A DNA stretch of 64,000 nucleotides from an uncultured Smithella sp. (GTDB lineage: Bacteria > Desulfobacterota > Syntrophia > Syntrophales > Smithellaceae), in contig CAYUDM010000003.1 of NCBI GenBank assembly GCA_964443625.1, positions 50,324-114,323 of the forward strand, read 5' to 3'. Of this stretch, positions 1 through 64,000 are shown piece by piece. Position 1 is the stretch's first letter. The number at the start of each line of letters is the position of its first letter. The translations under genes were made by a program, and so were the position numbers. The notes under the pieces were generated by a model. That model saw only the letters and a list, made by a program, of their open reading frames with translations. It ran no database searches and was not told where the DNA came from.

Positions 1-476
1 TCGATCCTTTGATGCCTTTTTTACCTCAGACGGCAAAGGACGCCCGGCGTGTCGATCCTGACAAATGGAGGCAGATCGTTGATCTGGTGAAAAACGACCT
101 GACCGTGCTTGCGGACATCGGTGATCATGTCGCGCCGTTTCTAGCCGACTCGGTCCGGATCGATCCAGATGCCGCGGAACTTTTACGCCAGCCCGACGTG
201 CTGGCCGTCCTGGAAGCCTTCGACCAGTATCTTTCTCAAAACGAAGGCAACCCGCAGGACCTTTACACTGGTGGAGTCAGCCACGTCAAAAAAACGCTCG
301 GCGTCAAAGGCAAAGGGTTGTTCATGCCGTTGCGGGCCGCCCTGACCGGGCGAACAGTCGGGCCGGAACTCGACAGGGTGTTTGCCGTTTTGGGGAAAAC
401 GACCGCGCGACTCCGGTTGCAAAACGCCTGTGTCCTGATACGCGATGCTCAAAGCCAAAATCGTCTGGAGCCTTAG
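1..476 (+). CDS. gltX: Glutamyl-tRNA synthetase, C-terminal fragment (5' end lies outside the window)
   Basis: The reading frame is open from the window edge. The C-terminal segment ...KGKGLFMPLRAALTGRTVGPELDRVFAVLGK... is characteristic of the bacterial GluRS anticodon-binding domain. Stop TAG at 474-476. Confidence 0.7.
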   Translation, partial: DPLMPFLPQTAKDARRVDPDKWRQIVDLVKNDLTVLADIGDHVAPFLADSVRIDPDAAELLRQPDVLAVLEAFDQYLSQNEGNPQDLYTGGVSHVKKTLGVKGKGLFMPLRAALTGRTVGPELDRVFAVLGKTTARLRLQNACVLIRDAQSQNRLEP

Positions 477-480
477 CCGT

Positions 481-1527
481 ATGGATATTTCAAGAAAAGC
501 AACAAACGCGGTCGCAAGAAGAAAACGATTCTTATGGAGAATTCTTGCCGGGGGACTCGCCCTCGGCGTGGCCGCCTGTTTCATCTTTCTGTATCCGGCC
601 TCCGAAGACGGTGCCGTGAAATTCGCCCCCATTGCGGTGACGCCTCCCCAGCCGCCTCCACCATTGCCTAAGGTCCAAACGCCCGCTCCGCCTGCTGTGG
701 TGACTCCGGAGCTTGCCAAATTTCTCGGTAAGCTCGAAAAGCTAAACGCCCGCTACGGCTGGAAAGATATTCGGCCCGCTGGCGTTCGATGGGAATATCA
801 CCGCAAAACCCGCAATCATCATCCCCTGATGTTTACCTATTTCGGGGACGAATCCGATTCCTGCATGCTTTTTATGGGCGGAGTTCACGGCGATGAACTG
901 CCGACGGTGTATCTCATGTTCAAACTGGCACATTACCTGCGGGAAAATCCCGAGGTCGTCAAAGGGCGATGCGTCGTCATCGCGCCTTTGGTGAATCCCG
1001 ACGGCTATCTGGCTGCAAGACCCACCCGGACCAATGGTGCCGGCGTCGATTTAAACCGCAACTTTCCCACACGCAGATGGCATCCCGACGCGCACAGACA
1101 CTGGGCAACGAAAGGCCGGAAGAACAAACGCTACTATCCCGGACCCAAAGCCGCTTCCGAACAGGAGACACTTTTTCAAATCGCGCTTATCAAGCGGTTC
1201 AAGCCGCAAAAGATTCTAAGCGTTCACTCCCCGCTCAATTTTTTTGACTATGACGGACCGTCGGCGGATCTGGATTCTTTTGAACAATGGATGGAGAAAA
1301 TTTCCCGTGAGGCCAATCATCCGTTGCGGAAGTTCGGCTACTATCCGGGATCCCTGGGCAATTACGCGGGGAACGAGCGCAATATCTTTACGCTCACGCT
1401 GGAGCTGCCCACGTCCGATCCGGCGCTGGGGGAAGAGTATTTCCGGCGGCTTCAGCCCGCCTTTCTGAAGTTCATCAGCCTGCCGGTTGTCGGCACGCCG
1501 CCGCATACGCGTCTGGTGAAAAAGTAG
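481..1527 (+). CDS. M14 zinc carboxypeptidase (murein peptide amidase / gamma-D-Glu-DAP peptidase-like) with an N-terminal membrane anchor or signal
   Basis: Motifs GGVHGDELP, NPDGY and DLNRNFP are typical of the M14 family. I prefer ATG 481 (MDISRK..., followed by the hydrophobic LAGGLALGVAACFIFL) to the ORF-track start at 445, which overlaps gltX. Confidence 0.75.
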   Translation: MDISRKATNAVARRKRFLWRILAGGLALGVAACFIFLYPASEDGAVKFAPIAVTPPQPPPPLPKVQTPAPPAVVTPELAKFLGKLEKLNARYGWKDIRPAGVRWEYHRKTRNHHPLMFTYFGDESDSCMLFMGGVHGDELPTVYLMFKLAHYLRENPEVVKGRCVVIAPLVNPDGYLAARPTRTNGAGVDLNRNFPTRRWHPDAHRHWATKGRKNKRYYPGPKAASEQETLFQIALIKRFKPQKILSVHSPLNFFDYDGPSADLDSFEQWMEKISREANHPLRKFGYYPGSLGNYAGNERNIFTLTLELPTSDPALGEEYFRRLQPAFLKFISLPVVGTPPHTRLVKK

Positions 1528-1541
1528 CGGATCCGGACTCG

Positions 1542-1880
1542 CTACTGCGGCCAGGGCCGGCCTTTCGTTTTATCATTTCGCCTGACGCGCTGGTGCATGG
1601 CGGCTTTGGCCAGCAGATGGGCGGATACCGGCGCGGTGGTGAAAAGAAAAATCGTAATGAGCAATTCATGCAGGCTTAAGCCGTCCCCGCGCGAACTGAA
1701 ATAGACCAGCGATCCGATCACCAGAGAGCCCACGCCCAGCGTGGTCGCTTTGGTCGGTCCGTGCAGGCGCATGAAAAAATCCGGCAGTTTCCACAGGCCG
1801 ATGGACCCGACGAGCGCAAAAATGCTGCCGGTCAGAATCAGCGCGGCGACAACGGCGTCCACCCAGAAAGAAATGTCCAT
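1542..1880 (-). CDS. mrpG: Na+/H+ antiporter Mrp/Mnh subunit G
   Basis: The N-terminus MDISFWVDAVVAALILTGSIFALVGSIGLWKLPDFFMRLHGPTKATTLGVG matches the conserved MnhG/PhaG signature. It is the last gene of the mrp operon. Confidence 0.85.
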   Translation of the reverse strand: MDISFWVDAVVAALILTGSIFALVGSIGLWKLPDFFMRLHGPTKATTLGVGSLVIGSLVYFSSRGDGLSLHELLITIFLFTTAPVSAHLLAKAAMHQRVRRNDKTKGRPWPQ

Positions 1881-1892
1881 TCTGTTTTCTCC

Positions 1893-2162
1893 TTATTCGA
1901 TGATGTCGCCGCGCATCAGATGCTTGGCCACGGCGACCGTGCCGACAAACCCCATCACAGCCAAAAGCAGCGCCGCTTCGAAAAACAGATCCGACGCCAG
2001 ATACAGGCCCAGAAGAATGATGAGAGCAATCGCGTTGATGTAGAGCGTGTCGAGCGCGAGGATGCGGTCCGGCAGATCCGGCCCCGCAAGGAGTCTCAGC
2101 GTATTGAGGATTGCGGCGGCCGACATGATGCCCAGGCTGATCAGGATGACGTTTTCGAGCAT
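1893..2162 (-). CDS. mrpF: Na+/H+ antiporter Mrp/Mnh subunit F (89 aa)
   Basis: The internal Met of the 250-aa track ORF begins MLENVILISLGIMSAAAILNTLRLLAGPDLPDRILALDTL..., which is MnhF-like. The upstream 161 aa of the track ORF is Arg/Ala-rich out-of-context sequence that overlaps mrpE. Confidence 0.85.
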   Translation of the reverse strand: MLENVILISLGIMSAAAILNTLRLLAGPDLPDRILALDTLYINAIALIILLGLYLASDLFFEAALLLAVMGFVGTVAVAKHLMRGDIIE

Positions 2163-2653
2163 GGAAACACCTCCAGAAGCGGTTGTTCGTAACGGGTTCG
2201 GATCGTCGAGATGAGTTCCCGTTCGTTTGCGACATCCAGCGCATGGATGAGCAGGGTTTGATGGTTCGGACTGACATCCGCCGTAACCGTGCCGGGCGTC
2301 AGCGAAATGATGCTGGCTAGCACGCTGATTGCGAACGGATCGGTAAGCGCAAGCGGATAGACGACAAAAGCGGGGCGCAGTTTTTTGACCGGCCCCAGAA
2401 TCAGCAAAGCAACCTGCCAGTTGGCGGCGATAATATCGCCGGTGACACGCCACAGCAGTTTGAGCGCGACAAAAGGCTTTTGCAGACGCGGCGGGTCTGG
2501 CCAGAAGCGCCGTGTCAAAAGCGGAATGCCTAAAGCCAAAAGCGCTCCCGCAGAGAGTGTCGCCGTCGCCAGATCGTTCATCATAAGCTGCCAGACGCCG
2601 AAGAGAAACAAACTCAGCCACGGATGCGGGACAAGCTTTCGCCAAAAGGTCAT
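2141..2653 (-). CDS. mrpE: Na+/H+ antiporter Mrp/Mnh subunit E (170 aa)
   Basis: Start at MTFWRKLVPHPWLSLFLFGVWQLMMN... The TPGT motif (SLTPGTVTADV) is typical of MnhE. The start overlaps the mrpD stop by 4 nt. Confidence 0.8.
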   Translation of the reverse strand: MTFWRKLVPHPWLSLFLFGVWQLMMNDLATATLSAGALLALGIPLLTRRFWPDPPRLQKPFVALKLLWRVTGDIIAANWQVALLILGPVKKLRPAFVVYPLALTDPFAISVLASIISLTPGTVTADVSPNHQTLLIHALDVANERELISTIRTRYEQPLLEVFPCSKTSS

Positions 2654-4173
2654 GGTGTTCCTCCTTTGGCGGCTGACACCGACGGCAGAACCGCCCGGAT
2701 ATACTCTTTCGGATCGACGAGGCATGCGGCCGTCGCTTCCAGATACTCCATGAGCGGCTGGGCCAGAATCACCAGAAAAACGCCTGCGGTTAAAAGGATG
2801 ATGGTGGCGGAAAGCCGTACGGCATCGCATCCGGCGGCGCCGGGAAGACTGGCGTCGGCGCGCCAAAACAGGGTGCTGCCCGCGCGGCTAAGCGCGGTGA
2901 TCACCAGAAGCCCTCCACCCAGAACGGCGGCATAAAAAAAGACCGTCTTCCAACCGGCAGGCACGATGGAAAGCAAAAGCAGTTTGCCGACAAAACCCGA
3001 CAGTGGCGGCATGCCCGCGACGGAGACCGCCGCCGCAAAAAACAGACCGCCCAAAAGCATGGGACGGGGAAAGGGCGGACCGGGGACGAAGCGTCCGCCG
3101 GTCGCCTCGCCGCGCATCCGGGCGAATTCTCCGGCCAGAAGAAAAAGAGCGCCGGCAATCCAGGTGGAATGGATCAGATAGTAAAGCGTCGCCGCAATCG
3201 CTTCGGGCGTTTGCAGCGCCAAACCGGCGGCAATGGTTCCGACCGACACGATGACCAGATACGCGACAAGCTTTTCGAGTGAGGCGGCCCCAAGCGCTCC
3301 GATGCATCCGGCCACCAGCGTGATCAGGGCGACAACCCACAGTCCTTGATGGACAAGCCCGGACAGGTCGCCCGCGTCCGCGCCGAAAATCAGCGTATGG
3401 ACCCTCAGGATCGAATATAGCCCCACTTTGGTCATGATGGCGAAAAGCGCGGCCACCGGCGCCGCGGCGGCCGCATATGCGCGCGGCAGCCAGAAATAAA
3501 GCGGAAATACGGCCGCCTTGAGCCCGAAAACGAGGATCAAAAGCGATCCGGCGGCCCCCAGAAGGGGCGCGTCCGCAGGCGGGGCGGCAGCTACGCGAAG
3601 CGCCATGTCCGCCATGTTGAGCGTTCCGGTTATCGCATAGAGCGAACCCACGGCAATCAAAAACAAAGAAGATCCGAAAATATTAAGAAGGACGTAATGC
3701 AGTCCCGCCCGGACGCGTTCGGTTGTCCGGCCGTGGAGCAAGAGCGCATAGGAAGCGATCAGGAGAATTTCAAAAAACACGAACAGGTTGAACAGATCGC
3801 CGGTGAGGACAGCGCCGCAGATGCCCATCATCTGAAACTGAAAAAGCGCGTGAAAACTGCGTCCCTGCCGGTCGTCGCCGCGCAGGGCGTAAAGAAGGGC
3901 GGCCGCAGCCAGAATCGAGGCGACAAAAAGCATGAGCGCCGACAGACGGTCAACCACTAAAATGATGCCGAAAGGCGCGGGCCAGTCGCCCAAGCTGTAT
4001 ACCATGACGCGATCGCCTGCCCCAATCAGAAGCCCGACGGCGACGGGAATCTGCAAGAGTGTTGCCAATGACGATAGAAGTCTTTTAAACGGCAGGCGAT
4101 CACCTGGAATCATCGCCATCAGCGCACCGGCAAAAAGAGGAATTAAAATGGGCAGAATCGGCAGATGATTCAC
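2650..4173 (-). CDS. mrpD: Na+/H+ antiporter Mrp/Mnh subunit D (NuoM/N-like)
   Basis: 507-aa polytopic membrane protein with proton-pumping NuoM/N-like sequence. It sits between mrpC and mrpE with 4-nt overlaps. Confidence 0.9.
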   Translation of the reverse strand: MNHLPILPILIPLFAGALMAMIPGDRLPFKRLLSSLATLLQIPVAVGLLIGAGDRVMVYSLGDWPAPFGIILVVDRLSALMLFVASILAAAALLYALRGDDRQGRSFHALFQFQMMGICGAVLTGDLFNLFVFFEILLIASYALLLHGRTTERVRAGLHYVLLNIFGSSLFLIAVGSLYAITGTLNMADMALRVAAAPPADAPLLGAAGSLLILVFGLKAAVFPLYFWLPRAYAAAAAPVAALFAIMTKVGLYSILRVHTLIFGADAGDLSGLVHQGLWVVALITLVAGCIGALGAASLEKLVAYLVIVSVGTIAAGLALQTPEAIAATLYYLIHSTWIAGALFLLAGEFARMRGEATGGRFVPGPPFPRPMLLGGLFFAAAVSVAGMPPLSGFVGKLLLLSIVPAGWKTVFFYAAVLGGGLLVITALSRAGSTLFWRADASLPGAAGCDAVRLSATIILLTAGVFLVILAQPLMEYLEATAACLVDPKEYIRAVLPSVSAAKGGTP

Positions 4174-4499
4174 GGTTGCTCCTTTTCGTCGTCCACGCCG
4201 TCGTGTCCGGAGGCGGCAAGCGCCGCCAGCGCGAGGATGAGCGCAAAGGCGGTCAGCGCGAAACCGATGACGATGGCGGTGAGCACCAGGGCCTGCGGCA
4301 GCGGATCGGCGTAGGTTTCACTGCGTCCGATGACGGCGGGAAGCCCCGTCGTGAGCCGTCCGCTGGCAAATAAAAAGAGATTCACCGCATAGCTCAGAAG
4401 CGTCAGACCCACGACAACCGGAAACGTTCGGCCCCGAAGCAGAAGATAGACGCCTGCGGCGGCCAGTCCTCCCAAAATGATTGAATACAAAAGTTCCAT
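4170..4499 (-). CDS. mrpC: Na+/H+ antiporter Mrp/Mnh subunit C (NuoK-like)
   Basis: 109-aa protein with three TM segments, MELLYSIILGGLAAAGVYLLLRGRTF.. It is translationally coupled to both neighbours. Confidence 0.9.
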   Translation of the reverse strand: MELLYSIILGGLAAAGVYLLLRGRTFPVVVGLTLLSYAVNLFLFASGRLTTGLPAVIGRSETYADPLPQALVLTAIVIGFALTAFALILALAALAASGHDGVDDEKEQP

Positions 4500-7294
4500 C
4501 AGAGCTTCCTCCCCGTAGCGCGTCCCGTGGAGAGCTTCCCGAGATTCGATAAAATCAGCATCGTCGCGCCGACTACGGTCAGATACACGCCCAGATCAAA
4601 GGCCATGGCGCTGGCCCACTCGAACTCGCCCAGAACGGGCAGGCGCATGTGCCCGAAGGCGCTGGTCAGAAAGGGACGTTCGAAGAGAATGCTTGCCACG
4701 CCGGTCAGGCCCGCGATGGCGACGCCTAGTCCGGCCAGCACATGGAAATTCACCCGGAAGCGCTTGGCGGTCCAGGCTACGCCACCTGCGATGTATTGGA
4801 GAATCAGCGCAATGGCCGTGATCAGCCCCGCGATAAATCCGCCGCCCGGCAGGTTGTGGCCGCGAAAGAAAATGAAAACGGAAATCAGAAGCGCCAGCGG
4901 CAGAATCACGCGGGAGAGATTGACCAGCATCAACGGATGGGCATCCATCGCCCAGGGACGGCCCAGCGCGTCGGTTTGAGGCACGTTCAGTTTCATTTTT
5001 TCAATCATCGCGTAGATCGCCAGTCCCGCAATGGCCAGGACGGATATTTCGCCCAGCGTGTCGAAGCCGCGGAAGTCCACCAGGATGACATTGACCACGT
5101 TGGCGCCGCCGCCTTCCGGCACGCTCTTTTGAAGAAAGAAGCCGGAAATGGTTTCGTAGGGGCGCGAAAGCATCGCAAAAGACAAACCCGCAACCAAAAG
5201 GCCTGCGCCGCAGGCGAGCGCTATGTCGCGGACGCGCCGAAGCGGACTCGATTCGGCGGGCGTCGTCCGGGGCAGGAAAAAAAGAGACAGCATTAAAAGG
5301 ATGATGGTGACCATTTCCACCGACAGTTGCGTCAGCGCCAGATCCGGCGCGGAAAAGCGTGCAAAGGCCAGCGCCACCATCAGTCCCACAACGCTCAGCA
5401 TCACCAGCGCCACCAGGCGTCGTCTGTGCCAGATGACCGTCGCCAGGGTCGCAACCATCAGAAGAAGGGCCGCCACTGCAGTAACCGCATCGACAGGCGA
5501 CAGCGCGACACCGCCTGGCAATGCCTCAAGCGCCATAAGCTGAAAGCCCGCCGCAGCCAGCGCTGCGGTTAGCATCCAGGCCAGGTAGCTTTGCAGGGAT
5601 GCGTTTTCCCAAAAGGCGGTGAACCGGCAGGCCGCGTAAACGATCCGCTTCGTTGCGGCCTCGAAAATCCGGTTGGCGTCGGGTTTGGGCAGTCGCCGGT
5701 TCCAGGCGAAAAAGCGCCTGCGCTTGACATAAAGCCAGGCCCCGCCGGCGAGCGCAATTGCGCTCATCGCCACCGGCAGATTGAATCCGTGCCAGATGGC
5801 CAGCGAATAGGCCGGAAGCTCTCCTCCCAGCGTGGCCGTTGCGGCGGCCGCAAGCGGAAGCGCCACCGTCAGGCCGGGCAACAGTCCGACCAACAGGCAG
5901 ATGCCCGCGAGGAATTCCACTGGCAGCAACATGTAACGCGGCGGTTCGTGGGGTGGAAATTTCGGCAGGTTCTCCGGTTTACCGTTAAAGAAAACATCGT
6001 GGATGAACCGCAGCGAATAGGCCACGGAAAACACCGCCGCAAGCGTCGCCGCCACCGGCACCAGAAAGCTCAGCGCGCCGAACATATTGAGCCCCAGGAC
6101 TTCGTCGAAAAACATTTCCTTGCTTAAAAAACCGTTGAAGAGCGGCACACCCGCCATGGCCGCAGCCGAGATCATGGCCAGCGTGGTTGTATAGGGCATA
6201 TAACGCCACAGTCCTCCCAGACGGCGGATATCCCGCGTGCCGGTTTCGTGATCGATGATGCCCGCGGCCATAAACAGCGACGCCTTGAAGGTCGCGTGAT
6301 TGATGATATGAAAGACGCCCGCGACCACCGCGAGCGGTGAATTGAGTCCGAACAACAGCGTGATGAGTCCCAGATGGCTGATGGTGGAGTAGGCCAGAAG
6401 TCCCTTGAGATCATGCCGGAAAAGCGCCGTGACCGCGCCGACAAGCAATGTCGAGAGTCCAACCAGCGTCACGGTATAAAACCACATCTCGGTTCCGGAA
6501 AGCGCCGGATACAGACGCGCCAGAAGAAACACGCCCGCCTTGACCATGGTGGCCGAATGCAGATAAGCCGAAACGGGCGTCGGCGCGGCCATGGCATGCG
6601 GCAGCCAGAAGTGGAACGGAAACTGCGCGGACTTGGTGAAAACGCCCAGCAGAATCAAAACGAGCGCCGCGGGGTAAAGCGTGTGATTCCGGATCAGGTC
6701 TCCCGAGGCCAGTACGATGGAGAGTTCATAACTGCCGGCCATGCGCCCCAGAAGAAGAATTCCGGCCAGAAGCGCCAGCCCTCCGCCCCCGGTGACGATG
6801 AGCGCCATCCGCGCGCCTTTGCGCGCGTCGGAATCGTGTGTCCAGTAGCCGATCAGCAAAAATGAGGACAGACTGGTCAGTTCCCAGAAGAAAAAAAGCA
6901 ACAACAGGTTTTCCGACAGCACGACGCCGAGCATCGATCCCATGAACCACAGCAGGTAAACATAGAAACGCCCCATGGGATCTTTGGCGGAAAGGTAATA
7001 GTGCGCATACAGCGTTACCAGAAGGCCGATGCCCGACACCAGAAGAACAAACACAAAACTCAGGCCGTCGAGCCGCAGGCTCAGGCTCATTTGAGCGGCG
7101 TCCAGCCACGGTTGATGAAAAACAAATGTCTCGCCGCCCAGAACCCCGGGAACATATGGGATCAAAAGCAATAGCGTCAGCGCCGCGGGAATAACGGCGG
7201 CGAGCGTGCACCAGGGCCGGCGTGCGCGTCCGGCCGCAAAAGGAAGCAGGCTTCCGACAAAAGGCAAAAGCACGATGAAAGCCAAATCGATCAT
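4499..7294 (-). CDS. mrpA: Na+/H+ antiporter fused subunit MrpA/MrpB (group-2 Mrp, 931 aa)
   Basis: NuoL-like N-terminal 750 aa or so plus a C-terminal MrpB-like extension. No separate mrpB gene lies between it and mrpC. Confidence 0.9.
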   Translation of the reverse strand: MIDLAFIVLLPFVGSLLPFAAGRARRPWCTLAAVIPAALTLLLLIPYVPGVLGGETFVFHQPWLDAAQMSLSLRLDGLSFVFVLLVSGIGLLVTLYAHYYLSAKDPMGRFYVYLLWFMGSMLGVVLSENLLLLFFFWELTSLSSFLLIGYWTHDSDARKGARMALIVTGGGGLALLAGILLLGRMAGSYELSIVLASGDLIRNHTLYPAALVLILLGVFTKSAQFPFHFWLPHAMAAPTPVSAYLHSATMVKAGVFLLARLYPALSGTEMWFYTVTLVGLSTLLVGAVTALFRHDLKGLLAYSTISHLGLITLLFGLNSPLAVVAGVFHIINHATFKASLFMAAGIIDHETGTRDIRRLGGLWRYMPYTTTLAMISAAAMAGVPLFNGFLSKEMFFDEVLGLNMFGALSFLVPVAATLAAVFSVAYSLRFIHDVFFNGKPENLPKFPPHEPPRYMLLPVEFLAGICLLVGLLPGLTVALPLAAAATATLGGELPAYSLAIWHGFNLPVAMSAIALAGGAWLYVKRRRFFAWNRRLPKPDANRIFEAATKRIVYAACRFTAFWENASLQSYLAWMLTAALAAAGFQLMALEALPGGVALSPVDAVTAVAALLLMVATLATVIWHRRRLVALVMLSVVGLMVALAFARFSAPDLALTQLSVEMVTIILLMLSLFFLPRTTPAESSPLRRVRDIALACGAGLLVAGLSFAMLSRPYETISGFFLQKSVPEGGGANVVNVILVDFRGFDTLGEISVLAIAGLAIYAMIEKMKLNVPQTDALGRPWAMDAHPLMLVNLSRVILPLALLISVFIFFRGHNLPGGGFIAGLITAIALILQYIAGGVAWTAKRFRVNFHVLAGLGVAIAGLTGVASILFERPFLTSAFGHMRLPVLGEFEWASAMAFDLGVYLTVVGATMLILSNLGKLSTGRATGRKL

Positions 7295-7469
7295 CGAATA
7301 AGAATTATCCGTTTCCCGGCCGGGAGGGGATAGCCGTTCCCAACCTCAGGTTTTGGCCTTTTTTTATGACAAAATCGATATAAATGCCAACAATATCGGT
7401 TTTGAGTCGTCTCCTGCCTGACCCAATCCACGACATCAGGCAGAAGACGCCCTGGTGTTTAGAGTCGAT

Positions 7470-7727
7470 CTAAGGTCTGCTTTTGCGAATCAGTCGATAC
7501 AGGAACAAGACGATCACCGCCCCCACGAAGGCCAAAAGAAAGCTGCCCAGATTAAAACCGGTGATTGTTCCCAAACCGGCGGCCTGCCCGATAAAGCCGC
7601 CGACCATGGCGCCGACGATACCCAGAACAATCGTTGATACAATGCCGCCCGGTCCCGTTCCCGGCAGGAACACTTTGACTACGACGCCGATGATCAGCCC
7701 CATGAAGATCCAGGATAAAATTCCCAT
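7470..7727 (-). CDS. GlsB/YeaQ/YmgE-family small membrane stress protein
   Basis: GILSWIFMGLIIGVVVKVFLPGTGPGGIVSTIVLGIVGAMVGGFIG is the family signature. ATG 7727 is preceded by AAGGAGGAAATA and overlaps the upstream stop (TAATG). Confidence 0.8.
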   Translation of the reverse strand: MGILSWIFMGLIIGVVVKVFLPGTGPGGIVSTIVLGIVGAMVGGFIGQAAGLGTITGFNLGSFLLAFVGAVIVLFLYRLIRKSRP

Positions 7728-8215
7728 TATTTCCTCCTTGTTAAAAAGTGTTTGCATTCATCTCTTTTTGGATAGCGATTTTGCAACCGTCGATGGCGGT
7801 GATGAAAGATTCTTTGATAAATCGGAAAGAGGCATCTGGTTAGAAACGGCATGCGGCCTTCCACGGCGACACAGTCGGTCAGGACGCAGCCGCGCCCCGA
7901 CGGGGCAATCGTGCGGGTGTGATTCCACTGACGGTTGATGATCGAAAAGGAATGTTCGTGGAATCCCACCCCCTGATGAAGACCGGCCAGACACATGGTG
8001 TGGCGATCGACAGGAATCAAGCCGAAAAGAAGAATCCAGCTTTTAAAAAGCGGGTGACCCGGTTCCCACTCGGCAAGAGGAAGGAATCGCCATTTGCCGG
8101 AAACGGTCATCCGGATCACAGGCGCCAGTTCCCAATTGACTCCGTTCATGGACAGCAGTTCCCAGAGCCGCGCGGGCGGAATGTTGAGCGTTGATGAAAT
8201 CGTAAATTCCAGCAT
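7727..8215 (-). CDS. Hypothetical protein, possibly SRPBCC-fold
   Basis: ORF taken from the internal Met MLEFTISSTLNIPPARLWELL.. Its size and N-terminal pattern resemble SRPBCC/polyketide-cyclase-like proteins. I recognise no diagnostic motif. Confidence 0.35.
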   Translation of the reverse strand: MLEFTISSTLNIPPARLWELLSMNGVNWELAPVIRMTVSGKWRFLPLAEWEPGHPLFKSWILLFGLIPVDRHTMCLAGLHQGVGFHEHSFSIINRQWNHTRTIAPSGRGCVLTDCVAVEGRMPFLTRCLFPIYQRIFHHRHRRLQNRYPKRDECKHFLTRRK

Positions 8216-8298
8216 CGGTTTTTTTGCCACCGGGTGAAGTCTGTTTAACGTCTGCGCGCCGAACCCGAACCTGAAACCAAATCCTGAAACTTGAAACT

Positions 8299-9501
8299 CT
8301 ATCCTTCTTTGAAAACGCCTCTGTCGTAAATCACCGTCTTTTTTCCGTTGAGCAGACACGCCGTCACGGTTTTCGGTTCGGTGTTGACCAGGTCCCAGTG
8401 CAGTGCTGAATCATTGAAGCCCAGCTTCTTTTTGAGGGCCTGAGAAAGGTTTGCGGGATTGCCCGCAAAGGTGTCGCTGTAGGATGAGCCGACCGCGAGA
8501 TGGCAGTTGCCTTCCTTGCCGCCGAAATTTTCATCGAAGAGCGTTTCCGCCATAAAGCGGTCGATCCGGGAAAAACGCTTGTCGGTGAGAGAGAATTCCC
8601 CGACCTGACGTGCGCCCGCGTCCATGGCGAGTTGTTTTTTTACAAATTCCTCGCCTTCACCGGCTTCGATTTTCACCGCCTTGCCTTTGGCAAACGTGAT
8701 GCGGACGTCCTTGACGTAGTTCCCGCTGCGGAAGGAGGGGAGGTTGGCGAAATAGACGCCTTCGGTGCCCCGCCAGTCCGGCGAGATGAAAACTTCAAAA
8801 CTCGGCACGTTGTGACCGGACACGCCAGCCCACTTTCGCTTTTCTCCGGGGGTGACTTTTAAATCCAAATTTGCCGATTCCACATGATAATACTTGACCG
8901 GCAGAGCGCTGAGGCGATTTTTAATGGCGGTCACTTCTTTGTGAATCCTCTGCCACCGGGCAACCGGGTCGTCGGCATCAAGGTAGCAGCCCTTGACGAT
9001 TTGGGTCGTGTACTGCTTGAGCGTCATTTTGGCTTGGCTGGCCAGTTCCGCGGTGGGAAGCAGGCACAGCGTCCAACTGTATTGTCTTTGTTCTTCGCGC
9101 CGGTCGAGAATATCCTTGAGGGGCTTGCGCGCGACGATGGCCTTGCCGATTTTTATCGGATCGATTTCTTTGAGGTGCGTCAGCGATTCCGGGGCGTGCA
9201 GGAAAATGCGGCCGCTGATCGCTTTATACAGCTCCTTGTCTCCGGGCGCGAGGAATGTCAGCTGCGCAGGATTGGATTTCGCGTAGAAGCTGTGCTCCAT
9301 GCCGGAGGTCGCAACCAGGCGCTGCACCGGATGAATGCCCCTATCGAGCAGCCGTCCGTAGAGGATTTCGGTAAGCGCCAGCGCCGGCCGGTCATATTGA
9401 ATCAAAACGATGTCATTCTTCTTTAACGGGGTTTTTTTGGCCGTTTGCAGCGCCCACAAGAGCACATCGGCGTATTTTTCAAGATTCTGTTTAGTCAGCA
9501 T
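8299..9501 (-). CDS. Aminopeptidase, probably M29 (AmpS/PepS) family
   Basis: About 400 aa from MLTKQNLEKYADVLLWAL.. The overall layout, and the C-terminal ...GNCHLAVGSSY...HWDLV.. segment, resemble M29 aminopeptidases. Confidence 0.6.
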   Translation of the reverse strand: MLTKQNLEKYADVLLWALQTAKKTPLKKNDIVLIQYDRPALALTEILYGRLLDRGIHPVQRLVATSGMEHSFYAKSNPAQLTFLAPGDKELYKAISGRIFLHAPESLTHLKEIDPIKIGKAIVARKPLKDILDRREEQRQYSWTLCLLPTAELASQAKMTLKQYTTQIVKGCYLDADDPVARWQRIHKEVTAIKNRLSALPVKYYHVESANLDLKVTPGEKRKWAGVSGHNVPSFEVFISPDWRGTEGVYFANLPSFRSGNYVKDVRITFAKGKAVKIEAGEGEEFVKKQLAMDAGARQVGEFSLTDKRFSRIDRFMAETLFDENFGGKEGNCHLAVGSSYSDTFAGNPANLSQALKKKLGFNDSALHWDLVNTEPKTVTACLLNGKKTVIYDRGVFKEG

Positions 9502-9704
9502 GTCGTTGTCCTTTCCGCCGCTGAAACTGATGAAGAATCTTTTACTAAGAAACAAGGCGATAGGCAAGGATTTAAAGCAGGATTTAAAGCGGACGATCAA
9601 ACACGATGCCGAAGGGATGGCGGGCTCGAAGACGGCGCTGAAAAGCCGGATCTATCAGGATTGAAGTGGTTTTGCGCAAAACGACTGCAGCTTATTTGCA
9701 GGAA

Positions 9705-11051
9705 TCAGCGCAGATGGATTTCGATTTGGCCCTTTTTATCGATGTGCAGGCGAATTTGTGCGATGTCCGTCTTTCCAAAAACCTTTTTAACAAAGCGGTT
9801 GAGTTTTTCATTCTGACTTGTCTTTCGTCGCGCATCGTCCGTCAGAAACACGGCGCCGTTCATCCGGCGGTCCGTTGCGGATGACGCAGTCAGAACAAGA
9901 GGAAAGGTCCACCGGATCTCATCGAAAGCGACAACAAGCTTTGCTTCCGCGCACGGCGGGTTGAACCGCTCAACGCGGATTGCATACTTTTCGGACGTCT
10001 TGAGATATCCGAAAAGCGTGCGTTCCCGGGTTGGTCCGTCCGCCGCGGCCTTGCTGTCGGACAAAAGCAAGGGTTTGTGCAGCGGCGCATCGGTGCGTGT
10101 GAAGGTCCAAGCTTCTGCGACAAGCGGTTTTGAGAAATAGCCATGCACGCCTTGCGGGTTGACGCCCTCGACGCGCAGTGTGCGTGCGTCGTTTCCTGTA
10201 CCGGTCTGGAAAATGGTAATGCACGAACTGATGCGGCCCTGACGGGACCTGATGGAGGGTTGTTTTTTCCATCCTTCCGGCGGAAGCGTCCGCACGTCCT
10301 TTTCTTCCGGAAGGTTGCGGCCCTTTCGTTCATAACTGTAGGCCAGAAGCGGATTGTGTCCCAGGGTGTCGAAGTCGGCCAGCCGGGTATACATTTCGCC
10401 CGCGTCGTTGATGACGAAGAGTGTTGAGGCGCTTGCAGCGAGCGCTCTGGCCCGGAAGCGGTTTCGCCGTGGCAGGCAGATTTCATGCTGGAAGTTCCCC
10501 GGCAGCCAGGGATCCGCATATCCGATTTTCAGTCCGTCTTCACTTAAGATATACAACGTGGTGACGCCTGCCCAGATCGGATGAAAATTGCCGTCGAGGT
10601 CGGAATACCCGCCGGTGAAGGATCCCCGATGCGAGATCGACCAGGAGCGGATTTTTTGGGGCAAATGGAGTTTATGCGCAAACGGCAGTCCCCATTGATC
10701 AGTCCACTTCCGAGTGGACCACTTCATGTAATAGATTACGCCGTTGTTGCCCAGAGCAACAAGGTTGTCTCCGTCGGAGGACACTTCGTGAATGGATACA
10801 GGCGGTATAAAACCTGCCCGGTCGGAATGGGGTAGTCCTGTCCGACCCAGCAGTTTCCAGGTGGACTGTTTTCCCGGAGAGTTCTGGGGTTTGAACCAGA
10901 GCCTGCCTTCATCCACGGCGATAACATATTCGTGAGTGAAGCTGCGCGTTGCGCATTTCACCGGGATTGAATCCGGCAGTCCTGCGGCTTGTGCGCAGAC
11001 AGTCAGTAAAAGAAAAGGAATAATACCAGATAGAGCAAAAATGTTTCTCAT
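9705..11051 (-). CDS. Secreted hypothetical protein (448 aa)
   Basis: Signal peptide MRNIFALSGIIPFLLLTVCAQAAG. The gene begins 4 nt downstream of the LRR/YiiX gene, so the two are probably co-transcribed. I recognise no family. Confidence 0.55.
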   Translation of the reverse strand: MRNIFALSGIIPFLLLTVCAQAAGLPDSIPVKCATRSFTHEYVIAVDEGRLWFKPQNSPGKQSTWKLLGRTGLPHSDRAGFIPPVSIHEVSSDGDNLVALGNNGVIYYMKWSTRKWTDQWGLPFAHKLHLPQKIRSWSISHRGSFTGGYSDLDGNFHPIWAGVTTLYILSEDGLKIGYADPWLPGNFQHEICLPRRNRFRARALAASASTLFVINDAGEMYTRLADFDTLGHNPLLAYSYERKGRNLPEEKDVRTLPPEGWKKQPSIRSRQGRISSCITIFQTGTGNDARTLRVEGVNPQGVHGYFSKPLVAEAWTFTRTDAPLHKPLLLSDSKAAADGPTRERTLFGYLKTSEKYAIRVERFNPPCAEAKLVVAFDEIRWTFPLVLTASSATDRRMNGAVFLTDDARRKTSQNEKLNRFVKKVFGKTDIAQIRLHIDKKGQIEIHLR

Positions 11052-11055
11052 CGCA

Positions 11056-13968
11056 TCACCGGCCGTCTTTCAGCGTCATTCGGAGGGCGGCGATGCCTTC
11101 CGGTCCTTGAAGGACACGGGCGGGTTTGCCGTTTGCTTGTTTCATATAAAGCCTTACGAATTGAAGCGTTTGACCTGAATAGGCAATAGACGGTTTGGGT
11201 TCCTGATTCTCGTGCATATACAAGGCGAGCTTTACGATTTCACTGGCCGGCATCGTGTCCCGTCCGGCCTTTTTGACCATTCCCGGCACCGGTGGGGCGG
11301 GTTTCACAACGGCCTGTTTCTGGATCAGAAAGTTAATGTCGGGATGGTATGCCCGGTATAAAAGCTCGGTGCAAACGAGTTTGTCGTCCGTGAAAAAATC
11401 AAAGTCAAAATCATAGGCTCTTCCGTAATAGCGCAGCGCGCGGCGAATCGCTTCGGCCACTTTGGCTTCCTGCTCGTCGGGGGCGAAACGTGGGCGGAAA
11501 ATAACAATGTAATCCTTTTGGACTGCTTCTTCCAGGGAGTTGAAGACGACGCCTTCGGATATCGCTTCCATCACTCTTGCCGGATGGTCATCCTTCGCGG
11601 AGCGATAGTTCGGAAGGATATTTTTGAAAATCCAGGGATCTTCGGCGAGAATCGTGCCGTCGGCGAGTCTCAGTCCCGACCACTGCCTGGCCGTTCCCAG
11701 GTAAAATATGCCGTGAGGCCAGAAACCGCCGAGAAACGCGTTGGAAAGATAGTAATCCGAGCGTGACACGATCAGATCGCCCGGTTTGAGAATGGCTTTC
11801 ATCTCCTCGATCTGGCGATCGGTAATGGCGGGGCTGGGGTGGGAAAACCGTGTGTCGCCGATCAGGCTGGCGATGCTTGTAGTGACGCGGTACACAGGAA
11901 ATTTGACGCTGTTTTTGACCTTGGCTTCCCAAAGTTCTTTAAAGGCCCGCACATCCGATATTTGATGAATCTTCAACAGACGTCGGTTTTGTGCGATTCT
12001 CTCTCTGCTTTGCAGCATGTGTGCTCGCAGAGGGGAAAGCTCAATGTTATCAGGCGAAACTTTCCGGTCAAGTGTCCGCAGTCCGAACAGGAAGTGAAGA
12101 AGAGGGGCGCTCAGACGGCTTTTTAAAAGATCCCGCACGGCACCGTCCGGAATTCGGGTGGAGATTCGCCCGTCGAGATTGAAAAAACCGGCCGGAACTT
12201 CGGAATCCAGAATTTTAAAAATCGGGTGGAGACGATACCAGTCCTCATCGAGCGCATTGAGCGATGAACGGTCGCCCACGACAATATTTAAAAACCAGTC
12301 CAGATAGGTGCGATACATGCCGGACGCCTGCGCCAGGATCAGACGGACTTCCGCGCGGTAGGCAAAAGCGTCATCCGATTCGGCAAGATGCCATCGTGCC
12401 ATCGTGTTTTCCAGCCGCTGAAAGGTCAGCATCATGCGAAACTGAATGAGACGTGTGCCGGCCAGTTCGGTTTCGGAGAAAAACTTTTTTCCACCGGCCC
12501 GGTCCATGCGTTCCATGGCCGTATCAACCAGATCTTCCAAGCGAAGGACATCGAAGCGAAGCTCGTCGTCCATGAGGGCGATTTTTTCAAAATCGCGCTT
12601 CAGGGCAGCCTCCAGTTCAGCCGGGGTTTCATTCGTATACCAGGCAACAAAACGATTGCGGCTGAAATGGTCGGCCAGCGTTTCCAGAATCAAATCATCG
12701 GAAGCCGGACGGGCGGGTTGACGCCCATCGGCGGACGCCTGCAAAACGATGACGATGCCCAGTGTCTTTTTGTTAAAGCCTACGGCGGGAGTCTTGCGGG
12801 GGGAATCAGGAGATTCAAAACGGATGGAGACCTCGAAAAAATCGAAGGCAGCCCGGCGATAGGCCTCGCGAACCTCTTCAAACTGCCTCAACAGCAGGCG
12901 TTCCTCACGGGCGCGCAAACCCGGGGCCGCTTCCGCGTCCGCATCGGTTGCCGAGTAGTCGGCCGAAATCCGAATCGGCACATGCCAGTGCGAACGCACG
13001 AACAAGCGAAGCTTTTCGATGCCTTCGGCCACAGGGCCTTCGGGGCCCGGCGCGGCGGAAGAGGGTCGTGTGCCCGCCAAGCGCCTGAGGGGTAAAGGCA
13101 TGTGATTGTCCGTGACGACGTTGCAGGCAGGATCGAACATTGCTTGCAGCGACAACGGTTCGTCTGAAGTTTCGAAAGGATTGTCTGATATATTAACGAC
13201 TTCCGGCGGCGGAAGCTTTGTGACGGTCGACAGGCCCGTATGGTTTATCAGGTTGCGGGAAAGATCCAGACTCCGCAGGCGGACTTTGTCCGAAACGAAA
13301 TCGTGAGGAAGCTCGAACAGCCAGTTTCCAGACAGATCAAGAATTCGGACAAAAGGATGTTCCCTGAAAAGGCCTTCCGGCAAACGGGTTAAGGCATTGT
13401 CCGACAGGAAGACGGATTCCAAAAGCGGGTTGCCGTCAAAGGCGCCGGGCGCAACGACGGATAATTGGCATCCTGAAAGATCAATCCGACGCAGACGAGG
13501 CAGAGCGTGAAGCTCTTTTTGCAGGGTCTTGATCGGATTGCGTGCGACAAAAAGATTTTCCAGATTGTCAAGCGCGGAAAGCGCCTGAGGGTCCAGTGCC
13601 TTGATCTGATTGCCTTCCAGATCAAGCGTTTTTAAATGGTGCAGACCGTCGAAATCGCCCGGTTTCAAGGCCGTGATATTTTTTTCAATGATATGCAGTG
13701 AGGAAATGCGTTGCAGCTCGTCCGCGCCGACCCGGTTGCAGCGGACGACGCCTCCCTCTCCGGAGGTAAAACGCATCGCGGCGATCTCTTTTTGAATTGC
13801 GATTCTAACCTCGTCGGTTCGGTCGCAGATGGAGAGGTCATCGGCGGGCAAGGCCGGATCTGCGGCAGCAACCGGGGAGGCCGGAAGCCAGAAGATCAGG
13901 AAAAAAAAGAGGATGCAAAACGGAGATGCGCATCTAAGCCGGCGAGCGTTTCTATGCATAAAGGACAT
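11056..13968 (-). CDS. Large secreted protein with N-terminal leucine-rich repeats, a central unknown region and a C-terminal permuted papain-like (YiiX/YaeF, C92-like) domain
   Basis: Signal-like segment CILFFFLIFWLPASPVAAADP. LRR units include LKTLDLEGNQIKAL, LENLFVARNPIKTL, LRRIDLSGCQLSVV, LESVFLSDNALTRLP, VRILDLSGNWLFELP and LRSLDLSRNLI. The C-terminus has PGDLIVSRS...FWPHGIFYLG...DDKLVCTELLYRAY, with His before Cys as in the permuted NlpC/P60 YiiX family. The start is either ATG 13968 or ATG 13959, and 13959 has the better AAGGA spacing. Confidence 0.75.
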   Translation of the reverse strand: MSFMHRNARRLRCASPFCILFFFLIFWLPASPVAAADPALPADDLSICDRTDEVRIAIQKEIAAMRFTSGEGGVVRCNRVGADELQRISSLHIIEKNITALKPGDFDGLHHLKTLDLEGNQIKALDPQALSALDNLENLFVARNPIKTLQKELHALPRLRRIDLSGCQLSVVAPGAFDGNPLLESVFLSDNALTRLPEGLFREHPFVRILDLSGNWLFELPHDFVSDKVRLRSLDLSRNLINHTGLSTVTKLPPPEVVNISDNPFETSDEPLSLQAMFDPACNVVTDNHMPLPLRRLAGTRPSSAAPGPEGPVAEGIEKLRLFVRSHWHVPIRISADYSATDADAEAAPGLRAREERLLLRQFEEVREAYRRAAFDFFEVSIRFESPDSPRKTPAVGFNKKTLGIVIVLQASADGRQPARPASDDLILETLADHFSRNRFVAWYTNETPAELEAALKRDFEKIALMDDELRFDVLRLEDLVDTAMERMDRAGGKKFFSETELAGTRLIQFRMMLTFQRLENTMARWHLAESDDAFAYRAEVRLILAQASGMYRTYLDWFLNIVVGDRSSLNALDEDWYRLHPIFKILDSEVPAGFFNLDGRISTRIPDGAVRDLLKSRLSAPLLHFLFGLRTLDRKVSPDNIELSPLRAHMLQSRERIAQNRRLLKIHQISDVRAFKELWEAKVKNSVKFPVYRVTTSIASLIGDTRFSHPSPAITDRQIEEMKAILKPGDLIVSRSDYYLSNAFLGGFWPHGIFYLGTARQWSGLRLADGTILAEDPWIFKNILPNYRSAKDDHPARVMEAISEGVVFNSLEEAVQKDYIVIFRPRFAPDEQEAKVAEAIRRALRYYGRAYDFDFDFFTDDKLVCTELLYRAYHPDINFLIQKQAVVKPAPPVPGMVKKAGRDTMPASEIVKLALYMHENQEPKPSIAYSGQTLQFVRLYMKQANGKPARVLQGPEGIAALRMTLKDGR

Positions 13969-14188
13969 CCTTATTTTCAGCTCAATGCGGGCATGGCGAG
14001 CCTCCCGGACGCCGGTGTTTTGCGTAAACGAACCTGCGCCAAACGGCACCATCCGGTTGTCTTAAAGGAGATTGCCGGCCATGATCCTGCAGCTGAGACA
14101 GTCCCATAATCCAACCTTTCGGGAATGTCAATGTTTGGCTGAAAATGATCTGATAAACACGGTCAGGGCCTTCCGGGACTGTCTGACG

Positions 14189-15028
14189 TCAGGCGTTGAC
14201 CATGGAATCGATGAGGTTCCTTCCATTTTGATAGAAGACCTTCTCATAGAACGCTCCGGACAGGTGATATCCTTCCAGGGTCGCAAGCTCCGATTCGCGC
14301 GGCAAAATAAGATTGGGAAAATCCGATCCGTACAAAATGCGGTCTTTGTAGTTCTCCAGCGGCCCGCGGCCGAGATCAAAAGCGCCCTTGCCCTGCTGCT
14401 CCCGAAAAAACGCAAAAGCCGTATCCAGGTAAAGACCGGGATAATCGTCGAGCAGATCCACAAAACCCTGATACTCAAATGCGCCCATGTGGGCGATATT
14501 GGCCCGGATGTCCGGATAGCGGCGCAGCAGTTTTTTGAAGTGGGCAAGTCCTACATAGTCGTTTCCCAAAGGGCCGTTGCCGACATGGAACAAAATACGC
14601 TTTTTGCGTGAGGCGACCAGATCATAGAGCGCGAAAAGGCGCTCATCGTGCGGATAGAATCGCTGCACATGAAGATGCAGCTTGACGCCCAGCGTGCGGG
14701 GGTGTTCCAGGATTTCTTCGGTATAACGGATCGCGTCGGCGTCGCCGGGGTGATAGGCCGCAAAGCAGTATAGGTCCGGATTTTCTTCCAGCACCGTCCG
14801 GTTCCAGGCGTTGAGTGTCCGGGCGATGCCTTCCCGATGCGCGTAATTGGAATAAACGATTTTACAAACGCCGCGCGATTTCAGATATTGGATACATTCC
14901 GGATAATAGAATTTGTAAAGGATGCCCATCTTGTATTCCCTGTCGAAATAGTTCCAGATGGCGTCTGCAAGCCGGTCCGGAAACAGATGCACATGAAAAT
15001 CGATGATGCGGTCGGGAATGTTGCTCAA
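14189..15028 (-). CDS. Amidohydrolase-family (TIM-barrel metal-dependent hydrolase) protein
   Basis: The N-terminal IDFHVHLFPD metal-binding motif and the C-terminal ILYGSDFP motif are typical of amidohydrolase_2 proteins. Confidence 0.65.
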   Translation of the reverse strand: MSNIPDRIIDFHVHLFPDRLADAIWNYFDREYKMGILYKFYYPECIQYLKSRGVCKIVYSNYAHREGIARTLNAWNRTVLEENPDLYCFAAYHPGDADAIRYTEEILEHPRTLGVKLHLHVQRFYPHDERLFALYDLVASRKKRILFHVGNGPLGNDYVGLAHFKKLLRRYPDIRANIAHMGAFEYQGFVDLLDDYPGLYLDTAFAFFREQQGKGAFDLGRGPLENYKDRILYGSDFPNLILPRESELATLEGYHLSGAFYEKVFYQNGRNLIDSMVNA

Positions 15029-15080
15029 GATTTATAACTCCGTGAAAAAAAATGACAGGCTGCGCATCGTCGCCGGGATT

Positions 15081-15881
15081 TTAAAAATGATACCTCAGGC
15101 CGAGACTCGGGCCGTGCGCTTTGAGGCGCGCTTCAATGTTGCTGATCGCAAGGCCGGAAGGCAGTGTATTCATAAACATGCCGCCGGGATCCGTCTGCAT
15201 CCGGCCCAGATCAACATAGCGCCAGGCGATATCCAAAATCAGGTTTTCAGTCAGTGCAAAGCCGGTGCCGACGGCCAGTACAAAGGCGAAATCCGTCTTT
15301 TTTCCGGAAGGAATGATGCTGATTTTATGCGCGCCGGGATTTTGAGGAAACAAATAAGTCATTTCGCCCAGACGATTGTGAGCCATTCCGATGCCGCCGC
15401 CGATGTATGGCGAAAAGCGCCCGAGCGTCCCCGGTTTGAAAAAGCCGTCAAGATCGACGAAGAGATTGACCATGCCGGCAAACGATTCCGCCTTGGCCGA
15501 AACAGGCTGGACGGCGCCCGCGGACAAAAAGTTCGCGTTCCCTTCATAGTCCATATTGAACCGGTAGGCCAAAGACAAATCGGCCCGCAGCCAGGGCAAA
15601 AACTTTCGGCCTGCGGCGATTTCCACAAGCGGATAGCGGCCGAAGTCGCCGTAAGCGCCGATGGGCCGTCCGTCGGAACCCGCGGCGCAGCCGAAAAGCG
15701 CAGGCGGATGCACCGAAGCGCAGTTTGTGTCGGAAAAATCGGCGTCAAACGACTGTTCCGAACCGGCCTGGCCGCGGACATACCAGCCTTCGGCTGCCGC
15801 CGGATCCAAAAAGAATATTGAAGAAAAAACAAAGATGGTCAGACCGGCAAAATACATCCGCAGCAGGGGGGGTTTTTTCAT
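15081..15881 (-). CDS. Outer-membrane beta-barrel protein
   Basis: Signal peptide, alternating beta-strand pattern, and a C-terminal ...GLRYHF ending in an aromatic residue, as expected for a BAM substrate. Confidence 0.6.
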   Translation of the reverse strand: MKKPPLLRMYFAGLTIFVFSSIFFLDPAAAEGWYVRGQAGSEQSFDADFSDTNCASVHPPALFGCAAGSDGRPIGAYGDFGRYPLVEIAAGRKFLPWLRADLSLAYRFNMDYEGNANFLSAGAVQPVSAKAESFAGMVNLFVDLDGFFKPGTLGRFSPYIGGGIGMAHNRLGEMTYLFPQNPGAHKISIIPSGKKTDFAFVLAVGTGFALTENLILDIAWRYVDLGRMQTDPGGMFMNTLPSGLAISNIEARLKAHGPSLGLRYHF

Positions 15882-15921
15882 CGTTTCGTTTTGTCTCCTT
15901 ATGAAGCATTAAAACGTGTTT

Positions 15922-16437
15922 CTACCAGTTGGTGACGCTTGGACTTGCGCCGTCGTAGTCACTCAAACCAACGCCGCGCTGAGGCAGTATAATCTGAGCC
16001 GTGTAGCGGCAGGTTGCGTCCGGTCTGTCGTTGCGCCAGAGGTTTACCCGGTATTCCACGGGAATGGACACATAGCCCAGCCGTACGCCTCTGTCTTCAA
16101 GGATATAGTTCCGGAAGTAGGGGAAAGCCTTTTTTTCCAGGATGTCCAGGTCGTCCAGGCTTTTTATGCGCTCCTCGCGGGGGTGATCCGTGCAAACGCT
16201 TGCGCCTCCGATGATATGCACGACACCGGCCAGCGTGTTTTCGGGCATGCCGTCGGGATTGTACAGTTTGATGATGCGCGAATACTGGCCTTCAGGAACG
16301 GTTTCAACGGTCCGCTTGGACAAAACGGAGTAAGCGCCGCAGCCGAATAGCGCCAAAAGACATATCCCGCACAAAAGAAGCTTCAGAGAGTTTTTCAGTA
16401 GGTTCTTCAACGCATCGTTTCCTTTGTTAATACACAC
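15922..16437 (-). CDS. Putative lipoprotein (hypothetical)
   Basis: Lipobox-like LLALFGC at the end of a hydrophobic N-terminus. No recognisable family. Confidence 0.45.
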   Translation of the reverse strand: MCINKGNDALKNLLKNSLKLLLCGICLLALFGCGAYSVLSKRTVETVPEGQYSRIIKLYNPDGMPENTLAGVVHIIGGASVCTDHPREERIKSLDDLDILEKKAFPYFRNYILEDRGVRLGYVSIPVEYRVNLWRNDRPDATCRYTAQIILPQRGVGLSDYDGASPSVTNW

Positions 16438-16453
16438 GCCGAAACTGCGCCGA

Positions 16454-17026
16454 CTAAGGGGTTGCCGCCTTCACGCCCAGCTCAAAGGCCTGTTTTGTCG
16501 CCATGGCATCGGAAACGATCTCGCCTTTTTCATTGGCGGAGGCCATCACCGCGCCCAACCAGGTCATTTTCGTCATCTCGGCGGTGGTCTTGAAGCTGTG
16601 CACAATCGGATCTGCCGTGTGCGTGTTGATATCGCCGCAAACTGTGATCAAACCGATGCGTTTGGCGCGCATCTTCGGATAATAAAGTTTCTGCCATTTC
16701 CATTCCGCGTCGAAAAAGACGCACCATCGATCCAGATAGGCCTTCATCTGCGCGGTCATAGACCAGAAGTACACGGGGCTGGCGTGAATCACGGCATAGG
16801 CGTCCAGAATATGCTTTTGAATGTCGGCCATGTCATCCTTGATCGCGCAGATGCCTGTTTTGTTGCACTTCTTGCAATCTTTACAGCCCGCGATGCGCCT
16901 GCGGTCCAGAATGACTTTCTCTACAACGTCCGCTCCCGCCTCCTTCGCGCCGGCCAGCGCCTGACTCAAAAGGATATCGCTGTTGCCGCCGATTCTCGGA
17001 CTGCCTAAAATGCCCAGTATCTTCAT
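16454..17026 (-). CDS. Iron-sulfur flavoprotein / NADPH-dependent FMN reductase family
   Basis: Starts MKILGILGSPRIGGNS (flavodoxin-like FMN site). It has the compact cluster motif CKDCKKCNKTGIC (C-x2-C-x2-C-x5-C) typical of ISF proteins. I prefer the internal Met to the 222-aa track ORF. Confidence 0.75.
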   Translation of the reverse strand: MKILGILGSPRIGGNSDILLSQALAGAKEAGADVVEKVILDRRRIAGCKDCKKCNKTGICAIKDDMADIQKHILDAYAVIHASPVYFWSMTAQMKAYLDRWCVFFDAEWKWQKLYYPKMRAKRIGLITVCGDINTHTADPIVHSFKTTAEMTKMTWLGAVMASANEKGEIVSDAMATKQAFELGVKAATP

Positions 17027-17247
17027 GTCGATCCTCCGTTTGCTTGATATCCCGGTTCCGCGTCCGTGTCGTGTTGAATAAAAGCTAGCTCTTTTGGCGG
17101 CTTTTGTAAACAGCAAAGACATCCGGCCGGATTCGAGTAAAGCAGGATCATTTTCCTTGCGCCTGAAATAGGGAGAGACTATATAGTTTTCGGATTCACA
17201 TGCGGCATGTGATGCATGATGTCCGGCTTACGACTTTGAATATTTAG

Positions 17248-18078
17248 GTGGCTTGCGTGGCAAAATCCCTTCATCTTCTTCGATACGATCCGTCGAGCGA
17301 TGATCCGTTTATGGTGATCGCGCACCGCGGGGCATCGGCTTATTTTCCGGAAAACACACTGGCCGCCTTTGAAGGCGCCATTCAAATGGGCGCGGATATG
17401 GTGGAACTCGACGTGCAGCTATCGGCCGATGGCGAAGTGGTGGCCCATCACGACAAGAAGCTCAATCGTTGCACGGATGGAAAAAAGACGGTCGCCAACT
17501 GCAGCCTCGCCACACTCAAGGCGCTCGACGCGGGAAGCTGGTTTGATAAAATTTTCAGCGGCGAAAAAATTCCCACGCTTTCCGAAATTCTCGATCTTTG
17601 CAGAGGCAGGGTGCCGCTCAACATCGAAATAAAAACCGAAGCGGTCACGGACCGTCTTGCCGGAGGCGTTGAAGAGAAGTGCCTCAGTCTCGTCACGCGC
17701 CACGGCATGACCGGGCATGTGGCCTTTTCCAGTTTCGATCCGCGCGCCTTGCTGCATTTAGGACAACTGGATTCATCGCTGCCGCTTGCCGTTTTATACG
17801 AGAAACGCCTGTATGCGGATCGCCAACCGTCTTGGATTGTCGAGCAGGTCGGAGCCGATATCTTCAACTGTTCCCGATGGCAGCTCACTGCCGGATGGCT
17901 CGACGATCTTAAAACGCATGACATTGCGGTCAATGTTTATACCGTCAACCGGGAAGGTGATATGCGGCGCTTGATCGCCAAAGGCGTGAACGGCCTTTTC
18001 ACCAACCGGCCCGACGTGTTGAGAAAAGTCGTTAAGGAGGTTCGATGCAGACAAAACCAGAGCGGCCGACAACCCTGA
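17248..18078 (+). CDS. Glycerophosphodiester phosphodiesterase (GDPD family)
   Basis: VIAHRGASAYFPENTLAAFEGAIQMGADMVELDVQLSADGEVVAHHD is the GDPD catalytic signature. The start is uncertain: GTG 17248 or ATG 17311. Confidence 0.85.
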   Translation: MACVAKSLHLLRYDPSSDDPFMVIAHRGASAYFPENTLAAFEGAIQMGADMVELDVQLSADGEVVAHHDKKLNRCTDGKKTVANCSLATLKALDAGSWFDKIFSGEKIPTLSEILDLCRGRVPLNIEIKTEAVTDRLAGGVEEKCLSLVTRHGMTGHVAFSSFDPRALLHLGQLDSSLPLAVLYEKRLYADRQPSWIVEQVGADIFNCSRWQLTAGWLDDLKTHDIAVNVYTVNREGDMRRLIAKGVNGLFTNRPDVLRKVVKEVRCRQNQSGRQP

Positions 18079-20252
18079 ATCTGTCGGAGTCCATGATCCG
18101 CTCCATCATTATCGCGTTGGAGATGGTCATCAAAGTATCCGGGACGGACATTCGTCTCCACGGGCTTGAAAACGTCCCGGATTCGCCGGTGTTGTATGTC
18201 GTGAATCACTTCACGCGGATGGAAACCATTCTTCTGCCCTATGTGATCCGCAAACACGTCGGGAAATATCCGGTATCGTTGGCCGATGACTCTTTCTTTT
18301 CCGGACGGTTGGGGCAAATCATGAGCCGCGGCGGCGCGATTTCCACGGCCGACCCCGATCGGGATAAAATTCTGATCCGGATGCTTTTAACCGACGAGCA
18401 TCCGGTCGTGATTTTTCCCGAAGGCAGAATGATCAAAGACAAAAAGATCGTTGAAAAAGGCAAGTATCTGATCAATTCGACGACTGGCCGCCGACCCCCG
18501 CACACGGGCGCCGGGCGCATCGCGCTGCGCTCGGAATTTCTCCGTCAGGAGCTGCGCCTGCTGCAAAGTCGGGGCGACACCGACGCCATCAACACGATCG
18601 CCTCGCATTTCGGGTTCGATCCGGCAGTGGTTAACCGGATTCTGGAGAAGGAAACCTTCATCGTTCCGGTCAACATCACATACTATCCGGTGCGGGCGAA
18701 AGACAATGCCGTAAGCCGGCTTGTCAATCGTTTTGTTTCCGACCTGTCGGCGCGCATGCGAGAAGAGATGCAGGTGGAAGGATCGATGGTCGCAGACGGA
18801 GTGGATATTGACATCAACCTGGGGGCCCCCATTGCCGCTAAAAATTACCTTACGGCGAAAACAGGCATCGACGAGATGATTTCGGATGCCGGTCTTTATC
18901 TCGATCCGGCCGAACTCAAGCACGCAGCACCCTTTAAAAAAATCTACATCAAGATGATGTACGACTACATGCGCGCCATCTACGGCATGACGACGGTCAA
19001 TGGCGACCATCTGGCCTCGTATCTGCTGAGCCGCTACCGGAAAAACATCATCGTCGAAAGCGACTTCAAAAACAGGCTCTATCTGGCGGTCAAGCATCTG
19101 AAACAGACACAAGCCGGAAATTGCCACCGGACACTTCTGCACGATCAACTTCACTATTTAAGTGACGATCGGCATGAAAAGTATGAAAACTTTATTGCCG
19201 ATCTTGTCGCAGACGGCCTGATCGAGCGAAGCGGCGGCCGCATTCGGAAAAACCCGGCCCGCTTCAGCAAGGCCTATGAATTTCAGACCATCCGCCAGGA
19301 CAACATCGTTGAAGTGCTCAAAAATGAAATTGAGCCGCTTGAGGATCTTACCGCCGGTCTGAATCGGATGATGCTGTATCCCGCGACCCTTTTGCGGCGC
19401 AGAATCCGAAAACAGTTTTTGCAGGAAGATCGGGACCAATTTCGTGAGGACTACGCGCGGTATTCCATAAAGGGTGAAAGCAAACCCGCGTCAATCGGCG
19501 AACCTTTCTTTTGCAAAAGATTCTGGGCGTCCCGCGGCGTGATTCTGGTTCACGGCTACATGGCGGCGCCGGAAGAGATCCGCCCGCTAGCGGACTTTCT
19601 GTATAAAAGCGGCTATTGTGTTTACGGGGTGAGGCTGCGCGGCCACGGGACCTCTCCGGAGGATCTGGCGGCCAGGGCCTGGCCTGAGTGGTATGAATCC
19701 GTCAACCGCGCCTACATCGTCATGAAGAATACAGTGAAAGCATTTACCATCGCCGGCTTTTCCACCGGCGCGGGGCTTGCGCTTCTGCAGGCGGCCGAAA
19801 AACCCGGTCGTTTCGCCGGCGCCATTTCCATCAACGGTCCCGCCCGTCTGCAAAACCGAAAGGCCCGTTACGCTCCGCTGATTGTCGGATGGAATAAATT
19901 GCTGACCTCGTTTCGCGTCCGCAAGGGCAAAATGGAATTTGTTGTCAATGATCCGGAAAACCCGCATATCAATTACACGCGTAATCCTGTCTCCGGCGTA
20001 CTGGAACTCGAACGACTCATGAAGCATGTTAAAAGCCGTCTTCCTCAGATTACCGGTCCCGTTTTGGTTATTCAGGGATCCGACGATCCGGTTGTTTCAC
20101 CGATTAGCGGCGAAGACATTTATGCGCGGTTGGGATCGGCGAGCAAAGAACTGGTGCAGATATCCGCCGACCGCCACGGCATCCTGCGGGGGATAGTAGC
20201 GGAGGAGGTCAATCAGAGCATCCTGGCGTTTTTAAAAAAGGTGATGAAATAA
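18045..20252 (+). CDS. Fusion protein: N-terminal PlsC-like glycerolipid acyltransferase domain plus C-terminal alpha/beta-hydrolase (lysophospholipase/esterase-like) domain
   Basis: The N-terminus has VNHFTRMET (an HX4D-type box with E in place of D) and VIFPEGRM (the acyltransferase block III FPEG motif). The C-terminus has VILVHGY, the nucleophile elbow GFSTGAG (GxSxG) and IQGSDDPVV. The start may instead be ATG 18093. Confidence 0.7.
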   Translation: MQTKPERPTTLNLSESMIRSIIIALEMVIKVSGTDIRLHGLENVPDSPVLYVVNHFTRMETILLPYVIRKHVGKYPVSLADDSFFSGRLGQIMSRGGAISTADPDRDKILIRMLLTDEHPVVIFPEGRMIKDKKIVEKGKYLINSTTGRRPPHTGAGRIALRSEFLRQELRLLQSRGDTDAINTIASHFGFDPAVVNRILEKETFIVPVNITYYPVRAKDNAVSRLVNRFVSDLSARMREEMQVEGSMVADGVDIDINLGAPIAAKNYLTAKTGIDEMISDAGLYLDPAELKHAAPFKKIYIKMMYDYMRAIYGMTTVNGDHLASYLLSRYRKNIIVESDFKNRLYLAVKHLKQTQAGNCHRTLLHDQLHYLSDDRHEKYENFIADLVADGLIERSGGRIRKNPARFSKAYEFQTIRQDNIVEVLKNEIEPLEDLTAGLNRMMLYPATLLRRRIRKQFLQEDRDQFREDYARYSIKGESKPASIGEPFFCKRFWASRGVILVHGYMAAPEEIRPLADFLYKSGYCVYGVRLRGHGTSPEDLAARAWPEWYESVNRAYIVMKNTVKAFTIAGFSTGAGLALLQAAEKPGRFAGAISINGPARLQNRKARYAPLIVGWNKLLTSFRVRKGKMEFVVNDPENPHINYTRNPVSGVLELERLMKHVKSRLPQITGPVLVIQGSDDPVVSPISGEDIYARLGSASKELVQISADRHGILRGIVAEEVNQSILAFLKKVMK

Positions 20253-20329
20253 AGGATAAAGGATAAAGTGGTATCTTCATCCTGTCGGTGTCGGTGAATA
20301 AAAACATTCTCCATGCGCTTGTTGAATGG

Positions 20330-21598
20330 TCAAAGCACCTGGTTTGCTGGCGTTTTGCGCAGCAGCGCCGTAACCAGCCAGCTTGCCGACAAGGCGCCGG
20401 CGAAAACGATCAAGAATTTCACGATTGGCGGCAGCGGCTGCGAAAGCAGGGCATACTGGATCCAGATCACAAAGACATAGTGAAATACATAAATGCCGTA
20501 GGCGTTGGCGCTTAAACTGTCCGCCGCGGGGTGCGCCTGATGGAAGAAGGCGCGTGCCAGGCCCATCGCGCCCAGGCAGGTCAGTGTGCAGCAAAGGCAA
20601 TAAAGCGTCGTGAGAACGAGGCTGTCAAACCATCGCGGCATATTGCCAAGGTCGACTGCGTTTTGCTCGATGAGCCCGTGGGCCAGATAGATCAGTCCGC
20701 CCAGAAACAGCCACATCGGCCAGAGTTTGAGATTCTTCCGCGACAGGGACCGGCCTAGATCGGCGCTTCCCAAAAAACCGCCCAGTAAAAACCAGACGAA
20801 ATACAACAAAACCCGCCAGGTATGAAAATACAGAGGGCCGATCACATGCGTCCAGTGCCCCGGTTCGACCCATAGTCTCAGGGGAATTGTGACGATCAGG
20901 CTTGCCGCCAGAAAAACAACGAACAGCTGTCCTGCGGAATCCGCTGTCCAGGAGCATCTTTTCATGAATCCGGGAAAGAGCCGGTATGCGCCCGCCACGA
21001 CCGCGCCGTGGACCAGCAAAACCCAGATGAACCAGGCCGGACCGCTCGTCCAGCCGTCGGCGGTAAAAAAGCGGTACAGGTAATGACCTTCGCCGGCCGC
21101 GTTACTTTCAAGCCAGGATGGATAGTAGGCCAAAGGCGCAAGGACCAAAGCGCAGATGATAAACGGAATGCCCAGGCGTTGAAAACGATCGATCATAAAG
21201 CGGCCCGCGCCTTTGCGATTCAACGACCCGACAATGAAAAGACCCGATATGAAAAACATCAGGCACATAAAGAACATGTCGTTCCACCCTACGAAAAGAT
21301 CGAGTGGCAGAAAACGGACCGTATCAACAATGGGCGTCGAAGATTTCATGTACTGTTCGGGGTTATAAACGCTGACCGTGTTATAAGCCAGCGAAGCATG
21401 ATGGGCGACCACCAGCATCGTGACGCCGCTTCGCAGGTAATCAATCGAAACATCGCGTGTCAAATCATTCCTCCGGGCATTGCTTTCGCGGAAGCGAACT
21501 ATAGGCAACTTTCCGTTGCCTGTCAACGCCAGCGACTCTTCCTGTCGGGATAAAGGAATCGGAGACTGACGAATGCAAGCTTTAAAATTATGCAACAA
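20330..21598 (-). CDS. Acyltransferase family 3 (OpgC/OafA-like) integral membrane protein
   Basis: IDYLRSGVTMLVVAHHASLAY followed by about 10 TM segments is typical of acyltransferase_3. The start codon is uncertain because the N-terminus may be shorter. Confidence 0.75.
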   Translation of the reverse strand: MLHNFKACIRQSPIPLSRQEESLALTGNGKLPIVRFRESNARRNDLTRDVSIDYLRSGVTMLVVAHHASLAYNTVSVYNPEQYMKSSTPIVDTVRFLPLDLFVGWNDMFFMCLMFFISGLFIVGSLNRKGAGRFMIDRFQRLGIPFIICALVLAPLAYYPSWLESNAAGEGHYLYRFFTADGWTSGPAWFIWVLLVHGAVVAGAYRLFPGFMKRCSWTADSAGQLFVVFLAASLIVTIPLRLWVEPGHWTHVIGPLYFHTWRVLLYFVWFLLGGFLGSADLGRSLSRKNLKLWPMWLFLGGLIYLAHGLIEQNAVDLGNMPRWFDSLVLTTLYCLCCTLTCLGAMGLARAFFHQAHPAADSLSANAYGIYVFHYVFVIWIQYALLSQPLPPIVKFLIVFAGALSASWLVTALLRKTPANQVL

Positions 21599-21625
21599 AA
21601 AAGCCGGAGCGTTGGGGCCCCGGCC
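21595..21625 (-). terminator. Possible intrinsic terminator after ppdK
   Basis: On the minus strand a GC-rich hairpin (GCCGG...CCGGC around a GGGGCCCC core) is followed by TTTTTTG. The stem is short. Confidence 0.35.
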
Positions 21626-21646
21626 GTTTTGTTCTTTGACCTGAAA

Positions 21647-24600
21647 CTATTTTTTCTTTGCCGTTTTTTTGTCGGCGGGTTTTTTTGCCACCGGCTTCTT
21701 CACGACCGGTTTTTTGGCGACGGCTTTTTTCACTGCGGTTTTTTTAACGACTTTCTTTGCCGCTTTTTTGGCGACGGTCTTCTTAGTCGCAACCTTTTTG
21801 ACGACCTTCTTTGCCGCCTTTTTCACCACGGTTTTTTTCGCCGCGGGTTTGGCTTTCGCCGTCTTGACGGCGGCGCTTACGGCTTTTTTGACGGCCTTGG
21901 CTTTTCCGAGAAGCGCTTTGGCTTTAGCCATCACCTTGCCTGTTTTTTTCGCCCCGGCTTTTTTGACCGGGGCGGCGTTGGCAATGGCGGCCTGAGCCGC
22001 AGACAGTCTGGCGATAGGCACGCGGAAGGGCGAGCAGCTCACGTAGTCCAAACCGGTGAGATGGCAAAATTCAATGGAGCTGGGCTCGCCGCGGTGTTCG
22101 CCGCGGATGCCGACTTTCAGTTTGGAATTTACCTTTCGGCCCTTTTCAACGGCCATGGCCACAAGCTTTCCTACGCCGTCGCGGTCGAGCACGCGAAAAG
22201 GATCAACCGGCAGAATTTTCTTGGCGATGTAATCCGGCAGGAACTTGCCCGCGTCGTCGCGGCTGTAGCCGAACGTCATCTGCGTGAGGTCGTTGGTGCC
22301 GAAGGAGAAGAAGGCTGCTTCTTTGGCGATTTCATCGGCGGTCACGGCCGCGCGCGGCACTTCGATCATCGTGCCCACGGAATAGCCGACCTTCACGCCC
22401 ATTTCGGCCATGACTTTTTCGGCGGTTGCGACAATGATGTTCTTCTGAGAGGCCAGTTCTTTCACGGTGCCGACCAGCGGAACCATGACTTCGGGACGCG
22501 CGTCCACGCCTTCGCGGACCAGCTGGCAGGCGGCTTCAAAAATGGCGCGGGCCTGCATTTCGGTGATTTCCGGGAAGGTGATGCCCAAACGGCAGCCGCG
22601 ATGCCCCAACATCGGGTTGAATTCATGCAGGGAGGCGACTTTGGCTTTGATCGCGTCGACGGAAATGCCCATCTCGCGGGCCATGTCCATCTGGCTGTCT
22701 TCTTCATGCGGAACGAATTCATGCAGCGGCGGATCGAGCAGGCGGATGGTTACCCCGTAGCCTTCCATGGCTTTCAAAATGCCGTAGAAATCCTCGCGCT
22801 GCATCGGCAAAAGTTTCGCCAGGGCACGCCTGCGGCCTTCGAGGGTATCGGCCAGAATCATTTCACGCACGGCCTTGATTCGTTCGCCCTCGAAGAACAT
22901 ATGTTCGGTGCGGCAAAGACCGATGCCCTGTGCGCCGAAATTGCGGGCCGTAGCGGCGTCCGCGGGTGTGTCGGCGTTGGTGCGGATGCCCAGGCGCTTC
23001 ACCTCATCGGCCCACTGCATGATGACGCCGAAATCGCCGGAGAGTTTCGCCGGAATGGTTTTGACTTCGCCTAACATGACTTCGCCGCTTGAGCCGTCCA
23101 GTGAAATGTATTCGCCTTCGGCAATCAAGTTGCCGTTGATGCGTATTTCCTTGCGGGCGTAACTGATTTCCAGATCGCCGCAGCCCGACACGCAGCACTT
23201 GCCCATGCCGCGCGCGACCACCGCCGCGTGCGAGGTCATGCCGCCACGCTGGGTTAAAATGCCTTGGGCGGCCGACATGCCTTTGAGGTCTTCCGGTGAG
23301 GTTTCAATGCGCACGAGGATGACTTTCTCTCCGCGGGATTTCCAGGCTTCTGCGTCGTCGGCGTTGAACACCACGCGTCCGGTGGACGCGCCGGGCGAGG
23401 CGGGCAGGCCCTTGGTGATGACGTTTCGCGCCGCCTGCGGATCGAAGGTGGGATGCAGAAGCTGATCGAGCGATGCCGGATCAATACGCAGAAGCGCGGT
23501 CTTTTTATCAATGAGCTTTTCGCTTACCATATCGACGGCGATCTTCACCGCCGCAGCCGCTGTGCGCTTGCCGGTGCGGGTCTGAAGCATCCAGAGATGA
23601 TCATCCTGGATGGTGAATTCGATGTCCTGCATTTCTTTGTAATGCTGCTCGAGTCGGGTGTACACGCGGACGAGGTCCTGATAGGCCTCAGGCATGTATT
23701 CTTCGAGCGACGGATATTTCGCGGCGCGGTCTTCTTCGGAGACGTTGTTGTCCTTGGCCCAGCGGCGCGAGCCTTCCAGCGTCACCTGCTGGGGCGTGCG
23801 GATGCCGGCGACAACGTCTTCGCCCTGCGCGTTGATGAGGTATTCGCCGTAGAAAAGATTTTCGCCGGTGGCCGGGTCGCGTGTGAAGGCCACGCCCGTG
23901 GCGCAGCGCTCGCCCATGTTGCCGAACACCATCGCCTGGACGTTGACGGCCGTACCCCAGTTGTCGTCAAAGCCGTTCATCTTGCGGTATAAAACGGCGC
24001 GGGGCGTGTTCCAGGACATAAAGACCGCGCCGATGGCGCCCCAGAGCTGCTCTTGGGGGTCGGTCGGAAATTCCCGGCCCAGTTTGTCGAGGATCATCTT
24101 CTTATAGCGGGCGACCAGTTCCTTAAGGTCCGTGACGGTCAGATCCAGATCGGCTTTCACGCCTCGTTCGGCCTTGAGCGCGTCCATGACGTCCTCGAAC
24201 GGATCGTGGGCGTCTTTGTCTTCGGGTTTAAGTCCCATGACGACGTCGCCGTACATCTGGACGAAACGGCGGTACGAGTCCCATCCGAAGCGTTCGTTGC
24301 CGGATTTGCGAATGATGCCTTCCACGGTTTCATCGTTTAAGCCGAGGTTCAGCACCGTGTCCATCATGCCGGGCATGGATACGCGTGCGCCGGAGCGTAC
24401 CGACAGCAAAAGGGGATTGGCCGCATCGCCGAATTTGGCGCCCATGACGTTTTCGACCTTCTTTAAAGCCGCGGCGATTTCCTTGTTCAGACCGGCCGGA
24501 ATCTGCTGGTTTTGCTTATAGAATTCTACACAGACGTCCGTGGTGATCGTGAATCCCGCGGGAACGGGGATTCCCAGTTTCGACATGACGGCAAGGTTCG

Positions 24601-24682
24601 CCCCTTTACCGCCGAGAAGGTTCTTCATGGAGGCGTCGCCTTCATTGATGCCCTTCCCGAAAGTGTAAACACGTTTAGCCAT
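21647..24682 (-). CDS. ppdK: Pyruvate, phosphate dikinase with a C-terminal Lys/Ala-rich extension
   Basis: Full-length PPDK signature: [11 protein letters not shown]...[10 protein letters not shown], the phosphohistidine region [16 protein letters not shown], and the PEP-utiliser TIM barrel ...GTNDLTQM...[12 protein letters not shown]. The protein is 1011 aa, and the PPDK homology ends at about residue 900. Confidence 0.95.
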
Positions 24683-24791
24683 ATCTGTATCTCCTTTGAG
24701 AAAGAATTGTCCGGTGTTCGATGATCGAGCCGAAAGTTAATAAATGAAATACGGGGGACTGTAAAGTTTTTTTTCTTCCCCCAAGTAAAAA

Positions 24792-24815
24792 CCCCCGCGA
24801 AGGGATGCGCGGGGG
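24792..24815 (-). terminator. Intrinsic terminator downstream of the 24851-25126 gene
   Basis: CCCCCGCG-N8-CGCGGGGG hairpin. On the minus strand it is followed by TTTTTAC. Confidence 0.5.
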
Positions 24816-24850
24816 CTTTTACTGCTGGTACTATATATAGAGGGAAGGGT

Positions 24851-25126
24851 TTAGCTGATCAGGTTTTTGAGCGCATCGACAACCGGGGCCGTGAACATGG
24901 CGACCAGGATCGTGTAGAGCGCGAAGGATCCGATGGCTTCGCTCAAGTAGAGTTTGTCGTATTTGCGCTTGAGAGAAACAATAATCAATCCGCCGATAAT
25001 CAGGCATCCCAGATGGAAGAAGGGGAAACTGGCCTCGCCCGTGGCGCTGATCTGGGCAAAACTGAAGGTGGCGGTGGTCAGAACGATAAAGCCGACTAAG
25101 AGAGCGGTCTGTAATACTTTTTTCAT
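24851..25126 (-). CDS. Small membrane protein (hypothetical, 91 aa)
   Basis: Signal-like N-terminus plus two hydrophobic segments. The gene is flanked by AT-rich intergenic DNA and a terminator. No family recognised. Confidence 0.4.
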   Translation of the reverse strand: MKKVLQTALLVGFIVLTTATFSFAQISATGEASFPFFHLGCLIIGGLIIVSLKRKYDKLYLSEAIGSFALYTILVAMFTAPVVDALKNLIS

Positions 25127-25352
25127 GATCCTGATCCTCCTTTGGTCTGTAAAAATTGCTTCTTTTGACTTTACTACTTATGAAAATTGCGTGCCATAAT
25201 ACAGGTCGTTATGGAGATAATTTATAAGTCTAAGATATTAAAGGGTATATAATTTATTACCCCTTTCCGTGTCGGGAAATAAAGATGTTTAAAAAAGTGT
25301 TTCATTGAAAGAAACGTTCAATGGAGGTCGTCCGGCAGCAAGAAATATCGAA

Positions 25353-26603
25353 TTACAAATTCGTTTGGAAAGGCTTGCCTTTCTTTAACGTCAGGGCGAC
25401 GATGCACATAAGCGCTAAAATGAAAATATTGATCTCCCATAAATGCTGGTAGCTGCCGAAACGATCATAAATGAGGCCGCCCAAAAGCGGACCGATGGCT
25501 CCGCCCAGCCCGACAAAAAAGGTCAACAGGCCGTAAATCGATCCAAGGACGTGACGGCCGAACCGGTCGGATGCGAGAATCGGCAGGATCGGGGCCAGGC
25601 ATCCGTATCCGAAACCGTAAACGGCGGCGGAAAGATAAAGGAAGTTCACATGGTCGGCTTGCCACAGCAGAATCGTTCCCAAAAGCAGAATGAAAAGACC
25701 CAGAAAATAGGCATGTTTCGGGTCCGGCACTTTGTCGGAAAGCCAGCCGAAGAAGAACTGCCCGAAAAATCCACTGGCCGAGATAACCGCGAGAGATCCG
25801 GCGGCTGCGATCGGATCAATCTGCCGATCCATCGCGTAGGCCACTTGGTGAACAAAAACGGACATGATCACCATAATGGTCAGGCCCTGGCCGAGAGCAA
25901 TCGTCCAGAAACGGCTGTCCCGGAAGATGACGCCGGTCGGAACACGGCTGACTTTCGGGGGAACGGAAATCGTATCGGGCGGCTTTTTTTCTCCGTCGGG
26001 CTTAAGGCCGCAGGATTCCGGATTGGTTTTTCCCATCAGGGCGTTGCCGATGATGAGGCCTACCAGGCAAATAATGACACCCAGAGCGATGAGCCCCGCG
26101 CGCCATCCCATAGTGGCGTTGATAAATCCGGCCACAGGGGCCAAAGCCACCGTTCCGAAGCTGATGCCCATTGTGGCGGCGCCGATAGCGATGCCGCGTT
26201 TTTTGACAAACCATTTGCCTACCGAGGAGCTGCACACGACCACACCCATGCAGGAAGCGCCCGCGCCCACCAGGAGACCATAGGATAGGTAAAAGGCCAG
26301 GGGACTGTGGATCAGGCCGGTCAGCACAAAGCCCAGGCCGGACAAAAGCGCGCCGACGGTGAGAATCCGACGGGGGGCTGCGTAATCAAGAATCCGGCCC
26401 GCATAAACCGACCCCACCGAATAAACCAGCATATTGATGGCCGCGGCAAGTGAAATGACGGAGCGCGACCAGCCGTGCTCCAGGGCGAGTGGTTTGACGA
26501 AAATGCCGAAGCAGTAGCGCGCGCCGTAGTTTGCCGCCAGGATGGCAAAAGAGCCGGCAACCACGTACCAGCCCCAATAGATTTTTCTGTCAGCATCCAT
26601 CAT
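25353..26603 (-). CDS. MFS transporter (oxalate/formate antiporter-like subfamily)
   Basis: 12-TM layout. The N-terminal YWGWYVVAGSFAILAANYGARYCFGIF and the G-x3-D-R/K-x-G-R-like loop are typical of OFA-type MFS proteins. Confidence 0.85.
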   Translation of the reverse strand: MMDADRKIYWGWYVVAGSFAILAANYGARYCFGIFVKPLALEHGWSRSVISLAAAINMLVYSVGSVYAGRILDYAAPRRILTVGALLSGLGFVLTGLIHSPLAFYLSYGLLVGAGASCMGVVVCSSSVGKWFVKKRGIAIGAATMGISFGTVALAPVAGFINATMGWRAGLIALGVIICLVGLIIGNALMGKTNPESCGLKPDGEKKPPDTISVPPKVSRVPTGVIFRDSRFWTIALGQGLTIMVIMSVFVHQVAYAMDRQIDPIAAAGSLAVISASGFFGQFFFGWLSDKVPDPKHAYFLGLFILLLGTILLWQADHVNFLYLSAAVYGFGYGCLAPILPILASDRFGRHVLGSIYGLLTFFVGLGGAIGPLLGGLIYDRFGSYQHLWEINIFILALMCIVALTLKKGKPFQTNL

Positions 26604-26653
26604 ACGAGGGCGAGCTTTACCATTTGAGGGGCTTGTGCTACAAGCGAATAATC

Positions 26654-28745
26654 ATGAAGGATAAGGATAAAGCCTTTCACAAAAAAATCCCTTTTAAACG
26701 CCACGGACCTTTCCGCCGCAAAACGCAAAACCGCTCCCCTGGACGTGTCATGGACCCCCGCATTGTCCCGTCGCTGAAGGGAATTCTTTCCCGAATCGGC
26801 AGGCCCGAGCCCGCGCCGTTTGTACCGGATGAATTTCAGCGTCAGGCGCTATCCGCCATTCGGGAAAACGATTGCCTGGTGATCGCCCCGACCGGCTCCG
26901 GCAAGACATGGATCGCCCGCGAGGCGATTTTATCGGTGATGGAAAAAGGCGGGAAGTCCTGGTATGCCTCGCCGCTCAAGGCGCTGTCCAATTCCAAATG
27001 GGTGGAATTCGGTCTGCATTTCGATCCGGAAAATGTCGGCATCCTCACCGGCGACACGAAGGAAAATACCGAAGCGCCGATCATTGTCGGCACTACCGAA
27101 ATTCTGCGCAATCAGCTCTACGACGCCATGCATCAGGGTCGGAATCTTTCCTGCGATCTGGTGATTCTTGACGAGGCGCACTACCTGGGCGATCCCGACC
27201 GGGGTGTTGTCTGGGAAGAAATCCTCATTTATCTGCCCGCGCGGGTCAACGTGCTTCTGCTTTCGGCGACGATCGGCAACGGCGAGGAAATCGCCGCCTG
27301 GCTCGCCTCGGTCCGAAATCGTCCCTGCCGGGTCATCCGTGAAGAAAAGCGCCCGGTTCCCCTGTATCCTTTGTTTCTGCATCCTTCGGGATGTCTGCAT
27401 CCGTTTCTGGAAGGCACAAAAGCCTCGGCGGCCGTCTTTGAGTTTTTCCGCAGGGACAATCGACCACGCCGCGGTGGACGCGATATGCCGGATTACGCCG
27501 GTATTTTGAGGGTTTTAGGAACATTCAATCTGCTGCCGGCCATCTTTTTTTTTAAAGTCGCGTGCCGAGTGCGACGCGGCGCTGCGTGTTCATCACAGTT
27601 TTCCTGCGCTTAGTGACCCGGTGGAGATGGAAGACGATTTGTACGACCTTTTGGACCGTTTCCCTTCCTTATCCGGCCACCGTCAACTGACGGTGCTCAG
27701 CCGCTTCGGACTGGCGGCGCACCACGGCGGACAGCTTCCGGCCTGGAAACTTCTGGTCGAAGAGATGATGAACCGCGGGCGTCTGCGCGCCATTTTCGCC
27801 ACGACCACCGTCGCCGCCGGTGTCAATTTTCCCGCCCGCACCATTGTGCTTTTTAATTCCGATCAGTTCAACGGCCACGATTTCGCGCCGCTTTCGGCAA
27901 CGGAGTTTCGGCAGATGACCGGCCGGGCCGGCCGCCGCGGGCAGGACCACATCGGATTTGTGCTTGCGGTATCGGGCCGCTATATGGACCTGGCGCATAT
28001 CCGTCGGATGCTTTTTGCCGCGCCGGAAGACATCGTCAGCCGCATTCGAAACGACTTTGCCATGGTTTTGAACCTGCTTTTGTCGCAGACACCCGACGAT
28101 GTCAAAACCATTTTTACAAAATCGTTCGCCGCCTGGCAGCAAAGGCACGGTGGCGCGAAGGGAGCGAACGCGGCCGATTTCCTGTGGCGGGATTTTCTGC
28201 GGCATCTGAGTTTCCTGCAGGAGGAGGGGTTTGTGGACGAAGCGGGCCGTCTGACGCCCGACGGCCTGTGGGCGTCGCGTCTGAGGCTCGACGATCCGTT
28301 GCTGGTGGCCCAATGCCTGCGCGACGAGGCTTTTCCGGGCGATAATGAAAAAATTCTAGCCGCGCTGATGGCTGTGTTCGCCTATGACCGAGATGATGAC
28401 ATCCATTTTCGGGAAAAAGATATGCCTCCGAAGCTGACGGCGGCGCTTCGCAAAATGCTTTTGTCGGTGAGGCCGCTTCTTCGGCGACTCGAAGCGGCGG
28501 ATTTCCAGGGGGCGCGTTTTTATCCTGCAGCGGGCGCCGCGATGTATTTCTGGGCGCAGGGGCGAAACTGGGAGGCAATTATCAAACTGACCGGCATTAC
28601 CGAAGGCGATATGGCAACGCTGGTTTTGCGCACGGCGGACAACCTGCGGCAGATCGCTTCACTTAAGGATTCCCATCCGGATGTCGCCGCCTGCGCCTGG
28701 CGCGCCCGTGAGGCGATCCTGCGGGAACCGGGGTTGTTATTATGA
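26654..28745 (+). pseudogene. Ski2/HelY-like DEAH-box helicase interrupted by a frameshift in a T9 run
   Basis: First ORF: APTGSGKT (motif I), ILDEAHYLGD (motif II) and SAT (motif III). Second ORF: HHGGQLPAWK..., FATTTVAAGVNFPARTIV, QMTGRAGRRGQD (motif VI) and a DSHCT-like C-terminus. The two frames join at T9 (27545-27553). The +1 frame reads KSRAECDAALR and runs straight into ORF 27621. Confidence 0.75.
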
Positions 28746-28819
28746 GGAGAAAGGCAAAAGGCTGAAGGCAGGGGATCTTCCTGTCTTTTCGGAACTGACC
28801 ACTTTGAGGAGGTGCACGC

Positions 28820-30535
28820 ATGTATGAACAAAAACCCTGGTTGACCTTTTATTCGCATGTTCCGCATTCCATCGACTATCCGCGTGTCACAATGTATGAG
28901 GCGCTTGCCCAGACGGCACGGGAAAAACCCGACGATATCGCCTATGACTTTCTGGGTTACACCTCCACCTATCGCACGTTTATGTTGGAGATTGACCGCT
29001 GCGCCGACGCGCTTGCCGCCCTGGGGCTTGCCCAAGGCGAACGCATCACCATCTCCATGCCCACATCCCCTCAGGGCATCATCGCCTTCTATGCCGCCAA
29101 CAAGCTGGGCGCAGTGGCCAGTATGATCCATCCGCTATCCACCGCCAAAGAAATTGAATTCTACCTCAACGTGGCCAAAAGCCGCTTTGCCCTGACGCTG
29201 GACGCTTTTTACGCCAAGTTCAGGGAAGTGAAAGACGCCACGCCACTTTCGACGCTGATCCTGGCGCGCATTCCGGATTATCTGAGCTTCGTCAAGCGCG
29301 TCGGCTTCAATCTGACCAAAGGCCGCCTGATTCCCAAAGTCCCCCACGACCCCATGGTGAAATGGTGGGCGGATCTGATGAAAGGCGGCTATCCCAAGGC
29401 GGAGCCCGCGCGGATGGGCACGGATGATCTGGCGGTGATTCTTTACAGCGGCGGGACCACGGGCGTTCCCAAAGGCATCATGCTGTCCAATATGAACTTC
29501 ATCAGTGAGGGCAAGATGGTCTCGGAATGGGGGAAGCTCGACAACGCCACGTCCGTGCTGGCGATTTTGCCGATCTTTCACGGGTTCGGTCTGGGGGTGT
29601 GCATCAATGCCTGCTTTATGGGCGGCGGCAAAAGCATTCTGGTACCGATCTTCACGCCGGAGACGGTGGCCGATCTGATGCGCAAACACAAGCCCTCATT
29701 CGTGATCGGCGTGCCCACGCTCTTTGACGCGCTCGCGCGCAATCCCAAGATGTCCAAGGCGGATTTGAGCTGCCTTAAGGCGACGTTTTCCGGCGCCGAC
29801 ATGCTGCCCCGTCCCGTCAAAGAGCGCTTCGAGGCGATGGTGAAAAGGCAGGGCGGCAATGTTCAGCTTCTGGAAGGCTACGGGCTGACGGAAGCCGTGA
29901 CGGCCATCATGGCCACGCCCATCGGCAGCTATCGGGAAGGCAGCATCGGCGTGCCGTTTCCGGACATGCTGGCCAAGATCGTCAAGCTCGAGACGCTGGA
30001 GGAAGCGCCGATAGGCGAGGAAGGCGAAATCTGCGTGGCGGGTCCCGCCGTGATGCTGGGCTATCTCGACCAGCCCGAAGAAACCGCCAATACGCTCAAA
30101 ACCCATGCCGACGGCCGGGTCTGGCTGCACACCGGCGATATCGGCACGATGGACGAGGATGGGTTTTTCTATTTCAAACTGCGACAGAAAAGAATGATCA
30201 AATCCTCCGGGATGAACGTCTATCCCGCGCAGGTGGAAGAGTTGCTTTACCGCCACCCGAAAGTGCGCGATGCGTGTGTCATCGGCGTGCCGGATGAGGC
30301 GCAGGTTCAGGCGGTGAAAGCTTTCATTGTTTTGAAAAACCCCGGCGACGCCGGCGCCGCAGCCGAAAAGGAACTCATTGATTATTGCCGGGAGCATCTC
30401 ATTAAATGGAGCTGCCCCCGGGCGATTGAATTCCGCGACGATCTGCCCAAAACGCTTGTCGGCAAGGTCGCCTACAATACGCTGGAGAAACAGGAAATTG
30501 CCCGACTCAAGCAGGAAGGCAAATTTTTCGGTTAA
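28820..30535 (+). CDS. Long-chain fatty-acid--CoA ligase (AMP-dependent synthetase/ligase)
   Basis: The AMP-binding motif ILYSGGTTGVPKGIMLS, plus GYGLTE, TGDIG..DEDGFFYF and the C-terminal PKTLVGKV, are typical of FadD-like enzymes. Confidence 0.85.
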   Translation: MYEQKPWLTFYSHVPHSIDYPRVTMYEALAQTAREKPDDIAYDFLGYTSTYRTFMLEIDRCADALAALGLAQGERITISMPTSPQGIIAFYAANKLGAVASMIHPLSTAKEIEFYLNVAKSRFALTLDAFYAKFREVKDATPLSTLILARIPDYLSFVKRVGFNLTKGRLIPKVPHDPMVKWWADLMKGGYPKAEPARMGTDDLAVILYSGGTTGVPKGIMLSNMNFISEGKMVSEWGKLDNATSVLAILPIFHGFGLGVCINACFMGGGKSILVPIFTPETVADLMRKHKPSFVIGVPTLFDALARNPKMSKADLSCLKATFSGADMLPRPVKERFEAMVKRQGGNVQLLEGYGLTEAVTAIMATPIGSYREGSIGVPFPDMLAKIVKLETLEEAPIGEEGEICVAGPAVMLGYLDQPEETANTLKTHADGRVWLHTGDIGTMDEDGFFYFKLRQKRMIKSSGMNVYPAQVEELLYRHPKVRDACVIGVPDEAQVQAVKAFIVLKNPGDAGAAAEKELIDYCREHLIKWSCPRAIEFRDDLPKTLVGKVAYNTLEKQEIARLKQEGKFFG

Positions 30536-30556
30536 AGAGATTTTGCCGGCCGCCTT

Positions 30557-31150
30557 CTAATGCACGGGAAAGACGGCGAAGATCACCGCGCTCCAGACGG
30601 AATGCGATACGATCAGCGCCGCGAGGTCGCGCCGCCACAGATACTGCGCGCCCCAAAACGCGCCCGCCACATAGGCCGCCATGGTCAGCATGAAATTCAT
30701 CGAAAAGATATGAATGCTGCCGTAAATCAAAGTGGCCAGAAGATAGCCCGCCTTGTTTCCGTATTTGGCCATCAGGTTTTCCTGAAGGAACCCCCGCCAG
30801 AAGATTTCTTCGCCGGGGCCGGTGATCAAAAGCAAAAGCCCGAAAATGAGCCGGGGGTCGCAATCGGTGCCCATGCCGTAAATGCCGCCGACCTGGGCCG
30901 CGGCGCCGGGCACGATATACGGGGAAAGCACATAGCCCAGATAAAAGACGCCGTACAGCAGAGTCGCAGAAAGCAGCCCGATGAGAACAGACAGAAAAGA
31001 GGGAGTGACCTTCGGTTTCTGAAAATAAAAAGAATAGGCGCACAACGCGACGACGGAAATGCCGATCTTAATCCAGAAATTCCCCCAGGGCAGGCCGAAG
31101 GTGAAAGCCCAAAGGCTCGCGGCCAATGCAACCGCCACCCAGAGTTTCAT
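30557..31150 (-). CDS. CPBP-family intramembrane glutamic endopeptidase (CAAX protease-like)
   Basis: The GPGEEIFWRGFLQ motif (EExxxR) and a later HxxxN/H-type segment lie within 6 TM helices. The gene overlaps the upstream prenyltransferase gene by 4 nt. Confidence 0.75.
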   Translation of the reverse strand: MKLWVAVALAASLWAFTFGLPWGNFWIKIGISVVALCAYSFYFQKPKVTPSFLSVLIGLLSATLLYGVFYLGYVLSPYIVPGAAAQVGGIYGMGTDCDPRLIFGLLLLITGPGEEIFWRGFLQENLMAKYGNKAGYLLATLIYGSIHIFSMNFMLTMAAYVAGAFWGAQYLWRRDLAALIVSHSVWSAVIFAVFPVH

Positions 31151-32037
31151 AGACGCACGATCCTGTCGAGAAACAACGCCAGCATCAGCAAAATGCCGAA
31201 GACCGTGTCAAACTGGGCCGTGAGTGCATCGGCCATGTCCGGCACCTTCCTGTGGAAGGTTTTTAAAAGACTCCACGCCTTCGGGACAGAAAGAAACACA
31301 ATGAGCCCCCACAGACTCATCATGCCCAGAACGATCATGCCGAAGACATAGACATAAGCCGCCAGAATCAGTCCGGCGAAAATCAGCAGACTTTTTTCGA
31401 GTCCCATCACGATGCTGACGGTTTTGACGTTTTGCCTGGCGTCGAAGGTGATGTCCCGCATGTTGTTGGCAAAAAGAACCAGCGCCACCAGGATGCCGAA
31501 CGGAATGGAAATCAGAAGCGGTTTGAGCGAGACGGTCTGAGTCTGCACCGCGTAGGCGCCTTGCACCATGAGCGGCCCCCAGATCAGAAACACGGCGATT
31601 TCTCCGAAGGCCCGGTACTTAAAGCCGACGGGACCCGCCGTATAAAAAACGGCCGTGAGCAGCCCCACCGCGCCGATCCAGAGAATATGCCAGGACCGCA
31701 GATAAGCGATGAAAAAGCCGATGACGGCCGTGAGCGCGAAAAGCACAATGGCCTGAATCAGCACCTGCCTGGCTGAGAGGATGCCCGACACAATGGGTTG
31801 CGGCCGGTATTTGGCCGTCGGGCAATCCGGCGTATCGATTTTATTTTTAGAGTCGAAATAGTCGTTGATCAGGTTGGCCGCCGCGTGAAAAAAAACGATT
31901 CCGACGGCGGTGAGGGCGAACCACGGCCAGGAAACCGGTCCGGTTTCGGCGGCCAAAAGCGTGCCCACCGATACGGAAATGAGCGACATGGTGAAAGACC
32001 AGGGTCTTGTAACCACAATATATTTTTTGATGTCCAT
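31147..32037 (-). CDS. UbiA-family prenyltransferase (MenA-like)
   Basis: The aspartate-rich box NLINDYFDSKNKID and 8-9 TM helices fit the family. The size (296 aa) is typical of MenA/UbiA. Confidence 0.8.
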   Translation of the reverse strand: MDIKKYIVVTRPWSFTMSLISVSVGTLLAAETGPVSWPWFALTAVGIVFFHAAANLINDYFDSKNKIDTPDCPTAKYRPQPIVSGILSARQVLIQAIVLFALTAVIGFFIAYLRSWHILWIGAVGLLTAVFYTAGPVGFKYRAFGEIAVFLIWGPLMVQGAYAVQTQTVSLKPLLISIPFGILVALVLFANNMRDITFDARQNVKTVSIVMGLEKSLLIFAGLILAAYVYVFGMIVLGMMSLWGLIVFLSVPKAWSLLKTFHRKVPDMADALTAQFDTVFGILLMLALFLDRIVRL

Positions 32038-32269
32038 GGCGAAACGCTTTCCTTTAATTTTCTTAAAATCGTTGGCTGCGCGTTTTTGCGGCCGACGAAA
32101 ATCGATTTTTTGCCTAATAATATCTTGAGATTTGTGTCAAGTCATTTATCCGGCGCCAAGGGCGTTTGGGGGGGGATCCAGCTTATGCCAGGGCTTTGAG
32201 AAAATAAGCGGTTGATAAATTAATCCAATTGCTTTTAATACAGGCAATATTTGCGGCATTGGAGTCTCG

Positions 32270-33172
32270 ATGAAGACCTTTTCTTACAAAGTGGCGGTTT
32301 TTTTAACTCACCGGCTGGGGGTATGGTTTTTCCGGACCTTTTCGTGGTTTATCGCCACCGGATATTTCCTTTTTTTCCCCCTCCGTGTAAAAGAAAGCCT
32401 GAAATTTTACCGGGCGGTTTTCCCGCAGAAGGGCCTGGCCGGTCACCTGTATTGTGTCTGGAAGCAATACCACAACTTTACCGATGTCTATGTCCACCGT
32501 TTCATTCCCTGGGCGGCCGGCGAGGCGCGCTTTACCCGCGAAGGATGGGAACACCTTGAAGAAGCGGTTCGGCAAAAAACAGGCGCGATCGTGGTGATGT
32601 CGCACATCGGCAACTGGGAGCTGGCTGCTCAAAGGCTTCAGGCGCAAGGTCTGCCGATTATGCTGTATTTGGGCGCCAAGCACAAAGAGCAGGTGGAAAA
32701 AATCCAGAAGGAGAAGCTTGCCCACGCCGGTATCCGGGTTGTGGCGACCGATGAACGGGATAAATCGCCGTTTGCGCTTCTGGAGGGCGTCCAGTTTCTT
32801 CGGGATGGCGGCATTGTTTCTATGACCGGAGACCGTCTGTGGGGTGAGCAAAGTTTTGTGACGGTCTCCTTTCTCGGGCACGAAGTCCGCCTCCCCGACA
32901 CGCCGCATCTGTTTGCGCTTCTGACGGGCGCACCGCTGATGACCTTTTTCGTTTCTGAACGCTCGCCCAGCCAATACCATGTGACGGTGTCGCCGGGTCG
33001 CACCGTCTCCGCCTCGTCCCGTGCAGACCGCAGGAAAGCCGTGCAGGCTTCCGCTCAAATGTATGCCGACGACCTTGCGCGCTTCGCCCGGGCGCATCCT
33101 TTTCAATGGCATCACTTCGAGCCGTTTCTGGGCCCGAGGATTGACCAAAGCCATCATCAAAGGAATAAATAG
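32270..33172 (+). CDS. LpxL/HtrB-family (lysophospholipid / lipid A-type) acyltransferase
   Basis: N-terminal membrane anchor, catalytic box VMSHIGNWELAA (H-x4-E), and later MTGDR / G.P...F blocks as in lauroyl/myristoyl acyltransferases. Confidence 0.75.
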   Translation: MKTFSYKVAVFLTHRLGVWFFRTFSWFIATGYFLFFPLRVKESLKFYRAVFPQKGLAGHLYCVWKQYHNFTDVYVHRFIPWAAGEARFTREGWEHLEEAVRQKTGAIVVMSHIGNWELAAQRLQAQGLPIMLYLGAKHKEQVEKIQKEKLAHAGIRVVATDERDKSPFALLEGVQFLRDGGIVSMTGDRLWGEQSFVTVSFLGHEVRLPDTPHLFALLTGAPLMTFFVSERSPSQYHVTVSPGRTVSASSRADRRKAVQASAQMYADDLARFARAHPFQWHHFEPFLGPRIDQSHHQRNK

Positions 33173-33226
33173 AATTTTCTTTGCCCCGGTTTAGTTTTTG
33201 GTATAAAGAATCAAATTTGCGCCGAA

Positions 33227-33670
33227 ATGAAGGATGCGGGAGCCGCCATGAAAGTCAGTGAAGTGCCACAGGACATCACCTATTACGAGGGAGAAAAGCG
33301 TGCCTGCTACGCGCTTGACGACGAAGGCCGCTATGTTGTCGTGCCCAGCGCCGGCTGGAGCGCGGAAGATGTCGTCAACAGTCTGGCCGTGGAAGAACTC
33401 GCCCGGCAGCTTGAAGAAACCAGACAGGCGGTTGAAGCCGGACTCAAAAGCCCGCTTTGCTATCATATGGAGCGTCGCCAGATGAATCCCGAGATTCTGG
33501 GCAAGACGGCGGGCGTTGCCGTCTTCCGGGTGAAAAGACATTTCCGGCCGGAAATTTTCGCCAAACTCAAATCCTCCGTTCTGAGTCGTTACGCGCGAGC
33601 GTTGGCGGTGACACTCGACGAATTGATCACCGTGCCGAAACAGCCACCAGAAAGGGAATCCCGCTCATGA
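33227..33670 (+). CDS. Small protein with a C-terminal XRE-like helix-turn-helix
   Basis: The C-terminus ...ILGKTAGVAVFRVKRHFRPEIFAKLKSSVLSRYARALAVTLDELI has the HTH_XRE pattern. The start is ATG 33227 or ATG 33248. Its stop overlaps the next start (ATGA). Confidence 0.45.
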   Translation: MKDAGAAMKVSEVPQDITYYEGEKRACYALDDEGRYVVVPSAGWSAEDVVNSLAVEELARQLEETRQAVEAGLKSPLCYHMERRQMNPEILGKTAGVAVFRVKRHFRPEIFAKLKSSVLSRYARALAVTLDELITVPKQPPERESRS

Positions 33671-34701
33671 CCGAAGAACTGACCAGCGCCGGCAGGCCGT
33701 TTGTGCATCATCATTCCGCCCATTGTGAAAGCGGCGTCACGTCCGCGCTTTTCCGCGACAAGGGCGTGGAGTTGTCCGAAGCTATGGTATTCGGCATCGG
33801 CAGCGGCATTTTTTTCGGCCATCTGCCGTTTATCAAATGGGTGGGGCTGCCGATTACAACTTTCCGTTCACGGCCCGGCACGCTTTTTTCCAAAGTCGCC
33901 AAGCGCCTGGGCGGCGATTTCTTTACGAAGCGATACCGAAACGCCCGAAAAGGAATGGACGATCTGCGCCAGGCGCTTCGTCGGGGCCATATCGTGGGCC
34001 TCACCACCAACATCTACTGGCTTTCATACTTTCCCAACCGGTTTCGATTCCAGTTCAACGGCCATAATATCGTCGTTCTGCGCGAGATTGAAAACGGATT
34101 CCGCGTCAGTGATCCGGTACTCGAGCATCCGGTGGATTGCCTGACCGACGATCTCGAGCGGGCGCGTTTCGCCCGGGGACCGCTGGAACCCAAAGGATTT
34201 ATGTATTACGCCCGGTCCGTTCCGCAAAATCCCGACCTGCGCAAAGCCTGCGTCGCGGCGATGAAAGATTCGTGCAATATGATGCTGAGAATTCCGTTTC
34301 CCTTTGTCGGCATCCGGGGGATGCGCTGGCTGGCCAAGGCGACGATACAATCCCCGTCCAAACTCGGATTCCAGGAGGCCTGCCGTCGTCTGGCCAATAT
34401 CGTGCGCATGCAGGAAGAAGTCGGCACAGGCGGGGCGGGATTCCGCTTCATGTATGCCGCTTTTCTGCAGGAAACGGCAGGGCTTTTTGACTCCAGCGAA
34501 CTTTTGGAGCTCTCGCGCGAGATGACGGCCATCGGAGATCTCTGGCGCGAATTTGCCGTCGTTTCGGCTCGCATTATCAAGAAGCGGGGTCAGGCCGAAG
34601 AGACGTTCGAAAAAGCCGGCGGTCTGATGCTGATTTGTGCGGGCCGGGAAGAGAGCTTGTTTCGGGACCTGGATAAGATCGCAAGGAATCTTAGGGCATG
34701 A
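33667..34701 (+). CDS. BtrH N-terminal-domain (papain/C39-like fold) protein, 344 aa
   Basis: Taken from the internal Met MTEELTSAGRPFVHHHSAHCESGVTSALFRDKGVELSEAMVFGIGSGIFF... The conserved H-C-E-S-G nucleophile region and the later DPV.. segment resemble BtrH_N/DUF4872 proteins. The 70 aa upstream in the track ORF overlap the previous gene. Confidence 0.6.
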   Translation: MTEELTSAGRPFVHHHSAHCESGVTSALFRDKGVELSEAMVFGIGSGIFFGHLPFIKWVGLPITTFRSRPGTLFSKVAKRLGGDFFTKRYRNARKGMDDLRQALRRGHIVGLTTNIYWLSYFPNRFRFQFNGHNIVVLREIENGFRVSDPVLEHPVDCLTDDLERARFARGPLEPKGFMYYARSVPQNPDLRKACVAAMKDSCNMMLRIPFPFVGIRGMRWLAKATIQSPSKLGFQEACRRLANIVRMQEEVGTGGAGFRFMYAAFLQETAGLFDSSELLELSREMTAIGDLWREFAVVSARIIKKRGQAEETFEKAGGLMLICAGREESLFRDLDKIARNLRA

Positions 34702-35417
34702 ATGCGCTTTCAGTTTCATCCGTCACATTTTCCTATGACGGCGCGTCCGGGTATGCGCTTGATCATTTCTCTCTTTCCGTCGCAAAAGGCCGGATGCACG
34801 CCCTTTTGGGGCCCAACGGCGCGGGCAAATCGACGCTGATGAAGATCGTGACCGGGCAAATGCGCGGCTATTCGGGAGATGTACTTGTTTTCGGCCGCAA
34901 GATGCCCGACCGCCCGGCGCTTCTATCCATCGGCTATGCGCCCCAGCCGATATCACTTTATCCCGCTTTATCCGCCTATGAAAATTTACGCTTTTTCGGT
35001 GCGATGGCAGGCCTGTCCGGGATTCAGATCCGGGATCGCGCTGAAAATGTTTTGTCTCTTACTGGCCTTGTCGACTATGCCCGCCAGAAGGTTTCAACCT
35101 ATTCCGGCGGTATGCAAAGGCGGCTCAATCTGGCCGTCGCGCTTTTGCATACGCCGAAGCTTCTGCTTTTAGACGAGCCGACCGTCGGCGTTGATCCGCA
35201 AAGCCGCAACCACATCTATGACATGCTCGCGTCGCTCCATGCAGAAGGCATATCGATCCTGCTTTGCACGCACATGATGGAAGAGGCCCAGCGTCTGTGC
35301 GGAAGCGTGACGCTCGCCGATCGCGGCAGAGTCGTCTTTGACGGTCCGATGTCGGAGGTCGGCGATCTGGAGCAGTTCTTTCTTGAAAAGACGGGCAGGG
35401 GGCTGCGCGATGCCTAG
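34698..35417 (+). CDS. ABC transporter ATP-binding protein
   Basis: Walker A GPNGAGKST, signature YSGGMQRRL, Walker B LLLLDEP and an H-loop CTHMMEE. ATGA overlap with the upstream gene. Confidence 0.9.
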   Translation: MNALSVSSVTFSYDGASGYALDHFSLSVAKGRMHALLGPNGAGKSTLMKIVTGQMRGYSGDVLVFGRKMPDRPALLSIGYAPQPISLYPALSAYENLRFFGAMAGLSGIQIRDRAENVLSLTGLVDYARQKVSTYSGGMQRRLNLAVALLHTPKLLLLDEPTVGVDPQSRNHIYDMLASLHAEGISILLCTHMMEEAQRLCGSVTLADRGRVVFDGPMSEVGDLEQFFLEKTGRGLRDA

Positions 35418-36528
35418 ACTGGTTTTAGAACTCTTCAGAAAAGAACTGCTTCTGGTGGCGCGCGACCGGCAGACGCTTCTGCTTTTATTTGTCATGCCCG
35501 TGGCGCTCATCTTCTTTTTGTCGCTGGCCCTCAAGGGGGTTTATGTCGACAAGATCATCGGTCAAAAAGTCGCGGTGGTGATCGAGCAGGAGGGCACCTC
35601 TCCCAAAGTCGCAAAACTTGCGATGCGAATTGCGTCTTCATCGATGATCCGCCGTGTGGAACGCCCCGACGGCTTTGACAACCATCGCCTCTTCGAGGCG
35701 GGCAGGGCCCAGGCTATTGTTCGAATTCCCGACGGTTTTGAACAGGGGGGGCGTCCCGTGGAAGTTCAGTTCGATCCGGTTCTGGACGCGGGCTACCGGA
35801 TCGCGCTCAAATCGCTCGTTTCGGGTTTAACCCTCGAAGTCGTCATGGATGCAGACCCTCTCGAGACGATTGCCGCTGCGTTCGTCGTGGAAAAGACCCG
35901 CCCCAACCGCTCATTTCCCAGCCCCCTGCAGCAAAGCGTTCCAGGCTGGACGATCTTTGCGATGTTCTTTATCGCGATTCCCTTGTCACTGGGGTTTCTG
36001 CGGGAAAAAAGCGACGGCACGCTTCAGCGTCTTTTCACCTATCCTGTGAAACCTTCGCTTGTCGCCGTAGGAAAAGTGATTCCCTATTACCTGATCAACA
36101 ATGTGCAATTCGCCTTGATGTTTTTCGTCGGCGTCTGGATTATGCCGGCCATTCTGGGATTGCCTTTTGATCTGGGCGGTCATCCCTGGCATTTGATTCC
36201 GATTACACTGGTGACCGCTGCCGCGGCGACGGGATTTGGCGCGCTGATTGCCACGTGTGCGCGATCGGCCGAGCAGGCGGCCACGCTGGCCGCGACGCTT
36301 TCGGTTCTCGCGGGCGTCTTCGGCGGCATCATGGTGCCTCATATCGTCATGCCGGCACTCATGAAAAAACTGGCAATGATCTCGCCGATGTATTGGGCGC
36401 ATCAGGCCTATCTGGACGTGCTGTTGCGGGAAGCCTCGCTTGCGGTCATCGTTCCGAAATTAATTGTGTTGACAGTCTTTGCGTTAATTTGTTTTTATAT
36501 CGCCGGAAGGAGAGTGCAATGGATTTAG
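35410..36528 (+). CDS. ABC-2-type transporter permease
   Basis: Starts MPRLVLELFRKELLLVARDRQTLLLLFVMP. One N-terminal TM segment, a roughly 170-aa external loop, then five TM segments. This is the typical ABC-2 exporter topology. Confidence 0.8.
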   Translation: MPRLVLELFRKELLLVARDRQTLLLLFVMPVALIFFLSLALKGVYVDKIIGQKVAVVIEQEGTSPKVAKLAMRIASSSMIRRVERPDGFDNHRLFEAGRAQAIVRIPDGFEQGGRPVEVQFDPVLDAGYRIALKSLVSGLTLEVVMDADPLETIAAAFVVEKTRPNRSFPSPLQQSVPGWTIFAMFFIAIPLSLGFLREKSDGTLQRLFTYPVKPSLVAVGKVIPYYLINNVQFALMFFVGVWIMPAILGLPFDLGGHPWHLIPITLVTAAAATGFGALIATCARSAEQAATLAATLSVLAGVFGGIMVPHIVMPALMKKLAMISPMYWAHQAYLDVLLREASLAVIVPKLIVLTVFALICFYIAGRRVQWI

Positions 36529-36830
36529 ACAAGGCTTATCTGGAATTGAATGTATCCTCCCGGGAGGAACTCATTTTCAAACTCAAAGAATTGGTGATTC
36601 GCGCCTGTGAGATTCAGGACGTCCGTCCGGAAGATGTTCCGACGGATGTGCCCTTTATCGGCGGGCCGGGCCCCCTCAAACTGGACTCGCTCGATGCCAT
36701 GGAAATTGCGATGGAGCTTCGCTATACATTCGGCGTCGAGTTGAAAAATGCATCAACGGCCGCACAGGCAATGCAGTCGTTCGATACGCTGGCCGATTTT
36801 GTGATCTCTGCGCCGAAGGTTAAGAAGTGA
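36519..36830 (+). CDS. Acyl carrier protein (103 aa)
   Basis: Phosphopantetheine attachment motif LKLDSLDAMEIAMEL (DSL). ATG 36519 is preceded by GGAAGGAGAG and overlaps the permease stop by 10 nt. Confidence 0.8.
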   Translation: MDLDKAYLELNVSSREELIFKLKELVIRACEIQDVRPEDVPTDVPFIGGPGPLKLDSLDAMEIAMELRYTFGVELKNASTAAQAMQSFDTLADFVISAPKVKK

Positions 36831-38002
36831 GCGAAAACGCCGTTTATATCCGCGGGTGGGGGGCGGTCTCCACGCTGGGATGGACCGCCGACGAATCCGC
36901 GCGCCGTCTTTTGGCGGGCGATGTCCGGCCGGCCGGCCGATGTTCGTCGTCTCATTTGGTCAACTGTGAATTCAAGGCATTCGAAGCGCCTTTTGAGGGT
37001 AATCCGCTGGACAAGGCGCTGGCGATGCTGGACCGATCCATCACGGAAGCTTTTGATCGCGGACGACTGTCGCGTGAAGAAATCGCGGAAAGCTCCCTTT
37101 TGGTCGGCACCACCGGTGGCCTGTTCATCCGCAACGAATTCGAGTTTATGGAATCCGTGCGTCTGCACCCGGAGAAAGAAACACCGCCGATCTCATGCCG
37201 CAACCGTGGGCCCGGGGAGACCACCGAGTTCATTGCCGAAAAATTCGGGATCGGCGGCATGACGTTCACGTTGAGCATGGCGTGCGTGTCGAGTTCGCAC
37301 GCGCTGGTGGTGGCCAACGGGCTTTTGCGGCAGGGAAAAATCCGCCGTGCGGTCATTGTGGGATTCGAACCGCTTCTGAATATGACACTGCACGGTTTTT
37401 CCAGTCTTTTGCTATACGATGCCGACCGCTGCCGGCCCTTTTGCAACACGCGCTCCGGCATGCAGATCGGCGAAGGTGCCGCCTGTATAATCTTGGAAGC
37501 AAAACCCGCCTCCGAAACAAAACATTTCTATGCGTTCAAAGGCGGATATCTTTTTAACGACAATTCATCGCTCACGTCCGCCGGCACGGATGGCGAGATG
37601 GTCAAAACCGTGGTGGAAGAAGCGCTCGGGCGCGCTCGGGTGGCCGTTGATGACATTGTTGCGGTCAAAGCCCACGGTACGGGAACCCGGGACAATGATT
37701 TGTCGGAAGGGCGAGGATTAAAAAAAGTCTTCGGGGAGGGTCTGCCGCCGGTGATTTCCTTAAAAGGCGCCATCGGCCACGAACTCGGGGCGGCCGGAGC
37801 CGTGGAAACAGCGATTTGGCTGTCCTGTCTGGAACAGGGGTCGATTCCGGCAAGCGTCGGTTTTTCCGAACCGGATCCGGAGATCGGATTGATCCCATCC
37901 ACTAGGATTTTGTCGGCTGCCGACGGAGCTTATCTGTTTAACTTTTTCGGCTTCGGCGCGACCTTCACCAGTTACGTGATTGAGAGGACATCAGCCGCCT
38001 GA
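36827..38002 (+). CDS. Beta-ketoacyl-ACP synthase (FabF/FabB-type, Cys-His-His)
   Basis: Active-site Cys in FTLSMACVSSSHAL, His in VKAHGTGT and His in AIGHELGAAG, with C-terminal FGFGATFTS. The GTG start overlaps the ACP stop (GTGA). Confidence 0.85.
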   Translation: MSENAVYIRGWGAVSTLGWTADESARRLLAGDVRPAGRCSSSHLVNCEFKAFEAPFEGNPLDKALAMLDRSITEAFDRGRLSREEIAESSLLVGTTGGLFIRNEFEFMESVRLHPEKETPPISCRNRGPGETTEFIAEKFGIGGMTFTLSMACVSSSHALVVANGLLRQGKIRRAVIVGFEPLLNMTLHGFSSLLLYDADRCRPFCNTRSGMQIGEGAACIILEAKPASETKHFYAFKGGYLFNDNSSLTSAGTDGEMVKTVVEEALGRARVAVDDIVAVKAHGTGTRDNDLSEGRGLKKVFGEGLPPVISLKGAIGHELGAAGAVETAIWLSCLEQGSIPASVGFSEPDPEIGLIPSTRILSAADGAYLFNFFGFGATFTSYVIERTSAA

Positions 38003-38004
38003 AA

Positions 38005-38988
38005 ATGGCGAATCGAGACAGGCCTATGACGACTCAAAAAATAATTGTTCCCGTTTCCGTGATCGCCGCCGGGTATGTGGGGCCGTCGCTTGCGCCCAAT
38101 GAGGACGCTTCCTGGAGAGAAGCGGACCTGCCTTATAATTGCGATGCTCTGGTGCTAAACGTCCTGGGTCAACCCATGCGGCGGGCCGGACGCTTTATCA
38201 AGATGGTTTGCGCGGGCGCTCTGTCGTGTCTGAAATCCGCGCCGTCCGATGCGCCAAAGAGTGCGAAGACCGGAATATTCCTGGCCACAGGGTTGGGTAA
38301 CGGCGATGAAATTCTTCCGTTTGTCACACAGGTCTTCAAGCACGACGGCGGTTTTCCCAGTCCTAATCAGTTCGCCAATTCCGTGAGCAATGCTGCGGCG
38401 TTTTTTCTGGCGCGTCTAAGCGGCGTCAAAGGCGTGGTTCTGACGGTTTCCGACGAAGAGCTGTCGTTTGAGTCCGCCTTGTGGTTGGCGCAAAGCTATC
38501 TGGCTGCCGGAGAGATCGATTTGGCGCTTGTCGGCGGCTGCGACGTGTATACACCGACCATCGAAGAATATCGCGAGCGCATGTATGTGCACCCGGACAA
38601 TGCCAGAGACCTGCCGATCGGCGAAGGCAGTTCCTGGCTGCTCTTAGGAATGAATTCAAGTTCAAGAATCGGGGAGATCCGCTCGGTTCGGATGCATGCA
38701 AAAACGACCGGGCCTGCGGATATTTTTCAGGACGAAGAAATCGCTTTGGCCGTCGGAAGGGACGCCGCAGCGACGCGCCGCCTCTGGTTGCCGGGTTTTC
38801 GGATGATGCAACCGGCCGCGCCGCCGGGTTGGGAATGCGCCGATTATCTTCCCTGCTGCGGTATTCATCCGACCGCCTCAGCGTTCGGCTTAGCGCGCGC
38901 CTTGCTCAGAGAACCGGGCAGTGTGCTGCTTTCCGTGGGCGTTTCGACCTCGGGCAAGAAAGCGCTCGTGGTGGCGGCGGCGGACTGA
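38005..38988 (+). CDS. KS-like protein lacking the catalytic Cys (chain-length-factor / Ketoacyl-synt_2-like partner)
   Basis: The KS N-domain-like blocks GIFLATGLGNG and PNQFANSVSNAAAFFLARLSGVKGVVLTVS are followed by DEELSF where A-C-x-S-G would sit. The HGTGT and GH.LGAAG motifs are absent. The gene starts 2 nt after the KS stop. Confidence 0.65.
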   Translation: MANRDRPMTTQKIIVPVSVIAAGYVGPSLAPNEDASWREADLPYNCDALVLNVLGQPMRRAGRFIKMVCAGALSCLKSAPSDAPKSAKTGIFLATGLGNGDEILPFVTQVFKHDGGFPSPNQFANSVSNAAAFFLARLSGVKGVVLTVSDEELSFESALWLAQSYLAAGEIDLALVGGCDVYTPTIEEYRERMYVHPDNARDLPIGEGSSWLLLGMNSSSRIGEIRSVRMHAKTTGPADIFQDEEIALAVGRDAAATRRLWLPGFRMMQPAAPPGWECADYLPCCGIHPTASAFGLARALLREPGSVLLSVGVSTSGKKALVVAAAD

Positions 38989-38997
38989 CGATCGGAT

Positions 38998-40488
38998 TTG
39001 AAACGGGCGATTATGGTGAAGGAGTTCTCAGGCGGGAAAAAACGTATTGTTCTGGTTCACCCGCGCGGTTTCAACTGGTTTCCGGGAAAACGGGACATCA
39101 CCGATATCGCCAATCGTATGGTGCCGCAAGGGTTGCTGTCGATTGCGGCCTATTTGCTTCGTGACGGCCACGACGTTTTTGTCTATGACTGTCTGGGGCC
39201 CGGCGCGCCGGTTGGAATCGATCGTCAGGTTTCGGATATTCTCCTTTTCCGACCGCAGCTGGTCGGGTTTTCATCCACCACCTCTTCGTTTCCGGACGCG
39301 GCGGATCTCGCGGCCGGAATCAAAAGGCGGCAAAGCGACATCGTCACGGTCTGCGGCGGCGTCCATGTGTCCGCTTTGCGCGAAAAACTGCTTGAGGCTT
39401 ATCCCGTCTTCGATTTCCTGGTGGCCGGAGAAGGGGAAGTCACGATGAGCGAACTCGCCTGTGGCGACGATCCGAAGGGGATTGCCGGATTGATTCGCAG
39501 GCAGGATGACACGGTTGTTGTCAATCCGCCCAGAGGACACCTTCCGGATCTTGATGCTCTGCCGTTTCCCGCCTATGAAAAATTGCGCGGTTTTCCGACG
39601 CACTACCACTTGCCGCTTTTCAGTTACATTTCAACGCCCGGCGCGACGATGATCACGTCGCGCGGCTGTATGTTTTCGTGCTCGTACTGCGACCGATCGG
39701 TCTTCCAGAAAGGATACCGGTTCAATTCCGCGGCGTATATCTATGATCATATGAAGTATCTGCGAGACCGATTCGGCGCGCGCCATATCAATATCTATGA
39801 CGATCTTTTTACCGCCAATCGCCGCCGGATCGTCGAGCTGTGCGAAAAACTGGCACGCCAACCGCTGGGGATGAACTTCAATTGCGCCGTGCGCGTGGGC
39901 TACACGGACGATGATCTGCTTGCCCTGCTCAAAAAAGCGGGATGTCTGATGGTGTCTTTGGGTATCGAATCGGCGGACGCCGACATGCTGGCCCGTCATA
40001 AATCCGGCGTGTCGCTGGATGAGGTGAAAGATACCGTGAGGCGCATTCAGACGGCGGGGCTTCGCGCTAAGGGCCTTTTCATGATGGGGCTGCCGGGCGA
40101 AACCGAAGCATCCGTGAAGAGAACCTCCGATTTCATTATTTCACTGGGACTCGACGACATGAATATGGCCAAGTTCACGCCGTTTCCCGGGGCGCCGCTG
40201 TGGCCGACCATCCGGGAGGAAGGGACCTTTCATGAAGACTGGCGCCTGATGAATTGTCTGAACTTCGTGTTTGTTCCGAAAGGGATCGCGTCCGCGCAAA
40301 GGCTTGATTTGCTGTACAACGAGCATGTCAAAAGATTCTATTCCGATCCGGCTTGGCGCAGGCGTTTTCGCGGGCGGCTGTGGCAGCATCGAAAAAGTTT
40401 ATGGTATCTGTTGCGCCATCTGCCGTCTTTTTGGTCGGCCAAAAACCAGTTTGAGCCGGATCGCAACAAGGTTCCTGAAGAATGTTAA
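38998..40488 (+). CDS. B12-binding-domain radical SAM protein (class B rSAM)
   Basis: N-terminal Rossmann-like cobalamin-binding region (IVLVHP...VGFSSTT...VCGGVH...) and the radical SAM cluster motif SRGCMFSCSYCD (CxxxCxxC). The start may be ATG 39013. Confidence 0.85.
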   Translation: MKRAIMVKEFSGGKKRIVLVHPRGFNWFPGKRDITDIANRMVPQGLLSIAAYLLRDGHDVFVYDCLGPGAPVGIDRQVSDILLFRPQLVGFSSTTSSFPDAADLAAGIKRRQSDIVTVCGGVHVSALREKLLEAYPVFDFLVAGEGEVTMSELACGDDPKGIAGLIRRQDDTVVVNPPRGHLPDLDALPFPAYEKLRGFPTHYHLPLFSYISTPGATMITSRGCMFSCSYCDRSVFQKGYRFNSAAYIYDHMKYLRDRFGARHINIYDDLFTANRRRIVELCEKLARQPLGMNFNCAVRVGYTDDDLLALLKKAGCLMVSLGIESADADMLARHKSGVSLDEVKDTVRRIQTAGLRAKGLFMMGLPGETEASVKRTSDFIISLGLDDMNMAKFTPFPGAPLWPTIREEGTFHEDWRLMNCLNFVFVPKGIASAQRLDLLYNEHVKRFYSDPAWRRRFRGRLWQHRKSLWYLLRHLPSFWSAKNQFEPDRNKVPEEC

Positions 40489-40535
40489 AAAGTTCGCAAG
40501 GCTAATAAAAAATACAAGAAAGAGAGGAAAGGTCT

Positions 40536-41522
40536 ATGGGATTATCTCGGAAAAGGATGGCGATTTTTACTGCGGCGACCGTGTTTGTTTTTCTATGTGC
40601 CGGGTTTGCTTTTGCTCAGACGGAAAACATTAAAGGCGTCGCCTTTAGCGACGGCGTTACCGTTTACGGCAAGGTTGTTAAAATGTCGGCCGATGAAATC
40701 CAGATCGAAACCGGCGAAGGCGCGCTGGTGACGCGCCGGTTTGTCGACGTGGAGCGTCTGATCAAAGAGGATGATCCCCCGGAAGTCCGAACGCCGAGAC
40801 ATTTTTTTTCCATCGGAACTGAAGTGTCCTATATCAAGTACAAGGAACCGGATGTCATGCAGGAAGACGGCATGATGCTCGGTCTGGTGGGCTCCTATGC
40901 CTACCGAAACCGGGTGATGCTCAAGGCTGAAGGGAAATTTGCTTACGGTCTTATGGAGTACGACGGCCGGACGATGGGCGGCACGCCGCTTACCATATCA
41001 AACATTCCGAATTATTTTCTCGAAGGCCGGGGGCTGGTCGGATATGACTTTGCCGTCGGCATCGTGACCATTACGCCTTACGCCGGGCTGGGCTACCGCT
41101 GGCTGCAGGATAATCCGCAAAGAAAATATCCCGGCGGCTATCAGAGAGAGTCGAACTACTTCTATGCGCCTTTGGGAGTGGAGACGGTTTTGGAATTGGG
41201 CAAAGGCTGGTTTGTGGCGGCCAACCTTGAATACGACGCGTTTATCTGGGGAAAGCAGAAGTCCAAATTCAGCGAGATGGTTGCGGGGTTTAACGATCTG
41301 GAAAACCGCCAGCATAACGGGTTGGGTATCCGGGGCGGCGTCTCCTTCGGCCTAAAAGGCGCCCGGGTGGGGTTTGTTGTCGAACCGTATGTGCGCTACT
41401 GGAAGATTGAGGAATCCGACGTTGCGTGGCTTGCCTATTACGGAGCGTTCACCGGCGACGGTTTTGTGGAGCCCAAAAACAAATCCACGGAAGTCGGTTG
41501 TCGCATCGCCGTGACGTTTTAA
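40536..41522 (+). CDS. Putative outer-membrane beta-barrel protein
   Basis: Signal peptide ...VFVFLCAGFAFAQT, repeated Y/G-rich amphipathic strands, and a C-terminal ...CRIAVTF ending in Phe. Confidence 0.5.
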   Translation: MGLSRKRMAIFTAATVFVFLCAGFAFAQTENIKGVAFSDGVTVYGKVVKMSADEIQIETGEGALVTRRFVDVERLIKEDDPPEVRTPRHFFSIGTEVSYIKYKEPDVMQEDGMMLGLVGSYAYRNRVMLKAEGKFAYGLMEYDGRTMGGTPLTISNIPNYFLEGRGLVGYDFAVGIVTITPYAGLGYRWLQDNPQRKYPGGYQRESNYFYAPLGVETVLELGKGWFVAANLEYDAFIWGKQKSKFSEMVAGFNDLENRQHNGLGIRGGVSFGLKGARVGFVVEPYVRYWKIEESDVAWLAYYGAFTGDGFVEPKNKSTEVGCRIAVTF

Positions 41523-41541
41523 GCGCCGGGTGACAAAAACG

Positions 41542-42240
41542 TCACCGGGTTGCTCTTTCCCCGAAGATGGCGCGACCGACGCGGATGATGGTCGCGCCTT
41601 CTTCGATGGCCACTTCAAAATCATCGGTCATGCCCATTGAAAGCTCGTCCATGGATATGGTGTCGATCGACAAGGCGCGAATGTCTTCGCGAAGTTTGGC
41701 CAGCGCGACAAAATAGGGGCGGGCATTTTCAGGATTGTCGGAATAAGGCGGCATGGTCATTAGCCCGCGAACCTGGATCTGCGGCAGCAAGGCCACGGCA
41801 CGAAGAAGCGCCGGCACATCCTGCGAAGACGCGCCGCTTTTAGAGGCCTCACCGCTTACATTGACTTCAATCAGGACGTTGAGTTTGCGACCGTGCTGCC
41901 CGGCTTTGCGGTCGAGCTCACGCGCCAGCTCCATCCGGTCCACGGAATGAATCCAGTCGAAAAGGGGAACGACATACTTGACCTTGTTGGTCTGTAAGTG
42001 ACCGATCATATGCCATTCGATGTCTCCGCCGAGGGCGGGGATTTTTTCGCGGGCCTCCTGAACGTAATTTTCACCGAATAAACGGATGCCCGCGTCGAGC
42101 GCTTCGCGGATACGCGCGGTCTCGACGGTTTTGCTGACCGCCAGAAGACGGATGCTTTCCGGATCTCGTCCGGCGCGGGAGGCGGCGCGAGCGAGTCTTT
42201 TCCGGATCTCCCGGATGTTGGCGGCAATATCAACGGCCAT
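41542..42240 (-). CDS. yggS: YggS-family pyridoxal-phosphate homeostasis protein
   Basis: From the internal Met MAVDIAANIREIRKRL...IRLLAVSKT (PLP Lys), HMIGHLQTNK and MGMTDDFEVAIEEGAT..RVG. The track ORF carries a 57-aa N-terminal extension that overlaps maf. Confidence 0.85.
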   Translation of the reverse strand: MAVDIAANIREIRKRLARAASRAGRDPESIRLLAVSKTVETARIREALDAGIRLFGENYVQEAREKIPALGGDIEWHMIGHLQTNKVKYVVPLFDWIHSVDRMELARELDRKAGQHGRKLNVLIEVNVSGEASKSGASSQDVPALLRAVALLPQIQVRGLMTMPPYSDNPENARPYFVALAKLREDIRALSIDTISMDELSMGMTDDFEVAIEEGATIIRVGRAIFGERATR

Positions 42241-42838
42241 GGACATCTCCGAATTGAAGAATTTTAAGTTTACGCATTTCGTCGATCGTCTCGCACAGCG
42301 GCAGCCCGATAACATTGGTGTAAGAGCCCCGGATGGTTTGGATAAAGCAGGCGCCAAGCCCCTGGACGGCGTAACCGCCGGCCTTGTCGTAGGGTTCATC
42401 GCATCCGACATACCAGGCCATCTCTTTTTCGCTGAGCGTTTTGAAACGCACCGCAGACCGGACGACCCGCGTGACGGATCTCCCGGTCTGCGCCTGCATC
42501 AGGGTAAAGCCGGTGAAGACTTGATGCTCGCGACCGCTGAGCCGCTTAAGCATGTCGAGGGCTTCGCGCCGGCTTTTGGGTTTGCCCAGCACCAGTGAGT
42601 CGATCACGACAATCGTATCCGCTCCCAAGACCCAGGCGCGAGGGTATTTTCGGGCGACGGCACAAGCCTTGTCTCGGGCGAGTCTGCGGACGTGCCGGCG
42701 CGGGGTTTCGCCTTCCAGATAAGTTTCATCCACGTGCGGGGACGACGTCTTGAATGTCAGGCCCGCCTGGCGCAGAAGGTCTTTGCGGCGCGGTGAGGCG
42801 GAAGCCAGGATGAATGCTGTCGAAGGATCGATGATCAT
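42230..42838 (-). CDS. maf: Maf-like nucleoside triphosphate pyrophosphatase
   Basis: ILASASPRRKDLLRQAGL, GADT.V and DKAGGYAVQG motifs. Confidence 0.9.
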   Translation of the reverse strand: MIIDPSTAFILASASPRRKDLLRQAGLTFKTSSPHVDETYLEGETPRRHVRRLARDKACAVARKYPRAWVLGADTIVVIDSLVLGKPKSRREALDMLKRLSGREHQVFTGFTLMQAQTGRSVTRVVRSAVRFKTLSEKEMAWYVGCDEPYDKAGGYAVQGLGACFIQTIRGSYTNVIGLPLCETIDEMRKLKILQFGDVHGR

Positions 42839-42965
42839 AAATGGTTTGTCCTGTGCGGGGATTTCTTTATCGCGCGTTTATTTCAGATTCACCCTTTTGT
42901 GTCAATTGCAAATTGCCGTTGCATCTTTACGGCGATTCGCATAGAAAGGCCGGAAGGAGATCGTT

Positions 42966-43298
42966 ATGAGAAAAAAGGTTTTCGTTTTTTGCCTGATCAT
43001 GCTTTTAGCGATGGCAGTCGATGTTGCGCAGGCCGCGCAAAGGATTGCTCAACTGACGGTTCCGGGGTGCTTTGCCTGAGGCGCGACCCGAAGGATAGGT
43101 CGTATCCTGCAAAAGATTGACGGTGTGGAAAAATTCCAGACCCGGCCGCCGAATATTTTAATCGTCGCTTTCAACGATGAAAAAACCAGCCTTGCCGTCA
43201 TCACGGACGCCTTGACGAACGGCAACTATCCCATCAAGGACAAACCGGTTTATCTCGATGCGTATCCGAAACCGCTGGAAGAAGGCGATCAGAGGTAA
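42966..43298 (+). CDS. Candidate selenoprotein: secreted heavy-metal-associated (HMA/MerP-like) domain protein with in-frame UGA (110 codons)
   Basis: RBS GGAAGGAGA, then ATG 42966. The signal peptide is MRKKVFVFCLIMLLAMAVDVAQA, followed by AQRIAQLTVPGCFA and TGA (43077-43079). The same frame then stays open for 72 more codons, GATRRIGRILQKIDGVEKFQTRPPNILIVAFNDEKTSLAVITDALTNGNYPIKDKPVYL..., to TAA 43296-43298. The TGA occupies the second-Cys position of the HMA CxxC motif. Confidence 0.65.
43092..43108 (+). promoter_or_regulatory. Putative bacterial SECIS hairpin
   Basis: AGGAUA-GGUCG-UAUCCU forms a 6-bp stem. The loop GGUC lies at +21..+24 from the U of the UGA at 43077. From memory, the E. 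coli fdhF SECIS apical loop has the same loop sequence at the same distance. Confidence 0.55.
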
Positions 43299-44362
43299 GA
43301 GGTCTTGCGTCCGGCTTCCAGGACGTCAACGATTTTTTTGACGTCCTGAGAACGGCCCTTTTTGCAAATTAAAATCGCGTCTTTGGTTTCCACAACGATC
43401 ACGTCCCGAACGCCGACCATCGCCACGAGCTTTTCGGGGCTGTAAATAAGTGTATTGTCCGAGTCCTCCAAAACAGCGGCACCCTTGAGGACGGCATTTC
43501 CACGGTCATCTTTTGTCGAGATGTCCCAAAGCGCATCCCAGCTGCCCACATCGCTCCAGCCGAACTCGGCGGGAATGACAAACACATTTTCGGCCTTTTC
43601 CATCACACCGTAATCAATGGAAATCGACGCCTGACGGCGATAGACCCGGCCCACCACCCGTTTAGCCGAAGCTGTTCCCAGCGCGTCTGAAATGGTCATC
43701 AGGCCGTCATAGAGGTCGGGCAGATGCTCGCGGATCTGGCGCAGGATGGCCGAAGTCTTCCAGACGAACATGCCGCTGTTCCAGTAGAATCGACCGCTTC
43801 GAACAAACTTGCGCGCCAGCGCCTCATCCGGCTTTTCCCTGATGGATTTGACGCGCCGCACATCATGGCCGCCCGACAAGCCGACTGACGCGCCGCCTTC
43901 GAGGTAGCCGAATCCCGTGTGGGGTTGTGACGGTTGTATGCCGATGGTGACCAGCCCGTCTTGCGTTCGAGCCGTTCGAATCGCCGCTTTCAGGACCGAT
44001 CGGTATTCCTTTGGATTGCCGATGGCGTGATCGGAAGGCAAGACGACCATCACGTCGTCTTTGACCTTCTTTGCGATATGGACGGCGGCCAGGCCGATGC
44101 AGGCTGCCGTGTTGCGACCAACCGGTTCGATGAGAATGTTTTGTTCAGGAATATCGGGAAGCTGCCCGGCCAGCTCGCGCGCGTGTTTTGCTCCCGTGAC
44201 GATCAGAATATCTTTCGGATCGATAAGCGGGCGGATGCGGTCTACGGTTTCCTGGATGATGGTTTTCTCACTGGTGATATCCAGAAGATGCTTGGGCTTC
44301 TTTTCTCGGGAGCGAGGCCAGAATCTCGTGCCGCGTCCGCCCGCCATGATCACTGCATGCAT
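43289..44362 (-). CDS. Mannose-1-phosphate guanylyltransferase (nucleotidyltransferase domain only)
   Basis: MHAVIMAGGRGTRFWPRSREKKPKHLL is the GMP/ManC signature. At 357 aa it lacks the C-terminal PMI cupin domain. Confidence 0.85.
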   Translation of the reverse strand: MHAVIMAGGRGTRFWPRSREKKPKHLLDITSEKTIIQETVDRIRPLIDPKDILIVTGAKHARELAGQLPDIPEQNILIEPVGRNTAACIGLAAVHIAKKVKDDVMVVLPSDHAIGNPKEYRSVLKAAIRTARTQDGLVTIGIQPSQPHTGFGYLEGGASVGLSGGHDVRRVKSIREKPDEALARKFVRSGRFYWNSGMFVWKTSAILRQIREHLPDLYDGLMTISDALGTASAKRVVGRVYRRQASISIDYGVMEKAENVFVIPAEFGWSDVGSWDALWDISTKDDRGNAVLKGAAVLEDSDNTLIYSPEKLVAMVGVRDVIVVETKDAILICKKGRSQDVKKIVDVLEAGRKTSYL

Positions 44363-44481
44363 GTTTTATCTCTTTCCCAGAGTGAAGCAGTTTCCGGTCG
44401 GTTGTTTGGCGTCTCTTAAATTTAACCGCTTATAGTATAATCCGGCTTGATATTTCAAGCCCGAAAAGCTAATTTGCCGCC

Positions 44482-45672
44482 ATGACAAATAATGATTTTC
44501 CCCGGGTCACACTCAAAAACGGAAGGGAAGCGGCGGTTCTGCGCGGACATCCCTGGGTTTTTTCCGGCGCGGTGGCGCGCGTCTCCGGTCGACCGGCCGC
44601 AGGCGACGTGGTGACGGTTGCCGACACCGCGGGCAGACCGCTTGCGCTCGCCTTTTATCATCCGAAGACCGACATCGCCTTGCGTGTGTTGACGACAGAT
44701 TTATCAAGGCGCATCGATGAAGCGTTCTGGCGCATTCGCGTGGCGTCGGCCCTGCGCTTGAGGCAAGAGGTCCTGCCGCCCAAAACCAATGCCTGGCGGC
44801 TTCTTAACGCAGAAGCGGACGGATTTCCCGGGTTCATCGCGGATGTCTATGGCGATACGCTGGTCATCTCGGCAACCACCGCCGGAATTGAAAAGCACAA
44901 GGCGGATATTATTCGAGCCGTCACGGCTGAGCTTGCCCCGGCCAGGATCTACGAACAAAGCGCAGGACGCTCCAGAAGGCTCGAAGGCCTTGAAGACATC
45001 AAGGCGTATATTGCCGGTGAGGCGCAAGCCGGGCCGTTGCGGGTGGAAGAAAACGGACACCGGTTCGATGTGGATGTTGTCGGAGGCCAGAAGACGGGTT
45101 TTTTTCTGGATCAGCGGGGCAACCGTGAAAAAATCGGCGCCTTGTCCGTCGGTCATCGAGTTTTAAACTGTTTTTGCTATACCGGAGCGTTTTCAGTCTA
45201 TTGTGCCGCGGGTGGCGCCGCGACAGTTGTGTCCGTGGACATTTCGCAAAGCGCCTGCCGGGCCGTCGCCGATCATCTGAGTTTAAACGGTTACGATCCC
45301 GTAAGGCATCCGGTTGTCGCGGCGGATGTGTTTGAATACCTGCGCGATTTATCCGATTCGTTCGATCTGATCATTCTCGATCCACCGGCGTTTGCCAAAA
45401 CAAAAAAGGATGTCGGCCGAGCTTCGCGCGGATACAAGGATATCAACCTTCAAGCCATGAAACACTTGCCCTCGGGCGGAATGCTGGCGACATTTTCCTG
45501 CTCCAATTTCATTGACGAGGACCTGTTTGGAAAGATCGTCGGCGCAGCGGCATGCGATGCGGGAGCCCGGATGCAGATTCTGGCCAGGCTCGAAGCCGGC
45601 CCGGATCACCCTACAGCGCTTGGGCATCCCGAGGGCCGCTATCTCAAAGGTCTTTTGCTGAGGAAGCAATGA
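44482..45672 (+). CDS. rlmI: 23S rRNA (cytosine-C5) methyltransferase RlmI-like (PUA + class I SAM MTase)
   Basis: N-terminal PUA-like LKNGREAAVLRGHPWVFSGAV, then RLLNAEADGFPGFIADVYGD, QKTGFFLDQR and LILDPPAF motifs. Confidence 0.85.
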   Translation: MTNNDFPRVTLKNGREAAVLRGHPWVFSGAVARVSGRPAAGDVVTVADTAGRPLALAFYHPKTDIALRVLTTDLSRRIDEAFWRIRVASALRLRQEVLPPKTNAWRLLNAEADGFPGFIADVYGDTLVISATTAGIEKHKADIIRAVTAELAPARIYEQSAGRSRRLEGLEDIKAYIAGEAQAGPLRVEENGHRFDVDVVGGQKTGFFLDQRGNREKIGALSVGHRVLNCFCYTGAFSVYCAAGGAATVVSVDISQSACRAVADHLSLNGYDPVRHPVVAADVFEYLRDLSDSFDLIILDPPAFAKTKKDVGRASRGYKDINLQAMKHLPSGGMLATFSCSNFIDEDLFGKIVGAAACDAGARMQILARLEAGPDHPTALGHPEGRYLKGLLLRKQ

Positions 45673-45691
45673 CGCGGGCCAAACGCTTCGG

Positions 45692-46087
45692 CTACTCCTC
45701 CGGAAGATTGGCCGCAATGCGGTCGTGAATCAGTCGGGAGGCGAATCGATTGCCCGCCACGCCTGCCAAAACCCCCACGGAGGTCAGATCCCTTTCGATA
45801 TATTCCACCACAATCGTCACTGATTCATCGGAGATGACGGTCTTGATCGTGCCTTCAGAAATCTTTCGTTCTTTTCGAACGTCTTGTCCCTTCAGATCCG
45901 TCACCGCTTTTTCACAGGCTCGCCAGACCGGTTCGATGTCCGCTTTATACTGGGTCTTCATGTAGCCGTCCTGGTAGATGAATTTTCCGGAACTGACTCC
46001 CATGACTTTGCCGCGAACCATCATGGTGGCGTCGCAGCCCGCAAAAAGAACAATCGCTGAAAGCAAAAACAGCATCTTGATTTTCAT
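45692..46087 (-). CDS. Putative lipoprotein (131 aa)
   Basis: The internal Met gives MKIKMLFLLSAIVLFAGCDA (lipobox). The upstream 62 aa of the track ORF overlap the rhomboid gene's 3' end. Confidence 0.5.
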   Translation of the reverse strand: MKIKMLFLLSAIVLFAGCDATMMVRGKVMGVSSGKFIYQDGYMKTQYKADIEPVWRACEKAVTDLKGQDVRKERKISEGTIKTVISDESVTIVVEYIERDLTSVGVLAGVAGNRFASRLIHDRIAANLPEE

Positions 46088-46151
46088 CTTATGGTTCCTC
46101 CCTGTAGCGCGTTGTCCGATCTGAAACGCTTTGAGAACGGATTTGAAAACG

Positions 46152-46994
46152 TCAATGGGCCGCGACCCGGATAATGATTGCCGAAACGCAAGCCCATAAA
46201 AGAATGCCCGCGCTGGCCAGAATGCAGGCGTAGGCCAGAAGTTTCGCCCAGGCGCTTTCCTGTTTCTGATCATTATAACCCATGGCCCAGCTCAGCGCGA
46301 TGCCGGCCGCCAGGCCGCCGCCGTGCGCCCAGTTGTTGATGCCGGGAAAGATAAATCCCAGGATGATCAGGCCGACCACCCAGCCGAGCGTTTGTTTGAA
46401 GATCGCTTCCCCGTAGGACCCGCCGCGGCTTTTTCCGTAATAGAGTATCGCGCCGATCAGCCCGCAGATACAGGCCGACGCACCGATCGTGAAGCGGACG
46501 CCGGCCAGAATCGATACGGCAAACCCGATCATGCCGGTGAGAATATACAGGTTGACGAAACGGTGCATGCCGAATTCCCGTAAAACGAACGGACCGATCT
46601 GGTATAGTGCCATCATGTTGAAGCCGAGATGGATGATGCCGCCGTGGAGAAATGAGGCCGACACAAGCGTCCAGACGCGCATAAGATCCAAAACGGGAAA
46701 TGTGCCGGTAGCGCCCAGCAAGAGCAGGCTCTGGTTGGAAGGAGACAGGAAACGAAACGGACTGCCGCCCGAAAAGAGGCCCTGAGGGAACAAAATCAGC
46801 GACAGCGCGAAAAAAACAATATTGATGGCGATGATCGTTTTGACCGGCCCGAAGGCAAAGAAAATGTTGCGCAGTTTGCCCGCCTTGCTGTGCAGGGCTG
46901 GTTGGATCAGCCCGCAGTAAGGACACGATGATTCATCCCGGCTGATCAGCTTGCGGCAGTTGGGGCATAAAATGGAGTTTCTTCCAGAGGTCAT
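46152..46994 (-). CDS. Rhomboid-family intramembrane serine protease with an N-terminal zinc ribbon
   Basis: CPNCRK...CPYCG zinc ribbon. Rhomboid motifs are HGGIIHLGFNM, the catalytic Ser in TIGASACICGLIGA and His in NNWAHGGGLAAG. Confidence 0.8.
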   Translation of the reverse strand: MTSGRNSILCPNCRKLISRDESSCPYCGLIQPALHSKAGKLRNIFFAFGPVKTIIAINIVFFALSLILFPQGLFSGGSPFRFLSPSNQSLLLLGATGTFPVLDLMRVWTLVSASFLHGGIIHLGFNMMALYQIGPFVLREFGMHRFVNLYILTGMIGFAVSILAGVRFTIGASACICGLIGAILYYGKSRGGSYGEAIFKQTLGWVVGLIILGFIFPGINNWAHGGGLAAGIALSWAMGYNDQKQESAWAKLLAYACILASAGILLWACVSAIIIRVAAH

Positions 46995-47088
46995 GCAATC
47001 GTCCTGAAAATTTTGGTCATTTTATTAACAACAATATGTCGGGTTGTAAAGAAAAATACACCCGACCGACCTTGACGAACCCGGCGCG

Positions 47089-48273
47089 ATGGGTCATAGT
47101 GCGCGCCGGGGAAAAACCATGAAAGTTCATGACAGAAAGACGGTTCGCATCGAATCGGTCGCCTTCGGCGGAGAAGGTATCGCACGCGTTGAAGCGTTTG
47201 TCTTGTTTGTTCCCTTTTCGGCGCCGGGTGATCTGGCCGAAATTGAAATTGTGACGATGAAAAAGCGATTCGGGCGCGGGCGCATGGTTGCTGTTTTAGA
47301 ACCGTCTCCCTCGCGAACCGCGCCGTGCTGTGCGTCTTACGGACATTGCGGCGGCTGCTGCTATCAGCACATCGCTTATGACGCCCAGTTGACCATCAAA
47401 CAAAAACAGGTCGCCGACGCGCTGGTCAAAATAGCCGGGATGGGCAATCCACCGGCGATACAGATGGTGGCCTCGCCTGAGGATTACGGCTACCGGGGAA
47501 AGGCCGTCTTGCATTCTCACCCCGTCAAGGGCAGGCCGCCCATCCTGGGATTCGTGGATGTCTCGGGAGGCCGGATTGCCGACATCGCCCGCTGTGAAAT
47601 CGTCCATGAAAGCATCAACGATCAGATTGCCCGGCTTCGTCATCAGCCTTGCAGTCGGCGGGAAAGAAGCGATATCGTCTTGTGGTCCTGCGACACGGGA
47701 ACGGGGCCTGTTTTGCGGGAAGTCAAAGGTGCGACGTTTGCGGTTCCACGCGAGGGTTTTTTTCAGAATAATTTATATCTCACCGGCCGGATGATTGATG
47801 AAGTGCTTCGTCTTTCGGGATCGCCCCGTTTCCGGACGGTGGTCGATGCCTGCTGCGGAGTCGGGCTTTTTTCTCTGTTTATCGCGCCTTTTGCCCGACG
47901 GGTGATCGGTGTGGAAATTTCACAGGAGGCGGTGGATTTTGCGCGGCAAAACGCCAAGAAGCTGGGAGTGGACAATGTGGTGTTTGTGGCCGGTGACATT
48001 GCCGGTTTTTTTGCGTCGGACCTTATCAGAAAGGAAAAGAATATTGATCTTGTCCTTCTGGATCCGCCTCGAGCGGGTTTGACCGTTGAAGCTATGGAGG
48101 GGCTGCTGGACATCCATCCTCCTGAAATTCTTTATATATCCTGTAATCCGGCTTCACTGGCGCGGGATGCGCAAAAACTATTCGGGGCGGGGTACCGGAT
48201 AGACGAAATCGTCTGCCTGGATATGTTTCCCCAAACGCAGCATATTGAATTAATTGCCTATCTGGTTTCGTAA
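47089..48273 (+). CDS. rlmD: 23S rRNA (uracil-C5) methyltransferase RlmD/RumA family
   Basis: TRAM domain (VESVAFGGEGIARV), Fe-S motif C..YGHCGGCCYQH, SAM motif DACCGVGLFSL, and the catalytic ISCNPASLARD. The start may be ATG 47119. Confidence 0.85.
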   Translation: MGHSARRGKTMKVHDRKTVRIESVAFGGEGIARVEAFVLFVPFSAPGDLAEIEIVTMKKRFGRGRMVAVLEPSPSRTAPCCASYGHCGGCCYQHIAYDAQLTIKQKQVADALVKIAGMGNPPAIQMVASPEDYGYRGKAVLHSHPVKGRPPILGFVDVSGGRIADIARCEIVHESINDQIARLRHQPCSRRERSDIVLWSCDTGTGPVLREVKGATFAVPREGFFQNNLYLTGRMIDEVLRLSGSPRFRTVVDACCGVGLFSLFIAPFARRVIGVEISQEAVDFARQNAKKLGVDNVVFVAGDIAGFFASDLIRKEKNIDLVLLDPPRAGLTVEAMEGLLDIHPPEILYISCNPASLARDAQKLFGAGYRIDEIVCLDMFPQTQHIELIAYLVS

Positions 48274-48729
48274 GCGGTATCGGCGGGGGCTTGCCGTCTT
48301 CTCGAACGGCCCTGTCGGTTGTAAAAAAGATGATCTGAAATGACAGAAATAGATTGACAGGATCGAAAGATGGATATAGGCAAACCGACTTAATGAGGTG
48401 TGCAAATAGATTTCACCGCGTAGTACTTTTCTCCCTGCTTTTTTCGCATCTTCTTTTCTAAACGGTAGAAGCAGTGCACACAAATCCACTTCCTTAGCGT
48501 TGCGACCGCTCCGGTTCTTTTCAGTTCTTGTCTGACGGATGGACCCAGGCGGCAGCTATCTTTTTTCTAAGTACAGTTTTTTTGCGGCAGCGTCGACGTC
48601 ACAGGCTTTTAAACGGGATATGGGATGTTTGATTGCAGCAGACCACGTCAAGAGGGTTGAGACGGGCAGGATATGAGGCGTAAGAATCTTGACGGGTGTT
48701 TCTGATTGAAGGACTCTTCGGATTGACTT

Positions 48730-49254
48730 TTGTTGTGCATGACGGATGTTCTAATGAGCGGCGTTAAGAAATCAAATGGGGATCTCGCCTTGCAAAGCGC
48801 TTTGGAGTTTCAGCCGAAAGCGCCTGATGCGCCCGGTGATGCCTTCGAGGACATCGACGCGGAGGATACGGATTATCCGACGGGGACGGAAACTATTATG
48901 TTTGTCGATGATGAAGCGGTCATTCTGGAAGTTAACCGCGACATTCTGGAATTTCTGGGTTACCGGGTAATCACAGCTCAAACCGGCAGGGAGGCCGTCG
49001 AAATTTATCGTCGACAGCGTGAAGAGATCGCTTTGGTGATTCAGGACATGGTCATGCCCGGAATGAACGGCGCGGATATTTTTTCGGCGCTCAAAGCGAT
49101 CAATCCCGATGTCAAAGTCATTTTAGCCAGCGGTTACGTCATGAACAAGCAAATTGACGCCGTCATGCGCCAGGGTTGCCGGGCCTTTATGCAGAAACCT
49201 TTCCGCCTGGAGGATCTGGCCCATAAAGTTCGCGAAATTCTCGACGAGCCATGA
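48730..49254 (+). CDS. Stand-alone response regulator receiver protein with an acidic N-terminal extension
   Basis: The REC domain is IMFVDDE....VIQDMVMPGMNG...VILASGY...FMQKPF. There is no output domain. The start codon is uncertain (TTG 48730, or ATG a few codons in). Confidence 0.75.
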   Translation: MLCMTDVLMSGVKKSNGDLALQSALEFQPKAPDAPGDAFEDIDAEDTDYPTGTETIMFVDDEAVILEVNRDILEFLGYRVITAQTGREAVEIYRRQREEIALVIQDMVMPGMNGADIFSALKAINPDVKVILASGYVMNKQIDAVMRQGCRAFMQKPFRLEDLAHKVREILDEP

Positions 49255-49343
49255 TTTTTTTATGGCAATGAAGAAAAAATACTGCTATTTTCCCGCGGTA
49301 AACATAACTGAATTTCATATTGTCTTAAGGAGATGAGAAAACG

Positions 49344-49718
49344 ATGCCATCAAAAAGCAGGGACGTGAGAATCGAGCAGCGGCGGGTGCTGGAGAAGAAG
49401 CTGGAAGCAAGGCTTGCCATGCTGGCCGCGCAGGGGATCGCCAAGGAAAAAATCCAGAAAGACCCTTTGGTGAAAAATTTAAAATCGAAAATCAAGGAAA
49501 CCGGCGCCCGAATCGCGGCCTTTGACAAGAACATTCAAAAGGCGCAGGAGCTTCAGGCCGCGAAGGCTCAAAAGCTTGAAGACGCCAAGACCGGAAAGAA
49601 AAAAGAAGCTTCACCGGAAAAGGAAACCAAACCCAAAAAGAAAGCGGCCGCGGCCGAAGGGGCCACGGACGCGGCGAAAAAGTCCGCCAAGAAAAAAGAA
49701 GGCGCGAAAGCCAAGTAA
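49344..49718 (+). CDS. Lys-rich coiled-coil/low-complexity protein (124 aa, hypothetical)
   Basis: RBS AAGGAGA, then ATG 49344. The C-terminal 45 aa are K/A/E-rich (KTGKKKEASPEKETKPKKKAAAAEG..KKSAKKKEGAKAK). A strong terminator follows. Confidence 0.5.
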   Translation: MPSKSRDVRIEQRRVLEKKLEARLAMLAAQGIAKEKIQKDPLVKNLKSKIKETGARIAAFDKNIQKAQELQAAKAQKLEDAKTGKKKEASPEKETKPKKKAAAAEGATDAAKKSAKKKEGAKAK

Positions 49719-49735
49719 GAAGGTCCGAAAAAAAA

Positions 49736-49768
49736 GGGCAAACTGATAATTATCAGTTTGCCCTTTTT
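49736..49768. terminator. Bidirectional intrinsic terminator
   Basis: Perfect 28-nt palindrome GGGCAAACTGATAATTATCAGTTTGCCC flanked by an A-run (5') and a T-run (3'). It lies between the convergent Lys-rich gene and tRNA-Glu. Confidence 0.75.
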
Positions 49769-49775
49769 AATATTC

Positions 49776-49851
49776 TGGCGTCCCCACGGGGAGTCGAACC
49801 CCGGTTACAGGCGTGAAAGGCCCGTGTCCTAGGCCTCTAGACGATGGGGAC
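49776..49851 (-). tRNA. tRNA-Glu (anticodon UUC), CCA encoded
   Basis: The reverse complement GTCCCCATCGTCTAGAGGCCTAGGACACGGGCCTTTCACGCCTGTAACCGGGGTTCGACTCCCCGTGGGGACGCCA folds as a cloverleaf. Acceptor stem GTCCCCA/TGGGGAC, anticodon loop CTTTCAC, T-loop TTCGACT. Confidence 0.9.
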
Positions 49852-50120
49852 GTTTGAGGCCGACCCGAACAAGTAAGTTGCGCCTTATATATTTTTAAAA
49901 CCGGAATGTCAAGCACCGCATCCAATTATTTTTAGGCTATGGTTTCAAAAGAAGCGGTGGTCGGATGTCCTCAAGAAATCGCGCTTGCGCTAGCGCTCAG
50001 AGCCGTCAACTTTCCTGATTATAATCCGCTTCGGCGGTATTGGTTAAAGTTCAAGAAACCTTGAAATTCCGGCCTGAAGTGTCGATTCAACCGATTGGCC
50101 GGAGAAGGGGAGGGCACGCC

Positions 50121-50702
50121 ATGAATGTGAGAGACTACAGAAAGCCGGAACATCCCGTGGATGAATTGTTCATCCGTCGCTGGTCGCCCCGGGCGATGTC
50201 GGGGGAAGAAATTGACGATGCGACGCTTTTGCCGCTTCTGGAGGCCGCCCGCTGGGCGCCATCGTCCAACAATAATCAACCCTGGCGGTTCATCTACGCG
50301 CGACGCGATACGCCTTTCTGGAATACCTTTTACAGTCTTTTAAATGAAGGCAATCAAATCTGGGCGAAAAACGCGGCGGTCCTGATCGTGGTGGTTTCTA
50401 AAACGACTTTTGACACAGGCAAGCCATCGCGAACGCACTCGTTTGACACAGGCGCGGCCTGGGCCAGTCTGGCGCTGATGGGAACCATTTCGGGGCTGGT
50501 GGTTCACGGCATGCAGGGGTTCGATTACGAAGAGGCGAAAATGCAACTTCAGGTTCCCGACGACCATCAGGTGGAAGCGATGATCGCCGTGGGCCGTCCA
50601 GGCCGCAAAGAGGATCTGCCCGGGTTCCTGCAGGAGAGGGAATTTCCATCATCCCGAAAAAGCATCAACCAGATTGCCGCCTCAGGCGTCTTTTCATTTT
50701 AG
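50121..50702 (+). CDS. Nitroreductase-family protein
   Basis: The internal Met MNVRDYRKPEHPVDELFIRRWSPRAMSGEEI...LLEAARWAPSSNNNQPWRFIY is the nitroreductase FMN-binding signature. Confidence 0.8.
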   Translation: MNVRDYRKPEHPVDELFIRRWSPRAMSGEEIDDATLLPLLEAARWAPSSNNNQPWRFIYARRDTPFWNTFYSLLNEGNQIWAKNAAVLIVVVSKTTFDTGKPSRTHSFDTGAAWASLALMGTISGLVVHGMQGFDYEEAKMQLQVPDDHQVEAMIAVGRPGRKEDLPGFLQEREFPSSRKSINQIAASGVFSF

Positions 50703-50933
50703 CATCAGGCTTGCCCGCGGCGCGCAGAAACCCTTTAGGCTCAGAGGCGGGGGGTCGCTCCCGCTTAGGAGCCTTTACGGAATCTTCTCTTCGAACAAAA
50801 ATACGTCACGCCGTCGCCTTGTGAATCGGAAAGAATCGCATGAGGAAATTCCGGTTATCGTTTCAGGAACAGCAGTTTTAGTCCGCGAGGAATCCACCAT
50901 TTGCCGAAATTCGTGTCCGACCGTGCCGAACGC

Positions 50934-51206
50934 TTATTGCTTCTTGTCGGCATGCACGAAATACTCGGAAACTTTCCGGTAATTTTCGTCGGCCATAGCT
51001 TTGAAGTCGCTGCGTCCTTTGCGGTAGGATTCCGTCATCTGGTTGAAAATCTTTTTACCTTCCGGCGTCATCCAGGCGGATTTTTCCATAAATCTCGAGA
51101 CGATTGACTCCGTTTCGTCCTGGAGATTCGTCACTGTGGTGTAAAAGTTGTCGAAAGCTTTTTTATTGAACTCCATCAATTGCTTCGCGGTCTGTTTTGC
51201 ATCCAT
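50934..51206 (-). CDS. Phasin-like small protein (90 aa)
   Basis: From MDAKQTAKQLMEFNKKAFDNFYTTVTNLQDETE...WMTPEGKKIFNQMTESYRKGRSDFK, a pattern I associate with phasin-family proteins. RBS GAAGGAGG upstream of ATG 51206. Confidence 0.45.
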   Translation of the reverse strand: MDAKQTAKQLMEFNKKAFDNFYTTVTNLQDETESIVSRFMEKSAWMTPEGKKIFNQMTESYRKGRSDFKAMADENYRKVSEYFVHADKKQ

Positions 51207-51296
51207 ACGATACCTCCTTCTTAAAATTATTATACAGGGATCCTTTTGCACGCCCGAAATCAACACGCCGGGACCCCAAAGAAACGATCCGTCAAA

Positions 51297-51620
51297 TTAA
51301 TGATATTTTAAGGCGTCGGCGCGCCTGGGGAAAATCTTGAGAATCCTTCCAGTTTGAAGAATAGCGCGGATTTTCGGATTTGCCGAGGCGGGGTTCTTCC
51401 GGGGTTCTGGAACTCCCCGGACGCAGAAATCCGTCAGCATGTCCATCGGGTCCACGCGCAGAATTTCACTGCAATTGGCACAGCAATAGTGCATGATCCC
51501 GTCAAAGGGATCATGGCCGAGGTATCGGAAAACGGGAGATTCGGACTGGTTCTGAGACAACGCATTGCCTGCCCGGCCTTTGCATCCGCAGGCCTGGCAT
51601 ATGATAAAGTTCGCTAACAT
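51297..51620 (-). CDS. Small Cys-rich hypothetical protein (107 aa)
   Basis: CQAC...CANC pairs suggest a zinc ribbon. No recognised family. The coding call rests on ORF length only. Confidence 0.3.
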   Translation of the reverse strand: MLANFIICQACGCKGRAGNALSQNQSESPVFRYLGHDPFDGIMHYCCANCSEILRVDPMDMLTDFCVRGVPEPRKNPASANPKIRAILQTGRILKIFPRRADALKYH

Positions 51621-51965
51621 TTTCCTTCACCTAAATCGAGTTTGGGTTTCGTTAAAAAGTTAGTTCACAATATCAGACACTGTGTTTATCGGTTGCTGTC
51701 TAAAAAAAGATTTAGAAAAGTAATGAGGGTTGCCAAAACGCCTTTTGTAGTGTCATATCAAAAGTATGAACATTCGCGACTATTGTATTCACGGATGAAG
51801 GCCGTGTCAATATTAAATCGACAGTATTAAATCGATAATCAAGCCGTTTCAGAAAATTATTTTGGCAAAGGGGTGTGATGCGGCAACTTGGTTTTGTCTT
51901 AGCGTATCTTGCTATCTTGACGGAAACAGGTTATAGAAACGTAAAAAAAACGCACAACTCACAGG

Positions 51966-52910
51966 ATGAACATGACCGAGAAAGAACCGGAAAAATGGCT
52001 GAAACTCAATATTACGGCGCACGTGGACATGATCGACGCAATCAGCAATTTTCTTGAAGAAACGGGCGCTTCGGGGGTCTTTTCCGAGTCCCTGCTTCCT
52101 CCCGGCGCCAATGAGTTTCCCGATCCATCCGATAGCGAAGCCGTTTTCGCTTTTTTCCCTGCGGATGTCCGCATGGAAAAGCGTGTGTATAATATACGTA
52201 AGTATATGAAAAACTTGGAAGATATATTCCCTGACTTCCCCGCGCCGCAAATCGAGACGGAAATTGTCGTCGATCCCGACTGGGGCGAGCAATGGAAGAA
52301 GTATTTCAAACCCATTCGGGTATGCAACAATATCGTTGTGAAACCGACCTGGGAACGATACGCGCCGGCCAGCCGGGACATTGTCATCGAGATCGATCCC
52401 GGCATGGCGTTCGGTACCGGGCAGCACGCATCTACGCGAATGTGCATGGATGCCATCGAAGAGATCCTTCTCAAGGACCGCTCCGTTTCGGAATGGAAAG
52501 TGCTTGATGTCGGCTGCGGGACGGGTATTTTAGGGATTACCGCGGCCAAACTCGGCGCCCAGGACGTGATCTGTGTTGATAATGATCCGAAGGCGACGCA
52601 GATCGCCGGTGAAAACGCCAGGCTCAATGATGTTGATCTTCGTATTTTGAACATGGATGTCGCGCAAATCAGAGACTCGCGAAACCTCATCATCGCCAAT
52701 CTGACCGCTAAACTGCTTGTTAAACATTCCGCGCATTTGATCAAACTGCTTTTGCCTGACGGGTATATCGTTCTGTCGGGGATTATCGAGCAGGACGTTT
52801 TGGCAATCGAAGAGCATTTTTGCGTGCCGCCGCTTGAGATGCATCGCGTGCTGACGGAAAAAGAATGGGTCTGTTATGTGCTGAAAAGAAGACCGGCGGA
52901 TGCGGTCTGA
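51966..52910 (+). CDS. prmA: Ribosomal protein L11 methyltransferase
   Basis: PWGEQWKKYFKPIRV, GMAFGTGQHASTRMC and VLDVGCGTGILGI motifs. Confidence 0.9.
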   Translation: MNMTEKEPEKWLKLNITAHVDMIDAISNFLEETGASGVFSESLLPPGANEFPDPSDSEAVFAFFPADVRMEKRVYNIRKYMKNLEDIFPDFPAPQIETEIVVDPDWGEQWKKYFKPIRVCNNIVVKPTWERYAPASRDIVIEIDPGMAFGTGQHASTRMCMDAIEEILLKDRSVSEWKVLDVGCGTGILGITAAKLGAQDVICVDNDPKATQIAGENARLNDVDLRILNMDVAQIRDSRNLIIANLTAKLLVKHSAHLIKLLLPDGYIVLSGIIEQDVLAIEEHFCVPPLEMHRVLTEKEWVCYVLKRRPADAV

Positions 52911-52946
52911 CCCGGACGACAGAATGATAAAAGGATCTGTGGGCCT

Positions 52947-53720
52947 TTGACACTTCCCCGACTCTATAGTTCCACCAACCTGCAAAATGCGGCCGATTGT
53001 TCGCTGGGCCCGGACAATTTGCGCTATCTCAAAAACGTACTGCGCCTTAAGCCAGGAGATGCGCTGTCTGTTTTCGACGGTTTCGGCCATGAATATATGG
53101 CCCGGATCGACGCCTTTGGCAACGACAGTGTCCGGGTGCGTCTGGAACAACCGATCGACCATTCGGACAAAAGCATCCATGTGACGCTGGCCCAGGCCGT
53201 TCCGAAAGCGAATAAAATGGATGCCATCGTAAAAAGCGCCGCGGAACTCGGCGTCGATGAAATCATCGCGTTTGCCGGCGAGCGGTCCATCAGCCGCATA
53301 GGGAGCGAAAAAGCCGCGTCGAGAGTGGAACGCTGGCAGAAAATCGTAACGGAAGCAGCCCGCTGTACGCGCAGCGCATATGTCGCCCGTGTCTTTGGTG
53401 TGCTCTCCTTTCAAGAGATGCTTGCCTGCGCGATGCCCGGGGCGGCCAAATGGATCTTCTGGGAGGAAGAAAACCGGCGCACCATCCGTGATGTGCTCAC
53501 CGATCCGGCCGGGAGCGGGAAGGACTCGTTGTTCATCATCATCGGACCTGAGGGGGGGCTGTCAAAAGACGAGGTTCGGTTTGCCCGTGACACCGGATTT
53601 TTATCCGTGACGCTGGGGCGGCGAATTTTGAAGGTGGAAACAGCCGCTGCCGCGATTCTGTCGATGATTCAGTACGAGAAAGGTTTTTTCAGCCATCGAT
53701 CTTTAACCGGGGAGGAGTAA
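52947..53720 (+). CDS. rsmE: 16S rRNA (uracil1498-N3) methyltransferase
   Basis: PUA-like N-terminus (YLKNVLRLKPGD), then ...LAQAVPKANKMDAIVKSAAELGV and IGPEGGLSKDEV...LGRRILKVETAA (SPOUT knot). TTG start. Confidence 0.85.
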   Translation: MTLPRLYSSTNLQNAADCSLGPDNLRYLKNVLRLKPGDALSVFDGFGHEYMARIDAFGNDSVRVRLEQPIDHSDKSIHVTLAQAVPKANKMDAIVKSAAELGVDEIIAFAGERSISRIGSEKAASRVERWQKIVTEAARCTRSAYVARVFGVLSFQEMLACAMPGAAKWIFWEEENRRTIRDVLTDPAGSGKDSLFIIIGPEGGLSKDEVRFARDTGFLSVTLGRRILKVETAAAAILSMIQYEKGFFSHRSLTGEE

Positions 53721-53722
53721 AT

Positions 53723-54346
53723 ATGGTCTTGTATAAATATGCGGGTTTCTGGCGTCGTCTGATCGCTTACATGATTGACGGATTTATTTTAACGATCATC
53801 TTTTCCGTCCTGATGATCATTGCCGGCGTCGCCTTTTTTGCCGGAGCGCTCACCAGCGAAAGCGGCCAATGGGCGGCGACTCTGACGGATCCGGAACGGA
53901 TGACCGGTCTTACTATGGGGGTTTGGCTGTTTACGACGATTATCAATATGGCCTATTTTATTTATTTTCACGGCGCCACCGGACGCACACCAGGCAAGAT
54001 GCTTTTAAATCTTCAAGTTGTCACAACCGACGGCGCTCCCATCGGTTTCGGCATCGCATTTCTGCGGTCGGTCGGCTATATCGTATCGGGGCTGATTTTC
54101 GGTCTGGGATATATCTGGGCCGCATTCGACAGAAGAAAGCAGGCCTGGCATGACAAGATCGCGGGCACGGTCGTGATTATCCGCGTACCGCAAGATGATG
54201 CAGCCGGTCTTTTTATATCCGACGGCGCCCCGCGAACGGCCGTTTTTTCAGGTGACGGAGGCGGAATGCCGGACGTCTCGAAAGAAGACACCGTGGCGGC
54301 AGCCGCGCAATCCGACCAAACGGCGGAAAACCAAAAAATGCCTTGA
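53723..54346 (+). CDS. RDD-family membrane protein
   Basis: YAGFWRRLIAYMIDG..., ...GRTPGKMLLNLQVV... and ...AWHDKIAGTVVI are RDD-domain hallmarks. Confidence 0.75.
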   Translation: MVLYKYAGFWRRLIAYMIDGFILTIIFSVLMIIAGVAFFAGALTSESGQWAATLTDPERMTGLTMGVWLFTTIINMAYFIYFHGATGRTPGKMLLNLQVVTTDGAPIGFGIAFLRSVGYIVSGLIFGLGYIWAAFDRRKQAWHDKIAGTVVIIRVPQDDAAGLFISDGAPRTAVFSGDGGGMPDVSKEDTVAAAAQSDQTAENQKMP

Positions 54347-54404
54347 CAAAGCAGACCTTATTTTATAGACGATTCGTGCTTTTCCGCCGGGTAAACTTTC
54401 AGGC

Positions 54405-54480
54405 GGGTCGGTAGCTCAGTCGGTAGAGCATCGGACTGAAAATCCGAGTGTCGGCAGTTCGATTCTGCCCTGACCCACCA
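54405..54480 (+). tRNA. tRNA-Phe (anticodon GAA), CCA encoded
   Basis: GGGTCGGTAGCTCAGTCGGTAGAGCATCGGACTGAAAATCCGAGTGTCGGCAGTTCGATTCTGCCCTGACCCACCA folds as a cloverleaf. Anticodon loop CTGAAAA, T-loop TTCGATT. Confidence 0.9.
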
Positions 54481-54490
54481 TCTTATATAG

Positions 54491-54516
54491 GCCCTCTTTA
54501 TTTAAGAGGGCTTTTT
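54491..54516 (+). terminator. Intrinsic terminator after tRNA-Phe
   Basis: GCCCTCTT-TATTT-AAGAGGGC hairpin followed by TTTTT. Confidence 0.65.
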
Positions 54517-54540
54517 ATTGTGACTTCACAATAGGCCGCA

Positions 54541-55884
54541 ATGGCAGCAGTATCTGACGTGCGCATGGGGAAAAAACTGAAAATTCTGCTTGTTAATCCG
54601 CCGAACTGCGGCCGCAGCATTCCCGAGGAACAATACGGCATTACCTCGCTGAAAAGAATCTTCAAAGGCGAGCCGTTCAGCCTGGAAGTCCTGGCCGGAC
54701 CGCTTTGCGAGCATGATGTGCGCATTTTCGATGGTAAGTGCGAACCTTCCGATACCCTGTTTGATCTTGCGTCCTCCTGGCAGCCGGATATCGTCGGCTT
54801 TACGGCGTTGACCTGCGAAACCAATACCGTGATCCGTCAAGCCGCGACGATCCGGAATATCGTTCCGGCCATAACGGTTGTCGGCGGCAACGCGGCCACC
54901 TGTCATCCCGAGTCTTTCAATCGATCCGAATTCGACTATGTCGCCATTGGTCTGGCCAAAAAGAGCTTCGCCGAACTCGTCAATTGCCTGGCCGCCGGAA
55001 AATCGGCTTTCGGCATCGGCGGGATCGCCCGCGTCGAGGCGTCAAAGCCCCTGTCCTGGAAGCCTCGGCCCTACAGCCGGAAAGACGCGATGGAGGATGT
55101 GGCGCCGCGCTACGATCTGGTTTCTCAGTATCGCAGCCATTACTATCTGGAACAGCTCGGCCTCGCGATGGGTTTTGTCGTGACGGCCTACGGCTGCACG
55201 CATGCCTGCTCGTTTTGCACGATTCCGGGGCTGACCGGTGGAAAATATCTGACCCAGTCGGCCGACTCGGTTGTGCGCGACATCCGGCTTTTGGGAGACA
55301 TTCCATTTGTTCGAATGGTAGACGCCAATACATTCGGGAACAAAGCCCAGGCCATGGAACTGTGCCGGAAGATTCAAAAGGCCGGCATCCGGAAAAAATA
55401 CTTTGCCGATGTGCGCGCCGACACGGTTATTCGTCATCCCGACCTGATTGCCGCATGGAAAGAAGCGGGTTTGTATGCTGTTGTTGTCGGTTTTGAAGAT
55501 CTTGCCGCCGAACGTCTGGAGGCCTACAACAAAAAATATTCCGGATCGGCCGTGCGCCGCGCGATCGACATCCTGCATGATCTGGGGGTTGTCATTGTCG
55601 GCGATTTCATCGCCTCCCCCGACTATGTCGAAGCCGATTTCCAAAGACTCGAGGGCTTTATCGTCAAAAACCGCATCGAGATACCGGTCATTTCGGTTTT
55701 GACACCGATGCCCGGAACACCGCTTTATCAGGCGAAGAAGACAGACATTGTCATTACCGATCTGGACTATTATACCTTTACCAACGCTGTGACAAAGACG
55801 GCATTGCCGGAAGATCAGTTTTATAAAATTTATGCCGATCTGGTCATGAAACTGCACGCCCGACCCCATCGGCCGGAGGCGTAA
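54541..55884 (+). CDS. B12-binding-domain radical SAM protein (second copy in the window)
   Basis: N-terminal cobalamin-binding-like region (KILLVNPP...IVGFTALT...VVGGNA) and the cluster motif AYGCTHACSFCTIPG (CxxxCxxC). Confidence 0.85.
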   Translation: MAAVSDVRMGKKLKILLVNPPNCGRSIPEEQYGITSLKRIFKGEPFSLEVLAGPLCEHDVRIFDGKCEPSDTLFDLASSWQPDIVGFTALTCETNTVIRQAATIRNIVPAITVVGGNAATCHPESFNRSEFDYVAIGLAKKSFAELVNCLAAGKSAFGIGGIARVEASKPLSWKPRPYSRKDAMEDVAPRYDLVSQYRSHYYLEQLGLAMGFVVTAYGCTHACSFCTIPGLTGGKYLTQSADSVVRDIRLLGDIPFVRMVDANTFGNKAQAMELCRKIQKAGIRKKYFADVRADTVIRHPDLIAAWKEAGLYAVVVGFEDLAAERLEAYNKKYSGSAVRRAIDILHDLGVVIVGDFIASPDYVEADFQRLEGFIVKNRIEIPVISVLTPMPGTPLYQAKKTDIVITDLDYYTFTNAVTKTALPEDQFYKIYADLVMKLHARPHRPEA

Positions 55885-55896
55885 AAAAGGAGCAAC

Positions 55897-57039
55897 ATGG
55901 ACGTATATATCAACGACGTCGCCGCATTTCTTCCCAATGACCCCGTGGCGAATGATGAAATTGAAGAGGTGCTGGGGAAAATTCACGACATCCGGTCACG
56001 GGTGAAATCCCGTGTGCTCAAAAACAACGGCATCCAAACGCGCTACTATGCGATCGACCGCAAAACCGGAAAGCTCAACTACACCAACGCCCGGCTTACC
56101 GCAGAAGCTGTAAGGCGCCTGTGTCCCTACGACAATTTCTCTGTCGCCGACATTGAATGCCTGTGCTGCGGCACTTCCATGGCGGATGTCATCGCACCGG
56201 GTCACGGCCTGATGGTGGCAGGTGAACTGGGCCTTGCGCCTTGTGAAATTATCAGCACCTCGGGAATCTGCCTGTGCGGGATTACCTCGCTTAAGGCGGC
56301 CTGGGTCAATGTCGCCTTGGGATTGAGCCGAAACGCGGTGGCGACCGGCTCCGAACTGGCCTCGTCTCTGCTTCGGTCAAACTTTTTTGAGCACCTGCCG
56401 GGCGACCCCGACTTGAAAAACCGTCCCATCCTGGCGTTTGAATCGGATTTTCTGCGCTGGATGCTTTCCGACGCAGCAGGCGCCGTTTTCCTGTCGCCGG
56501 AAAAAAACCGGACGGGAATTTCGCTTCGCCTCGACTGGATTGAACAGGTGTCATACGCAGGGCAAATGGATACCTGCATGTACGCCGGCGGCCACAAAAA
56601 CGAAAACGGCTCGATCACCGGCTGGCGCGAGCTTGATTCCCTGCAAGACGCGCTTTTGCAAAACTTCTTCGCGCTCAAGCAGGATACCGAACTTCTGGGC
56701 GATCATATCATCCGGCTCACCGTGAGCGAAGGACTCAGCAGGGCCAAGGCCCGCCGGAACGTCAACGCCTGTGAGATCGACTGGTTTTTGCCGCACTATT
56801 CTTCCGAATTCTTCCGTGATCAAGTCCATGACGCGATGGCGTCAATCGGATTTAGCATCCCCTATGAACGATGGTTTACCAATCTGGCCTACAAGGGCAA
56901 TACCGGTTCCGCCTCCATCTATGTCATTGTCGAAGAACTCTTTCACTCCGGAAGACTTCAAAAAGGCGAGCGAATTCTGTGCTATATTCCCGAAAGCGGC
57001 CGTTTCTCGGTGGCCTACATGCACCTGACGGTGGTTTAA
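55897..57039 (+). CDS. FabH-like beta-ketoacyl synthase III family protein (Cys-His-Asn)
   Basis: Nucleophile region TSGICLCGITSL, His in FLPHYSS, and Asn in YKGNTGSASIYV. The gene begins 12 nt after the rSAM gene. Confidence 0.8.
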   Translation: MDVYINDVAAFLPNDPVANDEIEEVLGKIHDIRSRVKSRVLKNNGIQTRYYAIDRKTGKLNYTNARLTAEAVRRLCPYDNFSVADIECLCCGTSMADVIAPGHGLMVAGELGLAPCEIISTSGICLCGITSLKAAWVNVALGLSRNAVATGSELASSLLRSNFFEHLPGDPDLKNRPILAFESDFLRWMLSDAAGAVFLSPEKNRTGISLRLDWIEQVSYAGQMDTCMYAGGHKNENGSITGWRELDSLQDALLQNFFALKQDTELLGDHIIRLTVSEGLSRAKARRNVNACEIDWFLPHYSSEFFRDQVHDAMASIGFSIPYERWFTNLAYKGNTGSASIYVIVEELFHSGRLQKGERILCYIPESGRFSVAYMHLTVV

Positions 57040-57220
57040 GGTCCCAACAAACCTTCAGGTTTGAACGTGACAAAGGGAGTTCTTTTCGATTCCTGGTTTT
57101 TGAAGGCCTTTGCCGTTTCGTGGCAAAGCATCCCTGATCTTTTTCCGTTGCATTCAGAGTGATCGAGAGGTATCTTTTGCACCAAGTTTATTTTAAAATC
57201 GCATTTCAGGGAGGGAAAAG

Positions 57221-57469
57221 ATGAACATCAAGGTCATTTTAATCATCATCGTCGCGATTCTGGCCGTTGTTTTTGTGACTCAGAATGTTGAAGCCGTCAC
57301 GGTCAGTTTTCTGCTTTGGGAGTTGTCCTTGTCGCTTGCGCTTCTGATCTTTCTGGCCTGCGGCATCGGTTTCATCATCGGCTGGTTCGGCCAGGGCCTT
57401 GTCTCCTATCGAAAGACAAAAAAGGAAGTTTCTGAAATCGAAGCGGACCTGCGCAACGGCAAGGCATAA
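57221..57469 (+). CDS. LapA-domain (DUF1049) small inner-membrane protein
   Basis: IILIIIVAILAVVFVTQNVEAVTVSFLLWELSLSLALLIFLACGIGFIIGW matches the LapA_dom pattern. RBS GGAGGGA. Confidence 0.7.
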   Translation: MNIKVILIIIVAILAVVFVTQNVEAVTVSFLLWELSLSLALLIFLACGIGFIIGWFGQGLVSYRKTKKEVSEIEADLRNGKA

Positions 57470-57514
57470 GGCCCTTCCACCTTTTTTGACGAGCGAGGAC
57501 TAGGAGGAAACAAG

Positions 57515-57802
57515 ATGACAAAAGAAACCGTTCGCTATCTGCTCGACAGACTATCATGGGTTTTTCTATGGTGTTTTGTTCTGACTTTGGCCTTGTTGCT
57601 GTTGTGGTTTGCTGTTTTCATGCTTGCCGGCGGATGGGTGTATGCTCTCCATGCCGAATTTTTTGATTTGGACTGGTACGATATCAATCAGATATTTTAC
57701 GCCGGCATGGCGGCGCTCAAGATTGTCGCCTTTGTATTTTTTCTCTTTCCCTTCATCGCCATCCGTCTGGTGATCCGAAAAAAGTTCCAGGATGAAGGGT
57801 AG
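57515..57802 (+). CDS. Hypothetical membrane protein (95 aa)
   Basis: Three hydrophobic segments and RBS AGGAGGAAAC before the ATG. No family recognised. Confidence 0.4.
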   Translation: MTKETVRYLLDRLSWVFLWCFVLTLALLLLWFAVFMLAGGWVYALHAEFFDLDWYDINQIFYAGMAALKIVAFVFFLFPFIAIRLVIRKKFQDEG

Positions 57803-57849
57803 AGATTGCGTGGCGTAACCGATCGAAACCTTTGTTGCCGGGTGGATTA

Positions 57850-58389
57850 TTAATCCTTCGGCGGGAGAAAGGAAGCCGGCCCGGCGACGGCAACTTTAAC
57901 ATAGGCGGTTAAGTCTCCCGGATCTCCGAACATGCGCTGTTTTTCTATTTTGTCGAACGGGTGAAGGATCACGGTGTCCGGCTCGTTGCCGAGAACAACC
58001 GCCAGTCCGCCTTCCTCCGATTCCGTCCAACGGCCGCCGGCATTTGTACGGATCAGTTCACCCAGAAAGGCGCCCATCGGTTTGACGAACCAGCCCTTAT
58101 GCCCAGGTCGTTCAAAGGCCGTCACCGTCGTCATTTGATGGTTGCGGGTCAACGCATTGTCGAGAATGTGAGCGGCCGTTTCCGGATCGTCCAAAGAAAG
58201 CTTTTTCCCTAGCTTTTCTGAAAATACGCAGACGCATTCGGAGATCAACGCGGGCAGCTCGTCTTTCGCTGTGGCCATAATAAGCTCCCGGGCGTCCTTT
58301 TTTCGATCGAGAATTCTTAAAAATCCCCAAAGGAAAGCTGCGACAAAAAGCGCTGCCACAAGACAGATAATAATCAATACGGCCGACAT
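57850..58389 (-). CDS. Hypothetical membrane-anchored protein (179 aa)
   Basis: A single N-terminal TM segment followed by a soluble domain. No recognisable motifs. Confidence 0.4.
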   Translation of the reverse strand: MSAVLIIICLVAALFVAAFLWGFLRILDRKKDARELIMATAKDELPALISECVCVFSEKLGKKLSLDDPETAAHILDNALTRNHQMTTVTAFERPGHKGWFVKPMGAFLGELIRTNAGGRWTESEEGGLAVVLGNEPDTVILHPFDKIEKQRMFGDPGDLTAYVKVAVAGPASFLPPKD

Positions 58390-58409
58390 TTTCTCCTCCA
58401 GTCATAGAG

Positions 58410-59645
58410 TCAGAGTGTTTTCTCCATCCAATGTTTTCCGCCGAGTATCCGGGCTGAAAGCATACTGGAAGCGTTATCCCCCACGGCATTGACCATGGTG
58501 GCCGGTGCGTCCACCAGTGTGCCGATCATCGTGACAAGCGGAAACGCTTCCGGTGGAAAGCCATATAAAGAAAGGATCAGGAGCTCTCCGATCGTACCCC
58601 CGCCGGGGATACCGCTGACCACCACGCCGGTCAGAAGCGCGATGCCAAGCGCAGTGGCAAGCGTCTCGAGGCCGGTAAAGGGCATTTGAAAGACGCCGAA
58701 CAAAAAAGCGATTTTGACAACAGCCGCCAGGCACGATCCTTCCATATGCATGGTGGCGCCGATGGGGATCACCACGTCCCGGATATCGGCCGGCACGCCG
58801 ATTTTTTCAGCCGCCTGCAGATTGGCCGGCATGGCCGCCATGGAGCTTCCGGTGGCCAAAGCCGTGAGCGACGGAGGAATGATGTTTTTCCAGAAGCTTT
58901 TCACGCCGCGGCCGCGGCCGGCGATGTATGCATAGAAAGAAAAAGCGATAAAAAAATACAAAAGGGCGGCCGGATAGTACACGGCCATGGCCCGGGCATA
59001 AGAGCCGAGCAGTTGAGGGCCGAACACCCCGACGAGATAGGCAAAATAGGCGCACAGACCGACAGGCGCATAATACATGATCATCGAGATCAGTTTCATC
59101 ATCACCGCGTTGCCGGAAGCGAGAAACGCGGCGAAGGTTTCCCCTTTCCGGCCGGTGGCGGAGGTGGCCAGGCCTGTGAGGATCGAAAAAACGATCAGCG
59201 CCAGCATGCTGTTCTTAGACAGGATGAAACTGAAATCCGGCGTGGTGAAGGCCCGGACGATCTGATCGGCGGGGCTCAGCGAAGCAAGATCGGATGCGGC
59301 CGGCAGCGTCATGTTGATTCCGGATGCCGGTGGAAAGGCAATGACGGCGGCCATCATGATGCCGGACGCGAGAATGCCCGTTGCCACAAAGATCATCAGC
59401 ATGACGACGAGAATCTTTCCCAGCCTTTTGAGATCGGTCATCGAAGCGACCGTTGCGGAGATGGAAAAGAACACCAGCGGCACGATCACCGTAAACAGAA
59501 GGTTCAGGAAAATATCGCCCAACGGTTTGAGTGTCGCCGCGTCCTTTTTAAAAAAAAGTCCGATTACCGCCCCGATGATCAGCGAGGCGATCAACAACAG
59601 GGAAAAGCCGTAAGACTTCAAAAAAGTGTTTCGGTTCACAGTCAT
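58410..59645 (-). CDS. Dicarboxylate/amino acid:cation symporter (DAACS family)
   Basis: The family-typical segments are ...ATGSSMAAMP..., ...IPIGATMHMEGS... and ...DAPATMVNAVGD... The length is 411 aa. Confidence 0.85.
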   Translation of the reverse strand: MTVNRNTFLKSYGFSLLLIASLIIGAVIGLFFKKDAATLKPLGDIFLNLLFTVIVPLVFFSISATVASMTDLKRLGKILVVMLMIFVATGILASGIMMAAVIAFPPASGINMTLPAASDLASLSPADQIVRAFTTPDFSFILSKNSMLALIVFSILTGLATSATGRKGETFAAFLASGNAVMMKLISMIMYYAPVGLCAYFAYLVGVFGPQLLGSYARAMAVYYPAALLYFFIAFSFYAYIAGRGRGVKSFWKNIIPPSLTALATGSSMAAMPANLQAAEKIGVPADIRDVVIPIGATMHMEGSCLAAVVKIAFLFGVFQMPFTGLETLATALGIALLTGVVVSGIPGGGTIGELLILSLYGFPPEAFPLVTMIGTLVDAPATMVNAVGDNASSMLSARILGGKHWMEKTL

Positions 59646-59648
59646 GAA

Positions 59649-60416
59649 TTATTTCACCGGAAAGTTGAAGTATGTGTCGGGGTAGGGTTCGTTCACCAGC
59701 GTGAAATGCCACCATTCCTTGTCGTAGTAACGGAATCCGTGCTTCTCCATCAGCGTTTTGAGCAAAAGACGATTGACTCTCTGCTGGACGGCCACAGTCG
59801 GATTGGTCGGGTGAGACAGTTCGTCGAAACAGTCGAATCCGGTGCGCATGTCGATGGAATTATCGGCGAAGCGCTCGCCTTCCGGCAGGGTACACTCATA
59901 AAGCGCCTGTCCGGGACGATAGTCAGGCTGTGACGGGACCGGCACCGGCACGATCGTCAGATCCACCGTGGAGCCGCGGCTGTGGCCGGAACGGCTGTCG
60001 ATGTAGCCGTCGCGAAACAGGTTGTGCTTATCGACGGCCGGATAGAATTCTTTTTTTGTTTTCGTGTCGTTGAGATCTTTGGCCCAGCGCACGAAGTGAT
60101 CGACAGCCTGCTGCGGACGGTAGCAGTCGTAGATTTTGAGCGACAGGGAAAAAGGCTTGAGATCCTTCTGGACACCCGCCAGCGCCTGCGCGGCGGATTT
60201 CGTCAGAATACACTTGGGTGCGGAATAGCCGTCGACTTTCGCGCCCAGAAAATTATGCTCGCCGAAATACCGGATTTCCAAAACGACATCCGGAATGACC
60301 TCGGTGACATCCACGAAAGTGTCGGGCATTTTGTCCCGGCCGTGGCAAGGCTGAATCGCGACGGCGCCGAGCAGAAGAAGGCCAACAAAGGTTGCTGTTA
60401 TTTGTTTTGGGGTCAT
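59649..60416 (-). CDS. D-alanyl-D-alanine dipeptidase (VanX/DdpX, peptidase M15D) with signal peptide
   Basis: SGHSRGSTVDLTI (zinc ligands H/D) and EWWHFTL motifs. The N-terminal hydrophobic leader is ...LLLLGAVAIQPCHG. Confidence 0.85.
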   Translation of the reverse strand: MTPKQITATFVGLLLLGAVAIQPCHGRDKMPDTFVDVTEVIPDVVLEIRYFGEHNFLGAKVDGYSAPKCILTKSAAQALAGVQKDLKPFSLSLKIYDCYRPQQAVDHFVRWAKDLNDTKTKKEFYPAVDKHNLFRDGYIDSRSGHSRGSTVDLTIVPVPVPSQPDYRPGQALYECTLPEGERFADNSIDMRTGFDCFDELSHPTNPTVAVQQRVNRLLLKTLMEKHGFRYYDKEWWHFTLVNEPYPDTYFNFPVK

Positions 60417-60433
60417 TAAAAAAACTCCTTTAT

Positions 60434-61123
60434 CTAAAATTCGGGGTTGATGACGATGAAAGGCCGTGCATCGGGATCGAGCCAGGCCAGAATTTTGAGC
60501 ATGTCCGCTTCAGAGACGGCCACGCAGCCCGCCGTATCGGCGCGGGCGTTGCTCCATAGGTGCAGGAAAATCGCGCTGCCGTGGCCGGGGATGACCGGAT
60601 CGGTGTTGTATTCGATGACAATGCCGTACCGGTAGAGATCATCGGGACGCCTCATAGATTCGAATGAAACGGCGGAAGTTTCGTTCTTTTTCACCCAGCG
60701 GTTGTAATCGGGGGCGTCGGGATCGTCCACCCACAGATCATCTTCCCCGGCCTGCCGATAGGGCATGCGTGTGTCGGCGGATGCCTCGTAGCCGAAGACC
60801 AGGCCAAGCGCGTATGATCCCGAAGGCGTCCGTCCGTCTCCTTCCCTCTTATTGCCGGGTAGGGCAAACCCGTTGCGGCCGATTACGGCCTTCATCTTCG
60901 GGAAGGCTTCCCGCCAGGTCTTTGCGTCTTTTTCCAGTGCGTAGAGTTTGATGCGGCTAAAGAAAAGGAAGCTTTCGTCCCGGACGACAAGCGCCTGGCG
61001 GATTTCCGGGGGAAATCCCGAAACGGAATCGGCAATGTCGGCATCGGCCAAGGCGGGAAGCGCCAGGGCCGATGTCAGCAGAAACCATGCAACAAAAAAC
61101 AACCCCGCTTGTTTTGTCCTCAT
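60434..61123 (-). CDS. L,D-transpeptidase (YkuD) family protein, secreted
   Basis: Signal peptide ...ALALPALADA. Catalytic block GSAIFLHLW....TAGCVAVS (His...Gly-Cys). Confidence 0.8.
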   Translation of the reverse strand: MRTKQAGLFFVAWFLLTSALALPALADADIADSVSGFPPEIRQALVVRDESFLFFSRIKLYALEKDAKTWREAFPKMKAVIGRNGFALPGNKREGDGRTPSGSYALGLVFGYEASADTRMPYRQAGEDDLWVDDPDAPDYNRWVKKNETSAVSFESMRRPDDLYRYGIVIEYNTDPVIPGHGSAIFLHLWSNARADTAGCVAVSEADMLKILAWLDPDARPFIVINPEF

Positions 61124-61278
61124 GAAACGCTCCTTTGTCTGGATGAAAATTTGTAGCGAAATGTATGACGTTTTGCAATCAAATTATCCGATGGTTTGTG
61201 ATTAAAATTAACATTTTGCGCTCTCAATTCTTGTAATCGTATTGGGTTTGTTATATAAAAATATCCTGCAAATCGGTT

Positions 61279-62658
61279 TTGAAGACAGCCCCCGGAAGCC
61301 TCAAGATGAAGAAGGACATGGCTATGGCAATCGAAGATCCGTTTGCAAAAAGCGCATTCTCAATCCAAGGAGACTCCATCCGAATGCTCAAAAACAGAAG
61401 ACGAAACGCTCGTCGCGCTTCCGACACGATCAGCGCCAACAACTGGCAGGCCTGTTACGCCTTTCTTTTTCAGAACTGCAGCGACAGCATCTTTCTCATC
61501 CGCGGCCGTGACCGCCAAATTTTGGAAGCCAATGCGACTGCGATTGAAATCTGCGGTTATTCCCAAGATGAGTTGCGCACCATGACCCTTGACGGACTTT
61601 TAGCCCCGTCTTTTCTGGATGGCCGGTCGATCGAGCAGCTGTGCCGCGACATTGCCACCATGTTTATCAATGTCGCCATTATGAAAAAATCCGGCGAGAT
61701 CATTCCAGTAGAAATGACGGGGCAGAAATTGTCTTTTGATCCCGACGAATTAATGCTCGTGATTGCCAGTGAACAAGCCGAGACTTGCCTGGCCCGGATC
61801 AATGCCGAAGGCGGAGCAAGCGGGTTGCGGGGCTTGCTTGACGCGATTTCAGAGTCCTTTTATCTGACGGACCGCGACGGCACCATCGTGGAAGCCAATG
61901 AGACCTTCGCCAAGCGAATGCGCGTCAGCCTCGACAAGATCATCGGCGCCAGTTTGTATGATTTGCTGCCTGCCGATGTTGCCATACAAAGACGTCAGCA
62001 GGTGGAAAATGTCGTTTCCAACGCAAGACGGATTCGATTTGAGGAGCTTCGCAACCGCCGATATGTTGATCAGGTGATTCATCCGATCTGCAATGACGAA
62101 GGCGAGGTTGTTCGCCTGGCGTTTTTCGGTGCGGACGTCACAAAACGCCGTGAAATGGAAAAGGAGCTCGAAGCGTTGGCTTTTGACGACCAGTTGACCG
62201 GTCTTTACAATCGCCGCGGTTTTTTTACGCTCGGCAAGCGTGAACTGGGCCGCACCCGGCGGTCGGAAAAACCCCTGCTGGTTTTCTTTGCCGATCTCGA
62301 CGGCCTCAAGGCGATCAATGATCAATTCGGTCATGAAGAAGGCGACCGGGCGCTGATCGGCGCGGCGAAACTTTTGAAGCAGACTTTCCGCTCGCTCGAC
62401 ATCGTCGCCCGCATCGGCGGCGATGAATTCGCCGTCATCGCGGTGGATGCAAGCGAAGAGGTCCGGGAAAGGCTCTTGAGGCGGTTGTATCGGCTCATCA
62501 ATCAGTTCAACGCCCGCAAGGATCAGCCATACCGGCTTTCGATCAGCATCGGGCACACGCTCTATGATCCGGCCAATCCCACTTCGCTCGACGATCTTCT
62601 GTCGTTGTCCGATCGGGAAATGTACAAGATGAAAAGAATCAAAAACCGCCGCGAATAA
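61279..62658 (+). CDS. PAS-PAS-GGDEF diguanylate cyclase
   Basis: Two PAS-like segments, then DQLTGLYNRRGF, the I-site-like RRSE and the active site RIGGDEFAVI. The start codon is uncertain (TTG 61279, or ATG at 61306 or 61318). Confidence 0.85.
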   Translation: MKTAPGSLKMKKDMAMAIEDPFAKSAFSIQGDSIRMLKNRRRNARRASDTISANNWQACYAFLFQNCSDSIFLIRGRDRQILEANATAIEICGYSQDELRTMTLDGLLAPSFLDGRSIEQLCRDIATMFINVAIMKKSGEIIPVEMTGQKLSFDPDELMLVIASEQAETCLARINAEGGASGLRGLLDAISESFYLTDRDGTIVEANETFAKRMRVSLDKIIGASLYDLLPADVAIQRRQQVENVVSNARRIRFEELRNRRYVDQVIHPICNDEGEVVRLAFFGADVTKRREMEKELEALAFDDQLTGLYNRRGFFTLGKRELGRTRRSEKPLLVFFADLDGLKAINDQFGHEEGDRALIGAAKLLKQTFRSLDIVARIGGDEFAVIAVDASEEVRERLLRRLYRLINQFNARKDQPYRLSISIGHTLYDPANPTSLDDLLSLSDREMYKMKRIKNRRE

Positions 62659-62868
62659 AAATTAGCGGTATTGCTCCTGCACGTTGTCGCGAAATTTTCG
62701 ACTCCATAGGCAGCCTTTCCGAAATAAGTTCTCAATATATCGCGCTTATTGTTCATTGTTCTCCCTACCTGGACATGTCGGGCAAACACGGAAATGAACA
62801 AAAATGAACCGGAATTTTTCGAAAAATACAAATTTGTGTTTGACAAAAAAGTTGTTTGAACGTAGGAA

Positions 62869-62895
62869 TACGGCAAACGATTGCCGTTTGCCGTA
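62869..62895. promoter_or_regulatory. Perfect inverted repeat (candidate operator or 5'-UTR hairpin) upstream of the nrpR-like gene
   Basis: TACGGCAAACG-ATTGC-CGTTTGCCGTA has 11-bp arms. It ends 9 nt before ATG 62905 and abuts the RBS GAGGGGG. A perfect TTGACA lies at 62840-62845. Confidence 0.5.
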
Positions 62896-62904
62896 TGAGG
62901 GGGT

Positions 62905-63906
62905 ATGAAAGAACTATTCAAGCCGGAAGATATCGAACGCAAGGCGCTTCTGATTCTAAGGATTCTGGACGAAAGTCCCGAGCCGCTGGGCGCCCGCGTT
63001 ATTGCCCGCAAAATGGCCGAACGCGACGTACAACTCAGTGAACGGGCGGTACGCTACCATCTCAAGATCATGGACGAGCGGGGCTTGACCCGCCTGGTGG
63101 GGCGGCGGGACGGTCGTGGATTGACCGACAAAGGCCTTAAGGAAATCACCGACGCGCGCGTGCAGGATAAAATCGGGCTGTCGATTTCGCGCATCGATGT
63201 TTTGTCGTTTAAAACCACCTTCGATGTGAAAAAGAAGCGCGGTCTGGTGCCGGTGAATATTTCCCTTTTCCCCCAGAAACAGTTTGCCTCCGCGCTCAAA
63301 ATCATGAAGCCGGTTTTTGAAAAGAACCTGACCGTCAGCTCGCGCGTCGCCGTTGCGCAGGCGGGTAAAAGCCTGGGCGATATCGTGGTGCCCACAGGCA
63401 AAATCGGCCTGGCGACGGTATGCAGTATCGTCATCAACGGCGTGCTGCTCAAACACGGCATTCCCATCGATTCGAAGTTCGGAGGCATTCTCCAGATGAG
63501 AAATGGCGAAACGCTCCGCTTTGTGGAGCTTATCCACTACGCCGGCTCGTCTTTGGACCCTTCGGAAATCTTTATTCGCGGTCGCATGACGTCCGTGCGC
63601 CAGGTGGCTATGGAAGGCGAAGGGAAAATTCTAGCCAATTTTCGCGAAATTCCCGCGCTCAGCCGGGCGCTCGTGGACAAGGTCGTCGACGATTTTGCCA
63701 AAGCCGGCATCCACGGGGTTTTATCCATCGGCGGGGTGGGCCATCCCGTCTGCCAGACGCATGTCGATATGAATAAAATCGGCATGATCCTTATCGGCGG
63801 CCTCAATCCGGTCGCTGCGGCCTTTGAAGCCGGCATCGACGTGGACAACCACGCCATGTCCACGGTGATGGACTATGAAAAGCTCGAAGACATTGAAAAG
63901 CTCTAG
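62905..63906 (+). CDS. nrpR: NrpR-family regulator (winged HTH + one NrpR/DUF128 domain)
   Basis: N-terminal wHTH LGARVIARKMAERDVQLSERAVRYHLKIMDERGLT. The rest resembles the NrpR regulatory domain (...YAGSSLDPSEIFIRGRMTSV...GKILANFREIP...), recalled from methanogen NrpR. Confidence 0.65.
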   Translation: MKELFKPEDIERKALLILRILDESPEPLGARVIARKMAERDVQLSERAVRYHLKIMDERGLTRLVGRRDGRGLTDKGLKEITDARVQDKIGLSISRIDVLSFKTTFDVKKKRGLVPVNISLFPQKQFASALKIMKPVFEKNLTVSSRVAVAQAGKSLGDIVVPTGKIGLATVCSIVINGVLLKHGIPIDSKFGGILQMRNGETLRFVELIHYAGSSLDPSEIFIRGRMTSVRQVAMEGEGKILANFREIPALSRALVDKVVDDFAKAGIHGVLSIGGVGHPVCQTHVDMNKIGMILIGGLNPVAAAFEAGIDVDNHAMSTVMDYEKLEDIEKL

Positions 63907-63975
63907 GCGATGTTAAACGCGTTTGGGCGTTTTGACGATATGTGAAAAAACAATCTAAGAGAAGGAGAGAAAATT

Positions 63976-64000
63976 ATGTCAGTCATTAAAGATGTCATCG
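63976..64000 (+). CDS. 5' end of an unidentified gene
   Basis: RBS GAAGGAGAGA followed by ATG 63976 (MSVIKDVI...). The gene is truncated by the window edge. Confidence 0.3.

What the first reader, a model, noticed from the sequence alone, without database searches (positions are those of the whole stretch)
32270..41522. Orphan ACP/KS/KS-like + B12-radical-SAM + BtrH-like + ABC-2 exporter + LpxL-like acyltransferase operon: candidate system for making and exporting a modified lipid
Ten same-strand genes occupy this interval:
- LpxL/HtrB-type acyltransferase (HIGNWE box)
- small HTH protein
- BtrH_N-like papain-fold protein
- ABC ATPase
- ABC-2 permease
- ACP (DSL motif)
- Cys-His-His KS
- Cys-less KS-like partner
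- class B (cobalamin-domain) radical SAM enzyme
- signal-peptide beta-barrel protein

From 33227 to 40488 they are linked by overlaps (ATGA, GTGA, 8-10-nt overlaps) or 2-10-nt gaps, so they form one translationally coupled operon.

The KS plus truncated KS-like plus ACP plus LpxL-like acyltransferase core recalls aryl-polyene-type outer-membrane lipid clusters. This locus, however, lacks the KR, DH, thioesterase, LolA-like and MMPL components. In their place it has a B12-rSAM enzyme, a BtrH-like protein and an ABC-2 exporter.

My inference is that an acyl chain is built or extended on the dedicated ACP and modified by radical chemistry, for example C-methylation at an unactivated carbon. It would then be transferred to a lipid or amine acceptor and exported to the envelope. 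I do not recognise this architecture as a characterised pathway.
Basis: partly seen in the sequence, partly recalled or inferred. Interest (0 to 1): 0.75.

Follow-up and report, generated by a model that had tools for sequence, protein, structure and literature searches.

The report
Anaerobe's flexirubin/resorcinol-type lipid gene cluster
The operon is real, but it is not an orphan: it is the accessory and lipid-anchoring half of a flexirubin/dialkylresorcinol-type pigment-lipid pathway in a strictly anaerobic Smithellaceae bacterium, whose ring-forming enzyme lies 14 kb away beside a second B12 radical-SAM enzyme that sits where the usual aromatase would be.

Summary
Every domain call was confirmed, and the genes from 33227 to 40488 are linked by overlaps of 4-10 nt or gaps of 2-9 nt.

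The architecture is recognisable:
- Genes 2-8 are the DarG-DarH-ABC-ABC2-ACP-KS-KS-like accessory block of dialkylresorcinol (DAR)/flexirubin clusters. NCBIfam DarG_fam and DarH_acyl both score above cutoff, and the gene order matches Chitinophaga and Azoarcus.
- The LpxL-like, ACP, KS, KS-like and B12-rSAM genes ("rSAM-I") recur together inside aryl-polyene-type clusters of other Thermodesulfobacteriota, for example Geomonas paludis.
- The window also holds a StlD/DarB ketosynthase (55897-57039). A second B12-rSAM ("rSAM-II", 54541-55884) lies directly upstream of it.
- In eight loci from other, mostly delta-labelled lineages, this pair lies inside the DarGH cluster.
- Across 51 DarB loci the upstream partner is DarA in 33 and rSAM-II in 12, never both.
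- Twelve other Smithellaceae loci keep the LpxL-to-rSAM-I block. Several extend it upstream with an aromatic ammonia-lyase, a thioesterase, GT2, an MMPL-methyltransferase and an AMP-ligase.
- The tenth gene (OMP) is not conserved.

Verdict: a new variant of a known kind. The chemistry of both rSAMs is unknown. Interest 0.5.

The parts
28820..30535 (+). AMP-dependent acyl ligase (fatty-acid-CoA-ligase-like). Tentative member: a possible loader of the dedicated ACP.
   Evidence: Pfam AMP-binding + AMP-binding_C. Best NCBIfam hit is long-chain-fatty-acid-CoA ligase, 413 bits, below the 705 cutoff. Orthologs of 83-89% identity lie on the same strand just upstream of the LpxL-like gene in L002, L006 and L007. 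In the window it is separated from the operon by two minus-strand genes (CPBP, UbiA).
32270..33172 (+). LpxL/HtrB-superfamily (ApeD-like) lipid acyltransferase
   Evidence: Pfam PF03279, 70.6 bits. All NCBIfam LpxL/PIM equivalogs score far below cutoff. The HIGNWE motif is present. Conserved as the first gene of the block in Smithellaceae. It lies next to rSAM-I in L018, L087 and L088.
33227..33670 (+).
   Evidence: NCBIfam NF053536 DarG_fam, 141 bits against a cutoff of 70. No Pfam hit. Lies directly upstream of DarH in about 77 of 80 loci. ATGA overlap with DarH.
33667..34701 (+). DarH, a BtrH-related papain-fold acyltransferase
   Evidence: NCBIfam NF053550 DarH_acyl, 402 bits against a cutoff of 300. 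Pfam BtrH_N + DUF4872. Cys20 and His133 are invariant and Asp149 is nearly invariant across 41 family members.
34698..35417 (+). ABC ATPase (DarI position)
   Evidence: Pfam ABC_tran. Syntenic with the Dar cluster ATPase in Chitinophaga, Flavobacterium and Azoarcus (PMC3949708).
35410..36528 (+). ABC-2 permease (DarJ position)
   Evidence: Pfam ABC2_membrane_3. Syntenic.
36519..36830 (+). Dedicated acyl carrier protein (DarC position)
   Evidence: Pfam PP-binding, 21 bits, at threshold. DSL motif present. NCBIfam NF006617, 39 bits, below cutoff. 77-93% identical in Smithellaceae loci.
36827..38002 (+). Elongating ketosynthase (DarD position), Cys-His-His
   Evidence: Pfam ketoacyl-synt N and C. 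Active-site Cys and both His align to FabF 8Z5C.
38005..38988 (+). Catalytically dead KS-like partner (DarE/CLF-like)
   Evidence: Weak ketoacyl-synt N, and PF13723 at 20 bits, below cutoff. Cys is replaced by Glu and both His are absent. The same position is occupied by a KS-like gene in Chitinophaga and by a PF13723 gene in L086 and L088.
38998..40488 (+). rSAM-I: B12-binding-domain radical SAM enzyme of an uncurated family
   Evidence: Pfam B12-binding + Radical_SAM. CMFSCSYC at residues 219-226. All NCBIfam models are far below cutoff; the best is HpnJ at 164 against 577. Orthologs are 76-83% identical in Smithellaceae and 44-48% identical in L014, L018, L025, L040, L041, L045 and L086-L088. 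AF2 model pLDDT 79.6; nearest folds are AprD4, TsrM, MgmA and TokK.
40536..41522 (+). Signal-peptide beta-barrel OMP. Probably co-transcribed here, but not a conserved member.
   Evidence: Weak Autotransporter beta domain. No homolog in 88 related loci. A hairpin-like inverted repeat occurs only after this gene, at 41503-41553.
54541..55884 (+). rSAM-II: second B12-binding radical SAM enzyme, in the position that DarA occupies in canonical clusters
   Evidence: Pfam B12-binding + Radical_SAM. CTHACSFC at residues 219-226. 25% identical to rSAM-I. Best NCBIfam hit is HpnR at 159 against 650. Orthologs of 48-69% identity lie directly upstream of DarB in 11 other loci.
55897..57039 (+). StlD/DarB-family head-to-head condensing ketosynthase (cyclohexanedione/resorcinol ring former)
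   Evidence: NCBIfam NF005293 StlD/DarB subfamily, 530 bits against a cutoff of 450. The narrower DarB model scores 446 against 550. 400 bits, full length, to the StlD crystal structure 5GK0. 45% identical to the experimentally validated C. pinensis DarB.

Best explanation
The interval is a nine-gene, translationally coupled operon of a Smithellaceae (Syntrophales) genome. The nine genes are LpxL-like, DarG, DarH, ABC ATPase, ABC-2 permease, ACP, KS, KS-like and B12-rSAM-I. An unconserved OMP gene follows.

The operon is a fusion of two known modules:
- the DarG-to-DarE accessory block of dialkylresorcinol/flexirubin clusters;
- the acyltransferase/ACP/KS/CLF lipid module of aryl-polyene-type clusters.

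Its ring-forming partner is in the same window: a StlD/DarB ketosynthase preceded by a second B12-rSAM (54541-57039).

Proposed mechanism (all steps inferred from family knowledge; none shown here):
1. The AMP-ligase loads an acid onto the dedicated ACP.
2. KS plus its dead partner extends it with malonate to a beta-ketoacyl-ACP (or a longer chain, with help from the fatty-acid synthase).
3. DarB condenses a beta-ketoacyl and a 2-enoyl thioester head-to-head into a carboxy-cyclohexanedione.
4. rSAM-II, which sits where the DarA aromatase normally sits, either aromatises this to a resorcinol without DarA or alkylates it.
5. DarH (Cys-His-Asp, BtrH-like) moves an ACP-bound acyl group onto a hydroxyl or amine of the product.
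6. The LpxL/ApeD-like enzyme puts an ACP-bound chain onto a lysophospholipid anchor.
7. rSAM-I tailors that chain or head group.
8. The ABC-2 pump exports the product towards the outer membrane.

The product would be a flexirubin-like (alkyl/aryl)resorcinol or cyclohexanedione lipid made without oxygen.
For: Identity of the modules:
- DarG_fam and DarH_acyl score above the curated cutoffs.
- Gene order G-H-ABC-ABC2-ACP-KS-KSlike is identical to Chitinophaga pinensis and Azoarcus BH72 (PMC3949708 Table 1).

DarB in the window:
- tblastn E = 2e-107.
- StlD/DarB subfamily above cutoff.
- Full-length match to StlD 5GK0.

Physical linkage elsewhere:
- Orthologs of the rSAM-II-DarB pair lie inside the DarGH cluster in L018, L020, L025, L026, L032, L035, L049 and L057.
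- L018 and L025 also carry rSAM-I.

Co-presence within the family: the two other Smithellaceae genomes checked, on long contigs, carry both loci (and 44/45).

DarA displacement:
- Of 51 DarB genes, 33 have DarA directly upstream, 12 have rSAM-II, 4 have neither and 2 are at a contig edge. None has both.
- The rSAM-II-linked DarBs fall in one clade, which also holds one DarA-linked member, L034.

rSAM-I module: when the search is anchored on rSAM-I itself, it lies beside LpxL-like/ACP/KS/PF13723 genes in APE-type clusters of Geomonas paludis and a metagenome contig, and beside the LpxL-like gene alone in Desulfococcaceae.

Long-form relatives add an aromatic ammonia-lyase, a 4HBT thioesterase, GT2, an MMPL-methyltransferase and an AMP-ligase. 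These are the flexirubin/APE initiation and export genes (PMC3992019; bioRxiv 10.1101/2020.12.19.423268).

Basis for the inferred roles:
- ApeD transfers an ACP-bound acyl to lysoPG (same preprint).
- StlB loads ACP StlE (bioRxiv 10.1101/2022.10.20.513026).
- The DarB/DarA reaction is described in PMC6836626.
Against: - In Smithellaceae the two loci are never adjacent: 14 kb apart in the window, about 690 kb and 1.8 Mb apart in two other genomes.
- rSAM-I modules exist without DarGH or DarB within 10 kb (L086, L087). DarGH + rSAM-I clusters also exist without DarB within 10 kb (L040, L041, L045). The DarB link is therefore not obligatory.
- DarA occurs in some anaerobe-labelled loci (L034, L037, L046 and Bacteroidales MAGs). 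'rSAM-II replaces an oxygen-requiring DarA' is thus not established, and I could not find DarA's cofactor.
- The window lacks the ammonia-lyase, KR, DH, MMPL and GT2 genes.
- No function of DarG, DarH or the Dar ABC pump has been shown experimentally in the papers read.
- Neither rSAM reaches any curated family cutoff, and the nearest solved structure, AprD4, is not a methylase.
Confidence: 0.62

Rival explanations
1. The operon works on its own as an aryl-polyene-like lipid pathway and has no functional tie to DarB. KS, KS-like and ACP build a special acyl chain. rSAM-I modifies it. The LpxL/ApeD-like enzyme esterifies it to a lysophospholipid. DarG/DarH and the ABC-2 pump handle transfer and export. 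The rSAM-II-DarB pair is a separate small pathway, for example for a diffusible cyclohexanedione or resorcinol.
For: - The two loci are unlinked in all three Smithellaceae genomes examined.
- rSAM-I + LpxL-like + ACP/KS/KS-like occur without DarB or DarGH within 10 kb in L086-L088.
- DarGH + rSAM-I occur without DarB within 10 kb in L040, L041 and L045.
- The rSAM-II-DarB pair keeps its own housekeeping neighbourhood, PrmA-RsmE-RDD.
Against: - DarG and DarH are families defined on DAR clusters and sit next to DarB in most loci (51 DarB genes across the loci examined).
- In eight loci the very orthologs of the window's rSAM-II-DarB pair are embedded among the DarGH/ACP/KS genes.
- All three Smithellaceae genomes that could be checked have both loci.
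Confidence: 0.27
2. One reading: an uncharacterised, self-contained orphan pathway. An acyl chain is built on the ACP, C-methylated at an unactivated carbon by the B12-rSAM, passed to a lipid or amine acceptor by the BtrH-like and LpxL-like enzymes, and exported. It belongs to no recognised cluster family.
For: - Domain content is as described.
- Most characterised B12-binding rSAM enzymes are methylases; TsrM, MgmA, TokK and CysS are among the fold hits.
- No paper was found that describes this gene set.
Against: - Seven genes map one-to-one onto the Dar accessory block (PMC3949708).
- DarB is in the window.
- Relatives carry the flexirubin/APE initiation and export genes.
- The best sequence and fold match of rSAM-I is the non-methylating AprD4.
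Confidence: 0.06
3. A peptide (RiPP-like) maturation and export system. The papain/C39-like BtrH_N protein acts as a leader peptidase, the ABC-2 pump as exporter, the B12-rSAM as peptide modifier, and the small DarG-like ORF as precursor or regulator.
For: - The BtrH_N profile weakly matches a C39-like peptidase, 3ERV.
- rSAM-I has below-cutoff hits to the RiPP rSAMs ApyD and rSAM_ocin_1.
Against: - ACP, KS and LpxL-like genes are translationally coupled in the same operon.
- DarG is a conserved protein of 130-147 aa with invariant residues along its whole length, not a leader-core peptide.
- Context in all taxa is polyketide/lipid.
Confidence: 0.02

Closest known systems
Dialkylresorcinol (dar) / flexirubin gene clusters of Chitinophaga pinensis, Flavobacterium johnsoniae and Azoarcus sp. 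BH72 (darA, darB plus accessory genes)
   Same: - Same seven-gene accessory block in the same order: small DarG protein, BtrH-like DarH, ABC ATPase, ABC-2 permease, ACP, KS, KS-like.
- A StlD/DarB-family ketosynthase is present in the window.
- LpxL-like acyltransferases are also found in those clusters, and relatives of the window cluster carry the ammonia-lyase, 4HBT and MMPL/methyltransferase genes.
   Different: - No DarA aromatase; a B12-rSAM (rSAM-II) sits upstream of DarB instead.
- DarB is 14 kb away rather than adjacent to DarG.
- An additional B12-rSAM (rSAM-I) closes the operon.
- No polyene KR/DH genes in the window.
- The host is a strict anaerobe of the Syntrophales.
Aryl polyene (ape) clusters and their APE-lipid products (E. 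coli CFT073, Xenorhabdus doucetiae)
   Same: - LpxL/ApeD-like acyltransferase, dedicated ACP, and KS with a non-catalytic KS-like partner.
- Outer-membrane lipid logic.
- rSAM-I orthologs sit inside full APE-type clusters with ApeI/ApeP-like dehydratases, LolA, MMPL and 4HBT in Geomonas paludis.
   Different: - The window lacks the core DH (apeI/P), KR (apeQ) and MMPL (apeM) genes listed as defining in bioRxiv 10.1101/2020.12.19.423268.
- It has an ABC-2 pump and DarGH instead.
- B12-rSAM genes are not part of the described ape clusters.
Photorhabdus isopropylstilbene pathway (StlA PAL, StlB AMP-ligase/AasS, StlE ACP, StlD ketosynthase-cyclase, StlC aromatase)
   Same: - A dispersed (unlinked) gene arrangement.
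- A DarB/StlD-type cyclase (400 bits to StlD).
- An AMP-ligase and a dedicated ACP.
- An ammonia-lyase in long-form relatives.
   Different: - No StlC/DarA.
- Extra DarGH, ABC-2, LpxL-like and two B12-rSAM genes.
- The product is unknown.
Cobalamin-binding-domain (class B) radical SAM enzymes: AprD4, TsrM, MgmA/QCMT, TokK, OxsB, CysS, HpnR, HpnJ, BchE
   Same: - N-terminal B12-binding Rossmann domain plus a CxxxCxxC radical SAM core in both rSAM-I and rSAM-II.
- The fold of rSAM-I matches this group, with TM up to 0.74.
   Different: - At most 23% identity to any solved member.
- Every curated NCBIfam model is far below cutoff.
- Substrate and reaction type are unknown.
BtrH of butirosin biosynthesis (ACP-to-aminoglycoside acyltransferase)
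   Same: - BtrH_N + DUF4872 architecture.
- Conserved Cys/His.
- A dedicated ACP is encoded nearby.
   Different: - The acceptor is certainly not an aminoglycoside.
- DarH is a separate equivalog family (NF053550).
- Activity is untested.

Membership tests
Dialkylresorcinol/flexirubin dar cluster | StlD/DarB-type head-to-head ketosynthase | tested here: met
   Window 55897-57039. NF005293 scores 530 bits against a cutoff of 450, and the match to StlD 5GK0 is 400 bits. The narrower NF053539 DarB model scores 446 against 550, so that model is not met.
Dialkylresorcinol/flexirubin dar cluster | DarA aromatase adjacent to DarB | tested here: not met
   tblastn with C. pinensis DarA finds nothing in the 64-kb window at E <= 1e-3. 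A B12-rSAM occupies the upstream position. The rest of the genome could not be searched.
Dialkylresorcinol/flexirubin dar cluster | DarG and DarH accessory proteins | tested here: met
   NF053536 scores 141 against a cutoff of 70. NF053550 scores 402 against 300.
Dialkylresorcinol/flexirubin dar cluster | ABC ATPase + ABC-2 permease + ACP + KS + KS-like in the canonical order after DarH | tested here: met
   Same order as L024 (C. pinensis) and the Azoarcus Table 1 (PMC3949708).
Dialkylresorcinol/flexirubin dar cluster | DarB physically within the accessory cluster | tested here: not met
   15.4 kb separates rSAM-I's end (40488) from DarB's start (55897), with housekeeping genes between. The feature is met in relatives L018, L020, L025, L026, L032, L035, L049 and L057.
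Dialkylresorcinol/flexirubin dar cluster | Product is a 2,5-dialkylresorcinol or its ester | not testable with these tools
   Needs chemistry.
Aryl polyene (ape) cluster, core set per bioRxiv 10.1101/2020.12.19.423268 | KS, ACP and CLF (PF13723-type) | tested here: inconclusive
   KS and ACP are present. The KS-like partner hits PF13723 at 20.1 bits, below the cutoff of 25. The orthologous position in L086 and L088 is annotated PF13723.
Aryl polyene (ape) cluster, core set per bioRxiv 10.1101/2020.12.19.423268 | Dehydratases (ApeI/ApeP), ketoreductase (ApeQ) and MMPL transporter (ApeM) | tested here: not met
   None among the window genes scanned. The MMPL query finds nothing in the window. 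MMPL is present in long-form Smithellaceae relatives, and ApeI/ApeP-like, LolA and MMPL genes are present in L086 and L088.
LpxL/HtrB lipid A late acyltransferase | Scores as an LpxL/LpxP equivalog | tested here: not met
   PF03279 superfamily is met (70.6 bits). TIGR02207 scores 30 against 298, and all other equivalogs are far below cutoff. It is better described as ApeD-like.
Cobalamin-dependent (class B) radical SAM enzymes | B12-binding domain + CxxxCxxC radical SAM core | tested here: met
   Met by both rSAM-I and rSAM-II. The rSAM-I fold matches AprD4, TsrM, TokK and OxsB.
Cobalamin-dependent (class B) radical SAM enzymes | Methyl transfer to substrate (methylase subclass) | not testable with these tools
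   No curated methylase family reaches cutoff. The top structural neighbour, AprD4, is a dehydratase.
BtrH-type ACP-dependent acyltransferase | BtrH_N + DUF4872 with a conserved catalytic Cys/His | tested here: met
   Pfam scores 129 and 169 bits. C20 and H133 are invariant, and D149 is at least 90% conserved, in 41 sequences.

The most novel reading that the evidence does not exclude
In several anaerobic lineages the DarA aromatase of resorcinol biosynthesis has been displaced by a dedicated B12-binding radical SAM enzyme (rSAM-II). This enzyme would carry out an oxygen- and DarA-independent oxidative decarboxylation/aromatisation, or a radical alkylation, of the DarB cyclohexanedione product. 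A second, highly conserved B12-rSAM family (rSAM-I; at least 69% identity among the 120 best hits, which include Desulfobacterales- and Geomonas-labelled proteins) would be an undescribed tailoring enzyme of aryl-polyene/flexirubin-type outer-membrane lipids in anaerobes. Together they would define an 'anaerobic flexirubin-like lipid' class with two new radical SAM reactions.
Probability: 0.3. Interest if true: 0.7.

Novelty: new variant of a known kind. Interest (0 to 1): 0.5.

Why it matters
Aryl-polyene and flexirubin/resorcinol clusters are among the most widespread bacterial biosynthetic clusters. They are usually discussed as antioxidant outer-membrane pigments of aerobes and host-associated bacteria.

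This locus shows a conserved version in obligately anaerobic syntrophs and in sulfate- and metal-reducer lineages, where B12 radical-SAM enzymes have been recruited:
- A B12-rSAM ORF is present in 21 of 27 Thermodesulfobacteriota/delta-labelled DarH loci, against 0 of 28 loci from aerobic Bacteroidota genera.
- In 12 loci the rSAM stands exactly where the DarA aromatase normally stands.

This gives a concrete, testable candidate for new radical chemistry on a cyclohexanedione/resorcinol scaffold. It also gives a handle on the still-unknown roles of the Dar accessory genes (DarG, DarH, ABC-2, KS/KS-like). Alkylresorcinol-type lipids from such organisms could matter as sediment or digester biomarkers. 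The rSAM-I cluster is present in a cultured organism, Geomonas paludis, so experiments are feasible.

Tried and rejected
- **DarG as an HTH regulator.** No Pfam, NCBIfam (other than DarG) or PHROGs match. The single-sequence AF2 model was too poor to use (pLDDT 56). A 19-sequence profile found nothing in the PDB. Left unverified.
- **DarH and DarA against solved structures.** No sequence hit for either as a single sequence. The DarH profile gave only weak AziU3/Azi29 and C39-like peptidase matches, plus artefactual coiled-coil hits.
- **Promoter/terminator scan of 28.5-42.5 kb.** Promoter-like sites were below the shuffle expectation, and the terminator-like sites were not informative.
- **Oxygen dependence of DarA/StlC as a rationale for displacement.** No cofactor information in the papers read. 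DarA occurs in anaerobe-labelled MAGs. I do not rely on this rationale.
- **OMP as the counterpart of PagL-like or MipA-like barrels in related clusters.** No similarity to anything in 88 loci, even at E <= 10. Rejected as a conserved part.
- **AMP-ligase as a 4-coumarate ligase.** The best matches are long-chain fatty-acid-CoA ligases, all below cutoff. Substrate left open.
- **Literature searches** joining DarB or aryl polyene with radical SAM, or dialkylresorcinol with Smithella/Syntrophus/Desulfobacterota, returned no relevant paper. This is absence in the held library only.
- **Fold search of rSAM-I.** It confirmed the class but not the reaction.

Full report
**1. The observation**

The interval 32270-41522 carries ten + strand ORFs.
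- Lip_A_acyltrans
- BtrH_N + DUF4872
- ABC_tran
- ABC2_membrane_3
- a marginal PP-binding hit on a 103-aa protein with a DSL motif
- a complete ketosynthase
- a partial KS-like protein
- B12-binding + Radical_SAM
- a signal-peptide protein with a weak autotransporter beta-domain match

Junctions from 33227 to 40488 are -4, -4, -8, -10, -4, +2 and +9 nt. The KS keeps Cys-His-His. Its partner has Glu for Cys and lacks both His.

Two details need correcting. The 'HTH' label on the 147-aa protein could not be verified. The last gene (OMP) has no counterpart in any related locus.

**2. What the genes are called elsewhere**

NCBIfam places the 147-aa protein in DarG_fam (141 bits, cutoff 70). It places the BtrH-like protein in the equivalog 'BtrH-related acyltransferase DarH' (402 bits, cutoff 300).

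The published dar cluster of Azoarcus BH72 runs as follows (PMC3949708, Table 1): darA aromatase, darB cyclase, a conserved hypothetical, a BtrH-like protein, an ABC ATPase, an ABC permease, an ACP, a KS and a hypothetical. Chitinophaga pinensis uses the letters G, H, I, J, C, D, E for the same set (PMC12968099).

I re-derived that order on a C. pinensis locus (L024): DarA-like ORF, DarB (NF053539, 620 bits), DarG, DarH, ABC ATPase, ABC-2 permease, ACP, KS, KS-like. Genes 2-8 of the finding are therefore the canonical Dar accessory block. Only DarA and DarB have a demonstrated function in the papers read (PMC3992019, PMC6836626).

**3. The missing ketosynthase is in the window**

A tblastn search with C. 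pinensis DarB hits 55900-57036 (45% identity, E = 2e-107). The same search shows a second B12-rSAM at 54541-55884.
- The DarB-like ORF passes the StlD/DarB subfamily cutoff (530 against 450) but not the narrower DarB model (446 against 550).
- It aligns end to end with the StlD crystal structure (400 bits).
- The upstream ORF ('rSAM-II') has B12-binding + Radical_SAM domains and a CxxxCxxC motif. It is 25% identical to the operon's 'rSAM-I' and ends 12 nt before DarB.
- No DarA homolog is found in the 64 kb.

**4. Comparative genomics**

The organism is a member of the Smithellaceae (Syntrophales, Thermodesulfobacteriota). rSAM-I has hits of 77-88% identity named Smithella/Smithellaceae.

I built a 41-sequence DarH alignment in which C20 and H133 are invariant and D149 is nearly invariant. 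With it I retrieved 80 genome loci. I then scored every locus with the window's proteins plus C. pinensis DarA and DarB. Six results follow.

(a) *Conservation in the family.* Twelve other Smithellaceae loci keep the order LpxL-like, DarG, DarH, ABC, ABC-2, ACP, KS, KS-like, rSAM-I in varied flanks. Some have a tandem duplicate of DarG-DarH.

(b) *A long form.* In L002, L003, L007, L008 and L012 (partly L006 and L085) the block extends upstream with an aromatic amino-acid ammonia-lyase, a 4HBT thioesterase, a Dak2/DegV fusion, GT2 and an MMPL-methyltransferase fusion. L002, L006 and L007 also have an AMP-ligase 83-89% identical to window 28820-30535. The window is a 'short form' that lacks these genes, apart from the ligase.

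(c) *The rSAM-II-DarB pair elsewhere.* Orthologs (48-53% and 52-58% identity) lie inside the DarGH/ACP/KS cluster in L018, L020, L025, L026, L032, L035, L049 and L057. L018 and L025 also have rSAM-I.

(d) *DarB's upstream partner.* Over all 51 DarB genes the gene directly upstream is DarA in 33, rSAM-II in 12, neither in 4 and unknown (contig edge) in 2. It is never both. The rSAM-II-linked DarBs form one clade that also includes one DarA-linked member, L034.

(e) *Both loci within Smithellaceae.* Two other Smithellaceae genomes with long contigs carry both loci, about 690 kb and 1.8 Mb apart. The pair keeps its PrmA-RsmE-RDD neighbourhood.

(f) *B12-rSAM ORFs by lineage.* They occur within 10 kb of DarH in 21 of 27 Thermodesulfobacteriota/delta-labelled loci, and in 0 of 28 loci from aerobic Bacteroidota genera.

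**5. Anchoring on rSAM-I instead of DarH**

A search with the L025 ortholog returned a large, well-conserved family (at least 69% identity among the best 120) that includes Desulfobacterales and Geomonas.

- *Geomonas paludis.* The gene sits in a full aryl-polyene-type cluster: AMP-binding, aromatic lyase, ApeP-like, LolA, MMPL, ApeI-like, 4HBT, KS, CLF, rSAM-I, ACP, KS, PF13723 KS-like, PagL, GT2-DUF2062, deacetylase/methyltransferase and LpxL-like.
- *A metagenome contig.* It is similar, with the LpxL-like gene directly after rSAM-I, two further tandem B12-rSAMs and an ABC-2 pump.
- *A Desulfococcaceae genome.* Only rSAM-I and the LpxL-like gene are together, near MlaA/MlaC.

The window's rSAM-I is 44-48% identical to these. 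rSAM-I therefore travels with the LpxL-like/ACP/KS/KS-like lipid module rather than with DarB.

**6. Mechanism**

What is shown is gene identity, order, conservation and co-occurrence. Everything about chemistry is inferred, on these grounds:
- *Ring formation.* DarB/StlD enzymes join a beta-ketoacyl and a 2-enoyl thioester into a carboxy-cyclohexanedione. DarA/StlC/BrtC then aromatises it with decarboxylation (PMC6836626).
- *Substrate supply.* A KS with a dead partner and a private ACP, without KR or DH, is well suited to deliver a beta-ketoacyl-ACP.
- *ACP loading.* An AMP-ligase can load such an ACP, as StlB does for StlE (bioRxiv 10.1101/2022.10.20.513026).
- *Lipid anchoring.* ApeD, the LpxL-like enzyme of ape clusters, is proposed to put an ACP-bound conjugated acyl chain on lysophosphatidylglycerol (bioRxiv 10.1101/2020.12.19.423268).
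- *DarH.* BtrH transfers an ACP-bound acyl group to an amine (my knowledge of butirosin biosynthesis). DarH keeps a Cys/His/Asp set.
- *rSAM-II.* It occupies DarA's place. It may aromatise the cyclohexanedione by radical oxidative decarboxylation, or alkylate it.
- *rSAM-I.* It probably tailors the ACP- or lipid-bound chain.

The reaction type of neither rSAM can be read from sequence. All curated models are far below cutoff. The rSAM-I model (pLDDT 79.6) resembles AprD4 (TM 0.69/0.74), then TsrM, MgmA, TokK, OxsB and CysS.

**7. Caveats and rivals**

- The two loci are unlinked in Smithellaceae.
- rSAM-I modules, and some DarGH + rSAM-I clusters, lack DarB within 10 kb.
- An independent aryl-polyene-like lipid pathway is therefore a serious rival (0.27).
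- DarA occurs in some anaerobe-labelled MAGs, so an 'oxygen-free replacement' rationale is not established.
- A RiPP reading is very unlikely, given the coupled ACP, KS and LpxL-like genes.

**8. Comparison and novelty**

The locus works like, and is largely built from, the flexirubin/DAR and aryl-polyene cluster families. It fails two membership features of the canonical dar cluster: there is no DarA, and DarB is not contiguous. It also lacks the core DH, KR and MMPL genes of ape clusters.

The new elements are the two uncurated B12-rSAM families and the DarA/rSAM-II alternation. I found no paper describing either, which shows absence only in the held library.

I classify the locus as a new variant of a known kind and score interest at 0.5. 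It is not low, because the rSAM displacement is a specific and testable lead to new enzymology.

Noticed in passing
window 26531-27613 and 27621-28745 (+): A Ski2/HelY-like helicase is split into two ORFs: a DEAD/ResIII N-half, and a Helicase_C + DSHCT C-half. The tail of the first ORF looks out of frame. This is a likely frameshift, pseudogene or sequencing error.
   Followed up: partly
window 21647-24682 (-): Pyruvate phosphate dikinase (PPDK_N, PEP-utilizers, PEP-utilizers_C) carries a Lys/Ala-rich, histone-H1-like C-terminal extension of about 110 aa. This is unusual for this enzyme.
   Followed up: no
window 11056-14052 (-): A 998-aa protein combines leucine-rich repeats with a permuted papain-like amidase domain (Peptidase_C92). 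The neighbouring 448-aa ORF (9705-11051) has no Pfam match.
   Followed up: no
window 17248-21598: Three lipid-remodelling genes lie about 10 kb upstream of the operon: a GDPD phosphodiesterase, a 735-aa PlsC-type acyltransferase fused to an alpha/beta hydrolase, and an Acyl_transf_3 membrane acyltransferase. No link to the cluster was tested.
   Followed up: no
L001 2375-5394; L002 9555-12499: The DarG-DarH pair is tandemly duplicated in L001 and L002. The second copy in L002 is 53% and 66% identical to the window's proteins. Gene spacing in L004, L011 and L012 suggests the same. The window has a single pair.
   Followed up: partly
L040 41-4121; L041 75-3956; L045 1973-4805; L088 7350-11455: Two or three B12-binding radical SAM genes stand in tandem, the last one being the rSAM-I ortholog. 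The others are only 23-25% identical to rSAM-I and rSAM-II. This suggests multi-step radical tailoring in those clusters.
   Followed up: partly
L076 6778-13046 (Bacteroidales MAG): The arrangement is LpxL-like, a third kind of B12-rSAM (25% identical to rSAM-I), a 145-aa ORF, DarG, DarH, ABC, ABC-2. There is no DarA or DarB within 10 kb. This looks like an independent recruitment of an rSAM into a Dar-type cluster in an anaerobic Bacteroidota lineage.
   Followed up: partly
window 41503-41553: An 18-nt inverted repeat (83% complementary, 15-nt loop) lies at the convergent junction of the OMP gene and the YggS-like gene. It is a candidate bidirectional terminator. No such hairpin lies between rSAM-I and the OMP gene.
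   Followed up: no
window 30557-32037 (-): A CPBP/Rce1-like intramembrane protease and a UbiA-family prenyltransferase, overlapping by 4 nt, are inserted on the opposite strand between the AMP-ligase and the LpxL-like gene. In L002 and L007 the ligase and the LpxL-like gene are almost adjacent.
   Followed up: partly
L087 10001-17113 (Desulfococcaceae HSG8): A minimal rSAM-I + LpxL-like pair lies a few kb from MlaC/MlaA outer-membrane lipid-asymmetry genes, with no KS or ACP nearby. This hints that rSAM-I may act on a phospholipid-type substrate.
   Followed up: no
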